DNA of 41,784 bases from a virus. Position 1 is the first letter of the stretch, and each line of letters begins with the position of its first letter. The position numbers and the translations under genes are program-made. The notes beneath the pieces are model-generated. The model ran no database searches and had not been told where the DNA came from. It was given only the letters and a program-made list of their open reading frames with translations. The stretch spans positions 1 to 41,784 of IMG/VR virus record IMGVR_UViG_3300032431_000020; one strand, 5' to 3'. Of this stretch, positions 1 through 41,784 are shown piece by piece.

Positions 1-127
1 CACCGAGAGCAACCTTGCCGACTGGAAGGAAGCCGCCATCGCGGTGTTCCAGGGCATCAACAGCGACCTGCAGACGGACCAGGACTTCGCCGATGCAGAG
101 CGCACGGTGCGGTGGTGCGGCGATATC
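1..127. repeat. Terminal overlap copy 1 (identical to 41658-41784)
   Basis: Read by eye: caccgagagcaacc...ggtgcggcgatatc is identical at both ends. The GTG at 44 equals the GTG at 41701 (offset 41657). Confidence 0.9.
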
Positions 128-1039
128 GAGGACCAGCTGAAGGCCGCCAAGCAGCACGCGCTGAGCCAGACAACCAGCATCGATGAGCTGTTCCGCACCG
201 TGGACGCCATCAGCGAGGAGGCGCGGCAGACCCGGCTGAAGCTGGACAAGCTGGTCAAGGCGCGCAAGGAGACCATCCGCACGGAGATTGTCGAGGGCGG
301 CCGGCGCGCGGTGCTGGCGCACTTCGATGCCATCAACGCCAGCATGGGCGCGCACGCGCTGCTGGCGCCGGCGGGGCTGCTGGCCGAACTGGGCGCATCC
401 ATCAAGGGCCGCAAGACGGTGGCCAGCTTGAACGATGCGGTCGACGGCGCCGTGGCGAACTTCAAGATCGCCGCCAGCCAGCGGGCCGAGGCGGTGCGCG
501 CGAACATCCACGCCCTGGAGATGGAGATCGGCAGCTATGGCGCGCTCTTCCCCGACCAGGTGCAGCTGTGCGCCACGAAGCAGCCGGAGGACTTGCGGAA
601 CCTGATCACCGCCCGGGCGGCTGATCACAAGGTAGCGGAGGCCAAGCGCCTGGACGCCGAACGCGAGCGGATCCGGCTGGAGGAAGTTGCGCGGCTGGAG
701 AGTGAGCAGGCCGCCGCGGCGCTCAAGGCTGCGGAGGACGCCAAGCCAGCACCCGAGCCGGCGCCGGTCGCAGAGACCTCGTTCCCGCCGCTGGAGGCTG
801 TCCCCGCACCAGCGCGCAGCACCCCGACGGCCGTACCAGCCTCGCGCATCAAGTTGGGCCAGATCAATGAGCGGATCGCCCCGATGACCATCAGCGCCGA
901 GGGCCTGGCCACGCTGGGATTCAAGCCGGTGGGCACTGAGCGCGCCGCCAAGCTCTACAGCGAGGCGGAGTTCCCGAACATCGTCCGGGCCATGGGGCGC
1001 GTGCTGCGCGATGCGCTCGACCTCGACAAGGCGGCCTGA
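1..1039 (+). CDS. 3' part of the YqaJ-exonuclease fusion gene (C-terminal coiled-coil / DUF1351-like domain); continues from 40993-41784
   Basis: Frame of track ORF 44-1039 is open back to base 2. It is in frame with ATG 40993 through the 127-bp overlap ((41701-40993) is divisible by 3). Stop TGA at 1037-1039. Confidence 0.8.
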   Translation, partial: TESNLADWKEAAIAVFQGINSDLQTDQDFADAERTVRWCGDIEDQLKAAKQHALSQTTSIDELFRTVDAISEEARQTRLKLDKLVKARKETIRTEIVEGGRRAVLAHFDAINASMGAHALLAPAGLLAELGASIKGRKTVASLNDAVDGAVANFKIAASQRAEAVRANIHALEMEIGSYGALFPDQVQLCATKQPEDLRNLITARAADHKVAEAKRLDAERERIRLEEVARLESEQAAAALKAAEDAKPAPEPAPVAETSFPPLEAVPAPARSTPTAVPASRIKLGQINERIAPMTISAEGLATLGFKPVGTERAAKLYSEAEFPNIVRAMGRVLRDALDLDKAA

Positions 1040-1041
1040 CC

Positions 1042-1197
1042 GTGGCCGACCACATCCACCCCAACGACAAGGCCGAGGCGCTGTGGGCCGCCATCTTGAA
1101 CATGGAGGCGCACCAGGCTGAGGTCACCATGTCGGCCTACCACCTGCACATCCTGCGGCAGCTGCATGCGGACGCGGTTCGAGAAGCGCGGAAATGA
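1042..1197 (+). CDS. Hypothetical small protein (51 aa, GTG start)
   Basis: Open frame VADHIHPNDKAEALWAAILNMEAHQAEV... Its stop overlaps the next ATG (ATGA at 1194-1197). Below the track length cutoff. Confidence 0.35.
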   Translation: MADHIHPNDKAEALWAAILNMEAHQAEVTMSAYHLHILRQLHADAVREARK

Positions 1198-1403
1198 AGT
1201 CCTGCAGCAAGTGCACCCGCTGGAAGACCGCCGGCCAGTTCTACCCAGACCGCCGGCCAGGCCGCACCCGCGATGGACGTCACCACGCCTGCATCGACTG
1301 CGAACGCGAAGGCGCCAGGCTGCGTGCACGCGCGCGCCACGTCCCGAAACTCCCCATGGCCCAACCACGCGACCAGGGCGGTCGCTTCCGGAGCGCCGCA
1401 TGA
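1194..1403 (+). CDS. Small Cys-rich (zinc-ribbon-like) protein
   Basis: Track ORF with CSKC...HHACIDC cysteine pairs. ATGA overlaps on both sides. Confidence 0.5.
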   Translation: MKSCSKCTRWKTAGQFYPDRRPGRTRDGRHHACIDCEREGARLRARARHVPKLPMAQPRDQGGRFRSAA

Positions 1404-1630
1404 ACCTTGAAGGCATCAGCCTTACCCCAGCACGCAGCACCCAGCACCAGCGCGCGGAGATCGTCCGCCTGCTGCGCAAGGTGGAGATGGACACCCGCCG
1501 CGTGACCCTGATGCACCGCCTGGTCGGGGTGCCGGACAGCTTCATCGATCGCCCCGTGGATGAGTGGATGTGCACGCTGTCGGTGGACGCCGCCAATGGG
1601 GTGATCCGGACCCTGCAGGCGCGGATATGA
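1400..1630 (+). CDS. Hypothetical protein (76 aa)
   Basis: Internal ATG of track ORF 1166-1630 (residue 79). ATGA overlap with the upstream stop at 1403. Confidence 0.5.
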   Translation: MNLEGISLTPARSTQHQRAEIVRLLRKVEMDTRRVTLMHRLVGVPDSFIDRPVDEWMCTLSVDAANGVIRTLQARI

Positions 1631-1878
1631 GCCGGCACCTGGTCCGCCGTACACCGCGCGCGCAAGGCGGCTTCAGCTGGGGCCGCGTGCTGAGCAGCGG
1701 CAAGGTCGGATACCGCCTGTTCCGGCGCGACCACACCGGAGCCCTGCACATGTTCATCTGCGTGTTCCGGGAGACAGACTCGCGAGCCTCCGTAGCCGGC
1801 ACGCTGCGTCGCGCGCGCCGATCGCTGCGGGGCAAGGTGGACGAGATTGATCTGGCGGAAATGGGAGTCGAAGCGTAA
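1627..1878 (+). CDS. Hypothetical protein (83 aa)
   Basis: Internal ATG (residue 22) of track ORF 1564-1878. ATGA overlap with the stop at 1630. Confidence 0.45.
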   Translation: MSRHLVRRTPRAQGGFSWGRVLSSGKVGYRLFRRDHTGALHMFICVFRETDSRASVAGTLRRARRSLRGKVDEIDLAEMGVEA

Positions 1879-2327
1879 TGAGCCTGCCCTACGAGAACGC
1901 GACCAGCGGGAATAATGCGATCAACGAGATCCAGAAGATGCTGCGCGGCTTCGGCTGCACGAAGTTCGGGACCGGCGAGGACTTTGAAACCGGAGAGCTG
2001 TTCGTCCAGTTCGAACACCGCGGCCGCATGGTGAACCTCAAGGCCAACGCGAAAGGCTACGCGGCCGCATGGCTGAAGCAGCACCCGTACGGGCCGCGCA
2101 TCCGCGGCACGCGGGCAGACCACGAAGCGAAGGCTCTGCGGATAGGCGGGATCGCGGTGTATTCCATCCTTCGCGACTGGGTGAAGGGCCAGGTCACGGC
2201 CGTCGAGATCGGGATGATGTCCTTCGAGGCTGCGTTCCTGTCGCACATCCTGCTGCCGAGCGGCCTGTCGGTGATCGAGCATGTGCAGCAGCAGAAGCTG
2301 CTGGCAGCTCCGGAGAGCGACGCATGA
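1878..2327 (+). CDS. Hypothetical protein (149 aa)
   Basis: Track ORF with balanced amino-acid composition. TAATG overlap with the upstream stop. Confidence 0.7.
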   Translation: MSLPYENATSGNNAINEIQKMLRGFGCTKFGTGEDFETGELFVQFEHRGRMVNLKANAKGYAAAWLKQHPYGPRIRGTRADHEAKALRIGGIAVYSILRDWVKGQVTAVEIGMMSFEAAFLSHILLPSGLSVIEHVQQQKLLAAPESDA

Positions 2328-2524
2328 AGCAGGAGAACCTGATCCCCCGCCTGCCGCGCCGAATGCTTCAGCCGCGCAAGGACGAGATTAGACGCCGGCT
2401 TGAGGTTGCCCAGGCGCAGGCCGCGTTCGATTCGACGCCGCGATGGTGGCGGCTGTGGCACCTGGTGTGGGCTCGGCTGGTCGAGGTAGATCGGAACATT
2501 CCCAGGAGTGGCCAGCGTGGCTGA
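2324..2524 (+). CDS. Hypothetical protein (66 aa)
   Basis: Internal ATG (residue 86) of track ORF 2069-2524. ATGA overlap with the stop at 2327. Confidence 0.45.
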   Translation: MKQENLIPRLPRRMLQPRKDEIRRRLEVAQAQAAFDSTPRWWRLWHLVWARLVEVDRNIPRSGQRG

Positions 2525-2675
2525 GCTGCTTTCCCCACCGATGCTGACCCTGATCGACGCCCTGGCCGATGCTGCGGCGGCGGATTATCTGCGCCTGGAG
2601 GCCTCGCCGGACCTGGCTGACGGGCGCAACCGCACGAACCCCGTCCCGTTGCCCGCTACGGACAAGGCGGCTTAG
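2517..2675 (+). CDS. Hypothetical small protein (52 aa, GTG start; alternative ATG at 2541)
   Basis: Open frame VAELLSPPMLTLIDALADAAAADYLRLEASPDL... fills the gap before 2686. Confidence 0.3.
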   Translation: MAELLSPPMLTLIDALADAAAADYLRLEASPDLADGRNRTNPVPLPATDKAA

Positions 2676-2685
2676 GCTCCGCATC

Positions 2686-2973
2686 ATGCCCGAACGTATC
2701 CAGTTGCAGCGCACCAAGGGCTGGCGCATGCCGGCCGACACGGTGAAGGTCGACCGCTCCACCGTGTGGGGCAATCCCTACCGCGTGGGCGATGTCGTCG
2801 CGGGACTCGGAACTGTGTATGGCGCCGCCGACGCCGTGAGCTTCTTCCGGCGCTACTGCCTGCCGCCTGCCGGGCGCTCGTACGAAGAGCTGCGCGGGAA
2901 GAACCTGGCTTGTTGGTGCCGACTTGGCACTCCCTGCCACTCAGACGTGCTGCTCGAGCTGGCCAACCGCTGA
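2686..2973 (+). CDS. DUF4326-like protein (95 aa)
   Basis: RTKGWRMP...VDRSTVWGNPY...LRGKNLACWC...CHSDVLLELAN matches the DUF4326 pattern as I remember it. Internal ATG (residue 40) of track ORF 2569-2973. Confidence 0.7.
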   Translation: MPERIQLQRTKGWRMPADTVKVDRSTVWGNPYRVGDVVAGLGTVYGAADAVSFFRRYCLPPAGRSYEELRGKNLACWCRLGTPCHSDVLLELANR

Positions 2974-4547
2974 TGCGTACCGCCGCCTACGCCCGCTACA
3001 GTTCCGACCAGCAGAGAGACGCCAGCCTCGAGGACCAGCTGCGCAACTGCCGCGCCTACGCCGCGCGCCAGGGCTGGCCAGCACCGGAGGAATTCACTGA
3101 CGCCGCCATGAGCGGGGCCCGCAACGATCGCCCGGGCTACCTGCGCCTGATTGCCGCTGCCGGCCGGCTCGACGTGATCCTGGTCGATGACCTGTCCCGT
3201 CTCTCTCGCGACAGCATCGAGAGCGCGCAGGCAGTGAAGCGCCTCACTTTCGCCGGCGTGCGCCTGATCGGCGTGAGCGATGGCGTGGACACCGGCCGGA
3301 AGGGCCACAAGGTCGACGTCGGCCTGCGCGGGCTGATGTCCGAGCTCTACCTCTCAGACCTGGCAGACAAGACGCACCGCGGCCTCTCCGGTCGTGCACT
3401 CGACGGCGCCAGCGCGGGCGGCCTGGCCTATGGCTACCGGGTGACGTCCGTGGGATACCGCGACATCGATCCAGATCAGGGCGCGGTAGTACGCCGGATA
3501 TTCGCCGAGTACCTGGACGGCAAGTCCGCGCGCGCGATCGCGGCCGGCTTGAACGCAGACCGTATCCCGTCCTCGCGCGGCGGCACCTGGGCCATGACCG
3601 CGATCTACGGCGACACGAAGCGCGGCATCGGCATCCTGGTCAATCCGATCTACCGGGGGCTGCAGGTGTGGAACCGCAGCCACTGGGAGAAGCATCCGGA
3701 CACCGGGCGCCGGATCCGCAAGGAGCGGCCGCCGTCGGAGTGGATCACGAAGGAGCTGCCCGAGCTGGCCATCGTCGACGCGGCGACTTGGCAGGCGGTG
3801 CAGGATCGGCTGGGAGGCTCACGCCAGCCCCACCATGGCCGCCCCAAGGCCGGGCGCCCGCCCTCGCACCTGCTGAGCGGCATCCTGCGCTGTGGGACGT
3901 GTGGCGGGCCTCTGGTGGTGCTGGACCGCTACCGTTACGGCTGCAGCGTGCACAAGGACCGCGGCGATGCCGTCTGCAACAGCCGCCTGCGCATCCCCCG
4001 GACCGCGACCGAGGCCGCGCTGCTTTCGGGCATCAAGGAGCAGCTGCTCAGCGAGGCCGCGTTCCAGCGCTTCCAGCGGCGCGTGGCCGCAGCGCTGAAG
4101 AGTGCCGCCCCCAACCTGGACGCGATGAAGCGGAAGCTCGCCGACAGCGAGCGCGAGCGCGACAACGTGATGGCTGCCATCCGCGCCGGCATTATCACCC
4201 CGACCACGAAGGCCGACATGGTGCGGGCAGAGCGCCAGGTGGCCACGGCAATCGCCGAGCTAGAGCGGATGCGCGGCTTCCAGCCAGCCCAGATGCTGCC
4301 GCGCGCACGCGACGAGTGGCGGAAGATCGTCGACACGCTGGAGAACTACGCCCGCAATGTGCCGGCCGCGCGCGCCGCGCTACGCAAGATGCTCGGCGAC
4401 CAGGTGACGATCAAAGAAAAAGCCGGAGACCTCTATGCGGAGATCGCCGGCTCGTCTGATTCGCAGATTAACGTGGTAGCGGGGGCAGGATTCGGACTTC
4501 ATCTGTCCGGGAGGATCGAGATCCCGCTCCGCTTGAGGCGCGCATGA
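2973..4547 (+). CDS. int: Large serine recombinase (phage integrase)
   Basis: N-terminal resolvase motif AAYARYSSDQQ, then VILVDDLSRLSRD. A recombinase domain is followed by the zinc ribbon CGTCGG...CSVHKDRGDAVC and a C-terminal coiled coil. Start is at residue 70 of the track ORF, overlapping the upstream stop (TGATG). Confidence 0.9.
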   Translation: MRTAAYARYSSDQQRDASLEDQLRNCRAYAARQGWPAPEEFTDAAMSGARNDRPGYLRLIAAAGRLDVILVDDLSRLSRDSIESAQAVKRLTFAGVRLIGVSDGVDTGRKGHKVDVGLRGLMSELYLSDLADKTHRGLSGRALDGASAGGLAYGYRVTSVGYRDIDPDQGAVVRRIFAEYLDGKSARAIAAGLNADRIPSSRGGTWAMTAIYGDTKRGIGILVNPIYRGLQVWNRSHWEKHPDTGRRIRKERPPSEWITKELPELAIVDAATWQAVQDRLGGSRQPHHGRPKAGRPPSHLLSGILRCGTCGGPLVVLDRYRYGCSVHKDRGDAVCNSRLRIPRTATEAALLSGIKEQLLSEAAFQRFQRRVAAALKSAAPNLDAMKRKLADSERERDNVMAAIRAGIITPTTKADMVRAERQVATAIAELERMRGFQPAQMLPRARDEWRKIVDTLENYARNVPAARAALRKMLGDQVTIKEKAGDLYAEIAGSSDSQINVVAGAGFGLHLSGRIEIPLRLRRA

Positions 4548-4672
4548 TAGAGCCAGGAGGCCCTGCGGCGCAAGGCTGAACGGATCAGGTCGCCCCAATG
4601 CATGGTGCCTCGCGGCCGATTCCCCCCCGTCGAGACGACCCAGACCCACGCCGACGCCCTGGCCGACCGGCT
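4548..4672. other. Candidate attP-containing intergenic region
   Basis: Position only: a non-coding gap between the integrase 3' end and the convergent tail fibre gene. This matches the J-b-attP-int order of lambda. No convincing dyad found by eye. Confidence 0.25.
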
Positions 4673-6538
4673 TTAGCCCGCAACCTCTTGCCCATGGATG
4701 TAGCAGGCCCAGTTGACCGTGGTGGCCGCAGCGCCCGTGGCTTCGACCCTCAGCGTCTTGAGCGTGTCGTTTGCCGTTACGGCCACGCTCCACCCCACGC
4801 CGGAGTCAGCCACTACGGTAGGCGTCACGGCAGCCACCAGCGCAAGCGTGCCGTTGTCTCGGTCCAGATGGGCTACAAACTCCCACGTCTTCTTGCCCCC
4901 AGTGTTCCCTGGCTGACGTGCGATCACCATGCCACGATAGATGCCGCTGCGGTTGTTGAGGCTGCCGAAAAACACCTGGTTGTTAGCTGCTGCTGCGCCT
5001 GTCTCGGTCGTCAATGTCACTGGCGTTGCTGAAGTGGTAGCGCCGTGCAGGGTGTATCGGGTGCGCTGCGCGGCCCCATACATTACCCCTTCAACATACG
5101 CGGACTGGACCCCGTGTGCAGTAGCGGTAGCGCCGGTTGCACCGATAACCACCGCGCTCTCTGCATTGGCAGTGCCGCCGGCCAGAGACACGGCGTTCGT
5201 TCCGGTAGCGGTGCCATTCGTTCCGCCTAGCGCAACGGACTGAATGCCGGACGCTGTTGCTGAAGTCCCCGCCGCAAACGATCCCGTCCCCGATGCGATG
5301 CAGCTTATGCCCCCCGCAACAGTTGAGTTCGTGCCGCTTGCGGTGTTCCCCCGCCCGCCGCCGACCACAGATTCACCGCCACTGGCAACCTGCGCTGCGG
5401 TCGTCCTGATTTTCTGGAAGTCAGTCGCCCGACTGCCACGCTTGTTCCCCCCGGCTACTGCGCTGTCAGAGATCTGTGCGAGTGTTGCACCGGCAGCTTT
5501 GGCGATAAGTGCCGCGTCCACATCGGATGCGGCATTGGTCGCCGTGAAGCTGACCACTGGGACAATCGCGTTAGGTGCGGTGGTGTTGACCGCCTCTGTC
5601 CAGTGGGTCAAACCGCCACCACCGCCTACAAGTGCCGCGCCGCTGGCACGTTCATAGCCCACGCACCGCCAGTTGCCTGAGCCTTCGGATACGAACACCG
5701 CCGTATCGTTCGCCGCTGTGACGATGTTCGCCGCGCTGGGCAGGATCAGGCTGGTCGCGTTGTGCGTGAGCGTCAGGATGCCAGCGAATCGCACCACACG
5801 CGGCGTACCGGCTTGGATGGTGCCAAGCGCGGTGATCGTGGTCGTGCCGGTGATGTGAACGAAGTTGCCGGTAGCCGCGCCAATGTTGGTCGTGGCCGCA
5901 CTGGCAATGTCTGAGCCCTTCGCCCAATTGATCGCTGTGGTCAGGCTGCCGCCCGTGAAGCTGCCACCTGCCGCTTGATAGCTCGGCGCAACGCCAGCGC
6001 CGTTACTGGTGAGTACGTGGGTAGATGTACCTGCGGCCAGGCGTACAGGAGCGCCAGCGGTGCCGCCGATGATTACGTCCCCTGCGGTAGTCATGGGGTT
6101 GGACATGCCACCGCCACCTCCGACCAATGGTGTCCCGTCCGCCCGTTCGTAACCTACGCACCGCCAGTTGCCCGCACCCAGCGAGACCACCACCGCCACA
6201 TCGCCGGCAGCAGTCGTGATGTTGGCGCCGGTCGGCAGGATCAAGCTGGTAGCGTTGTGGGTCAGGACGAGCACGCCCGCGAACACCAGCGTGAACTCTG
6301 CGCCAGTGGCCACCGTTCCAAGCGCCGTTATGGTCGTGGTGCCGGTGATCGAGACCAGGTTCCCGGTCGCGGCTGAAAGGGCGGGCGTGGCCGATGCGAT
6401 GGGTGCCGAGGTCGTACCGCGAAATAGGTCGGCGATGCCTTGCGTGGTCGTGCGCTTGTCTACCGCCCCCTGTGTCAATGGGACGATCTCATCCCCGACT
6501 AGCGTGGTGGCTGCCGGGTTGGTCGGGAAGGTTGCCAT
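4673..6538 (-). CDS. Tail fibre protein with internal duplicated module and Gly/Ala/Thr/Ser repeat region
   Basis: Last gene of the tail operon. Two ~95-aa repeats (..ITGTTTITALGT..LTHNATSLILP..GNWRCVGYERA.G..LVGGGGG), then SGT/AGG repeats reminiscent of YadA-head (Hep_Hag) repeats. Confidence 0.8.
   Translation of the reverse strand: MATFPTNPAATTLVGDEIVPLTQGAVDKRTTTQGIADLFRGTTSAPIASATPALSAATGNLVSITGTTTITALGTVATGAEFTLVFAGVLVLTHNATSLILPTGANITTAAGDVAVVVSLGAGNWRCVGYERADGTPLVGGGGGMSNPMTTAGDVIIGGTAGAPVRLAAGTSTHVLTSNGAGVAPSYQAAGGSFTGGSLTTAINWAKGSDIASAATTNIGAATGNFVHITGTTTITALGTIQAGTPRVVRFAGILTLTHNATSLILPSAANIVTAANDTAVFVSEGSGNWRCVGYERASGAALVGGGGGLTHWTEAVNTTAPNAIVPVVSFTATNAASDVDAALIAKAAGATLAQISDSAVAGGNKRGSRATDFQKIRTTAAQVASGGESVVGGGRGNTASGTNSTVAGGISCIASGTGSFAAGTSATASGIQSVALGGTNGTATGTNAVSLAGGTANAESAVVIGATGATATAHGVQSAYVEGVMYGAAQRTRYTLHGATTSATPVTLTTETGAAAANNQVFFGSLNNRSGIYRGMVIARQPGNTGGKKTWEFVAHLDRDNGTLALVAAVTPTVVADSGVGWSVAVTANDTLKTLRVEATGAAATTVNWACYIHGQEVAG
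5612..5908 (-). repeat. Tail-fibre intragenic repeat, copy 2 (aa 211-309)
   Basis: Protein and DNA similarity to copy 1, read by eye. Confidence 0.8.
6107..6400 (-). repeat. Tail-fibre intragenic repeat, copy 1 (aa 47-144)
   Basis: Protein and DNA similarity to copy 2, read by eye. Confidence 0.8.
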
Positions 6539-9507
6539 TATTCAATCACCCTGAAGTAAGTGGAGCCTGATTCGTTCGTGTACGTGTCGCCCACATCGTT
6601 GACGTAGGCTTCAATGACTTGCGGGCCTGTGAACTGCGGCAGGAACGTGACCGCGTAGCTCGCATTTGAATCCGGCGCGGTGTTGAACGTGACCGGCCGG
6701 AACAGCAGCACGCGCCCTGCCAGGGAAATATCCAGCGGCACAAAATAGACGCTGGAAAGCGTGGTGAAGCGGTCACCGATAGCGTGGGCGGCTTGCGTCG
6801 TACCGAGTCGGCCACGGCCCAGCCCGGTCAGGTCATAGTCATCAGCCGCGATCTCGTCCGCGTCGGTGAACTGCATGACCTCCGCGACGCCGCCGGACAG
6901 CACCGCCACCGGGTTACCGCCATCAGCGAACGTGGCCGGCGAGATGCTGTTCAGCGTGCCCCCGTGTACTGCAACCGCCAGGGTATCGGTGGGTAACGTG
7001 CCGATGGGCTCGCGCAGGTAGCCGATGACTGAGGGAACGATTGCCGATGCAATGACCGTTGACCAACTCGCACCGTCGTCCGTGGACATTTGCAGGAACG
7101 CGCCAGGCCATGCAGGCAGCAACCCGGCGAAGGCCATATACATGCCCGGCGAGTTGTCTTGCGATCGCAGGCGCGGCAGGTTCATCGCAGCAAACAGGGT
7201 GACGCCGCCAATGCTCGACGGTGGCTGCGCCGGCGGCAGCGCCGGGATCGGAGTCACATCGGCGGTGTATGCGCTCTGACGGTCATACTTGCCATGCACT
7301 TCGATCTCGCCATCCTTCAGCAATATCCGCTCTGAGACGAACCGCTTGTTGTAGAGGCTGAACGTCGCACCCGGCACCATCTCAAGGTATGTAGTGGTCT
7401 CGGTAGCGAACGGCACGGAGAACTTCACTTCGCCCTGCTGCCGCGCCCACTGAACCTTCATGCCGATGGCGGCCAACTCGCGCGAGGCTTCAGGTGCCAG
7501 CACCACAGACAGGTCGATAGACGACTCACCCAGGGCGCGCACGTCGGGGCTCAGGCGCCGCTCGGTCTGCGGGCGAACGGTGTAGTCCATCGTCGGGTCA
7601 ATGGCCCGCACGCTGAACAGTCGCGGATATTCAACCGGCTGGTTGCGCGTGTCCTCTTCGGTATCGTCGCTGCCTTCGATGAAGTCGTCGGGGTTCACGA
7701 CAAGATCAGTCGCGGAGCCGTGCTTGTGGAAGTTGACCTTGCCGTCATACTCGCTGCCGAAGCTGGTGTATGCCGTCATCAGCGGGCGCAGGCAGTCGGC
7801 CCCGTTGTAGGGTTGCAGGATCGGATAGCCCGGCAGCGTATCGGTCATCTCGGTTACGTCAATCTGCCCTGCCGTCACTCCGCTGCGCCCGCAGATGCGG
7901 GTGATGGCTGCGGCGACGGTGAGCGTGTCGGTGACAAGATCCACCGTGCTGTATGTGGCTTCGTACGCGCTAGATACTCCTGTTGGATAGCCTGCCGGGT
8001 AAACAAGCCCAGCAGGCATGGTCCCGGCGATAACTGCCGCATCGTAAGCAGCAGTCCAGAACGCCTCTGTGTTCTGCGGACTGTCCGTGTGGATGGTCGG
8101 CCCGACTTGGTACTGAATGAACTTCAGAACGCCGCCCACCGTGTCGGTTATCTCAGATTCCAGGCCGAGAAGCCCGAGTGTTGAGACGAGCGCGATCGTA
8201 GGTTTCGGCGTGACCACGCCAGCGCAGTCGATCAGGAAGCCATCGTTATCAGGCAGGATGGTTGGCTTTCCAAGAACGCACGGATCGCCTAGCTCGTTTG
8301 AAGGCGGGCGCGTGGTGCGGCGAGCCTTGATGAGCAGCGGCTCAAGTCCTGCGATTGCAGGGAACGCGTTGGCGCCGCAAGTGCCATTCCCCCGCAGCGC
8401 GGAATACTCCGCGCTTGCGACGGCAAAATACTTTTGCAGCGAGCCATCCCGGATGATGGTGAACTTAGAACCATCCGCTCCTGGGCAAATGGAATCCTTG
8501 GCCCCAGGGAATCGCTCAACGTCAAGGTAATCACTTGGCGCGAAGTCGTTGTAGACAAGCACCAGTTCCACATTATCCAGAACCGAATCCTGCGGAACGT
8601 AGGTGCTGATCCCGGAGGATTCTACGGCAAAATCGCTGGCGTGTGAGTAGCCTAAAAACTTGTTCGGTGTCGATCCGTAAAATGTATACGCCGCTGCGGC
8701 TTGGTCAATGATCGACTGGATCGTGTCGCCTGTAAAAGTGACAGTGCCTCCATCTTTTGTTGAGCGGTATCCTGAAAGCGTATACCTTGATTCTTCGTCC
8801 GCAAGCGGCCACGGTGCATTAACGAAGTCGGAATAATCAGGAAGCAGAAGCTCGGTCGTGGTCTCGGTCAGCACCTCACCCGCGCCAACCATGACGAACT
8901 CATACTGCGGGATGCGGTCGCCATAGGGCGCAAGGTTGATGTCGCGGCAGACGATGGTGAACACGCCGCGATAGGGCAGAGTGCGGCCTACGCCCGTGAT
9001 CGCTTCCATCGTCGGGTCGGGGAGCTGCGCTTCGTTGCCGTTGTAGAACGTGTGGTTGCGAAGGAACTTGGAGTTCTCTACTGTGAAGTTCGACTCGGGC
9101 CGCATGTCATAGACCACCTTCCCGTCGATCCGCACCATGAGGCAACCGGCCATCAGGCTGTTGCGGGTCTCGCTGGATTCGCAGATGAGGATGAGGAAGT
9201 CTTGATGCGCTTCGTAGGTGTTGACCTCGGTGCCGCTGCCCTTGCCATCGTCGGTTTTCTTGACGATGCGGCGCTCTGACTTCTGGCTGATGTTGCCCTG
9301 AACCCATCCGGCGGTCCCGAGTATCCACGCGATCGGCTGGCCGTCAGCGGAGGACTGGTTGGCACCGTCGCCGGGGCGCGGGCCGTTGACCTGGGTGGGG
9401 CTGATCCAGCCGCCGATGAGGCCGCCGATTGCCATGCCGATCTGGGGCGAGCCGAAGAACGCGCCGACTAGCCCGCCAACGGCTGTGCCTATCTGCTGGC
9501 CGCTCAT
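6538..9507 (-). CDS. Host-specificity / central tail-tip protein (RcGTA g15-like, lambda J analogue)
   Basis: 989 aa, directly after the NlpC/P60 gene. N-terminal glycine-zipper segment GTAVGGLVGAFFGSPQIGMAIGGLIGG. Confidence 0.8.
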   Translation of the reverse strand: MSGQQIGTAVGGLVGAFFGSPQIGMAIGGLIGGWISPTQVNGPRPGDGANQSSADGQPIAWILGTAGWVQGNISQKSERRIVKKTDDGKGSGTEVNTYEAHQDFLILICESSETRNSLMAGCLMVRIDGKVVYDMRPESNFTVENSKFLRNHTFYNGNEAQLPDPTMEAITGVGRTLPYRGVFTIVCRDINLAPYGDRIPQYEFVMVGAGEVLTETTTELLLPDYSDFVNAPWPLADEESRYTLSGYRSTKDGGTVTFTGDTIQSIIDQAAAAYTFYGSTPNKFLGYSHASDFAVESSGISTYVPQDSVLDNVELVLVYNDFAPSDYLDVERFPGAKDSICPGADGSKFTIIRDGSLQKYFAVASAEYSALRGNGTCGANAFPAIAGLEPLLIKARRTTRPPSNELGDPCVLGKPTILPDNDGFLIDCAGVVTPKPTIALVSTLGLLGLESEITDTVGGVLKFIQYQVGPTIHTDSPQNTEAFWTAAYDAAVIAGTMPAGLVYPAGYPTGVSSAYEATYSTVDLVTDTLTVAAAITRICGRSGVTAGQIDVTEMTDTLPGYPILQPYNGADCLRPLMTAYTSFGSEYDGKVNFHKHGSATDLVVNPDDFIEGSDDTEEDTRNQPVEYPRLFSVRAIDPTMDYTVRPQTERRLSPDVRALGESSIDLSVVLAPEASRELAAIGMKVQWARQQGEVKFSVPFATETTTYLEMVPGATFSLYNKRFVSERILLKDGEIEVHGKYDRQSAYTADVTPIPALPPAQPPSSIGGVTLFAAMNLPRLRSQDNSPGMYMAFAGLLPAWPGAFLQMSTDDGASWSTVIASAIVPSVIGYLREPIGTLPTDTLAVAVHGGTLNSISPATFADGGNPVAVLSGGVAEVMQFTDADEIAADDYDLTGLGRGRLGTTQAAHAIGDRFTTLSSVYFVPLDISLAGRVLLFRPVTFNTAPDSNASYAVTFLPQFTGPQVIEAYVNDVGDTYTNESGSTYFRVIE

Positions 9508-9953
9508 GGACGGAAGACCTCCACGATGCCATCGAACCAGCGATCACCGGCCACGCCGACGCCATGCTCCTGCACGCGCTTGTTCTCAGAGTGAACGTGG
9601 ATCATCCCCAGCCGTCCGCCGATTTCAGTCAGCAAGCCGACGTGGCGCGGCTCGCCGTCGAACTTGACCAACACCACGTCGGCGGGCCGCATCTCTGCCA
9701 TCGGCACTGCGGCCCCCAGGTTCGCCGCGAGCATGTCGCGCAGGCCGTTCTTGTGCGGCTCGCGCCCGTAGCCCTTGCGGTCCGTGTAGGGCCGGCCGAT
9801 CAGATTCATGCCCGCCCCCACCATGCCCACGCAGTCCAGCCCGATGGCCGGGTTCCGGCCTTGGTGACGGAACGGGACGCCCATGAAGGAACGGCACGCA
9901 GCGACAAGTGCCGCCGATTCGTCAGGGGTAAGGGGGTCCCCGATGGCGCGCAT
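9504..9953 (-). CDS. NlpC/P60 (C40) cell-wall peptidase of the tail tip (RcGTA g14-like)
   Basis: GLDCVGMV catalytic-Cys context with a downstream His. Position between the DUF2163 and J-like genes. Confidence 0.8.
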   Translation of the reverse strand: MRAIGDPLTPDESAALVAACRSFMGVPFRHQGRNPAIGLDCVGMVGAGMNLIGRPYTDRKGYGREPHKNGLRDMLAANLGAAVPMAEMRPADVVLVKFDGEPRHVGLLTEIGGRLGMIHVHSENKRVQEHGVGVAGDRWFDGIVEVFRP

Positions 9954-10918
9954 CAGACAGCCGCTACGCTGCCGGCGCCGCCGGTCGTGGTGCTAGGGCC
10001 AGTGGACGCCGCGCCGGGCGCCTGGAGCTGCTCAGACTCGCTGACGGGGCGATACCACTCGCCGCGATAGTTGGGCAGGTTGTCGAACTGGAAACAACTG
10101 TTCTCGCCATCCTCCACGACCGACCCGAACAGCAGGTTCGTGCAGTTGGGCCGACGCCTGCCCGTGTCGCCCACTTGGATCGGACGGTCCGTGGGCATGG
10201 TCAGCGTGACCACCGCGCCCACGTTGTCTTCGATCTCGAAGGTGCGGCCCGCGTTGTCGCCCGTGTACCACTCGGCAAGACCAGGACGCAGCGCGCTGTT
10301 GGCAGGGGCCGTGCCGTCCATCGTGAACACCCGGTCGGTTTCCAAGCCAACGGCATCCACTTCGAAGTCCTCCCACAGCGTAGCAACCGGGTACTTGCAA
10401 CGATCGTCGCCCATGGTAGCGCGGCAAGATACCGAGCCCATCTCGATGATCGAAAGCTGTTTCATCTGCTGGGTCAGGCTGCGCAGCTCGGGGAAGCAGA
10501 CCATGCGGTCCACTTGCCGGATGCGCCCGATGGTCCCAGATGAGATCAGCGCACGCCCTGCTGACAGATCAAGGTAGTCAACCAGATACTCCACATAGCT
10601 TGCATCGTCATACACGCCGCGCTCAATAGCGTCAGACGTAAAGCCGTCCATTTCAAACTCGGCTATCAGCACCTGCATTTCGGAGTTGTCCACCGCCAGG
10701 TCGGCAGTGGCGTCCAGTGCGAACGGGGTGTAGCCGCGCTTGGCCTTGTACGTCAGCAAGCCTTCCCCATCGTCATACTCGACATCCCGGTCCAGGCTGG
10801 TCAGGGCAATGACGGGATCTTCTGGCAGCAGGGGCGTGATCTTGGCCAGGCGGCAGTCTGTACTGGCTGGCTGGGCCATGCTGTCAGCAAGCGCAATCGG
10901 GATGTTGCGCTGGATCAT
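9953..10918 (-). CDS. DUF2163 / BR0599-type tail hub protein (RcGTA g13-like)
   Basis: CRATMGDDRCKYPV motif typical of the family, plus synteny. Confidence 0.75.
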   Translation of the reverse strand: MIQRNIPIALADSMAQPASTDCRLAKITPLLPEDPVIALTSLDRDVEYDDGEGLLTYKAKRGYTPFALDATADLAVDNSEMQVLIAEFEMDGFTSDAIERGVYDDASYVEYLVDYLDLSAGRALISSGTIGRIRQVDRMVCFPELRSLTQQMKQLSIIEMGSVSCRATMGDDRCKYPVATLWEDFEVDAVGLETDRVFTMDGTAPANSALRPGLAEWYTGDNAGRTFEIEDNVGAVVTLTMPTDRPIQVGDTGRRRPNCTNLLFGSVVEDGENSCFQFDNLPNYRGEWYRPVSESEQLQAPGAASTGPSTTTGGAGSVAAV

Positions 10919-11529
10919 TCGACGAATACCTCGATCAGATCAATCTGCCCGTTCATGGCGTAGGCATCAGCGCCTCGCCGGTTGTCGATGGACATGGGCA
11001 GGGAGTCAGATGCGAACCTGACTGCAACCCGGAACTCACCGGACCACGTAAGCACTGCGCCTGGAGTCCATGCCGATGTCGGGATGAACAGCCCAGTCAA
11101 GGGGTCAGCAGCGCCCGCCTTCACCACGCCGTTCTGCTTGACCACCACCGTCCCGGCAACGGGCTTGGTGATGATCCGCTCATAGAACGCCGCGCCCTCA
11201 AAGTTGGCCAGGTGGATAAGCTGCACTGCGGCCGATCCAGAAGGGGCCAGCCCCAGCGGGTCATCCACCGATAAATAGTCGCTGTCATCCTTCACCAGAA
11301 AGCTATGCAACTGACCACGGACGGCAAGGAACGCGGCCTTAAGTTTCATCAGGTACTCATCGCTGCTGATGTTGTTGAAAGGCAGCGTGTAGCGATGGCG
11401 TACAAGGTCATTCAATCCCCTGCGCTTCTCACGGCCACTGCGGAGCATCCGAACGTCCGTATTGAACTCCGGCGATGCCTGCCAGCCAAAGCCGGGGCAC
11501 ACGTCGATCTCGACCGGATACAGCGCCAT
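10915..11529 (-). CDS. DUF2460 distal tail protein (RcGTA g12-like)
   Basis: ~200 aa directly after the tape measure. C-terminal FRVAVRFASDSLPMS-type motif. Confidence 0.75.
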   Translation of the reverse strand: MALYPVEIDVCPGFGWQASPEFNTDVRMLRSGREKRRGLNDLVRHRYTLPFNNISSDEYLMKLKAAFLAVRGQLHSFLVKDDSDYLSVDDPLGLAPSGSAAVQLIHLANFEGAAFYERIITKPVAGTVVVKQNGVVKAGAADPLTGLFIPTSAWTPGAVLTWSGEFRVAVRFASDSLPMSIDNRRGADAYAMNGQIDLIEVFVE

Positions 11530-13691
11530 CAGTTATTCCTCCGCGCGGCTTCGCTGGTCAGTGAAGCCAACTTCTGGTTCTTCTGGCTCTCGGTGCGGGC
11601 GTCATAGGGTGCGCGGTAGTTGATTGCGATGTTCTGCACAACCCCGGCGCCGCCCATCGTTTGGCGATTCGGAATGATTGACCCTGCGGTGTTGGGCCGG
11701 AACCACTCGGGCCCTCGCTCGCCTACCAAGTAACCCTTGGATGGACTGACAGGACCGCCATTGGCGCGCGCGCCGCCGAAGAATGAACCAAAGAGTGCGG
11801 CTAACCCGCCACCACCCCCTTGCTGCTTGCCGTCGCCGCTGAATGAGTTGAACAGCGCGTCTATCGCCTTGTCCGTGGTGAACTTCAGCGCGCGGGCGAA
11901 CAGGTCATCCATGAAGTCGCCGAACGCTTCCTTTGCAGACTTGGCACCAGTGGCAAAGTCAACGAAGGCATCAGACAGGCCATCCTTGAAGTCGTCCATA
12001 AAGTCCTTCATTTCATAGCCACGCTCAATCTCGTCAAACAGGGCGCTTGCTGCGGCCCGCTGTTCATCGGTAGCGTCTGCCTCAAGGTGACGCAGGAAGA
12101 TCGCCTTCTCCCTTGCCACATTGGACAAGCCCATGATGTCCAGTTCGAACTGCATGTCTTCCAGCAACCTGTCGGTATTCTCTATCGCCCGCTCGCGCTG
12201 CTCTACCTCGCGCTCAGCCAATGCTATGGCCTTCTCTGTTTCCTGATTCGCCTTGAAGTCCGCGTCAAACTTCTCGGCAGCAGCCAGGGCCAATCCCTTC
12301 TGCGCCTCGGTAAGCTTGGAAAGCCCACCGAACTGGATGTCATAGGAAACCTTGGCCGCTTCACCCTCCGCGCCAATCAGGGCGGTACGCTCCTTGAGGG
12401 ATTCGATCAGCCCTTCATAGGAAGCAATCAGGCGCTCGGCCTCTACTTCCTCATCTGACTTGCGGGCTGTTTTTGCGCCACCGCCGCCGGATCTTGTTGG
12501 CTTGGGCGCATCTCCAAACGCCATCTTGCGCAGGCGCTCAGCCTCTGCGCGGGCGGCACGCATCTGCTCCACAATCTGCCGATCAGCTACGGTGCCAGTT
12601 ACTTTGGACGTAACGCCTGCAAACAGGTTAGGGACATTGGCCTCGTTTGCAGCCTCATCTACGCCATTGAATAGCGCGCTGGCAATCCCCTTGCCGGCAT
12701 CCTTGTATGCGCCCACTGCCTTGGAATAAGCGCCAGCATCAAGGCTGAATACCGCATCGGCCATGTCGCGGGCCGCGCCCCTGGCGTCACGAAGGCCATC
12801 GGCAACGGCTGTCAGTTCCCTGCGGAACACAGCCCCCTTGTCCGCGCCCTGCTGGAAGAAGCCAGCCACCGCACGGATGGCGTCTGCAATCTCGACGGCT
12901 GTCTTAGTGAGCCCGTCCCCTTCCTTGGCAGAGTTGACCCACTCATCGGTCAGCCGTTGCAAGTCAGGCAGCAGTTCAGCAGCGACGGCATTTGCCAGCC
13001 CGCTGGCAAGACTCTGCATACGGGTCAGGTTGTCGTTGAACGCCTCGGCTTGCTGGGCAGTCTCCGTGGAGATGATCTGCCCGAACGCGGCCGCCTCATC
13101 GGCTGCATCGCGCAAGCCCTGCGAACCATCCTTGATCAGCGGGATTAGGTTCTGGAAGCTACGCCCGAATATCTGAAGGCCCGCAGCGATGATCTCCGGG
13201 GAGCCTTCCTGCCGCTTGAAGGCGTCGGCGAAGTCAGCCAGAACCTCGTCGGCGCCACGTAGCTTCCCCGTGGCGTCGGTAACAGCAATGCCCAGCGCAC
13301 CAAAGACCTTGGCCTGCTGGCTGGTCGTCTTGAGCGCCTCGGCCTGAGACTTGACCAGCTTGCCCAGGCTCGACTGAAGATCGCCAATTGACACGTCTGC
13401 GAGTTTGCCGGCATAGGTCAACGCGCTGAACTGTTCGACCGGCAAGCCAACCCGCTGGCTGGCCTTGCTCAGCTCGTCCATGTTGTTGATGGACTGGCGA
13501 AGGGCATTGACAGCGAGCGTTGCACCCGCTGCCAGTGCCGTCCCCAATACGGCGCCGGCCTGCTTGGCATACCGCTGGATATTGTCCAGGCGCTGCTTGG
13601 CCGTGCGCTCAGCAGCAGTCATGCCTGCGGTGAACTGGCTCGTCTTGGCAACCAGGTCGAGCGTCAGCGTCCCGAGTGAGCGGCTTGCCAT
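11529..13691 (-). CDS. Tail tape measure protein
   Basis: 720 aa, Ala/Leu/Gln-rich helical protein following the G/G-T chaperone pair. Confidence 0.9.
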   Translation of the reverse strand: MASRSLGTLTLDLVAKTSQFTAGMTAAERTAKQRLDNIQRYAKQAGAVLGTALAAGATLAVNALRQSINNMDELSKASQRVGLPVEQFSALTYAGKLADVSIGDLQSSLGKLVKSQAEALKTTSQQAKVFGALGIAVTDATGKLRGADEVLADFADAFKRQEGSPEIIAAGLQIFGRSFQNLIPLIKDGSQGLRDAADEAAAFGQIISTETAQQAEAFNDNLTRMQSLASGLANAVAAELLPDLQRLTDEWVNSAKEGDGLTKTAVEIADAIRAVAGFFQQGADKGAVFRRELTAVADGLRDARGAARDMADAVFSLDAGAYSKAVGAYKDAGKGIASALFNGVDEAANEANVPNLFAGVTSKVTGTVADRQIVEQMRAARAEAERLRKMAFGDAPKPTRSGGGGAKTARKSDEEVEAERLIASYEGLIESLKERTALIGAEGEAAKVSYDIQFGGLSKLTEAQKGLALAAAEKFDADFKANQETEKAIALAEREVEQRERAIENTDRLLEDMQFELDIMGLSNVAREKAIFLRHLEADATDEQRAAASALFDEIERGYEMKDFMDDFKDGLSDAFVDFATGAKSAKEAFGDFMDDLFARALKFTTDKAIDALFNSFSGDGKQQGGGGGLAALFGSFFGGARANGGPVSPSKGYLVGERGPEWFRPNTAGSIIPNRQTMGGAGVVQNIAINYRAPYDARTESQKNQKLASLTSEAARRNN

Positions 13692-14364
13692 TACTTCTTC
13701 ACCTTCATAGCGCCCTTCAGGATGTGCATGATTGCTTCCGGAGTTGCCTCGGGTTCTTCCTCATGCGGCCACGGCATGAAGTCTTCGACCTTGGTGGATT
13801 TGAACTGGGTAGTCATCCACCTAGCCCATGCAGCGTCATTCCTGAGCATCGGATTTAGCGGGCCGAACTTCTGCCGGTACTGGGTCCAGATGTTCAGCTC
13901 GTCTTGCGTGAGGGCTTGCTGCCACTCCGTGATGGTTCTGCCGCCGAGGGCGATGGCGAACTCACACCACCATTCGTCCTCGGCTGTGATTTTTTTGCCG
14001 TGTCGGGGTTTGCCTCATTGATGGCCGTCATCAACTGCGCGAACATCACCAGATCCAAGCCCATCGCATCTTCCACAGATGGGAATACCGGGACGCCTTC
14101 CTCAGTGAATACGCTGCGCTGGATGGCAAGATAGATGCGGCGGTCGTTGTCCTTTTCACCGCTCAGTGCCAGCTGGTCGGCTGCACTGAACTTGCGAATC
14201 CAGAAATCAACCGAACCCTCTACCTGATCATCCTCGCGCTCAGGCTTGGCTGGGTGTTCCCAGCTTTCCTCCGGCTTGAGCGGATAATACTTGATTCCGA
14301 TGGTTTTCTTGACCAGCGGATTGCTGGCAACAAGACCCATTGTGCGTAGCTGTGTAATGTCCAT
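13691..14364 (-). CDS. Tail assembly chaperone G-T fusion via -1 programmed frameshift (125 + 99 aa)
   Basis: The -1 frame is open for 99 codons from 13990 (ITAEDEWWCEFAIALGGRTITEWQQALTQDELNIW...KGAMKVKK). It ends at TAA 13693-13691, overlapping the tape measure ATG. Confidence 0.7.
13894..14364 (-). CDS. Tail assembly chaperone (G-like, zero-frame product)
   Basis: Located between the tail tube and tape measure genes. Contains the slippery heptamer near its 3' end. The zero-frame tail after the site is low-complexity (SQPRTNGGVSSPSPS..). Confidence 0.8.
   Translation of the reverse strand: MDITQLRTMGLVASNPLVKKTIGIKYYPLKPEESWEHPAKPEREDDQVEGSVDFWIRKFSAADQLALSGEKDNDRRIYLAIQRSVFTEEGVPVFPSVEDAMGLDLVMFAQLMTAINEANPDTAKKSQPRTNGGVSSPSPSAAEPSRSGSKPSRKTS
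13990..13996 (-). promoter_or_regulatory. Slippery heptamer A_AAA_AAA for the G/G-T -1 frameshift
   Basis: Zero-frame codons GCA AAA AAA (A123 K124 K125 of the 156-aa ORF); the plus strand shows ttttttt. Confidence 0.7.
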
Positions 14365-14445
14365 TTGTACTCGCCGATTAGGTGGGGTCGCGGGAACTGA
14401 CGGCGAGACAGCCCCAGGCCGACCCCATGAACTGAGTGGGCGCCG

Positions 14446-14928
14446 TTAGGTGGTGGCAGGAATCAGTACCGGCTCGCCGGAGACCTGGATGCCGATGTTC
14501 GACGTGACCTGCGTGTTCTGGGCGAACGAGAACGGGAAAGCGTTCATGTAGCCCTCAAACACCAGCCAGGTCCGCCCGGTCGGCAGGACGAACTGGCACA
14601 CGCCATCATCGTCCACCGCTGCGGTCGGCGGGATGCCCAAACCATCGGACCAGCCGATTGCCCACTGAAGGACGGTGCCTGCGCGCTTCAGCTCGTGCAG
14701 GCGGATGTGGGTGGTGTCCTGCGGATCGGTGTAGATGCCGAACGTCGCCGAACCGGGAGTGCCGAGACCGGCCTCATAGCGGCGGACGAGATCACGCAAG
14801 CAAGTGACTTCGTTCTGTTCGATGCTCACGTCGATGCCGTCGATGCTGATGACGCAGCCGGCATCCAGGACGGTGCAGACGGCGGCAACCTGGTCGATCA
14901 GGTAAAGCTCAGTACCTTGTGTTTTCAT
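14446..14928 (-). CDS. Major tail (tube) protein
   Basis: 160 aa, strong RBS (GAGGAA), position upstream of the chaperones. Confidence 0.75.
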   Translation of the reverse strand: MKTQGTELYLIDQVAAVCTVLDAGCVISIDGIDVSIEQNEVTCLRDLVRRYEAGLGTPGSATFGIYTDPQDTTHIRLHELKRAGTVLQWAIGWSDGLGIPPTAAVDDDGVCQFVLPTGRTWLVFEGYMNAFPFSFAQNTQVTSNIGIQVSGEPVLIPATT

Positions 14929-14948
14929 TTTGGTTCCTCAGTGCGGGC

Positions 14949-14973
14949 AATAAAAAACCCGCCGGGAGGCGGG
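14949..14973 (-). terminator. Intrinsic terminator-like hairpin upstream of the tail tube gene
   Basis: Minus strand CCCGCC-TCCC-GGCGGG followed by TTTTTTATT. Confidence 0.55.
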
Positions 14974-14999
14974 GTGGCGGGGTGGCATTGCTGCCGGGG

Positions 15000-15383
15000 T
15001 TACCGTGGCGTCAACCACTCCACGGTGAAGCTCAATCGGTGCAGGCGGGTGGCATCGTCCATGAACTCACCGTTCCACGCGACCACGTAGGCGACCGGCT
15101 CGAACGCATCGCGCAGGGCTGCCGCAACCGCCCGCGCGCTGGATGCGCTGCTGGCGTACACGTCCACCTGCGTGCCGTAAAGGTCGAAGCCTGGCGCGCA
15201 GTTCAGGAAGTTGTCGGGGCTGCCGTAGGCAACCTGCCAGACAGCGTAGGGGACGCCACTGGCCGGGACGCCATTGGCATCGCGGGGCGCCTCGCCGAAT
15301 GACCAGAACCGGACAGGGCTGGCGCCGATCAATGCCTTGACCGCTGCGCTGGCACTGACCACTTGTGCGATGGGCGGGAACAT
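15000..15383 (-). CDS. DUF3168-like tail completion/terminator protein
   Basis: 127 aa; position and overall similarity to RcGTA g8-type proteins. Confidence 0.65.
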   Translation of the reverse strand: MFPPIAQVVSASAAVKALIGASPVRFWSFGEAPRDANGVPASGVPYAVWQVAYGSPDNFLNCAPGFDLYGTQVDVYASSASSARAVAAALRDAFEPVAYVVAWNGEFMDDATRLHRLSFTVEWLTPR

Positions 15384-15886
15384 CAGGGAAGTCTCGCCAG
15401 CTTGGTGATCTGGTCGCTCAGTTCACTGGTCACGGTAGCGATCACCTTGCCCACATTGTTGGAAAGCGCCGGGACCATGAACGGCTGGGCGCGAATCTTA
15501 CTGGTGCCAAGCTCCACGAACCGCCAGTAGAAGGTATCGCCGCCGGGGTTGCTTGAGTTGCCCCCGGTCGCAAAGGACTTGCCAGCCCTGCGACCGCGCA
15601 CGTTGTCCTTGGTGTTGGCGTAGCTTTTCGAGCCGCCCATGACGCCCACGCGCAGGCCGACATCTCCCTTGGGCATACGGCGGGACGATTGGATGGTGAT
15701 GTTCTTGGGGATGTTCTCTCGGGTCTGCGGATCGTCAACGCGGCGGGCATTGTTCCGCGCCGCATCGCGCACGATCACCGCACCCTTTCGCAGTGCAGCA
15801 CGAAGCCCCTTTTTCTGGAGCTTCACCGGCAGCTCACGCATCTTGCGTAGGGTGGCGTCCATGTTGGCCCAGGCGTTGTCAGCCAT
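15383..15886 (-). CDS. HK97 gp10-family head-tail joining protein
   Basis: N-terminus ...LRKMRELPVKLQKKGLRAALRKGAVIVRDAA is typical of the family. Confidence 0.75.
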   Translation of the reverse strand: MADNAWANMDATLRKMRELPVKLQKKGLRAALRKGAVIVRDAARNNARRVDDPQTRENIPKNITIQSSRRMPKGDVGLRVGVMGGSKSYANTKDNVRGRRAGKSFATGGNSSNPGGDTFYWRFVELGTSKIRAQPFMVPALSNNVGKVIATVTSELSDQITKLARLP

Positions 15887-16214
15887 CGTTGGCGCCCTCA
15901 GACACCGGCACGGTCAGGTATTCCAGCCCAGAATCCTTGTCGGCCAGGAACCCAGCCGGGTTGTAAACCTTGCCGTTGTGCAGAATCCGCATCTGCCCGT
16001 TCAGCCCAGCCCGGTAGCGGATGGTGATGCGAGCGGACACCTCGGACTGCTGCGCCCGCGCTGCGATGAACTCACGCACGCTCAGCGGCTCTATGGCAGC
16101 CCACACGGTAGCCACGTCCGCCCATGCGTAGATCGGCTCCAGATCGGCGTCCTGTGTCAGCACGCGCTCCTGGATCACGACCCGATGGCGAAGGCGGCCG
16201 GCGGCGAGGGTCAT
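15879..16214 (-). CDS. Head closure / head-tail adaptor protein (SPP1 gp16-like)
   Basis: RLRHRVVIQ...WA.IEPLS.RE... pattern. Start taken at residue 10 of track ORF 15879-16241 (ATGA overlap with the upstream stop). Confidence 0.75.
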   Translation of the reverse strand: MTLAAGRLRHRVVIQERVLTQDADLEPIYAWADVATVWAAIEPLSVREFIAARAQQSEVSARITIRYRAGLNGQMRILHNGKVYNPAGFLADKDSGLEYLTVPVSEGANDG

Positions 16215-16681
16215 ACGCCCAGGCCGACACGGTACGGCCACAGCAGCGCGTGCGCGCCCTGCGGCAGCTGGTTGACCGCCTCGCTGGTGACGTCTTCCCG
16301 ATTCCGAAACAGGTGCCCGGTGGTCAGCAGGATTGCCGCGTTCACCTGGGCATTGGAAACCATGCCCTGGTAAATGGTGTCGGCCTGGTAGCGCGCGGCG
16401 CGCAGCCCGTTGCAGGCGGCTTCCATGGCAGCACAGCGTGCCTGCCCTTCGAGCGCGTTGGCAGCCTCGACGGCGAGGCCATAGGCGTCCTGCGCAAGCG
16501 TAAGCTCCGAGGGCACCTCGAGGACAGCATCGGCCAGCAGCGCGGGGGTGTCGTAGAGCTGCCGATTGAGAAATTGGGACGCCGCAAGGATCGCGGCGTC
16601 CAAGTAGAACTGGACGGAGGTGTCCGCCGGGTCGGCGCGGCAGTGAGTCCGCGCCTGGTCAAGCGTGGGCAGTGACATCAC
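16211..16681 (-). CDS. gp6-like head-tail connector protein
   Basis: LDQARTHCRAD...YLDAAILAASQFLNRQLY resembles the Phage_connect_1 pattern. Confidence 0.75.
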   Translation of the reverse strand: MMSLPTLDQARTHCRADPADTSVQFYLDAAILAASQFLNRQLYDTPALLADAVLEVPSELTLAQDAYGLAVEAANALEGQARCAAMEAACNGLRAARYQADTIYQGMVSNAQVNAAILLTTGHLFRNREDVTSEAVNQLPQGAHALLWPYRVGLGV

Positions 16682-17004
16682 TCGCCCTTCAGCGCCGCTT
16701 CGATGGCTTCGACCACAGTCTTCCGGCCCTTGCCACCCTGCTCCGTAGCAAGCGCGGCAGTCAGCACGTCAGCCTCAACGCCCTTCCCTACCGCTGCAAC
16801 CACGGTGGCTGCGTTCTGGTCCAGCAGGGCGGTCACCCTCGAGTTGGGGGTAGCGTCCTCCTTGACCGGACGGTCGTTGTCGGCGACCTGCACGGCAGAG
16901 CCGGCGTCGATCAGCTCCTGTCCGCGGTGCGAATCCATGCGCACGGTCTGGCCGGCGCGCGGGTCGTTCTTTTTGAATTTGATCAGCATCACGATGCTCC
17001 TCAT
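16678..17004 (-). CDS. Hypothetical protein downstream of the capsid gene (likely start at 16989)
   Basis: Track ORF. AGGAG sits 7 nt before the internal ATG at 16989. Confidence 0.55.
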   Translation of the reverse strand: MRSIVMLIKFKKNDPRAGQTVRMDSHRGQELIDAGSAVQVADNDRPVKEDATPNSRVTALLDQNAATVVAAVGKGVEADVLTAALATEQGGKGRKTVVEAIEAALKGE

Positions 17005-17007
17005 GAA

Positions 17008-17031
17008 GGGGGCCGGCCGAAGCCGGCCCCC
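17008..17031 (-). other. Perfect 10-bp GC stem-loop immediately after the major capsid gene
   Basis: GGGGGCCGGC-loop-GCCGGCCCCC (plus strand reading cgaa loop). No clear U-tract. Confidence 0.6.
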
Positions 17032-17054
17032 CGGTTGCTTTCAGGTGCCATGGA

Positions 17055-18245
17055 TCAGGCGATGTTGCCGAAGTCGCCATAGACGAACGCCTGCGGGCGG
17101 TACACCGCCAGAGCCAGACGCTCTTCCGCGAGGATCGTCACCAGGTTCTTGATGAAGTCGTCCTCGTTCTCGGTTGCCACCTCGACCCGGGCCTGCCAGC
17201 GGTCGAAGATCTGCGCACCGAGACGGAACGCACCGGCCAGGAACTTGTCCTCCGCGATCGCCTGGGTGGCCACCACCGGCCGGTTCCACAGGGAAGCGGC
17301 GAGCGTGCCCTGCGGGTTGCCGATGATGTAGCGGCCAGTCGAGTCCTTCAGCAACTCGATCCGCGCCCAGTCGATCGGGTTCATCACGAGGCCAGTGGCG
17401 GGGTACTCGGCCAGTTCGGACTGCAGCAGCGCCAGGCGAAGGTTGTCGATGTTCGTCTCGGTGCCCGGCGGATCGAACGGAGCCACGAACGCCGAGGCCT
17501 GCGGGATGATGCCGAGCAGGTTCTGGCCGGTGCCGTCGCCATTGAGCAGCTGCGCTTCCTCGCGGAAGGCCAGGCCGTAGCGGAGGCGACCATCGATGTA
17601 GCTGGCCAGCATCGAGGCATCGCTCAGGATCTGGCGCGACGCCTTGACGTAGTGCGCGATCACCTTGGCGGTGGTGCTCACCAGATCGAACCTCATGGTC
17701 GACTCGGGCTTGGCAGCGGTCTCGGCCACCGGCGCGGCGTTGTTGGTGAAGCCGGTTTCCTTGACGTACTCCAGCGTGCCGCCGTCCATGCGGCCCGGGG
17801 TGATCAGATCGCGCACGGTCATGCGACGCTCGGGCAAGCCGATGACGCCGGGAACGCGCGTGGTTTGGACCAGGTCGCCGGCGGCGCCGTCGGTGTCCGT
17901 GATGACGGAGGTGATCGCAGCCTGGAAGGTCATGTCGACCCGACCGCGTGGCGTGGTCTTGCTGGCGAAGGCCTTGAAGTCGTCGGAATCGACGAACTTC
18001 TGGCCGAAGGTCTGGTGCTGGACGTCGGCGCCCGCGCCATTGGCTTCGACCTTGGCCAGATGCTGCTGGGTGCTCTGCAGGTTGGCCTGCAGCTCGCCCT
18101 GCTTCATCAGCAGTTCGTCGACCTTGGTACGGGTTTCGGTGTTCAGCTCGGCGTTCCTGGCCGCAGTTTCGGCGTGGACCTTCAGCTGGTCACCGACCTT
18201 GGTGAGGCTGGCGTTGATGCTCTGGATGTCGGTATCGAGGGACAT
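17055..18245 (-). CDS. Major capsid protein, HK97 family
   Basis: 396 aa with an N-terminal coiled-coil delta domain. Follows the ClpP-like protease. Confidence 0.9.
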   Translation of the reverse strand: MSLDTDIQSINASLTKVGDQLKVHAETAARNAELNTETRTKVDELLMKQGELQANLQSTQQHLAKVEANGAGADVQHQTFGQKFVDSDDFKAFASKTTPRGRVDMTFQAAITSVITDTDGAAGDLVQTTRVPGVIGLPERRMTVRDLITPGRMDGGTLEYVKETGFTNNAAPVAETAAKPESTMRFDLVSTTAKVIAHYVKASRQILSDASMLASYIDGRLRYGLAFREEAQLLNGDGTGQNLLGIIPQASAFVAPFDPPGTETNIDNLRLALLQSELAEYPATGLVMNPIDWARIELLKDSTGRYIIGNPQGTLAASLWNRPVVATQAIAEDKFLAGAFRLGAQIFDRWQARVEVATENEDDFIKNLVTILAEERLALAVYRPQAFVYGDFGNIA

Positions 18246-18248
18246 GGT

Positions 18249-19124
18249 TTAGGCCTCCTGGGCCGCGAAGTTGGTAAGGGATGCGGCGATTGCCGCTGTG
18301 CTACTGAAGGAGCCGGGGCAAACCTCGACTCGTCCGGTGGGATCGCCCTCACCGCTGCCAGCGGGATCGCCCGCGCTGGACTTGATTTCTGAGATGAGGC
18401 GCATGGCCTCGGACTTCGGCATGCCGCTGGCGCGCAGACCTGCCTCGATCCGGCGGGCGGCCGATGCGCTGGCCTTGCCGGCGCCCTGCTCGACCTGGTC
18501 GGAGGCCAGCAGCTCGTCGGCGAAACCCTGCTCGACCGCGTCTGTGCCACCGATCCACGTCTCGGAATCCATGAGCTTGCCCATGGCTTTGGTCTCCGCG
18601 CCGGTGCGCGCGGCGTAGATCTCGGCCATGGCGCGGTCGAACGGTTCCAGCGTGTCCGCAATTTCTCGCAGGTCGATCCGGTTGCCGATCGCCATCACCC
18701 AGGTGTTGTGGATCATGAGGAAGCCGGCGCGCGCGATCTGCACGGTATCGCCCGCCATGGCGATGATGGACGCGGCTGAGGCAGCCAGTCCGATGACCTT
18801 CACCGTCACTTCGCCGTCGTGCTCGCGCAGCAGGTTGTAGATGGCCAGGCCTTCGAACATGTCGCCACCAGGCGAATTCACGTTCATCGTCACCGGACCA
18901 GAACCCATGCTCCGAAGCGCTGCCGCGACCCGCTTTGCGGTCACACCCTCGCCCGTCCAGTAGTCGTAGCCGATCACGTCATAGACGCTGATCGACCGGT
19001 CCGCTTCCTTTTCAGCTGCGCGCACGCCGGCATTCCAGCGATCCAGGGCGCGGGACTGCACCTGGCTGGAAACACCCGCGCAAGCGCGGCCCTCCGGGGC
19101 GCCGGGCAATATCTTGATCGTCAT
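18249..19124 (-). CDS. Prohead protease, ClpP/S14 family, with C-terminal scaffold-like extension
   Basis: MNVNSPGGD...ASAASIIAMAG...MIHN motifs of ClpP-type serine proteases. Confidence 0.9.
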   Translation of the reverse strand: MTIKILPGAPEGRACAGVSSQVQSRALDRWNAGVRAAEKEADRSISVYDVIGYDYWTGEGVTAKRVAAALRSMGSGPVTMNVNSPGGDMFEGLAIYNLLREHDGEVTVKVIGLAASAASIIAMAGDTVQIARAGFLMIHNTWVMAIGNRIDLREIADTLEPFDRAMAEIYAARTGAETKAMGKLMDSETWIGGTDAVEQGFADELLASDQVEQGAGKASASAARRIEAGLRASGMPKSEAMRLISEIKSSAGDPAGSGEGDPTGRVEVCPGSFSSTAAIAASLTNFAAQEA

Positions 19125-19138
19125 GGGTTTTCCTTTTT

Positions 19139-19735
19139 TTAAGCGGCCATCAGAACGGAGAGGATTTCTTCGTCGCTGATCTCGTCGATGCCCACCGCTA
19201 CCATTTGGCCAGCGTTGGCTCTTGTTCTTGCGTTTGTGATGCTCACGACCGTTGCCGCCACAGCAACTCGTAACGTGCCGGCGGCCGCTGAGGCATAGGC
19301 CCCTTCAATTTCGAAACGATTCACTCCCAACGCGACCGCGGTGCCGGCTTGAGCCACCGCGGCTGCGCCGGCAATCCTCGTCCTGGCTGTGTAGGAAACA
19401 TCGTTCGATAGACGGACGTGACCGCCACCGAAAGTAGCCGGGATGGACGGCGTACCCGTTGCAGTGACCGACCCCGCACTGCTGGTTGCACTTGCACCGC
19501 TGAGATCGTGGACCGCGGCGGCAGCGACCTCCATGACTCCGGGAAAAGCGGTTGCCTCCGCGCTGGGTAGCGCCGTAAGCGCAGCGCCTGCCGCCGTTAT
19601 TTCGCCTGCGACCGCCTGCGCGGACGCGCTAGGCAAGATTGCATTTACGCCAGAATCCGCTGTTCCAAAGTACTCCTCGGGAAATATCTGGGCGCCGCGC
19701 CAGCCAACCCGCTGCCCCTGGCTGATCCGGCTCAT
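19139..19735 (-). CDS. Hypothetical Ala/Gly/Thr-rich protein (198 aa)
   Basis: Track ORF between portal and protease. Followed by an AGGAAA RBS for the protease gene. Confidence 0.55.
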   Translation of the reverse strand: MSRISQGQRVGWRGAQIFPEEYFGTADSGVNAILPSASAQAVAGEITAAGAALTALPSAEATAFPGVMEVAAAAVHDLSGASATSSAGSVTATGTPSIPATFGGGHVRLSNDVSYTARTRIAGAAAVAQAGTAVALGVNRFEIEGAYASAAAGTLRVAVAATVVSITNARTRANAGQMVAVGIDEISDEEILSVLMAA

Positions 19736-19738
19736 GGC

Positions 19739-20581
19739 TTACCCGTGGGCCAGCTTGCCGCCACCACGCAGCGTGCCGGTGCTGGTGGTACCCGGCAGCA
19801 CCACCAGCGCCAAGCACGCGGCGTTGGCAATCTCGCTGAGCGGAAGTGCTGCCCAGTCCGCCGGCCACTTGAAGCCAAATGTTGGTAGCCCAAGCGAAAC
19901 ACGCAGGCGCGTAGCAGTCACGCCGAAGTTGCCAGCGGCGCCCGTCGAAACAGACAGGGTGGTGCTGTTCACGGCGCGGATGTACTTGCCTGCCGCTGCT
20001 GCCGGGATCAAGCCGTTGAGTGGGTACTTGAAGGACGCACGGCGAGTTGCAGCGAGTGCCAGCGTATTCAGGTTGCCGGTGGTCCCATCGTTGTACGTGA
20101 CGTTGATCGTGGGCGTCGAAGCTGTGGCACCCGTGTCGGCGTACCACTCCAGCCACCACTGCACATCGTCGTAGTCCGCGCTGCCGATGCGCGCAGCCAA
20201 ATTGGAATTGCCGATGTTGGCGTGCAGGTCCACTGCGATGTTGGTTTGCGCAGTGATCAATGTACCGTTGCCGCCGCCTGAGTGCATCAAACGGTCGTGT
20301 ACTTCCACCGTAGTTGCGTTGTTGGAAGATACACCTTCCAGGTACGCCGCGTAGGTAGTGGCCGGTGCGACCTGCTGGTTGAACTGCATCGCGCCCAGCA
20401 GCGTGTTGTCGCACACCGCAGCTGCGGTCGGAATCGCGCCAGCACCCGGTTGCCCTGACGCCCGCCAGAGCGAATGGAACTGATTGACCGCCGCGTTAGC
20501 GAGGCTGGCCTTATCGATCACGATGCGGCTGGAGTTGTTGGCCAGTGCGTTGATAAGGCCATCGAAGGTGGTGATGGTCAT
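19739..20581 (-). CDS. Hypothetical protein (280 aa)
   Basis: Start at residue 58 of track ORF 19739-20752 (MTITTFDGLINAL...). TGATG overlap with the upstream stop. Confidence 0.6.
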   Translation of the reverse strand: MTITTFDGLINALANNSSRIVIDKASLANAAVNQFHSLWRASGQPGAGAIPTAAAVCDNTLLGAMQFNQQVAPATTYAAYLEGVSSNNATTVEVHDRLMHSGGGNGTLITAQTNIAVDLHANIGNSNLAARIGSADYDDVQWWLEWYADTGATASTPTINVTYNDGTTGNLNTLALAATRRASFKYPLNGLIPAAAAGKYIRAVNSTTLSVSTGAAGNFGVTATRLRVSLGLPTFGFKWPADWAALPLSEIANAACLALVVLPGTTSTGTLRGGGKLAHG

Positions 20582-20997
20582 CAGCCAATTCTCACGACCG
20601 CAGTGGCCTCTGCCGGCGCCGGAATTTGCACCGTGAAGGAAGCGTTCGTGGAAGAAACCAGGCCGCCGAAATCGAAGCAAGCAACTGCCTTGTTGTCTTT
20701 TGAAGCGTTGTAGATCAGCGCACCGCGCGCCGTAATTGACGCCGACGGCCAAGCCGGGTCATCCCAATCGAGATATGCGGTGTCGTTCGACAAGCCCGCT
20801 ATGAAGCCGGACAAGTCCTGACCTCCTGCGACATATCCCTGGCCTGAAACTTCGTTCGATCCGCTGTAGCCGGTGGTGGACTTGTTGAGTGTGGCGGCGC
20901 TGGTGAACAGCGCGATCTTGTAATTGTCGCCGGCCTCGTGCACTCCCTGCAGAACTTCCCTCTTGAAAGAATTGCAGATCGCGGTCGTGATGCTCAT
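20581..20997 (-). CDS. Hypothetical protein (138 aa)
   Basis: Track ORF with ATGA overlap onto the portal stop. Confidence 0.6.
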   Translation of the reverse strand: MSITTAICNSFKREVLQGVHEAGDNYKIALFTSAATLNKSTTGYSGSNEVSGQGYVAGGQDLSGFIAGLSNDTAYLDWDDPAWPSASITARGALIYNASKDNKAVACFDFGGLVSSTNASFTVQIPAPAEATAVVRIG

Positions 20998-22337
20998 GCC
21001 ATGTCCTCAAGTGGAACTGCCATTGCTGTTCCGTCAGTGCTTCGTGTGATCTTGAACCCGTTGAAATTGCCTTTCCCGACATTCACGACGACACGCTTCT
21101 TGTCGTCCGATGCCGCGGGCTCGCTCGTGCCAATCGTGTCCAGGGGTGCGAGAGCCATCTGCACTGTCAGAACCGCAGCATTTCCACCCATCGGCTCGCG
21201 GTCCTCTAGCTCGCGGACTTCATCACGAGTCAGGATTCCATTGGTGACCATCGAACCGTAGAACGCCGCGCGGCCGGCACTGTCAGCGCGCAGCAAGCCT
21301 TCGACCGCGAACTTCGCGTAGAAGCGTCCCTTTTCCCCGGGCGTCAGCAGATCCTTGCGGATGGCCTGCTCGATTCGGCGCAACCAGGGCGACAGCGTGA
21401 ATGTCAGGAAGCCGATCATCTGCTGCTCGATGCCAGTGCCCCAGCTGGTCGACTTCTCGGTGTGGCCAACCATCCACGGCGGCACACGGAACCAGCGGCA
21501 GATTGCCTCGACGCTGAAACCCCGGGACTCCAGGAGTTGGGCGTCGACCGGATTTACCCCGAGGGTGCCGGCCTCGGTTCCGCCTTCCAGCAGCGGCGCT
21601 TCCCCGCGCTCGATCGTGCCGGCCAGGTTCTTCTTGAACTCGGCGCGCTGCGGCTGGGTCAGCCAGTTGGAAACCTTGTAGTACACGGTCTGCAGGAGGC
21701 CGTTGCGGAAGGTCTTGGCCGCGGCATCCTCGGCCGCCAGGGCTGAGGCAAACACGCGGGCGCCGTACTGGATGACGGAGACGCCATCGATGCCGTCCAG
21801 CGTGAAGCCTGGAACCGTCCAGACTCGCGCCGCCGCAATCTCACGTGTTGCCGTCCCGCTCTCTGCGCGGTAGGTGTAGAGCTTGTTGCCCCGAATGTCC
21901 CGGCTGATGGTCAGCCTGTCGGGGTCCAAGAACTGCAGGCCGACCAGCTGCCCGCCCACCATCAGTCGCTCAGCCCGGCCGGCGCCGCGCAGCAGCATGG
22001 ATGCCACGAAAGCCTCCCAGAAGACCGCCGCGGTGGAGTCCTCGTTCGGCTGGTCGTGAACGATGAAGTGCAGCGGGTGGTCGCTGGCCTGGCGCTTGCC
22101 GCGGGGCGTCTTTTCGTAGATTGACAGCGGCAGGGTGGAAATGGTCTCGGAGATCAGCCGGACGCAGGACCAGACGGCATCCAGCTGCATCACCGACTTC
22201 GCGCTGACCGGCACGTTCTGCGGGTTCCAGGTCGAGCGGTCGACGTAGAGCTCGGCATCGCGGAGCGAGAACGACCGCACCCACCCATCGATCGCCGCGC
22301 GCACGCGCGATCCCAGTTTGCTGCGTGGGGGCGTCAT
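20994..22337 (-). CDS. Portal protein, HK97 family
   Basis: 447 aa immediately downstream of and overlapping the large terminase gene. Confidence 0.9.
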   Translation of the reverse strand: MTPPRSKLGSRVRAAIDGWVRSFSLRDAELYVDRSTWNPQNVPVSAKSVMQLDAVWSCVRLISETISTLPLSIYEKTPRGKRQASDHPLHFIVHDQPNEDSTAAVFWEAFVASMLLRGAGRAERLMVGGQLVGLQFLDPDRLTISRDIRGNKLYTYRAESGTATREIAAARVWTVPGFTLDGIDGVSVIQYGARVFASALAAEDAAAKTFRNGLLQTVYYKVSNWLTQPQRAEFKKNLAGTIERGEAPLLEGGTEAGTLGVNPVDAQLLESRGFSVEAICRWFRVPPWMVGHTEKSTSWGTGIEQQMIGFLTFTLSPWLRRIEQAIRKDLLTPGEKGRFYAKFAVEGLLRADSAGRAAFYGSMVTNGILTRDEVRELEDREPMGGNAAVLTVQMALAPLDTIGTSEPAASDDKKRVVVNVGKGNFNGFKITRSTDGTAMAVPLEDMA

Positions 22338-24022
22338 GCGTGTGCCACCAGCGCCGGGTCTCTCAGCCAGTCATCCATACCGCCCCTCGATTCCGGGTTG
22401 AGCGACATCAGCGACACCGCGGAGAACGCCGCCATGAGCGGATCGATCTTCGCGCTGCCGCTGGCCTGCTTCGTGATGTTCACGGCGTTGCCCACGGGCA
22501 CCACCTTCGCGTTGCCTACGCACCAGTCCATGAGGGCCAGGCCGCCATGGTGGAGCGTGCCCTCAGCCAGCTTTCGCTCGGCCGTCTTGATCGACCCGCT
22601 GAGCTTCCAGCCTTGCGAGATGCCGACTACCTTGTCCTTCGGAACGCCAGCCAGCTCGAGGGCGTCGAGGATCCCACCCAGGCCGGCCGGGTCCACGCCC
22701 ACCTTGTCCAGCAGCCCAGCCAATTCCACCTGCGCGACGCGCGCGGCGAGGTCGTCCACGTCCTGGCCGATCTGCTCGACCAGCGTCAGGCTGCCTTCGG
22801 CGGCGAAGTCCAGGAGCCGGGGCGCCACTTCCTTCCTGCGCTCGAGCACCGACGGGTGCGCCCAGGCATGCGCCCAGAGCAGCCAGTCCCGCGTCTCGCG
22901 GCAGCGCCCCATGATGGCTAAGCCCAGCAGGTCGTCCAGGCCGCCGCCGTCGATGCCGACCGCGACCACCTCCGAACGCTCCAGCACTTGCTCCAGGCTG
23001 AGGCCGCCCTTCAGCGCCTGGCACTCCCAGAACAGGGCGCCCGCCCAGGAGTCGCTGCGCAGCCCCAGCCCGATCTCGATGTTCAAGTGCTGCGATGCCC
23101 AGGCGCGGAGCTCTTCCTCCGAGGTCGCGCGCGCCGTGCGCTCATCCTCCACCAGCCGCTCCACCGAGATGGACTTGCCGGCGTTCGGGGTCACCATCGA
23201 CCACAGCTTAGAATCCCGCCAGCCCTGGTCCCGGTCCTTCTGGATCGCCTCGGGGAATTCGTACAGCACCGGCAGCATCGCGCCCTCCTGGCGCCCGTCC
23301 CGGATCGCCCGGGCCTTCATCAGCTCGGCGCGGAACACGCCGGCTGGCGCCTCCTCGCTCTGGGTCGTGATGAACGCCATGAATGCCTCCGGGTACGGCA
23401 GCATGCCGCCGCGCAACTGACGGATCGCGCTGGCAGCCTTGGGCCGCTTGGCGATCACGTGCAGCTCGTCGATCAGGACCGCCACCGGCTTCTGGCCGGT
23501 CAGCGCTGCCGGGTCGAACGACATGATGGCCAGCTCCGCCTTCGTCTCCCGGTGCACGATGGTCTTCAGGTGGTCACGCACGTGCAGCTTCTTCGACAGC
23601 ACCGGATCCAGTGCGATCGCCCCAGCCGCGGCGTCGAACGCCAGCTGGGCCACGTCGTGCACCGGTGCGGTCATGATCAGCGAGGCGTTCGGCCGCACGT
23701 TCAGCAGCAGGGCGGTCAGCATCAGCAGCGCCCCGTTCGTGGTCTTGCTGTTCTTCTTCGGCACCAGGAGGAACAGCTCCCGGATCATCCGTTGCTGAGT
23801 CACCGGGTCCAGCGACCCGAACAGGGCCCGAGTGATGTCCCGGAACCAGTCCCCGCCCGCCTCGGCCATGGTCGGCGTCCCCGGCACGTCCGCCAGGCGT
23901 AGCTTGTCCAGCACCGCCACCGCGCGCGCGCCCTGCACCTGGTCGATCGGCAGGTCAGGCACCAGTGAGCGACCCGACCGGAGGCGCTTCTCCCAGTCAG
24001 GACAGGACAGGTCCCAAGCCAT
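22334..24022 (-). CDS. terL: Terminase large subunit
   Basis: 562 aa. Walker-A-like LLVPKKNSKTT, then a C-terminal nuclease region; synteny. Confidence 0.9.
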   Translation of the reverse strand: MAWDLSCPDWEKRLRSGRSLVPDLPIDQVQGARAVAVLDKLRLADVPGTPTMAEAGGDWFRDITRALFGSLDPVTQQRMIRELFLLVPKKNSKTTNGALLMLTALLLNVRPNASLIMTAPVHDVAQLAFDAAAGAIALDPVLSKKLHVRDHLKTIVHRETKAELAIMSFDPAALTGQKPVAVLIDELHVIAKRPKAASAIRQLRGGMLPYPEAFMAFITTQSEEAPAGVFRAELMKARAIRDGRQEGAMLPVLYEFPEAIQKDRDQGWRDSKLWSMVTPNAGKSISVERLVEDERTARATSEEELRAWASQHLNIEIGLGLRSDSWAGALFWECQALKGGLSLEQVLERSEVVAVGIDGGGLDDLLGLAIMGRCRETRDWLLWAHAWAHPSVLERRKEVAPRLLDFAAEGSLTLVEQIGQDVDDLAARVAQVELAGLLDKVGVDPAGLGGILDALELAGVPKDKVVGISQGWKLSGSIKTAERKLAEGTLHHGGLALMDWCVGNAKVVPVGNAVNITKQASGSAKIDPLMAAFSAVSLMSLNPESRGGMDDWLRDPALVAHA

Positions 24023-24023
24023 G

Positions 24024-24419
24024 TCAGCGGACAGCCTTCCGGATCGGTGTCACCTTCGGGTCCAGCAGCTCGTTCCAGTCCGTCCCCTTCGCTGCCCCAG
24101 CGGCATCTTCCTGCGCCTGGGCCTTCTTCCCCTTCGGCGTCACCTTCGCGGCCGGCGGTGCGGCTACGTGCGGGACCAGCGATATGTAGGCCTTCTGCGC
24201 CGCCACGTTCCCCTTCACCGCAGCCTTGTGCATCGCGGCCATCACCTCGGACCTGCGCTCATAGGCGCCGATCGACAGCTCATGATCGAAGTGCTTCTCC
24301 AGCGTGTTCCTGGACATTCCCATCGCCAGGGCGATCTCCTCGTGAGACATGCCGCCGCCCGCGGCAATCGACACCTTTCGGCGCTGCATCGGGGTCGGCT
24401 TGAAGGCGGGTCTGGCCAT
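24024..24419 (-). CDS. terS: Terminase small subunit (HTH)
   Basis: 131 aa directly upstream of terL. HTH segment GGMSHEEIALAMGMSRNTLEKH. Confidence 0.65.
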   Translation of the reverse strand: MARPAFKPTPMQRRKVSIAAGGGMSHEEIALAMGMSRNTLEKHFDHELSIGAYERRSEVMAAMHKAAVKGNVAAQKAYISLVPHVAAPPAAKVTPKGKKAQAQEDAAGAAKGTDWNELLDPKVTPIRKAVR

Positions 24420-24517
24420 ATTCGGTTTCTGCGCAGGAACTGGAGGTTCAGCCGAAATCTCCGGCTGGGAAAAAAAGCTCTAAATGAGAGGGTGGGTAGT
24501 TTCCGGCGACACGGCGC

Positions 24518-24850
24518 TCAGACTTTCGACCCGCCCCTACCCTGACGTGGTCGCTGGCCAAGGTCGACGGCTGTCTTACTGTCGTGGCACTCGATGCACA
24601 GCACTTGGCAGTTCTCCTCGATGTCCTGACCGCCGTTGAACAATGCAACGACGTGGTCGAGGTGGAAGCCATGAGGGAAGTCCGTCAGGCGCTTGCAATC
24701 CACGCAGTTTGGATCCCTCGCCCACACCTTGAGCCTTCGGGCTTGCAGCCTCCTGCCCGTGACCCTCAGTTCACTGGGTGAAGCTGCCATGCTTACTCTC
24801 TCCAGGCTGATGGGCGGGGTTCTCTGCGCTAGCTGATTGACCCTCGGCAT
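24518..24850 (-). CDS. HNH endonuclease associated with the terminase (likely start at 24790)
   Basis: CVDC...HLDHVVALFNGG...N.QVLCIECH HNH motif. GGAGAG RBS 7 nt before the ATG at 24790. Confidence 0.85.
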   Translation of the reverse strand: MPRVNQLAQRTPPISLERVSMAASPSELRVTGRRLQARRLKVWARDPNCVDCKRLTDFPHGFHLDHVVALFNGGQDIEENCQVLCIECHDSKTAVDLGQRPRQGRGGSKV

Positions 24851-24904
24851 TACATGGGCTGCCCATTGAGGAACCTGGCCTGCTCTGCCTCGCCCTCTTC
24901 ATCC

Positions 24905-25126
24905 TCAGCCATAGCTGCGAGGATCTGACTCTGCTGCTCCAGCAGCTGCATCAACAGCTGGTTCTGCTGTGTCATCGTCTTGCTCAGCCGGTTCAGCGAC
25001 TGGATCAGTTCGTCCACGCTTGACTCTCCCCATGATCTCGGCGGTACGCTCCTTCGCGATCCGCTCGATGTACGTCAGCCCGTCTACCAGCGCCTTGCGA
25101 CGTCGGGCGCAGCCTGGGCAGGGCAT
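24905..25126 (-). CDS. Hypothetical small protein (73 aa, N-terminal CPGC)
   Basis: Track ORF with TGATG overlap onto the upstream stop. Confidence 0.45.
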   Translation of the reverse strand: MPCPGCARRRKALVDGLTYIERIAKERTAEIMGRVKRGRTDPVAEPAEQDDDTAEPAVDAAAGAAESDPRSYG

Positions 25127-25299
25127 CAGGCAATGTCTGCACGGATGGCTGTCTCAACTACCGTCCGCAGCGCACGCTCAGCATCCCGCTTCCGGGTATG
25201 GCTCTCCCCCTGGGCGATGATCCGGCCGTTTACGGCTTTCAGGTGCCAGCGCCATTCGCCACTTGTGTCTTGGAATACGTGGAACTTGGGCTGCCTCAT
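25126..25299 (-). CDS. DUF1508 (YegP-like) protein, 57 aa
   Basis: KFHVFQDTSGEWRWHLKAVNGRIIAQGESH.. matches the YegP repeat pattern. ATGA overlap with the Rz stop. Confidence 0.65.
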   Translation of the reverse strand: MRQPKFHVFQDTSGEWRWHLKAVNGRIIAQGESHTRKRDAERALRTVVETAIRADIA

Positions 25300-25835
25300 G
25301 GCTTGGGGCTCCCTGAACACGTCACCTGCATGGCCTTCACGACCTGCTGAAGCCCGATCACCTGGGCGTCGCACGCTCGGGCTGCTCCAATAATTCGCCC
25401 GACACTTTCTTCAACGTCTCCGGTGCCTTCATCAGCGCGGCCGGCGGCGGCGACACTTGCGGACAGACGGGAGGTGGAGAGGGCCGCTTGCCAACGCTGG
25501 TGCAGGCGGACATTGCCAGAGCGCAGGTCAGCGACAAGGCGATCATTGGCAGCTTGGTCACGGGCGTCTTTCTCCTGTTGTTCCCGGTCGATCCGGGCCA
25601 TCTCGGCGGTGTGCTTCTGTTCCTGGTCCCTGGCCCACGTCACAAACTGGACGCGCTCCTCGGCAATGCTGGCCGTCTGGGTGGCTAGCGCGGTCTGCGA
25701 TTCGGCAAGGTCAGCCCGCAGGCCCGATGCCTTGGCCCACTGCCAGCCGCCGAACCCAAGGGCCAGCACCAGGGCGGCCAGCAGGCCGTACAGGATCGGT
25801 GTGGTCAGGAAGCGGGTCATGCCCTGCCCTGCCAT
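25296..25835 (-). CDS. Rz: i-spanin (Rz-like); alternative start at 25820
   Basis: N-terminal TMD ILYGLLAALVLALGFGGW followed by a long charged coiled coil. Contains the embedded o-spanin gene. Confidence 0.75.
   Translation of the reverse strand: MAGQGMTRFLTTPILYGLLAALVLALGFGGWQWAKASGLRADLAESQTALATQTASIAEERVQFVTWARDQEQKHTAEMARIDREQQEKDARDQAANDRLVADLRSGNVRLHQRWQAALSTSRLSASVAAAGRADEGTGDVEESVGRIIGAARACDAQVIGLQQVVKAMQVTCSGSPKP
25358..25561 (-). CDS. Rz1: o-spanin (Rz1-like lipoprotein), embedded in Rz in another frame
   Basis: Signal plus lipobox ALAMSAC. The mature part is Pro-rich (RPSPPPVCPQVSPPP). Confidence 0.75.
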   Translation of the reverse strand: MTKLPMIALSLTCALAMSACTSVGKRPSPPPVCPQVSPPPAALMKAPETLKKVSGELLEQPERATPR

Positions 25836-25909
25836 TCGCTATACAGGCGGGCTGCGAGCCAGCCGAATACCGCTCCCAACAGCAGCACAGACACCAGCAA
25901 TCCGGTCAT
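25817..25909 (-). CDS. Micro-ORF, 30-aa single-TMD peptide between endolysin and Rz
   Basis: MTGLLVSVLLLGAVFGWLAARLYSEWQGRA. ATGA overlaps with the endolysin stop and with the Rz ATG at 25820. Confidence 0.35.
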   Translation of the reverse strand: MTGLLVSVLLLGAVFGWLAARLYSEWQGRA

Positions 25910-26709
25910 GTCGTCGCCTCGATCAAGTCGCCCTCGGCATTACGCCGCCGGCAGAGTCCGTTTTCCAGGTCAGTGCCCTTCCACACCCGGCAGGACTGCC
26001 GCGTCTGAATGGCCGCGCATGGGGCGTCACGGTTGGGGATGCAGCGGTCGCGGATGTCGCGCTTCTCGCTGGCCCTGGGCCCAAGAAAGCTGGTGCCGCG
26101 GTTGAAGGTGTTGCTGAACATGCCGCCTTCGGCCTGCCCGCTCATGTCCTGAATCCCCGGATAGGCTCGCCGGGTGGCCCGCATCCACACCGGCACCATC
26201 GTTTCGGCAAACACCCGCTCGGCCTCGGCCAAGGGGATGCGCACGTCCAGGTGCTGCGCCCGCCAAGCCCGGCAGGCCGATACCCCGGTGACGCCCGAAG
26301 CCGTCGCCAGCCGGTCCACATCAGCCCGGTGCGCCCAGTCCCTGCGGATGGTGCTGGCCGACTGGTGCCCGAAGTCATACCCGATCCCACCAGTGGGGCC
26401 GCTGGCGCCGGGCGGGCAAATGATCCCTTGCAGCGCCCGCTGGTAGTAGGCCGGACTGATCACCTCGAACCCGACCACCAGCACCAATGCGTCCGGGTGG
26501 ATGGTTTCGCGTGGAACCTGTACCGGCGAGGGCAGGAAGTCGGCCACCACCGCTGCGGCGTCCTGGATCACGCCTATGGCCGGTGCGGCGGCTTCAGCCA
26601 CTGCCACCTCGGTTGTCCCGGCCGCGGCCTCCAGGGCCTCCTGTGTGGCCTCCACGGCGGGTTGCGCAGTGCAGGCGCTCAGCAGCAGTATCAGCGGCAG
26701 GATGCGCAT
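25906..26709 (-). CDS. Endolysin: pesticin/T4-lysozyme-like muramidase with N-terminal lipoprotein signal
   Basis: MRILPLILLLSAC lipobox. GFEV...PGASGPTGGIGYDFGH and C-terminal GLCRRRNAEGDL lysozyme-like motifs. Start at residue 60 of the track ORF (TGATG overlap with the holin stop). Confidence 0.75.
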   Translation of the reverse strand: MRILPLILLLSACTAQPAVEATQEALEAAAGTTEVAVAEAAAPAIGVIQDAAAVVADFLPSPVQVPRETIHPDALVLVVGFEVISPAYYQRALQGIICPPGASGPTGGIGYDFGHQSASTIRRDWAHRADVDRLATASGVTGVSACRAWRAQHLDVRIPLAEAERVFAETMVPVWMRATRRAYPGIQDMSGQAEGGMFSNTFNRGTSFLGPRASEKRDIRDRCIPNRDAPCAAIQTRQSCRVWKGTDLENGLCRRRNAEGDLIEATT

Positions 26710-27071
26710 CAGCCTTGCGCCAGGTACGCCCACAGCGCCAGCCAGGTGAATGCCAGCCAAGCAAGCCCCTCCTGGATCAGCACGTACAGCGCGCCGCGAT
26801 TGCCGCGTGCAGCATCGTTCATCAGTTCGTAGCGGCGGGCGTTGTCGATGTTGATGCCCGAGATGTTCATTGCGACCGATGCGCAACCGAACGCGGCCAG
26901 CAGGATCAGCGTCTTCGGGGCCAGCTCCAGCACATAGGCCAGAACGTCAGGCAGGGGGCCGATCTGAGGGATGCCCCCAGCGCCGATCAGGGCAGCCAGC
27001 GTGGCCAGAACCGCGATCGGCAGGGCGAAGGCCAGCAGCTTCACGCTATACGATGGGCTTGGCATCTTCAT
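26709..27071 (-). CDS. Holin (three predicted TMDs) with MKM dual-start motif
   Basis: MKMPSPSY..., three hydrophobic segments, immediately upstream of the endolysin. Confidence 0.7.
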   Translation of the reverse strand: MKMPSPSYSVKLLAFALPIAVLATLAALIGAGGIPQIGPLPDVLAYVLELAPKTLILLAAFGCASVAMNISGINIDNARRYELMNDAARGNRGALYVLIQEGLAWLAFTWLALWAYLAQG

Positions 27072-27640
27072 GGCACTTCCTCCCGCTGGCTGCGTTCCCG
27101 GTCTCTCTGGCCCTGGCCGAGCCGTAGTTCAATGACCTGGCCGGCAAGGCTGTCAAGCCGGACCTTGTGCTCCACATCAGCGCCCTCGCGGGCCTTGTTG
27201 CTGGCGTCTACCTTGGAATGCAACGCAGCGAACTTGTCCCCGGTGTTCGTGGCGTACAGGGTGCTGACGCCCATTCCCAGCACCGCGATGACGCCGGTTG
27301 CTATGCCCAGACCCCATATCGCGCCCTTGAACCGGGTTACGTCGCGCGCCGTGCCGGCGCTGTTCATCCGGTCCTCACGGATCGCTGTGGTGAGGTTGTT
27401 GATGGCGATCAGCAGATGGTCGTCGCCCTTCTGGGCGTCTGCCTTGGTGCGGTCGATGGTTTCCCGCAGCCGGGAAAGCTCATGCGCCAGTTCAAGCTGC
27501 TGGAGCGGCATCCCCTTTAGGGCATCCGTGGCTTTGACCACGTGTTGCATGTCAACCTGAAGAGCCTGGTAGCCGCTGGAAAGCGCCTGGAACTTGTTCG
27601 TCAACTCGCCAATGGCGTGGCTATCGTCCCCGGCAGACAT
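27068..27640 (-). CDS. Membrane-anchored coiled-coil protein (190 aa), first large gene of the late operon
   Basis: Internal ATG (residue 132) of track ORF 27068-28033. The upstream part of that ORF covers the late promoter and terminator. One central TMD IWGLGIATGVIAVLGMGV. Confidence 0.6.
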   Translation of the reverse strand: MSAGDDSHAIGELTNKFQALSSGYQALQVDMQHVVKATDALKGMPLQQLELAHELSRLRETIDRTKADAQKGDDHLLIAINNLTTAIREDRMNSAGTARDVTRFKGAIWGLGIATGVIAVLGMGVSTLYATNTGDKFAALHSKVDASNKAREGADVEHKVRLDSLAGQVIELRLGQGQRDRERSQREEVP

Positions 27641-27771
27641 CACTGGCCCAGATTGGAGAACCACCGCGCGGCAGCCCTCAGCGCGCCACTGGCACGGATC
27701 GCCAGCTCTGGCCGATAGCTGAACACGGCAGTCGCTGCGACTGCGCCGACGATGATCCAGATGATGAACAT
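27640..27771 (-). CDS. Micro-ORF, 43-aa TMD peptide
   Basis: MFIIWIIVGAVAATAVFSYRPELAIRASG... AGGGG RBS upstream; TGATG overlap with the next ATG. Confidence 0.35.
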   Translation of the reverse strand: MFIIWIIVGAVAATAVFSYRPELAIRASGALRAAARWFSNLGQ

Positions 27772-27929
27772 GGCTTGCCCCTGTGCAAGTCAGGTGAATG
27801 GAGCCCGCCACCATTGCCAGCTGAGCCGATGGTTGATCTGGACGAGGTGGGCGGGCGTAGAGGTGCCCCGACCCCCAGAGGGGAGCCGGAAGCCGGGGCG
27901 GTCTCCTGACGGGGAGATCAGAAGCTCTG

Positions 27930-27959
27930 AAACGCAAAAACCCCGCCGGATGGCAGGGC
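27930..27959 (-). terminator. Intrinsic terminator downstream of the late promoter (tR'-like)
   Basis: Minus strand CCCTGCC-ATCC-GGCGGGG (one G-U pair) followed by TTTTTGCGTTT. Confidence 0.7.
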
Positions 27960-27988
27960 TTTGGAGGCAGTTGTTGACTGTGCCCGCG

Positions 27989-28017
27989 AAGATAGTCGTG
28001 CGTGTGCAACATGTCAA
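27989..28017 (-). promoter_or_regulatory. Late promoter (PR'-like)
   Basis: Minus strand TTGACA (28017-28012), 17-nt spacer, TATCTT (27994-27989), directly after the Q-like gene stop. Confidence 0.65.
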
Positions 28018-28541
28018 GCAGCCATCTTGGCATCCAGCCAGTCCAGCGCCCGCTGCAGTTCGCGGCGGTACTGCCACACCGACAGCGTGCCGCCGTACTG
28101 CTCTCGCACCATCCTCGCCTTCACGGCCTGGCTGCCGGACACGGTGAACTCAGTTCGCACAACCATTGCGCGCAGCGGCGAGACGCGACAAACCTGTGCC
28201 AGCGCCCGGTCCACCCAGCGCAGGTGATCGGGAATTCCCTGGTCGATGGCGATCTCAGGAAGGTCCGAAGGTGGCGAGGCATCGTTCGAAGAACGGATCG
28301 GGTCAGCGGCCCACATCGGCACGATATTGAAGCCCTCGATGCCAGTCCCGGCCGCCATGAGCCGTCGGCGGTCCGTACCGTCCCGGCCCATCAGTTGACG
28401 CTGGGCGTTTTCCTTCGTGCCCGGCGCCAGGTCGCGGGCAAGCTCGAGCGCGTGCACGGAACGCTCGCAGCGGCTGAAGGCGTAGCGGTTGACCGTGGCG
28501 TGGCCCCAGTCCTGGAGTGCCTTCTTCAGTTCATGCTGCAT
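28014..28541 (-). CDS. Putative late-gene antiterminator (Q-like)
   Basis: Mainly positional: last early gene, immediately followed by a promoter plus terminator and the lysis genes. Weak remembered resemblance of the C-terminus to Q-family proteins. Confidence 0.5.
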   Translation of the reverse strand: MQHELKKALQDWGHATVNRYAFSRCERSVHALELARDLAPGTKENAQRQLMGRDGTDRRRLMAAGTGIEGFNIVPMWAADPIRSSNDASPPSDLPEIAIDQGIPDHLRWVDRALAQVCRVSPLRAMVVRTEFTVSGSQAVKARMVREQYGGTLSVWQYRRELQRALDWLDAKMAA

Positions 28542-28785
28542 CGGCGAACTCCTTCAGCACGCTGGGATCGAAGGTGAAGACCGGCTTCCGCCCGTCATTT
28601 TCGCAGTGGTAGTGCAGTCGGTCCTGGCCAATGCTGCAGACGCTCATGCCGAATACGGTTACGCGGTCGCGGTCCCGGTGCACGCAGGCGCTGCACAGCC
28701 CTCGCTTCCGGATCGCAGCGCGGTAACGCTTCGCCTGGCGGATCTGGGCGGCGCGCTCTGGCCGGGTAAAGTCGTCCTCGCTCAC
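28531..28785 (-). CDS. Small Cys/His-rich protein (84 aa, GTG start)
   Basis: 3' part of track ORF 28531-29118. GTGA overlap with the RuvC-like stop. CSACVH...CSIG...HYHC. Confidence 0.45.
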   Translation of the reverse strand: MSEDDFTRPERAAQIRQAKRYRAAIRKRGLCSACVHRDRDRVTVFGMSVCSIGQDRLHYHCENDGRKPVFTFDPSVLKEFADAA

Positions 28786-29315
28786 GCGGCCTGCTTCCCG
28801 GTCATCTGAGTGTTCTCGTGCCACAAGGCGATCAGCAGGGCATCGCCGCGGCCGCCGTCCTTCTTCCGCTTCAGCTGCTCGGCTGCTTGCGGGAAGCGGA
28901 CGATGGCGAGCTGTCTGGCTGCGTCCTTGTCTGTGCCGATCAAACCCATGCTGCGCTTCCAGCTCTGCGCCTCGACCAGTGTCACCGGCACGCGCATGAC
29001 CCGGAACACCGCCTTCACCTGGCCGAAGCCGTCGCCGAAGTTGAACATCGACTGCGCGCCCATGGTGCGCCGCTCCCCGCCCTGCCTGTTTGGCATCGCC
29101 CGCACCTTCTCGATGCACGCGGAAACGAATGCGCCTGGGTGCTGGGCTCGCACGTCACGGATGAAGTCCGCGATGCGGCTGGCGTCCACCTCGTTGTGAC
29201 CCTTCTCGTGGGTCACCGGCATGTCCAGCATCGGGCCCGGTTCGCCGTCGAGCAGAGTGACGATGGCGCCCGCAAGGCCAGGATCAGCACCAAATGTCAG
29301 CCGGAGAGCGCTCAT
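28782..29315 (-). CDS. RuvC-like Holliday junction resolvase
   Basis: N-terminal FGADPGLAGAI (RuvC-type catalytic Asp) and C-terminal GDALLIA motif. Confidence 0.75.
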   Translation of the reverse strand: MSALRLTFGADPGLAGAIVTLLDGEPGPMLDMPVTHEKGHNEVDASRIADFIRDVRAQHPGAFVSACIEKVRAMPNRQGGERRTMGAQSMFNFGDGFGQVKAVFRVMRVPVTLVEAQSWKRSMGLIGTDKDAARQLAIVRFPQAAEQLKRKKDGGRGDALLIALWHENTQMTGKQAA

Positions 29316-29539
29316 CGTGACCCATACCGCTTGCCCACCATCCTGGCGTTCTGCGCCTGGGCGTTCTTCCGATGCGCGGCCAGCGTCTTCTGCCGAGCCT
29401 GCGCGATTCGCTTCTCCAGTTCCATGACGGTCGTGGCGCCTGTGGCCACGAACTCGACGTGGTTGCGCGAGTAGGTCGGGAAGGCGTCACACCATGCCTT
29501 CTTGGTGGGATACGTCTTGCCTTCGAAAAAGTAGCTCAC
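29312..29539 (-). CDS. Hypothetical protein (75 aa)
   Basis: Track ORF. GTG start preceded by AGGAGG. Confidence 0.6.
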   Translation of the reverse strand: MSYFFEGKTYPTKKAWCDAFPTYSRNHVEFVATGATTVMELEKRIAQARQKTLAAHRKNAQAQNARMVGKRYGSR

Positions 29540-29579
29540 GCGGCCTCCTGTTGTGGCAGTAGTTGGGTTCGATCTGGCC

Positions 29580-29849
29580 TCATGCCGCCAGCTTCCGGAT
29601 GACGTCGTTCAAGCAGGTCAGTTCGGTCTTCTTCATGACGTTCCACATGGAGCGCCTGCCGTGAATCCCGTTGTGCGAGCCTCGGTGGCAGTCTTCGCAA
29701 AGCGGCACCGTGGTGAAGTGCTGGCCCTGCTCAATGTGGTGCGCTTCGCTTGGACCCTCGCGCGCGCAGACCGCGCAGGGTTGGGACTTGACCCATGCCA
29801 GGTGCGCGCGCTCGGCCGGCGTGATGCGGGCGGCGTTCTTCGTTCTCAT
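29580..29849 (-). CDS. HNH-type nuclease, DUF968/Ref-like
   Basis: PCAVC...EAHHI...VPLCEDCHRGSHNGIH. Confidence 0.6.
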   Translation of the reverse strand: MRTKNAARITPAERAHLAWVKSQPCAVCAREGPSEAHHIEQGQHFTTVPLCEDCHRGSHNGIHGRRSMWNVMKKTELTCLNDVIRKLAA

Positions 29850-30781
29850 TCGCCATCACATAGGCCGAGGTCGGAATTGCACCCGCCCGGTTGCTGGTCT
29901 GAGAACAGCGAGTAACGCCGCCCACCGCGCTCGGTGCGTGACCACTCAACCACGTCGCGGATGCCCGCATATCCAGCCCGCCCTTGGTCTTTGTCTGTCG
30001 GATCGGTGCCGGCGGCGAAGAATGTCGAGGAACGCCGCTTGCTTGCACGCGACACCACCAACTCCCACCGCTCGATCTTGTCGATGTGTTCTGGCGACCA
30101 ATGCGCGATTGCCCGCAATTCCGGCTTGGCGCAGTTGACGCAGGGATAGCAGCCGACCCGCCCCATGCCCATTGCATAGAGCGGGTTCGGCGCGATGCCG
30201 TGCCGGGTGTGCTGGGCCCAAACATCGGCCAGCTTCCAGCGGAAGATGGGGCGCCAGAGGTAGGCGCCGGTGTCGTCGCGGTTGTAGACCGGCATGGCGG
30301 CGCGGCGTGCGCTTTCCTCGGCGCGGATGCCGAGCCATTGTAACAACGGCCCGGCCTTGAGCATCGGCAACACGACCTGCTGGGTGATCGGCAGAACCTT
30401 CAATTCCTCGGTGCAGAACTGCGCACGCCGGGAAGGAAACCGGCCCTTGAGGATGCACAAGTCTAGATAGGGATTTCCGGTCGGCTCATGCAGCGCCGCC
30501 GCCTCCTGCACTATCTCTTCGGGGATACCCTCGTCAGGCCACCTCGCCAGGACATAGGCGCGATGCCGGGCCAGGGCCTTAGAAAAGTCAGCCCGTACAG
30601 TCTCAATCGCGGGCCCGCCGGTGCGGCCGGCCAAGGTGGAAACGTACTCATAGGTCAGAGGGTGCTCGTTGCCGGTATCGGCGAACACCGCACGGAACGG
30701 GCGCCCTAACTCGATGGCGCGCAGGTAGGTGGCGGTCGAATCCTTTCCGCCGCTGACGCTGACCAGGTGCTGGATCTCCAT
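29846..30781 (-). CDS. PAPS-reductase-family (PP-loop ATPase) protein
   Basis: PP-loop SVSGGKDS near the N-terminus. C-terminal GRVGCYPCVNC cysteine motif. Confidence 0.8.
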   Translation of the reverse strand: MEIQHLVSVSGGKDSTATYLRAIELGRPFRAVFADTGNEHPLTYEYVSTLAGRTGGPAIETVRADFSKALARHRAYVLARWPDEGIPEEIVQEAAALHEPTGNPYLDLCILKGRFPSRRAQFCTEELKVLPITQQVVLPMLKAGPLLQWLGIRAEESARRAAMPVYNRDDTGAYLWRPIFRWKLADVWAQHTRHGIAPNPLYAMGMGRVGCYPCVNCAKPELRAIAHWSPEHIDKIERWELVVSRASKRRSSTFFAAGTDPTDKDQGRAGYAGIRDVVEWSRTERGGRRYSLFSDQQPGGCNSDLGLCDGE

Positions 30782-31326
30782 TATGTCTGCGGCCTCTGAA
30801 TAATCAGCTCGACCTCTTCCCGGCTCGCCGCTTCCAGCCCGCCGAACACCTCACGGCGCAGCCAGCCGATCCAGCCACCGTCACCGGTGCCGCCGTCCCA
30901 CAGCAGCGCGAAAGCCCCTTCGTCCAGGTCGTCGAAGTTCAGGGACTCGGCCTCCGTGCGCGTGAGCTTGCCCACCCCTGGGATGTCGTACTCCACCGTC
31001 TCGCAGCCGATTCCAGACAGCTCCTGCAGCTTCTTGATCGCGCCGTGCATGCCGAGCCCGTGGAACCGCTCCACGTTGTCGGCCAGCCATCCGCCCAGCA
31101 CGTGCGCCTTGCGCCAAAAGCCTGGATTACGATCCTGCCTAAGCGACGCGCGCAGCTGCTTGCCCACGTGGAACTTGCGCTCCTTCATCGATCGCCGGTC
31201 GATCGGGTGATCAGGCACCAGGGCGCCGATCAGCTCCCCGGTCTCTGGGTTCACCAGCTTCATCACCGTCACCCGGATGTCGCGGCTGCGCAGCTTTGCG
31301 CGTGCTTTCGCCAGTGCTGTGGTCAT
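30781..31326 (-). CDS. DUF1367-like protein
   Basis: RQDRNPGFWRKAHVLGGWL resembles the R.NP.FHRK motif I associate with DUF1367. Position after dnaB. Confidence 0.45.
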   Translation of the reverse strand: MTTALAKARAKLRSRDIRVTVMKLVNPETGELIGALVPDHPIDRRSMKERKFHVGKQLRASLRQDRNPGFWRKAHVLGGWLADNVERFHGLGMHGAIKKLQELSGIGCETVEYDIPGVGKLTRTEAESLNFDDLDEGAFALLWDGGTGDGGWIGWLRREVFGGLEAASREEVELIIQRPQT

Positions 31327-32768
31327 GTGTCACCGCCGGCGGCTGCAGACTTGCCGTCGTTGACCCTCTTGAACCCCTTCCGCTCCCGCTTCTCGGCAGG
31401 ATCCGGGAGCGGCGCAGGCTCCCAGTCGTATCGCAGGTTCGAGAACTTGAATCGGCCCGGGTCATAGGCCGCGCGCACCATCCCGGGTGGCCCGTTGCGC
31501 TGCATCGCCACGTCCAGCTCCGCCGTTCCACTGTCCCGGCTGTCGCGGTGATAGACCTCGTCGCGGTAGATGAAGATCACCGCGTCAGCGTCTTGCTCGA
31601 TTGCGCCTGAGTCGCGCAGGTCTGAGGGGATCGGCCGGCGGTCGGTCCGCTTCTCCAGGTCGCGGTTCAACTGCGACAGCAGCAGCACCGGTATGCCCAG
31701 CTCGCCGGCCATCAGCTTCAGCGCTCGGGTGATGTCGCCGATGCCCTGGGCGCGATTGTCGCCACGGGTCTCCATCAGCTGCAGGTAGTCGATCACCACC
31801 AGGCCCAGCGGGTCGCGTGCATGCTGCCGGCGCACCTGGGCAACGACGTGGTCGACCCGGGCGCGGCGCGGGCGCGAGATGAATATCCTCGCAGCGTTCA
31901 GCGTGCGCATGGCGCGGGTGACGTTGGCCCAATCGACGTCGTCCAGCTCGCCGCGGCGGATCCGGTTGCCATCCACCCCGCCGATGCTGCTCAGCATGCG
32001 GTCGCCCAGCTCGTCGGGCTGCATCTCGAACGAGAACACGGCCACGGCCTGCTTCTCGACCAGCGCCACGTGCTCGGCGATGTTCTGTGCCAGGGTCGTC
32101 TTGCCCATCTTCGGGCGCGCCGCGAGTAGGTACAGGCCGCCAGGGCGCAAGCCGCCGATCAGCTCGTCCAGCTCGGTGATGCCCGTGGCCAAGCCGTGGA
32201 TGCCGTGCTCGGTCTGGCTGCGCTCGGTCAGCTTGTCGAACACCCGCTGCATCAGCGGGACCATCGTTTCGAGTTCGCATGGCTGGTTGTCCAGGAGCCC
32301 ACCGATCCGGCTCTGCGCTTCGCCGATCAGCTCCACACTGCTGCGGCCCTCCGGCTGGAATCCTGCGTCCACTAGCGCCGATCCCACCTCGATCAGCCGG
32401 CGCATGCGCGCCTTGTCCGCCACGATCTCGGCATAGGCCTCGATGTTGGCCGCGCTGGGGACGGTGTTCGACAGCTCGACCAGGTAGAAGCCGCCGCCCA
32501 CCTGCTCAGCGGCGCCATGGGCTTCGAACCAATCACCCAGGGTGACCGTGTCGAAAGGCTTCGGCGGCTTGGCCTCGGCGAGTTCCTTGATCGCGCGCCA
32601 GATCAGCTGGTGATCGCGACGGTAGAAGTCGCCCTCCTCAAGCTTGTCCGCTACCCGCCACCAGGCGCTGGCCACCAGCATCAGCCCTCCCAGGACAGAT
32701 TGCTCGGCGTCGATGCTGTGCGGCGGCACGCGCACGTGGTCGAGGCGTTCGAAGCCTTCGCGCATCAT
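31323..32768 (-). CDS. dnaB: Replicative DNA helicase DnaB
   Basis: PPHSIDAEQSVLGGLM N-terminus, Walker A ARPKMGKTT, LVVIDYLQLM, RDSGAIEQDADAVIFIYR. Confidence 0.95.
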   Translation of the reverse strand: MMREGFERLDHVRVPPHSIDAEQSVLGGLMLVASAWWRVADKLEEGDFYRRDHQLIWRAIKELAEAKPPKPFDTVTLGDWFEAHGAAEQVGGGFYLVELSNTVPSAANIEAYAEIVADKARMRRLIEVGSALVDAGFQPEGRSSVELIGEAQSRIGGLLDNQPCELETMVPLMQRVFDKLTERSQTEHGIHGLATGITELDELIGGLRPGGLYLLAARPKMGKTTLAQNIAEHVALVEKQAVAVFSFEMQPDELGDRMLSSIGGVDGNRIRRGELDDVDWANVTRAMRTLNAARIFISRPRRARVDHVVAQVRRQHARDPLGLVVIDYLQLMETRGDNRAQGIGDITRALKLMAGELGIPVLLLSQLNRDLEKRTDRRPIPSDLRDSGAIEQDADAVIFIYRDEVYHRDSRDSGTAELDVAMQRNGPPGMVRAAYDPGRFKFSNLRYDWEPAPLPDPAEKRERKGFKRVNDGKSAAAGGDT

Positions 32769-33757
32769 GCGGCTTCCCCAAACAGCGCGCGCTGCGCCGC
32801 CTCGTGCCGCGCGCGCTCCATGTCCTGCTCGCGCGTCAGTACGGCCGCTGCAATCCGCGCCTCGGCGATGGCGGCGTATTCGGGGTTAAGCTCGCAGCCC
32901 ACCCAGCGACGATCCAGCCGCTCACAGACGACAGCGGTTGTGCCGGCGCCCATGAACGGGTCGAGCACCAGGTCGCCAGCGCGGCTCCCCGCCAGGATGC
33001 ACGGCTCGATCAGCGCCTCGGGGAAGGTGGCGAAGTGGGCCTCCTTGAAGGGCATCGTGGCCACGGTCCAAACGCTGCGCTTGTTGCGGGTTTCGCCATT
33101 AGATACCGCCTTCATGGTCCCGTTGGTTTTGCCAGGCACTCGGTCGCTGCCCTGCTGGTTGTCCAGGTTCGCTTGCGACAGGCGGGCAATGCTAGATGCT
33201 GCCAGCGGCTCGGCAATGGCATCGGCATCGAAGTAATAGCGCGGCGACTTCGACAGCAGGAAGATGTATTCGTGCGACTTCGTGCAGCGGTCGCGCACCG
33301 ACTCGGGCATCGGGTTGGGCTTGTGCCAGATGATGTCCTGGCGGAGATACCAGCCGTCAGCCTGCAGGGCGAAGGCTACGCGCCACGGGATGCCGATTAG
33401 GTCTTTTGACTTTAGTCCAGCGGGCGGCTTTTGTTGCCGACTCACGCTAGCCCTCTGCGATGATTGCCCGCCCTGTAATCCTGATGTTTCTTCAGTCGGA
33501 TTTCCGCCGCGCCCTGAAGATGCGTAACTATCCCCCAGGTTCAGCCACAACGTACCGTCATCCCGCAGCACGCGCCGGACCTCGCGTAACCTCGCGACCA
33601 GCGCCACCACGAACTCATCGGGCGTCGGCTCCAAGCCAATCTGACCGGCCATGCCGTAGTCGCGCAGGCCGAAGTAAGGCGGGGAAGTGACGCACGTCTG
33701 GACCGATTCGGCGTCCAGGGTCCGCATGACCTCAAGGCAGTCGCCGACGTGGATCAT
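32765..33757 (-). CDS. DNA methyltransferase, beta-class N6A/N4C (SPPY ... FxGxG order)
   Basis: CVTSPPYFGLRDY (motif IV) N-terminal and DPFMGAGTTAVV (motif I) C-terminal. Start at residue 76 of the track ORF (ATGA overlap). Confidence 0.9.
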   Translation of the reverse strand: MIHVGDCLEVMRTLDAESVQTCVTSPPYFGLRDYGMAGQIGLEPTPDEFVVALVARLREVRRVLRDDGTLWLNLGDSYASSGRGGNPTEETSGLQGGQSSQRASVSRQQKPPAGLKSKDLIGIPWRVAFALQADGWYLRQDIIWHKPNPMPESVRDRCTKSHEYIFLLSKSPRYYFDADAIAEPLAASSIARLSQANLDNQQGSDRVPGKTNGTMKAVSNGETRNKRSVWTVATMPFKEAHFATFPEALIEPCILAGSRAGDLVLDPFMGAGTTAVVCERLDRRWVGCELNPEYAAIAEARIAAAVLTREQDMERARHEAAQRALFGEAA

Positions 33758-34611
33758 GCCGCCGCCTCCGTCATCGCCCGGTCGAACAGCTTCGCCATGA
33801 CGTTCTCGCGCAGCAGGTACTCGAAGTCGGGACTCCAGTTCTCGTGCCCGGGTCCACCCTTCGCTCGCCCGCTGTGCCAGTCGTCCTTCTCGACCTCCTC
33901 GAAGTAGGCCCGCCAGAACTCCGGGGTGATGCGCTCGTTGCCGTACAGCGTCCGGCACATGGCGCGCGCGGTCGGAAGGCACTTCTCCACGGCCTTGATC
34001 CGAGGTTTGTTCATCACCGCGCAGGCGGGTAGTTCACCGTGAGGTTTTGCAAGAACTGCGTTGTAGGCCGCTGCAGCTTCATCTGAAATCTGCCTGACTC
34101 GCGCAGCGAGATTTGTTTTCGGGTTCGGCGGTGCGGGGGTCAACGCCAGCGGCGTGGACGACTCTGAGCGTAGCGAAGACTCCTGTTCCCTTCCCTTCCC
34201 TGTTCCCTGTTCCCTGTTCCTTTCAGGTGATGCGTCCTCAGTGAGTTGTGTGTGAGTCTGCGGTGAGGAATCAGGGATAACCCCAAGAGCCTTGATTTTG
34301 CTGGGGGTTGGACGGTTCACCCGCTGGTGAAGGTCGAAGTTGTTGACCAATCCGAAGCGCTTGCCATCGGGGCTCGTGAGCGCCGTGATAAACCCGATTT
34401 CGCACAGCGATTTGAGGCTGTCTTGAATACTCACTGAGGGCTCACGGAGTGGTGAGCACGCGGCTTTGACCAGACCAGGGTTCGCGTTGAAGTACCCTTC
34501 GTCGTCGGCGTGGTTCAGCAGCGCGGCGGCGAGCATGTGAGTCGCCTCGGGCAGCGCGCTCAGATCCTCGTGAGTCCAGAACTCCGGCTTGATCGTGCGG
34601 ATTCTGGCCAT
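33754..34611 (-). CDS. Putative replication initiator / helicase-loading protein
   Basis: MARIRTIKPEFWTHEDL... N-terminal domain, low-complexity linker, C-terminal domain. Position immediately upstream of the MTase and dnaB. Confidence 0.55.
   Translation of the reverse strand: MARIRTIKPEFWTHEDLSALPEATHMLAAALLNHADDEGYFNANPGLVKAACSPLREPSVSIQDSLKSLCEIGFITALTSPDGKRFGLVNNFDLHQRVNRPTPSKIKALGVIPDSSPQTHTQLTEDASPERNREQGTGKGREQESSLRSESSTPLALTPAPPNPKTNLAARVRQISDEAAAAYNAVLAKPHGELPACAVMNKPRIKAVEKCLPTARAMCRTLYGNERITPEFWRAYFEEVEKDDWHSGRAKGGPGHENWSPDFEYLLRENVMAKLFDRAMTEAAA
34180..34221 (-). repeat. GGGAACA/GGGAA short tandem repeat tract inside the initiator-like gene (candidate origin iterons)
   Basis: Minus strand GGAACAGGGAACAGGGAACAGGGAAGGGAAGGGAACAGGAG. 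Confidence 0.6.
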
Positions 34612-34778
34612 CAGGCAGCCAGCTCCATCTGCGGCGCCGGCGCGCGCTTGCGCTCATCCTCGGCCTTGACCGCGGCGACCTGGCAGCGGTACTGCCTGAG
34701 CTCCAGATCGGTCATGGGCTGCCGTAGCAGCTGCTTCAGGCCCTCGACCCGGGCGATGCGTTCGGGGCTGGGCTTCAT
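34611..34778 (-). CDS. Hypothetical small protein (55 aa)
   Basis: MKPSPERIARVEGLKQLLRQPMTDLELRQYRCQVAAVKAEDERKRAPAPQMELAA. ATGA overlap upstream, TGATG overlap downstream. Below the track cutoff. Confidence 0.4.
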   Translation of the reverse strand: MKPSPERIARVEGLKQLLRQPMTDLELRQYRCQVAAVKAEDERKRAPAPQMELAA

Positions 34779-35017
34779 GCCACTCCCCCGCCTGCCCTGC
34801 GATTCCCTGCGATTCCCTCGTACTCCCCGGCCAGTCCCTCGGCATGCAGGAGCTTCTGCAGGATGCTGTGCTCCCGCAACCTGGTTTCAGCCCACTCGTG
34901 CAGCACTTCCCTGACAATTTCGGACCGGTCCTTGCCGGTCACACGGTTCATCGCTTCGAGCACGCAATCGGCCTCAGCGGTGATCTTCCCTCGGAAGTCT
35001 TTCAGTGGCGCAGCCAT
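34775..35017 (-). CDS. RHH-type (CopG/Arc-like) small regulator, CII-position
   Basis: FRGKITAEADCVLEAMNRVTGKDRSEIVREVLHEW fits a beta-helix-helix pattern. First gene after cro. Confidence 0.55.
   Translation of the reverse strand: MAAPLKDFRGKITAEADCVLEAMNRVTGKDRSEIVREVLHEWAETRLREHSILQKLLHAEGLAGEYEGIAGNRRAGGGVA
34797..34816 (-). repeat. Perfect 10-bp tandem repeat GGAATCGCAG x2 (plus partial third)
   Basis: Read from codons G68-R74 of the RHH gene. Confidence 0.7.
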
Positions 35018-35044
35018 GGGTTCCCCTGCAACTTGGTTCGCGAA

Positions 35045-35072
35045 GGGGCTGGCGCGGGTAGCGGCCAGCCCC
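35045..35072 (-). terminator. tR1-position hairpin between cro-like and RHH genes
   Basis: Minus strand GGGGCTGGC-10 nt loop-GCCAGCCCC then TTCGCG (weak U-tract). Confidence 0.4.
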
Positions 35073-35077
35073 GGAAT

Positions 35078-35299
35078 TCAGGCGGCTTCAGAGGCCGGCG
35101 CGGGCTCGCCGAAGACGTCCGGACGCAGGTCGTGCCTGGTCACAGCGCCGCCGGTCGCCCGCTCCACCTCGGCGCAGCGATGCGCCGGGACCTGGCCCCG
35201 AGCGCGCCAGTTGCTGACGACGTTCTGGGCGGTCCCGATTGCGAGGGCCAACTTGCCGACACCGCCGGCTGCTTCGATTGCTTTCGTGAGTGCGTCCAT
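35078..35299 (-). CDS. Cro-like HTH repressor (YdaS/Cro family); the longest ORF extends to 35329
   Basis: GGVGKLALAIGTAQNVVSNWRARGQVP HTH. The start at 35299 is preferred because the early promoter and an operator occupy 35306-35334. Confidence 0.7.
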   Translation of the reverse strand: MDALTKAIEAAGGVGKLALAIGTAQNVVSNWRARGQVPAHRCAEVERATGGAVTRHDLRPDVFGEPAPASEAA

Positions 35300-35305
35300 G
35301 GCGGC

Positions 35306-35334
35306 ATCATCACGCATCGTGATTACCATGTCAA
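35306..35334 (-). promoter_or_regulatory. Early rightward-type promoter (PR-like) for the cro operon
   Basis: Minus strand TTGACA (35334-35329), 17-nt spacer, GATGAT (35311-35306). Same geometry as the promoter at 36936-36964. Confidence 0.6.
35309..35323. promoter_or_regulatory. Operator OR-a, ATCACGCATCGTGAT (perfect dyad)
   Basis: ATCAC-N5-GTGAT overlapping the PR spacer and -10. Confidence 0.6.
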
Positions 35335-35347
35335 CACGCAGCGTGTT
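35333..35347. promoter_or_regulatory. Operator OR-b, AACACGCAGCGTGTT (perfect dyad)
   Basis: AACAC-N5-GTGTT overlapping the PR -35. Confidence 0.6.
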
Positions 35348-35355
35348 AGACGGGC

Positions 35356-35370
35356 ATCACAGCTCGTGAA
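35356..35370. promoter_or_regulatory. Operator OR-c, ATCACAGCTCGTGAA
   Basis: ATCAC-N5-GTGAA, 11 nt upstream of the cI-like ATG. Confidence 0.5.
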
Positions 35371-35380
35371 GAATGGGCGC

Positions 35381-35803
35381 ATGGCCTTTTCCGACAACTT
35401 GCGGCGCACCCGGCTGGCAAAAGGCATGACCCAGGAGGCGCTGGCCATGGCCTGCGGCTGGTCTGGCCAGAGCCGGATCGCCAACTACGAGTCGGGCAGC
35501 GCAAGCGCCCGGGAGCCCAAGGTTTCCGAGGTCCCGCTGCTGGCCAAGGCCTTGGGCGTCTCAGTTGCCGAACTGTTTGATGAGGTGCCGTCGCAGTCCC
35601 AGCGACTGGACGCTGAGAAGCTGGCCGACCTGCTGGCAACGGTTGAGGCAGCCATCGCCCAGAGCGGTCGCCAGGTCCCAGTGCGGACCAAGGCGCGTCT
35701 GGTAGCGGCGCTATACGTTGACGAGCAGGCTTCAGTGGCGGGATCCGCTCAGGCGGTCCAGGCAGCCCTGGCCAGCATCTTGTCGTTAATGGAGGAAGCA
35801 TGA
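35381..35803 (+). CDS. CI-like repressor, XRE-family HTH, no S24 peptidase domain (140 aa)
   Basis: LRRTRLAKGMTQEALAMACGWSGQSRIANYESG HTH. Divergent from cro across the operators. Internal ATG (residue 180) of track ORF 34844-35803. Confidence 0.8.
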   Translation: MAFSDNLRRTRLAKGMTQEALAMACGWSGQSRIANYESGSASAREPKVSEVPLLAKALGVSVAELFDEVPSQSQRLDAEKLADLLATVEAAIAQSGRQVPVRTKARLVAALYVDEQASVAGSAQAVQAALASILSLMEEA

Positions 35804-36108
35804 ACCCACTACTGCGCGAAGAACTGGCGGCGATCCTTGCCGAGGCTCCCTTGCCCCAGATGCCTTTGGACCTGGTATTCGAGCCGATCGACGTGTCGCC
35901 CCGGGCCAAGAAGATGCGCGCTATCCTGCGCATTGCCGACATGCACGGCTGGCGCTCGGCGATCACGCACTTCCTCGAATCGCGCAATGCGTCCTACCTG
36001 TCCGACCTGACCGACCCGCAGCTGGACGACCTTGCAGATCGGATGGAGGGCTACGTGGACGCCGCGGAGACCGGATCAAGCCTGGCAGATTGCCTGCCGG
36101 CCAGCTGA
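35800..36108 (+). CDS. Hypothetical acidic cytoplasmic protein (102 aa), coupled to cI
   Basis: Track ORF with ATGA overlap onto the cI-like stop. Confidence 0.65.
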   Translation: MNPLLREELAAILAEAPLPQMPLDLVFEPIDVSPRAKKMRAILRIADMHGWRSAITHFLESRNASYLSDLTDPQLDDLADRMEGYVDAAETGSSLADCLPAS

Positions 36109-36136
36109 AGAACGGACACTGACTAAGGGGAAAGTG

Positions 36137-36547
36137 ATGAAATGGATTCTTGGGGCGAGTCTCTTGTTGGCCGGATGCAGCAGCACGCAGGTCTACAGCA
36201 ACTATCCAGCCGGAAACGCGCCGGCAGCCGCGAATGCGGGCCACGTGGCGGTGATCTACAGCTACCCCCAGCGGCCCTATGACGTGATCGGCGTGGTGTC
36301 AGCCAAGCGTTACAAGCCGGGCTGGAGTGATCCCACCGTCAGCGACGCCATCCCACAGCTACAGGCGGCCGGCGCTCAGCTAGGGGCCGATGCGGTGGTC
36401 GTTAGGTCATCCCGCAGCAACAACGATCGTCACACCGTCGTGGAAGCCGAAGCGATCAGGTATTTGGACAAGGAGACGCAACCGACGTCGGTTCCGGGGC
36501 ATGACGATCCCGCAGCTGAAATGAAGTGGAAGCCGCGCGGCACATAG
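36137..36547 (+). CDS. Lipoprotein (136 aa)
   Basis: MKWILGASLLLAGCSS lipobox. AAGGGG RBS. Internal ATG (residue 36) of track ORF 36032-36547. Confidence 0.75.
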   Translation: MKWILGASLLLAGCSSTQVYSNYPAGNAPAAANAGHVAVIYSYPQRPYDVIGVVSAKRYKPGWSDPTVSDAIPQLQAAGAQLGADAVVVRSSRSNNDRHTVVEAEAIRYLDKETQPTSVPGHDDPAAEMKWKPRGT

Positions 36548-36562
36548 CCCCACAAGCAGGAG

Positions 36563-36865
36563 ATGGTCATGGAAGGCGTAGCAGCACTGAGCCTAGTTCT
36601 CGGGTTTTTCCTCTTCATCCTGGCGATCCTCTGGATACTGGTGCCGTTCGCCATATTCGGGATCAAGCCGATCCTCAGCCAGATCCTTGGAGAGCAGCGC
36701 AAGACGAACCAACACCTGGCTGCGCTGGCGATCCAGGCGCAGCCGGTGACGCAGCCCGGCACTTCCCACCCTGCCCCATCCACGCGTCCGCCCGCCCCGC
36801 AAGCGGCCCCACCGCCTCCGCCAGCTGACGAGCGAACGCTGGCCGAGCGAATGCGGGACCAGTAG
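36563..36865 (+). CDS. Small membrane protein with Pro-rich C-terminal tail (100 aa)
   Basis: ~30-residue hydrophobic stretch ALSLVLGFFLFILAILWILVPFAIFGI. GGAG RBS. Confidence 0.7.
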   Translation: MVMEGVAALSLVLGFFLFILAILWILVPFAIFGIKPILSQILGEQRKTNQHLAALAIQAQPVTQPGTSHPAPSTRPPAPQAAPPPPPADERTLAERMRDQ

Positions 36866-36879
36866 CCAAGACCCCATCG

Positions 36880-36903
36880 AACCCCGCTCAGGCGGGGTTT
36901 TCT
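36880..36903 (+). terminator. Intrinsic terminator ending the cI operon
   Basis: AACCCCGC-TCAG-GCGGGGTT followed by TTCT (T-run continuous with the stem). Confidence 0.75.
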
Positions 36904-36922
36904 ATGCCTGTTCAGAAAAAAC

Positions 36923-36937
36923 ATCACGCTGTGTGTT
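36923..36937. promoter_or_regulatory. Operator OL-a, ATCACGCTGTGTGTT
   Basis: Same half-sites as the OR operators. Overlaps the -35 of the early-left promoter. Confidence 0.6.
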
Positions 36938-36964
36938 GACAGACGAATCACGCTGTGTGATTCT
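36936..36964 (+). promoter_or_regulatory. Early leftward-type promoter (PL-like)
   Basis: TTGACA, 17-nt spacer, GATTCT preceded by TGT (extended -10-like). Confidence 0.6.
36947..36961. promoter_or_regulatory. Operator OL-b, ATCACGCTGTGTGAT (dyad arms ATCAC/GTGAT)
   Basis: Overlaps the spacer and -10 of the early-left promoter. Confidence 0.6.
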
Positions 36965-37003
36965 CGATCCATCGCCCAACACCGGGCAGATGGGAGCAGC
37001 CAG

Positions 37004-37252
37004 ATGGCAAACACCGATCCGCAGGGCCAGCTTCAGGCCGCTGCCAAAGCCTGGGGGGATCTCCAGCACGCTGAGTCTCAGGTAGCCCGCCTGCGCGGCT
37101 ACAGCGCCCTGACGCCCGGCATGAAGGACGACCAGCGCAAGGCGCTGCGGACCGTCGAAGAGTCCCGGGCGGTACTGAACACCGTGCTGCGCATGCCGGC
37201 GCTGTCCGCCGCCCAGATGGCCGAGGGTGACGCGACCGAGGATCGGCGATGA
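37004..37252 (+). CDS. Hypothetical protein (82 aa), first gene of the early-left operon
   Basis: Track ORF. GGGAG RBS at 36992-36996. Confidence 0.65.
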   Translation: MANTDPQGQLQAAAKAWGDLQHAESQVARLRGYSALTPGMKDDQRKALRTVEESRAVLNTVLRMPALSAAQMAEGDATEDRR

Positions 37253-37377
37253 CCGCCCTGGCCTACAACCGCCGACACACGGATCCGCGGCCAGCACCGG
37301 CCACCGGCATGACCCAAGCCCAGGTCCGTGCGTTCTGCATGGCGCGGGCTGCTGAGTTGCGCCGGGGTGCGAAGTGA
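37249..37377 (+). CDS. Hypothetical small protein (42 aa)
   Basis: MTALAYNRRHTDPRPAPATGMTQAQVRAFCMARAAELRRGAK. ATGA and GTGA overlaps on its two sides. Confidence 0.3.
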   Translation: MTALAYNRRHTDPRPAPATGMTQAQVRAFCMARAAELRRGAK

Positions 37378-37631
37378 GCGGGCCGGCGGGCGCTCTGTCG
37401 GCACTCACTCACGAAGAAGTTGCCGCGCTTGAGCTGGTGCGTGCCGGGGCTGACGTGTGGGGCTACGGCGAGGCAATGGCGCTGCGTTCCGTGCAGAAGA
37501 AAGCCCCCGGACTTATCACCATCTGCAAAGCAATGGAACAGCCCGCAGGGCATCTGCGCCGGCCTTACTTCGGGGCTATCGCAACGTCCAAAGGCCGCGC
37601 TGCCCTGCTGCGTGCAGGCGGTGCGCTGTGA
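37374..37631 (+). CDS. Hypothetical protein (85 aa)
   Basis: Track ORF with coupled starts and stops. Confidence 0.55.
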   Translation: MSGPAGALSALTHEEVAALELVRAGADVWGYGEAMALRSVQKKAPGLITICKAMEQPAGHLRRPYFGAIATSKGRAALLRAGGAL

Positions 37632-37840
37632 CCGCCGTCGTCTTCAACTTCCGCCAGTTCGAAAGCGCCCGCAACCAGGCACGACGCCTGGACCTGGACA
37701 CGGACTCCTATCGCAGCGCAGTCCGGCAGATCGTCACTGAGCAGGCAGCAGGCGGCACCGGTGTGCACGTAGCCGGCGAGATGAGCGCGCGGCGCCGGGA
37801 TGCCGGCTCGACCGATCCCAATCGTCCGGAGGCAGCGTAA
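37628..37840 (+). CDS. Hypothetical protein (70 aa, GTG start)
   Basis: Residue 58 onward of track ORF 37457-37840. GTGA overlap with the upstream stop. Confidence 0.45.
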   Translation: MTAVVFNFRQFESARNQARRLDLDTDSYRSAVRQIVTEQAAGGTGVHVAGEMSARRRDAGSTDPNRPEAA

Positions 37841-38055
37841 TGAACCGCTTCGACATCGTGGAATACGCGCACCAGGTGGCCGGCTTCGGCAGCGTGCGCG
37901 CTGTGGAGCCGACACCGATCCCTGACCCGCCGATGCGTCCCGACAGCATGGACGTGCTGCTGCTGGGCAATGAGGCCATCGAGGAAGTGGCCCAGTCCGT
38001 AGAGGACGCCGAGGCTTCCGGGAAGCTCGAGCGCATGCGGTACGCACGGCCATGA
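37840..38055 (+). CDS. Hypothetical acidic protein (71 aa)
   Basis: Track ORF with TAATG overlap. Confidence 0.55.
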   Translation: MNRFDIVEYAHQVAGFGSVRAVEPTPIPDPPMRPDSMDVLLLGNEAIEEVAQSVEDAEASGKLERMRYARP

Positions 38056-38480
38056 GCGCGCGCAGGAGAGAAGGGATGATTTCAAATAAGTTCTTGGCCG
38101 CGTTGAAGTCCTACAAACAGGCCGACAACGAAGGCGTCATGGTGTTGGTATCGCGGGAGGCGCTAGACGAAGCACTCACCACCCTCACCGCAGCCACCAG
38201 TAGCGGGGCGAAGCCTATCGGGTGGGTGCATCCGGCGGCGCTGGAACGCAATGCGCTGGCTTTTGAGGTCGCAACATTCAAGGCCAACGACACCGTGCTG
38301 CCGGTGTACCTGGGCGCGCCTGCCACCAGTGGCGGGGTGGATGATGCGATAAGTGAAATCATCCGCGACGTGTGCGAGCACGACCCTGCTGACCCCGCCG
38401 ACCCGGATACCGTAAGCATTAGCGTTCAAGACTTGTTGCTAGTACTCGCCGCCGCTCTCAAGGATGGGGGTGCCGCATGA
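38052..38480 (+). CDS. Hypothetical protein (142 aa; alternative start at 38076 behind GGAGAGAAGGG)
   Basis: Track ORF. Confidence 0.65.
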   Translation: MSARRREGMISNKFLAALKSYKQADNEGVMVLVSREALDEALTTLTAATSSGAKPIGWVHPAALERNALAFEVATFKANDTVLPVYLGAPATSGGVDDAISEIIRDVCEHDPADPADPDTVSISVQDLLLVLAAALKDGGAA

Positions 38481-38680
38481 GCGCGCGCAACCGCCGCCAC
38501 GACGACTACCGTCCGGCCTCGCTGGCCAACTTCTGGCGCGGCTGCCAGAACGCCATCTGGAAGTTGGAGCACGGGTTCCACCGGATGTTCGACATTGCGG
38601 TGCTGGCTGTCTTCCTGGCCGTGCTCGCCGCCAGCGTGTGCCTGGCCGCGTTCGTCCTTCGCTTCGTGTTCTGGGGGTGA
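38477..38680 (+). CDS. Small membrane protein (67 aa)
   Basis: C-terminal TMD IAVLAVFLAVLAASVCLAAFVL. Confidence 0.55.
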   Translation: MSARNRRHDDYRPASLANFWRGCQNAIWKLEHGFHRMFDIAVLAVFLAVLAASVCLAAFVLRFVFWG

Positions 38681-38683
38681 TCC

Positions 38684-38830
38684 GTGATTGAGAAAACCGA
38701 ACCTGGACAGCCGCCATGCGTACCGCCCACGAACGATGAGCGCTATCGCCGCTGGCTGGAGCTTTTCACGCTGGTGATGCGCTGCCAGCACAACCGGAAC
38801 GACACCGATCCAATCCCTACCCACCACTGA
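38684..38830 (+). CDS. Hypothetical small protein (48 aa, GTG start)
   Basis: VIEKTEPGQPPCVPPTNDERYRRWLELFTLVMRCQHNRNDTDPIPTHH fills the gap before 38838. Confidence 0.3.
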   Translation: MIEKTEPGQPPCVPPTNDERYRRWLELFTLVMRCQHNRNDTDPIPTHH

Positions 38831-38837
38831 GGTTCCC

Positions 38838-39353
38838 ATGCACCAGCCCCAATTCGACAAGCACGAAGCCGTGATCAGCAACGTCAATTTAAGGCGCGAA
38901 AAGCACGGCAAGGAAGGCAAGACCGGCATCGACATCAGCATCCAGCTCAAGGCCAGCAACAGCGCCCTGGACATGCTGGAGAAGGGTCTGAAGGAATCCC
39001 TGTTCCGCAAGGCCGCCAAGGGCGAGCAACTGGACCTGGTCGACGGAGAGAACGCGCTGGTTGCGCTGAAGTTCCCGACGCTGCAGCCGCTGAAGTTCGA
39101 AGGCGAGTATTCCGGCTACGAAATGCTGATCGACGGCCTGCTGGACGGCACCGAGCAGATCGCGCTGATTGACGTGAAGCTCAAGGATTTCACCATCTCC
39201 CCGATCGAGGGCGGGAGCGTGGGCCTTGCGTTCAAGGCGCAGCTGCAGATCGAGCCTGACGAACTGCCGGACATCGTCGACGCATGGAATAACGAAGGCA
39301 TCCGGCTGAGCCTGATCCCGGGCGCGCAGCAGGAAGAGCGGAAAGCGGCATGA
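38838..39353 (+). CDS. Hypothetical protein (171 aa)
   Basis: Track ORF with GAGG RBS. Balanced, Lys/Glu-rich composition unlike its neighbours. Confidence 0.7.
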   Translation: MHQPQFDKHEAVISNVNLRREKHGKEGKTGIDISIQLKASNSALDMLEKGLKESLFRKAAKGEQLDLVDGENALVALKFPTLQPLKFEGEYSGYEMLIDGLLDGTEQIALIDVKLKDFTISPIEGGSVGLAFKAQLQIEPDELPDIVDAWNNEGIRLSLIPGAQQEERKAA

Positions 39354-39592
39354 CGATGAGGCCCCGTCTTTCACTCACTGCACTTCTCGTTTCCGCGTTG
39401 AGCGGGATGTCCGGCGCGGGAATGGCTGTCCTGAAGCATTTACAGCATTCCGCTCCAGCGCCAACGTTCGGCCAGCGCTACGGGGGAAGCCCTCGCAGCA
39501 CCGGGAACGGAGGCGACAAGCGTCGCACGGTCACCGTCGCCCAGATGAAGCGCGCAGCACGCAAACGCAGAAACATCCGAAAGCGCGCCTGA
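39350..39592 (+). CDS. Small protein with N-terminal signal-like segment and very basic C-terminus (80 aa)
   Basis: Track ORF with ATGA overlap. Confidence 0.5.
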   Translation: MTMRPRLSLTALLVSALSGMSGAGMAVLKHLQHSAPAPTFGQRYGGSPRSTGNGGDKRRTVTVAQMKRAARKRRNIRKRA

Positions 39593-39694
39593 TTCAACCA
39601 GGCGACTGCGGCGCCGCCGGCTTCCCCTGGCCGGTCCCATTCCATCCCCCGACCGCAGCGGGCCAATTTTCCCGACACCGACAGGATCAAGACC

Positions 39695-40051
39695 ATGCCA
39701 CTCATCGCACTCACCGACGTTGAAAGCAGCCCGAAGGTGATCAGCATGCGCACAATCATTCTCCAGGAAGTTCCAACTCCGAGCGGCGGTTCAACGTACT
39801 GGGCCATCAACGAAAGCGGCCACGTGATCGACGGACTTGGAACAGACGAACTGCTCTGGTGCGTTGCATGCACCCTTCGACCCGCAGTGGGGGCGCTGCC
39901 TTACGGCGGTGGAAAGACGGTCGAGGAAGCAAAGATTGAAGCATTTCGCGACGGCGCACTTTGCGGTCTCACACAAGACATAACTGCCATCGAAGCGCGT
40001 GCTCGCGCCACCCTTGCGCCAGGCGCAAACGCATTCATAAAGGAAGACTGA
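39695..40051 (+). CDS. Hypothetical protein (118 aa)
   Basis: Track ORF immediately upstream of bet/recT. Confidence 0.65.
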   Translation: MPLIALTDVESSPKVISMRTIILQEVPTPSGGSTYWAINESGHVIDGLGTDELLWCVACTLRPAVGALPYGGGKTVEEAKIEAFRDGALCGLTQDITAIEARARATLAPGANAFIKED

Positions 40052-40054
40052 CCC

Positions 40055-40996
40055 ATGAACCAGATCGCCACCCTTAAGCCCGCGCACCAGCTCGTCTCCG
40101 CCGAACAGGCCGACGCGATCCGCACCGCGCTGAAGACCAGCCTCTATCCCGGCGCCAGCGATGCGTCCGTTGACCTGGTGCTGAGCTACTGCCGCGCCAG
40201 CGGTCTGGATCCTATGACGAAACCTGTCCACATCGTGCCGATGTCCGTCACGGTCGGGAAGAACGACGCTGGCTATGCGATCAAGGAGATGCGTGACGTA
40301 GTCATGCCTGGCATCGGCCTGTACCGCATCAATGCCGCGCGCACCGAGGCCTATGCCGGGTGCAGCGAGCCTGAGTTCGGCCCGATGCAGGAGATGAGCG
40401 TCACGAAGGACGTCTGGGCCGATGCCCCGAACGGCAAGCGCACGAAGAAGACGGTCGACGGCGGGAAGTTCAACTACCCCGAGTGGTGCCGCGTCACCGT
40501 GACCCGCATCGTCGACGGCCAGGCACGCGAGTTCAGCGCGAAGGAATACTGGATCGAGAACTACGCCACGGCCGGAAACGACACCGACAGCCCGAATTCC
40601 ATGTGGAAGAAGCGCCCCTTCGGCCAGCTGGCGAAGTGCACCGAGGCGCAGGCGCTGCGCAAGGCGTTCCCCGAGGCAGTCGGCTCACAGCCTACGGCCG
40701 AAGAGATGGAAGGCAAGGACGTGATCGAAGGCAGCGCCACGGTGGTGCAGTCGGAGCGCGCGGCCATTGCCCAGGCCAAGCCGGTTGAGCTGCCCGCCTA
40801 CAACGATGACGAATTCGCCAAGAACCTGCCGAAGTGGTGGGACGTGATCGAGAGCGGACGCAAGAGCGCTGACGACCTGATCGCCATGCTGCAGACGAAG
40901 GCCCATTTCACGCCGGAGCAGTTGAAGGAGATCCGGAATCCGCCGCGCGACGCGGACCAGAATACTGACGACGAAGGCGAGGAGGAGCAGGCATGA
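40055..40996 (+). CDS. Single-strand annealing recombinase, Bet/RecT (Red-beta) family
   Basis: GASDASVDLVLSYCRASGLDPMTKPVHIVP and KRPFGQLAKCTEAQALRKAFPE parallel the lambda Bet motifs. Confidence 0.85.
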   Translation: MNQIATLKPAHQLVSAEQADAIRTALKTSLYPGASDASVDLVLSYCRASGLDPMTKPVHIVPMSVTVGKNDAGYAIKEMRDVVMPGIGLYRINAARTEAYAGCSEPEFGPMQEMSVTKDVWADAPNGKRTKKTVDGGKFNYPEWCRVTVTRIVDGQAREFSAKEYWIENYATAGNDTDSPNSMWKKRPFGQLAKCTEAQALRKAFPEAVGSQPTAEEMEGKDVIEGSATVVQSERAAIAQAKPVELPAYNDDEFAKNLPKWWDVIESGRKSADDLIAMLQTKAHFTPEQLKEIRNPPRDADQNTDDEGEEEQA

Positions 40997-41784
40997 AGAT
41001 CATCTCCGACATCCCGCAGGGCAGCGAGGCTTGGCTTGCGCATCGCCGCACCTGTCGCAACGCCAGCGAAGCGCCGGCCGTCATGGGCGCATCGCCCTAT
41101 GTCAGCCGCGCGCAGCTGATCCGGCAGCGGTACACCGGCATCGAGCCGGAGATCGACGCCGCCACCCAGGCGCGCTTCGACCACGGGCATGCGGTAGAGC
41201 CCGCCCTGCGTGCATTCGGCGAGCGCCTGATCGGCCAGGACTTCTACCCTGTGACCGGAGTCAGCGACAGCGGTTATCTCGGCGCCAGCTTCGACGGGGT
41301 GACCATGGACGAAACCATTATCGCGGAGGTGAAGCAGCGCAACGCCCAGAAGATGGAGATGGTGAAGCGCGGCGAGATACCGCCGGCCGATTACTGGCAG
41401 ATCGTCCAGCAGTTCGCGGTCTGCGAATCCGCTTTGCAGTGCCTTTACATCGTGGGCGATGGGACTGATGACGGCACTGTCTGGCTGGGCATCAAGCGGG
41501 GTGACTTGGAGGCCGACATCATCCATCTGTGGCGGGCATGGGAGCAGTTCGACGCCGACGTCGCCGCCTACCAGCCTGAAGTGACCGCGGCGCCGGCGGC
41601 CACTGGCCACGCCCCCGACCAGCTGCCGGCCCTGCGCATCGAACTTACGGGGATGGTCACCGAGAGCAACCTTGCCGACTGGAAGGAAGCCGCCATCGCG
41701 GTGTTCCAGGGCATCAACAGCGACCTGCAGACGGACCAGGACTTCGCCGATGCAGAGCGCACGGTGCGGTGGTGCGGCGATATC
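40993..41784 (+). CDS. YqaJ-type (lambda Exo-like) exonuclease domain, 5' part of a 567-aa fusion protein that continues at 1-1039
   Basis: GSEAWLAHRR...ASEAPAVMG, SFDGV...EVKQ nuclease motifs. ATGA overlap with the bet stop. No stop before the window end. Confidence 0.85.
   Translation, partial: MKIISDIPQGSEAWLAHRRTCRNASEAPAVMGASPYVSRAQLIRQRYTGIEPEIDAATQARFDHGHAVEPALRAFGERLIGQDFYPVTGVSDSGYLGASFDGVTMDETIIAEVKQRNAQKMEMVKRGEIPPADYWQIVQQFAVCESALQCLYIVGDGTDDGTVWLGIKRGDLEADIIHLWRAWEQFDADVAAYQPEVTAAPAATGHAPDQLPALRIELTGMVTESNLADWKEAAIAVFQGINSDLQTDQDFADAERTVRWCGDI
41658..41784. repeat. Terminal overlap copy 2 (identical to 1-127)
   Basis: Same 127-nt string as the window start. It lies inside an open reading frame that continues in frame across the junction. 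Confidence 0.9.

Follow-up and report, generated by a model that had tools for sequence, protein, structure and literature searches.

A lambda-like temperate phage of Xanthomonadales carries a repressor-linked gene and two candidate envelope genes between cI and OL

The window, by which we mean the whole stretch of 41,784 nucleotides that was analyzed, holds a complete temperate siphovirus that is lambda-like and infects a Xanthomonadales host, and the region described here is the distal part of its lysogenic (cI) operon. The genes and control elements of the locus are collected in Table 1. RNA families were not found in the window by an Rfam search.

Table 1. Genes and control elements of the repressor operon and its surroundings
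Feature	Position	Strand	Description
Cro-like early repressor gene	35078..35329	-	83 aa; divergent from cI
OR region	35309..35370		three ATCAC-N5-GTGAT operators, at 35309, 35333 and 35356
CI-like repressor	35381..35803	+	140 aa; N-terminal HTH_3 and short helical C-terminal domain
ORF1	35800..36108	+	102 aa; predicted acidic four-helix cytoplasmic protein, translationally coupled to cI
Lipoprotein	36137..36547	+	136 aa; lipobox LAGC, tether of about 25 aa, alpha/beta core
ORF3	36563 or 36569..36865	+	98-100 aa; predicted single-pass membrane protein, invariant core LAILWILVPFAIFGIKPLL, Pro-rich tail
Intrinsic-terminator-like hairpin closing the cI operon	36879..36905	+	folding test
OL region	36923..36964	+	operators at 36923 and 36947 (the latter perfect), 3' of the terminator

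The gene divergent from cI matched the Pfam families YdaS_toxin (E value 2.4e-20) and P22_Cro (E value 1.2e-8), and a promoter scan returned a promoter-like TTGACA-17-GATGAT on the minus strand (35334-35306) near it. The three OR operators are spaced 23-24 bp apart; one is perfect, one has a single mismatch and one has two. Only two perfect matches to ATCAC-N5-GTGAT occur in the whole window, one in OR and the other in OL, where the operators overlap a TTGACA (36936-36941) belonging to the presumed rightward early promoter (presumed PL). A -10-like hexamer, AAGAAT (35369-35374), lies 6 nt upstream of the cI ATG, and this short distance suggests that the cI mRNA is leaderless, as at lambda PRM. 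The match to Pfam HTH_3 (E value 1.8e-11) places the true start of cI at 35381 and gives the product the length shown in Table 1. The repressor also matched PHROG transcriptional repressor families, while in Pfam it had HTH matches only and, unlike the LexA/CI-type repressors that cleave themselves, it lacks an S24 peptidase domain.

From cI through ORF1 and the lipoprotein gene to ORF3 the intergenic gaps are -4, 28 and 15-21 nt, the first of these being the ATGA in which, as originally predicted, the stop codon of cI overlaps the start codon of ORF1. The GC3 of all four genes falls between 0.74 and 0.81, and composition runs through the operon without a break. Given this tight packing and the translationally coupled first gene, the simplest reading is that proposed in the original prediction, and we infer that ORF1, the lipoprotein gene and ORF3 are co-transcribed with cI. 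The predicted lack of an internal promoter was borne out by a consensus scan, which found none on the plus strand within 35800-36865; the same scan also missed the presumed PL, so this absence is weak negative evidence. A stem terminator had been placed ahead of OL-type operators, and both are there. The hairpin reads AACCCCGC-TCAG-GCGGGGTT followed by TTCTAT and has a folding energy of -17 kcal/mol (z = -2.4), with 4 of 200 shuffled sequences folding equally well. It was not listed by a strict terminator scan because its T run is short. An equivalent hairpin, followed by a run of seven T residues, lies 3' of the same gene set at a related locus, L022. Beyond OL and PL the early-left operon contains a RecT-like gene, and the order cI, cargo, terminator, OL/PL and early-left operon is that of lambda, with the three genes in the rex slot. 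As with lambda cI-rexA-rexB, the cargo lies between cI and the terminator that precedes OL, putatively on the repressor transcript, and by lambda-type logic genes on that transcript would be made in the lysogen.

Searches of Pfam, PHROGs, PADLOC and NCBIfam returned nothing significant for ORF1, the lipoprotein or ORF3, in keeping with the earlier remark that the three proteins could not be placed in a familiar defence family. In PADLOC none of their matches was better than an E value of 0.03 and none was to a Rex model. A PDB sequence-profile search gave a match for neither ORF1 nor the lipoprotein, and relatives of the three genes were not found in deposited phage genomes. The sole match to deposited phages was a 64 bp stretch shared with Xanthomonas phages, and it lies in the next gene.

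The three genes had been put forward as a single candidate defence module, a proposal that did not survive comparison with other loci. Across 90 or more related loci ORF1, the lipoprotein gene and ORF3 assort independently: an ORF1-type gene lies upstream at 6 of 31 assessable lipoprotein loci, ORF3 lies downstream at 1 of 41, and the lipoprotein gene comes next at 3 of 39 assessable ORF1 loci, the samples having been drawn with three different queries and including short contigs. The explanation that we prefer, and to which we give slightly better than an even chance, is that three independently inherited genes have come together as a mosaic in the cI operon, with ORF1 belonging to the immunity module and the other two being envelope cargo genes.

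The lipoprotein carries an N-terminal lipoprotein signal (MKWILGASLLLAGC) with the lipobox and the Ser at +2 that had been predicted. The lipobox Cys is the only Cys of the protein and is invariant across 23 homologues, and AAGGGGA lies 6 nt upstream of the ATG. At least 164 homologues were found, all of the named ones from Xanthomonadales, with 34 invariant columns. In the AF2 model the core has a pLDDT of 78-93, and a PDB fold search with Foldseek placed RcsF in the top three positions (E values between 3e-4 and 7e-3; TM 0.60-0.66 on target), followed by FvfA, DUF74 and YdgH. Alignment with RcsF by hhalign gave a probability of 68% and an E value of 4.6e-5 over 111 colinear columns. The Pfam RcsF model was matched by neither the window lipoprotein nor any of the 23 homologues at E values up to 1, and the two disulphides (four Cys) of RcsF are missing, since the aligned positions are non-Cys and the mature lipoprotein keeps the lipobox Cys only. 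Against Pfam DUF4156 the window lipoprotein scored 12.6 bits, compared with a gathering cut-off of 28.9 bits, and 13 of the 23 homologues matched weakly (best E value 3.5e-4), which would make it at most a distant DUF4156 relative. The modelled fold is thus RcsF/DUF4156/YdgH-like, and of the original view that these proteins could not be recognized, the part concerning the lipoprotein no longer stands.

The likeness to RcsF (PDB 2L8Y, 2Y1B, 6T1W) extends to the overall plan of a lipoprotein with a disordered tether and then a small alpha/beta domain; it is remote, at about 20% identity, and says little about the binding partner. RcsF is an enterobacterial outer-membrane stress sensor, whereas the lipoprotein described here is phage- or island-borne in Xanthomonadales hosts. 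To our knowledge the Rcs phosphorelay is confined to Enterobacterales and Xanthomonadales are without it.

Homologues of the lipoprotein gene lie in the immunity regions of unrelated prophages (L003, L004, L016-L018 and L022) and also occur singly in islands that share no synteny, as at L014, where the copy adjoins smpB. Most lipoprotein loci, spread over many prophages and genomic islands, have no ORF1 or ORF3. We also considered whether the lipoprotein might be a host core gene and rejected this, as the copies in chromosomes share no synteny and sit in island-like DNA of low GC3.

ORF3 has one hydrophobic span, with a Kyte-Doolittle maximum of 2.98 (19-residue window) over residues 7-25. The hydrophobic stretch and the Pro-rich tail agree with the original description; the length of 100 aa given there is probably too long by two residues, as the spacing of an AGGAG favors a start at 36569, and so does the 98-aa gene called in the database as P0241. 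The transmembrane core is invariant in the family of 64 homologues. The core chromosome of Pseudoxanthomonas dokdonensis has one copy, and another adjoins an S24-type CI in a Stenotrophomonas prophage. ORF3 belongs to a separate and independently mobile family of small membrane proteins with host-chromosome members.

The position after cI and ORF1 has a consistent content in related phages. Genes starting no more than 50 nt beyond an ORF1 homologue number 21, and for every one of them the predicted product is exported or sits in a membrane; 9 of these products have lipoboxes and come from several unrelated families, and 6 are zinc-ribbon proteins with a transmembrane segment. By these predictions the slot is a hotspot for envelope proteins, and an anti-phage role for the lipoprotein and ORF3 would fit with the company kept by this position. 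The lipoprotein gene is most likely an envelope-acting cargo gene. After lipidation its product would by default reach the outer membrane, where the RcsF-like core would sit on a flexible tether and might bind some conserved part of the envelope, for instance a barrel protein of the outer membrane or the machinery that assembles it. Binding of this kind would change the surface of the lysogen, most likely by blocking phage adsorption or DNA entry, so that the lipoprotein may possibly act in superinfection exclusion. ORF3 would be a small inner-membrane protein of host origin, with its invariant transmembrane helix presumably serving to dock it on a conserved partner in the membrane. Small phage or prophage lipoproteins that act at the envelope include T5 Llp, phi80/N15 Cor, TP-J34 Ltp and lambda Bor, of which Ltp, from a Streptococcus phage, is described as a prophage lipoprotein for exclusion (PMC3952083). 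The lipoprotein had no Pfam or PHROG family match to these four, and they were absent from its PDB and viral fold matches.

A different use for the same genes is possible, though we hold it to be on the doubtful side, namely that one or both of the lipoprotein and ORF3 genes serve lysogenic conversion in the manner of lambda Bor and Lom, with a benefit to the host in envelope stress, surface properties or virulence and no relation to phages. The lipoprotein gene has been kept alone in islands after prophage loss (L001, L005 and L014), its fold relatives RcsF, YdgH/BhsA and Francisella FvfA are stress- or virulence-linked envelope proteins, and ORF3 has the core-chromosome relatives noted above. 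Set against this are the frameshifted lipoprotein copy at L015, a pseudogene, and the many unrelated exported proteins carried by this one slot in related phages, a pattern typical of superinfection-exclusion genes in Pseudomonas and enteric prophages.

ORF1 encodes a protein with a pI of 4.5 and 17 acidic against 9 basic residues. Its family comprises at least 239 homologues in 86 clusters at 50% identity, throughout which the C-terminal domain is conserved (mean similarity 0.68, with invariant columns in the alignment), ending in a near-invariant tail, ...G-x-S-L-x-D-C-L-P-A-x. A fold search found no structural analogue (best PDB match, E value 1.7), so that for this protein the earlier failure of recognition stands and any activity ascribed to it is a guess. 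Scanning of all family members against family models gave only weak, Lsr2-like noise, and the remote relatives are annotated solely as "hypothetical protein".

What ORF1 does have is a constant neighbor. Of 41 ORF1 loci, the window included, 37 have a same-strand upstream ORF whose end is no more than about 40 nt from the start of ORF1, and in 28 the distance is 5 nt or less. Two remote members, P0333 and P0317, occupy the same position in the same early region; at P0333 a called gene of 145 aa ends 19 nt upstream, and at P0317 the 490 nt upstream contain no called genes. The ORF1-linked repressors seen are all short, with helical C-terminal domains and no S24 peptidase domain. In 25 of 25 loci the class of the repressor C-terminal domain was that of the ORF1 N-terminal segment, while the HTH classes shuffle, and similarity matrices of the ORF1 N-terminal segment correlated at 0.58 with those of the repressor C-terminal domain compared with 0.30 for the repressor N-terminal domain. 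At L004, for example, the repressor N-terminal domain is 67% identical to that of the window, and the C-terminal domain and the ORF1 type both differ. ORF1 travels with the repressor and not with the envelope genes. From this linkage we read ORF1 as a candidate repressor partner that modulates the switch, rather than a defence effector. The matching of the two segments could also reflect plain linkage of adjacent DNA between two recombination-prone conserved segments, with no contact between the proteins. The idea that the ORF1 N-terminal helix mimics the last helix of the repressor was tried and rejected, the scores being 17.7 for cognate pairs, 16.8 for non-cognate pairs and 16.5 +/- 3.8 for shuffled sequences. 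A Xanthomonas-type LexA box was not found in the phage with up to 3 mismatches allowed.

As part of the immunity module, ORF1 would be produced in step with the repressor because the stop and start codons overlap. Its variable N-terminal segment would bind the C-terminal domain of its own repressor and its conserved three-helix C-terminal domain would contact some conserved host or phage factor, by which ORF1 might tune the repression or induction of a repressor that is incapable of self-cleavage, acting as a co-repressor or an induction adaptor in a role comparable to those of P1 Lxc and of lambda RexA. Several small proteins, among them the co-repressor P1 Lxc/Bof, GIL01 gp7 (with LexA) and the antirepressors Tum and Ant, alter the function of phage repressors by binding. 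They serve as the working model for what ORF1 may do; their genes are not known to be translationally coupled to a repressor gene and are unrelated to ORF1 in sequence. Lambda RexA binds CI and biases the switch (bioRxiv 10.1101/2021.04.19.439022), which is the role proposed here for ORF1. It is tempting to go further and suggest, as a speculation that is rather unlikely to be right, that ORF1 is the founder of a new class of repressor-bound switch proteins, two-part adaptors that couple a CI-type repressor to a conserved host factor. The variable segment would recognize the C-terminal domain of its own S24-less repressor, the near-invariant C-terminal domain and tail would couple that repressor to a protease, RecA or RNA polymerase, and ORF1 would supply the route of induction or stabilization that S24-less repressors are without.

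That ORF1 is instead an exclusion or abortive-infection effector, or a toxin paired with the HTH protein, and leaves the switch alone, we consider improbable. Its expression together with an Xre-type HTH protein, from overlapping frames, would be like that of many toxin-antitoxin pairs, and lambda RexA occupies the same position. However, with Cro encoded divergently and with operators at both OR (three) and OL (two), the HTH protein is a genuine phage repressor; toxin and defence models were unmatched; the family was seen nowhere other than at this point of prophage switches; and the N-terminal segment of ORF1 follows the class of the repressor C-terminal domain and not any downstream gene.

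Decidedly unlikely, in our judgment, is that the three proteins cooperate as one prophage-expressed exclusion or defence system spanning the envelope, with a cytoplasmic component, an inner-membrane protein and an outer-membrane lipoprotein, a functional analogue of RexAB. The position and the operon-like packing speak for it, and the same trio in the same order is present at L022 and L023, which represent another phage lineage with a different immunity specificity, so some functional cooperation is still conceivable. The independent assortment of the genes stands against this, as do the lone lipoprotein genes of chromosomal islands, the lone ORF3 in a core chromosome and the absence of PADLOC matches. 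The identities between the window and L022 (71% for ORF1, 62% for the lipoprotein and 39% for ORF3) are also very uneven, which is unexpected for a co-evolving unit. Lambda RexA is a protein of 279 aa and RexB has four membrane spans, and in sequence, size and topology alike the Rex proteins differ from those described here. RexAB is a jointly inherited pair of a cytoplasmic sensor and a multi-pass membrane protein, whereas ORF3 has a single span and the slot holds one repressor-linked gene and two unrelated envelope genes. Finally, homology to lytic-cycle functions was looked for, and the notion that the lipoprotein and ORF3 are an outer-membrane spanin with an inner-membrane spanin or holin, located here by chance and suggested by an outer-membrane-type lipoprotein adjoining a small single-pass protein with a Pro-rich tail, is effectively refuted. 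The phage already encodes an Rz-like spanin within a late-gene cluster (25296-25835; PHROG 2466, E value 5.7e-20), the lipoprotein is globular and of alpha/beta type, each of the two genes is found singly and also outside phages, and PHROG lysis matches are absent.

If none of these readings is true, what remains is a cargo-gene cluster of an ordinary kind. Should ORF1 bind its repressor, this would explain how non-self-cleaving repressors are controlled and induced in a large group of Xanthomonadales prophages, and would provide a modular repressor-partner pair whose specificities may be swapped. With the lipoprotein, phages would be seen for the first time to use an RcsF-like protein, and it would point the way to a conserved target in the outer membrane, perhaps a phage receptor, in a group that includes plant pathogens and candidates for phage therapy. 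The survey also marks out the slot after cI and ORF1 as one from which many prophage envelope proteins can readily be mined.

The window comprises the complete genome of a temperate, lambda-like phage, and its main features are listed in the table below. Its integrase belongs to the large serine recombinases and not to the tyrosine type, and no tRNA genes are present in the window. ORF 32765-33982, on the minus strand, has a translation that resembles a DNA methyltransferase (a by-eye call, DPPY-type motif), and an N6_N4_Mtase gene occupies the equivalent place at L004, one of the related loci sampled. The sole DNA-level match to deposited phages lies at 37070-37135, in the first gene after OL, where ~64 bp show 80-88% identity to hypothetical genes of the Xanthomonas phages Xoo-sp2 and Elanor.

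Features of the phage genome and its switch region
Feature	Position	Strand	Details
Integrase, large serine recombinase	2766-4547	+	PHROG 95, E 2.7e-82
Tail genes	4673-13691
Major head protein	17055
Portal	20994
Large terminase	22334
Rz-like spanin	25296-25835
PAPS-reductase-like gene	29846-30781	-	PHROG 424, E 2.7e-62
DnaB-type helicase	31323
Replication initiator	33754
Cro/YdaS-like gene	35329-35078	-	divergent from repressor
OR operators (3), ATCAC-N5-GTGAT	35309, 35333, 35356		between Cro/YdaS-like gene and repressor
HTH_3 repressor, 140 aa	35381-35803	+	opposite Cro gene
ORF1	35800-36108		ATGA overlap with cI stop; pI 4.5
Lipoprotein gene	36137-36547		LLLAGC lipobox, Ser +2
ORF3, single-pass membrane protein	36563-36865		Pro-rich tail; start more likely 36569
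Hairpin closing gene set	36879-36905		-17 kcal/mol, z -2.4; 18 nt before first OL site
OL operators (2), same motif	36923, 36947
RecT-like annealing protein	40055		within rightward early operon, beyond switch region

The ORF layout, the operators and the hairpin bear out the original prediction as to the coordinates and features of the three genes that follow the repressor, with one exception: ORF3 is a gene, but 36563 is a less likely start for it than 36569. The analogy to the lambda rex slot also holds, in that cargo genes lie between the repressor and the hairpin and OL operators. The gaps are 28 nt between ORF1 and the lipoprotein gene and 15-21 nt between the latter and ORF3, and GC3 is 0.74-0.81 across the whole gene set with no compositional break. 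Only two perfect copies of the operator motif exist in the 41.8 kb, one in each operator group. Ahead of the cI ATG, a -10-like hexamer, AAGAAT (region 35369-35383), stops 6 nt short of the start codon, and the third OR operator stops 11 nt short of it. Since both lie so close to the start codon, the cI mRNA may be leaderless, as from the lambda repressor maintenance promoter, PRM.

None of the three proteins had a significant match in Pfam, PHROGs, PADLOC or NCBIfam, and tblastn against 50,697 deposited phage genomes detected none of them. Uncharacterised relatives numbered at least 239 for ORF1 (metagenomes, Xanthomonas and Pseudoxanthomonas), at least 164 for the lipoprotein (metagenomes, Lysobacter, Luteibacter, Pseudoxanthomonas, Rhodanobacter and Dyella) and 64 for ORF3 (metagenomes, Luteimonas, Pseudoxanthomonas and Stenotrophomonas). 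A set of 93 loci, each surrounding a relative of one of the three proteins, was drawn from metagenomes, genomes and viral contigs of IMG/VR and scored with profiles of the three families. An ORF1-type gene lay directly upstream of the lipoprotein gene in 6 of 31 loci with enough upstream DNA, ORF3 lay downstream of it in 1 of 41 with enough downstream DNA, and the lipoprotein gene came next after ORF1 in 3 of the 39 assessable ORF1 loci. When conservation of the trio beside repressors in related prophages was checked, the whole set recurred only in L022/L023, where a hairpin bearing a T7 run and then operators of different specificity again come after it, with uneven protein identity to the window (71%, 62% and 39%). 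Because the genes so seldom adjoin one another, the single three-part defence architecture that had been proposed is not supported.

ORF1 is linked to the repressor. In 28 of 41 loci (window counted) ORF1 starts no more than 5 nt from the end of a same-strand ORF, frequently with an overlap of 1 or 4 nt, and in 37 the distance is ~40 nt or less; the larger offsets belong to long-form relatives whose start codon could not be fixed. The products of these upstream ORFs are short HTH repressors, their genes divergent from Cro-like ones, and all are without an S24 domain. When the ORF1 profile was run with HMMER against all of 1.84 billion representatives, it returned only 86 clusters, which share a C-terminal domain and measure 43-136 aa save for three long multi-stretch outliers. 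Two remote members that were looked up (gene calls P0333 and P0317) take the same place within this early region, P0333 directly after a called same-strand gene of 145 aa and P0317 after 490 nt without any called gene. The AF2 model of ORF1 (pLDDT 82), for which the fold search found no PDB analogue, consists of a helix at the N-terminus that a loose linker joins to a C-domain of three helices. The extreme C-terminus is conserved among relatives (A2, gene calls P0305-P0385) as …DCLPA-x, or …PDAPPAR in remote members, and in long-form relatives the first helix is followed by a P-x-LR[LV]V motif; either element could serve as a docking or degradation signal.

We divided the repressor into N-terminal (DNA-binding) and C-terminal parts, and ORF1 into an N-terminal segment and the conserved C-domain. 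The class of the ORF1 N-segment matched that of the repressor C-domain in 25/25 scorable loci, and the DNA-binding classes recombine freely across both. Similarity matrices correlated at 0.58 for repressor C-domain versus ORF1 N-segment, 0.46 for ORF1 N versus C, 0.36 for repressor N versus C and 0.30 for repressor N versus ORF1 N. The repressor N-domain of L004 is 67% identical to that of the window, yet its C-domain and ORF1 type are both different. From these sequence comparisons, the simplest reading is that ORF1 is a stoichiometric partner of the repressor; its N-segment would fit the repressor C-domain, while its conserved C-domain and tail would be directed at something that all these phages or hosts share. 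The agreement could also come from physical linkage alone, and for this reason the contact is something we infer. For action on the switch by a protein from this slot there is a precedent in lambda, where RexA binds CI via C-terminal domains and biases the switch towards the lytic state (bioRxiv 10.1101/2021.04.19.439022).

The lipoprotein family is strongly conserved: 34 columns of its alignment are invariant, and its core motif is YKPGWTDPTVSDAIPQL…GADAVVVRSSRSNNDRHTVVEAEAIRY. The AF2 model pairs a low-confidence tether of ~30 residues with an alpha/beta core modelled confidently (pLDDT 78-93), and it best matched RcsF in the PDB (2L8Y, E 3e-4, then 2Y1B and 6T1W, the last in complex with BamA), followed by Francisella FvfA, DUF74/YbjQ and YdgH. 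The best named match in a viral structure library was a YdgH/BhsA/McbA-like phage protein. Profile comparison with E. coli RcsF aligned 111 columns end to end (probability 68%, E 4.6e-5), and 13 of 23 relatives had weak DUF4156 matches. The lipoprotein is not an RcsF orthologue, since the Pfam RcsF model matched neither it nor the 23 relatives scanned and the four disulphide cysteines of RcsF are absent. No literature linking RcsF-like or DUF4156 proteins with prophages was found. Ser at +2 and the lack of retention-type residues suggest sorting by default to the outer membrane.

Lone lipoprotein genes occur in non-syntenic chromosomal islands, for example beside smpB (L014) or a PIN_12 protein (L001). 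In the latter island (Luteibacter flocculans, L001 6001-7476), near a seryl-tRNA synthetase gene, the 373-aa PIN_12-domain protein starts 4 nt after the lipoprotein gene. A further lone copy of this kind, in a Rhodanobacter MAG (L015 5001-5349), is split by a frameshift and is either a pseudogene or an assembly error. In L062 and L063 the lipoprotein gene is convergent with the ORF1 homologue ~700 nt away and not downstream of it, another sign of independent insertion. What remains is an RcsF-like mobile lipoprotein.

Across related phages, all 21 genes starting within 50 nt after an ORF1 homologue (window counted) encode exported or membrane proteins, as predicted by hydropathy and lipobox heuristics. 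Fifteen carry a signal or anchor at the N-terminus; nine of these, which belong to several unrelated families, have a lipobox, and six of the 21 are zinc-ribbon plus TM proteins. In several phages (L031-L035 and L060) the place of the lipoprotein, ~24-46 nt after the ORF1 homologue, is taken by a recurring protein of 144-173 aa that has a CxxC…CxxC zinc ribbon at its N-terminus and one strong transmembrane segment. A second exported family (L004 6399-6758, L061 4197-4646; shared motif CGLVNAKNS-x-G-x-Y-x-G) is found in this slot in two phages that are unrelated to each other, following the lipoprotein in one case and ORF1 directly in the other. The content of this slot is the pattern expected of envelope-remodelling prophage genes.

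In the ORF3 family the membrane core is invariant (F14, I20-W22, L24-A28, F30-K33, L36), followed by a variable, often Pro-rich tail that at times ends in D-x-R-T-L-x-E; a family-model search with its members gave no match. One relative lies in a core-chromosome neighbourhood of P. dokdonensis, between fpg and an FGase gene (L024), and another, in a prophage of Stenotrophomonas (L026), adjoins a CI of the S24 type. In the final reading ORF3 is a host-derived small membrane protein. Given exported and membrane proteins throughout the slot, it is reasonable to guess that the lipoprotein and ORF3, each acting alone, serve superinfection exclusion; the main rival is that they serve host fitness.

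ORF1 is a new, compact protein family always found after the repressor and a candidate switch modulator worth testing. The window repressor is without the S24 self-cleavage domain, and no Xanthomonas-type LexA box was found in the whole phage at up to 3 mismatches. With neither of these to account for induction, the question of what ORF1 does gains some weight.
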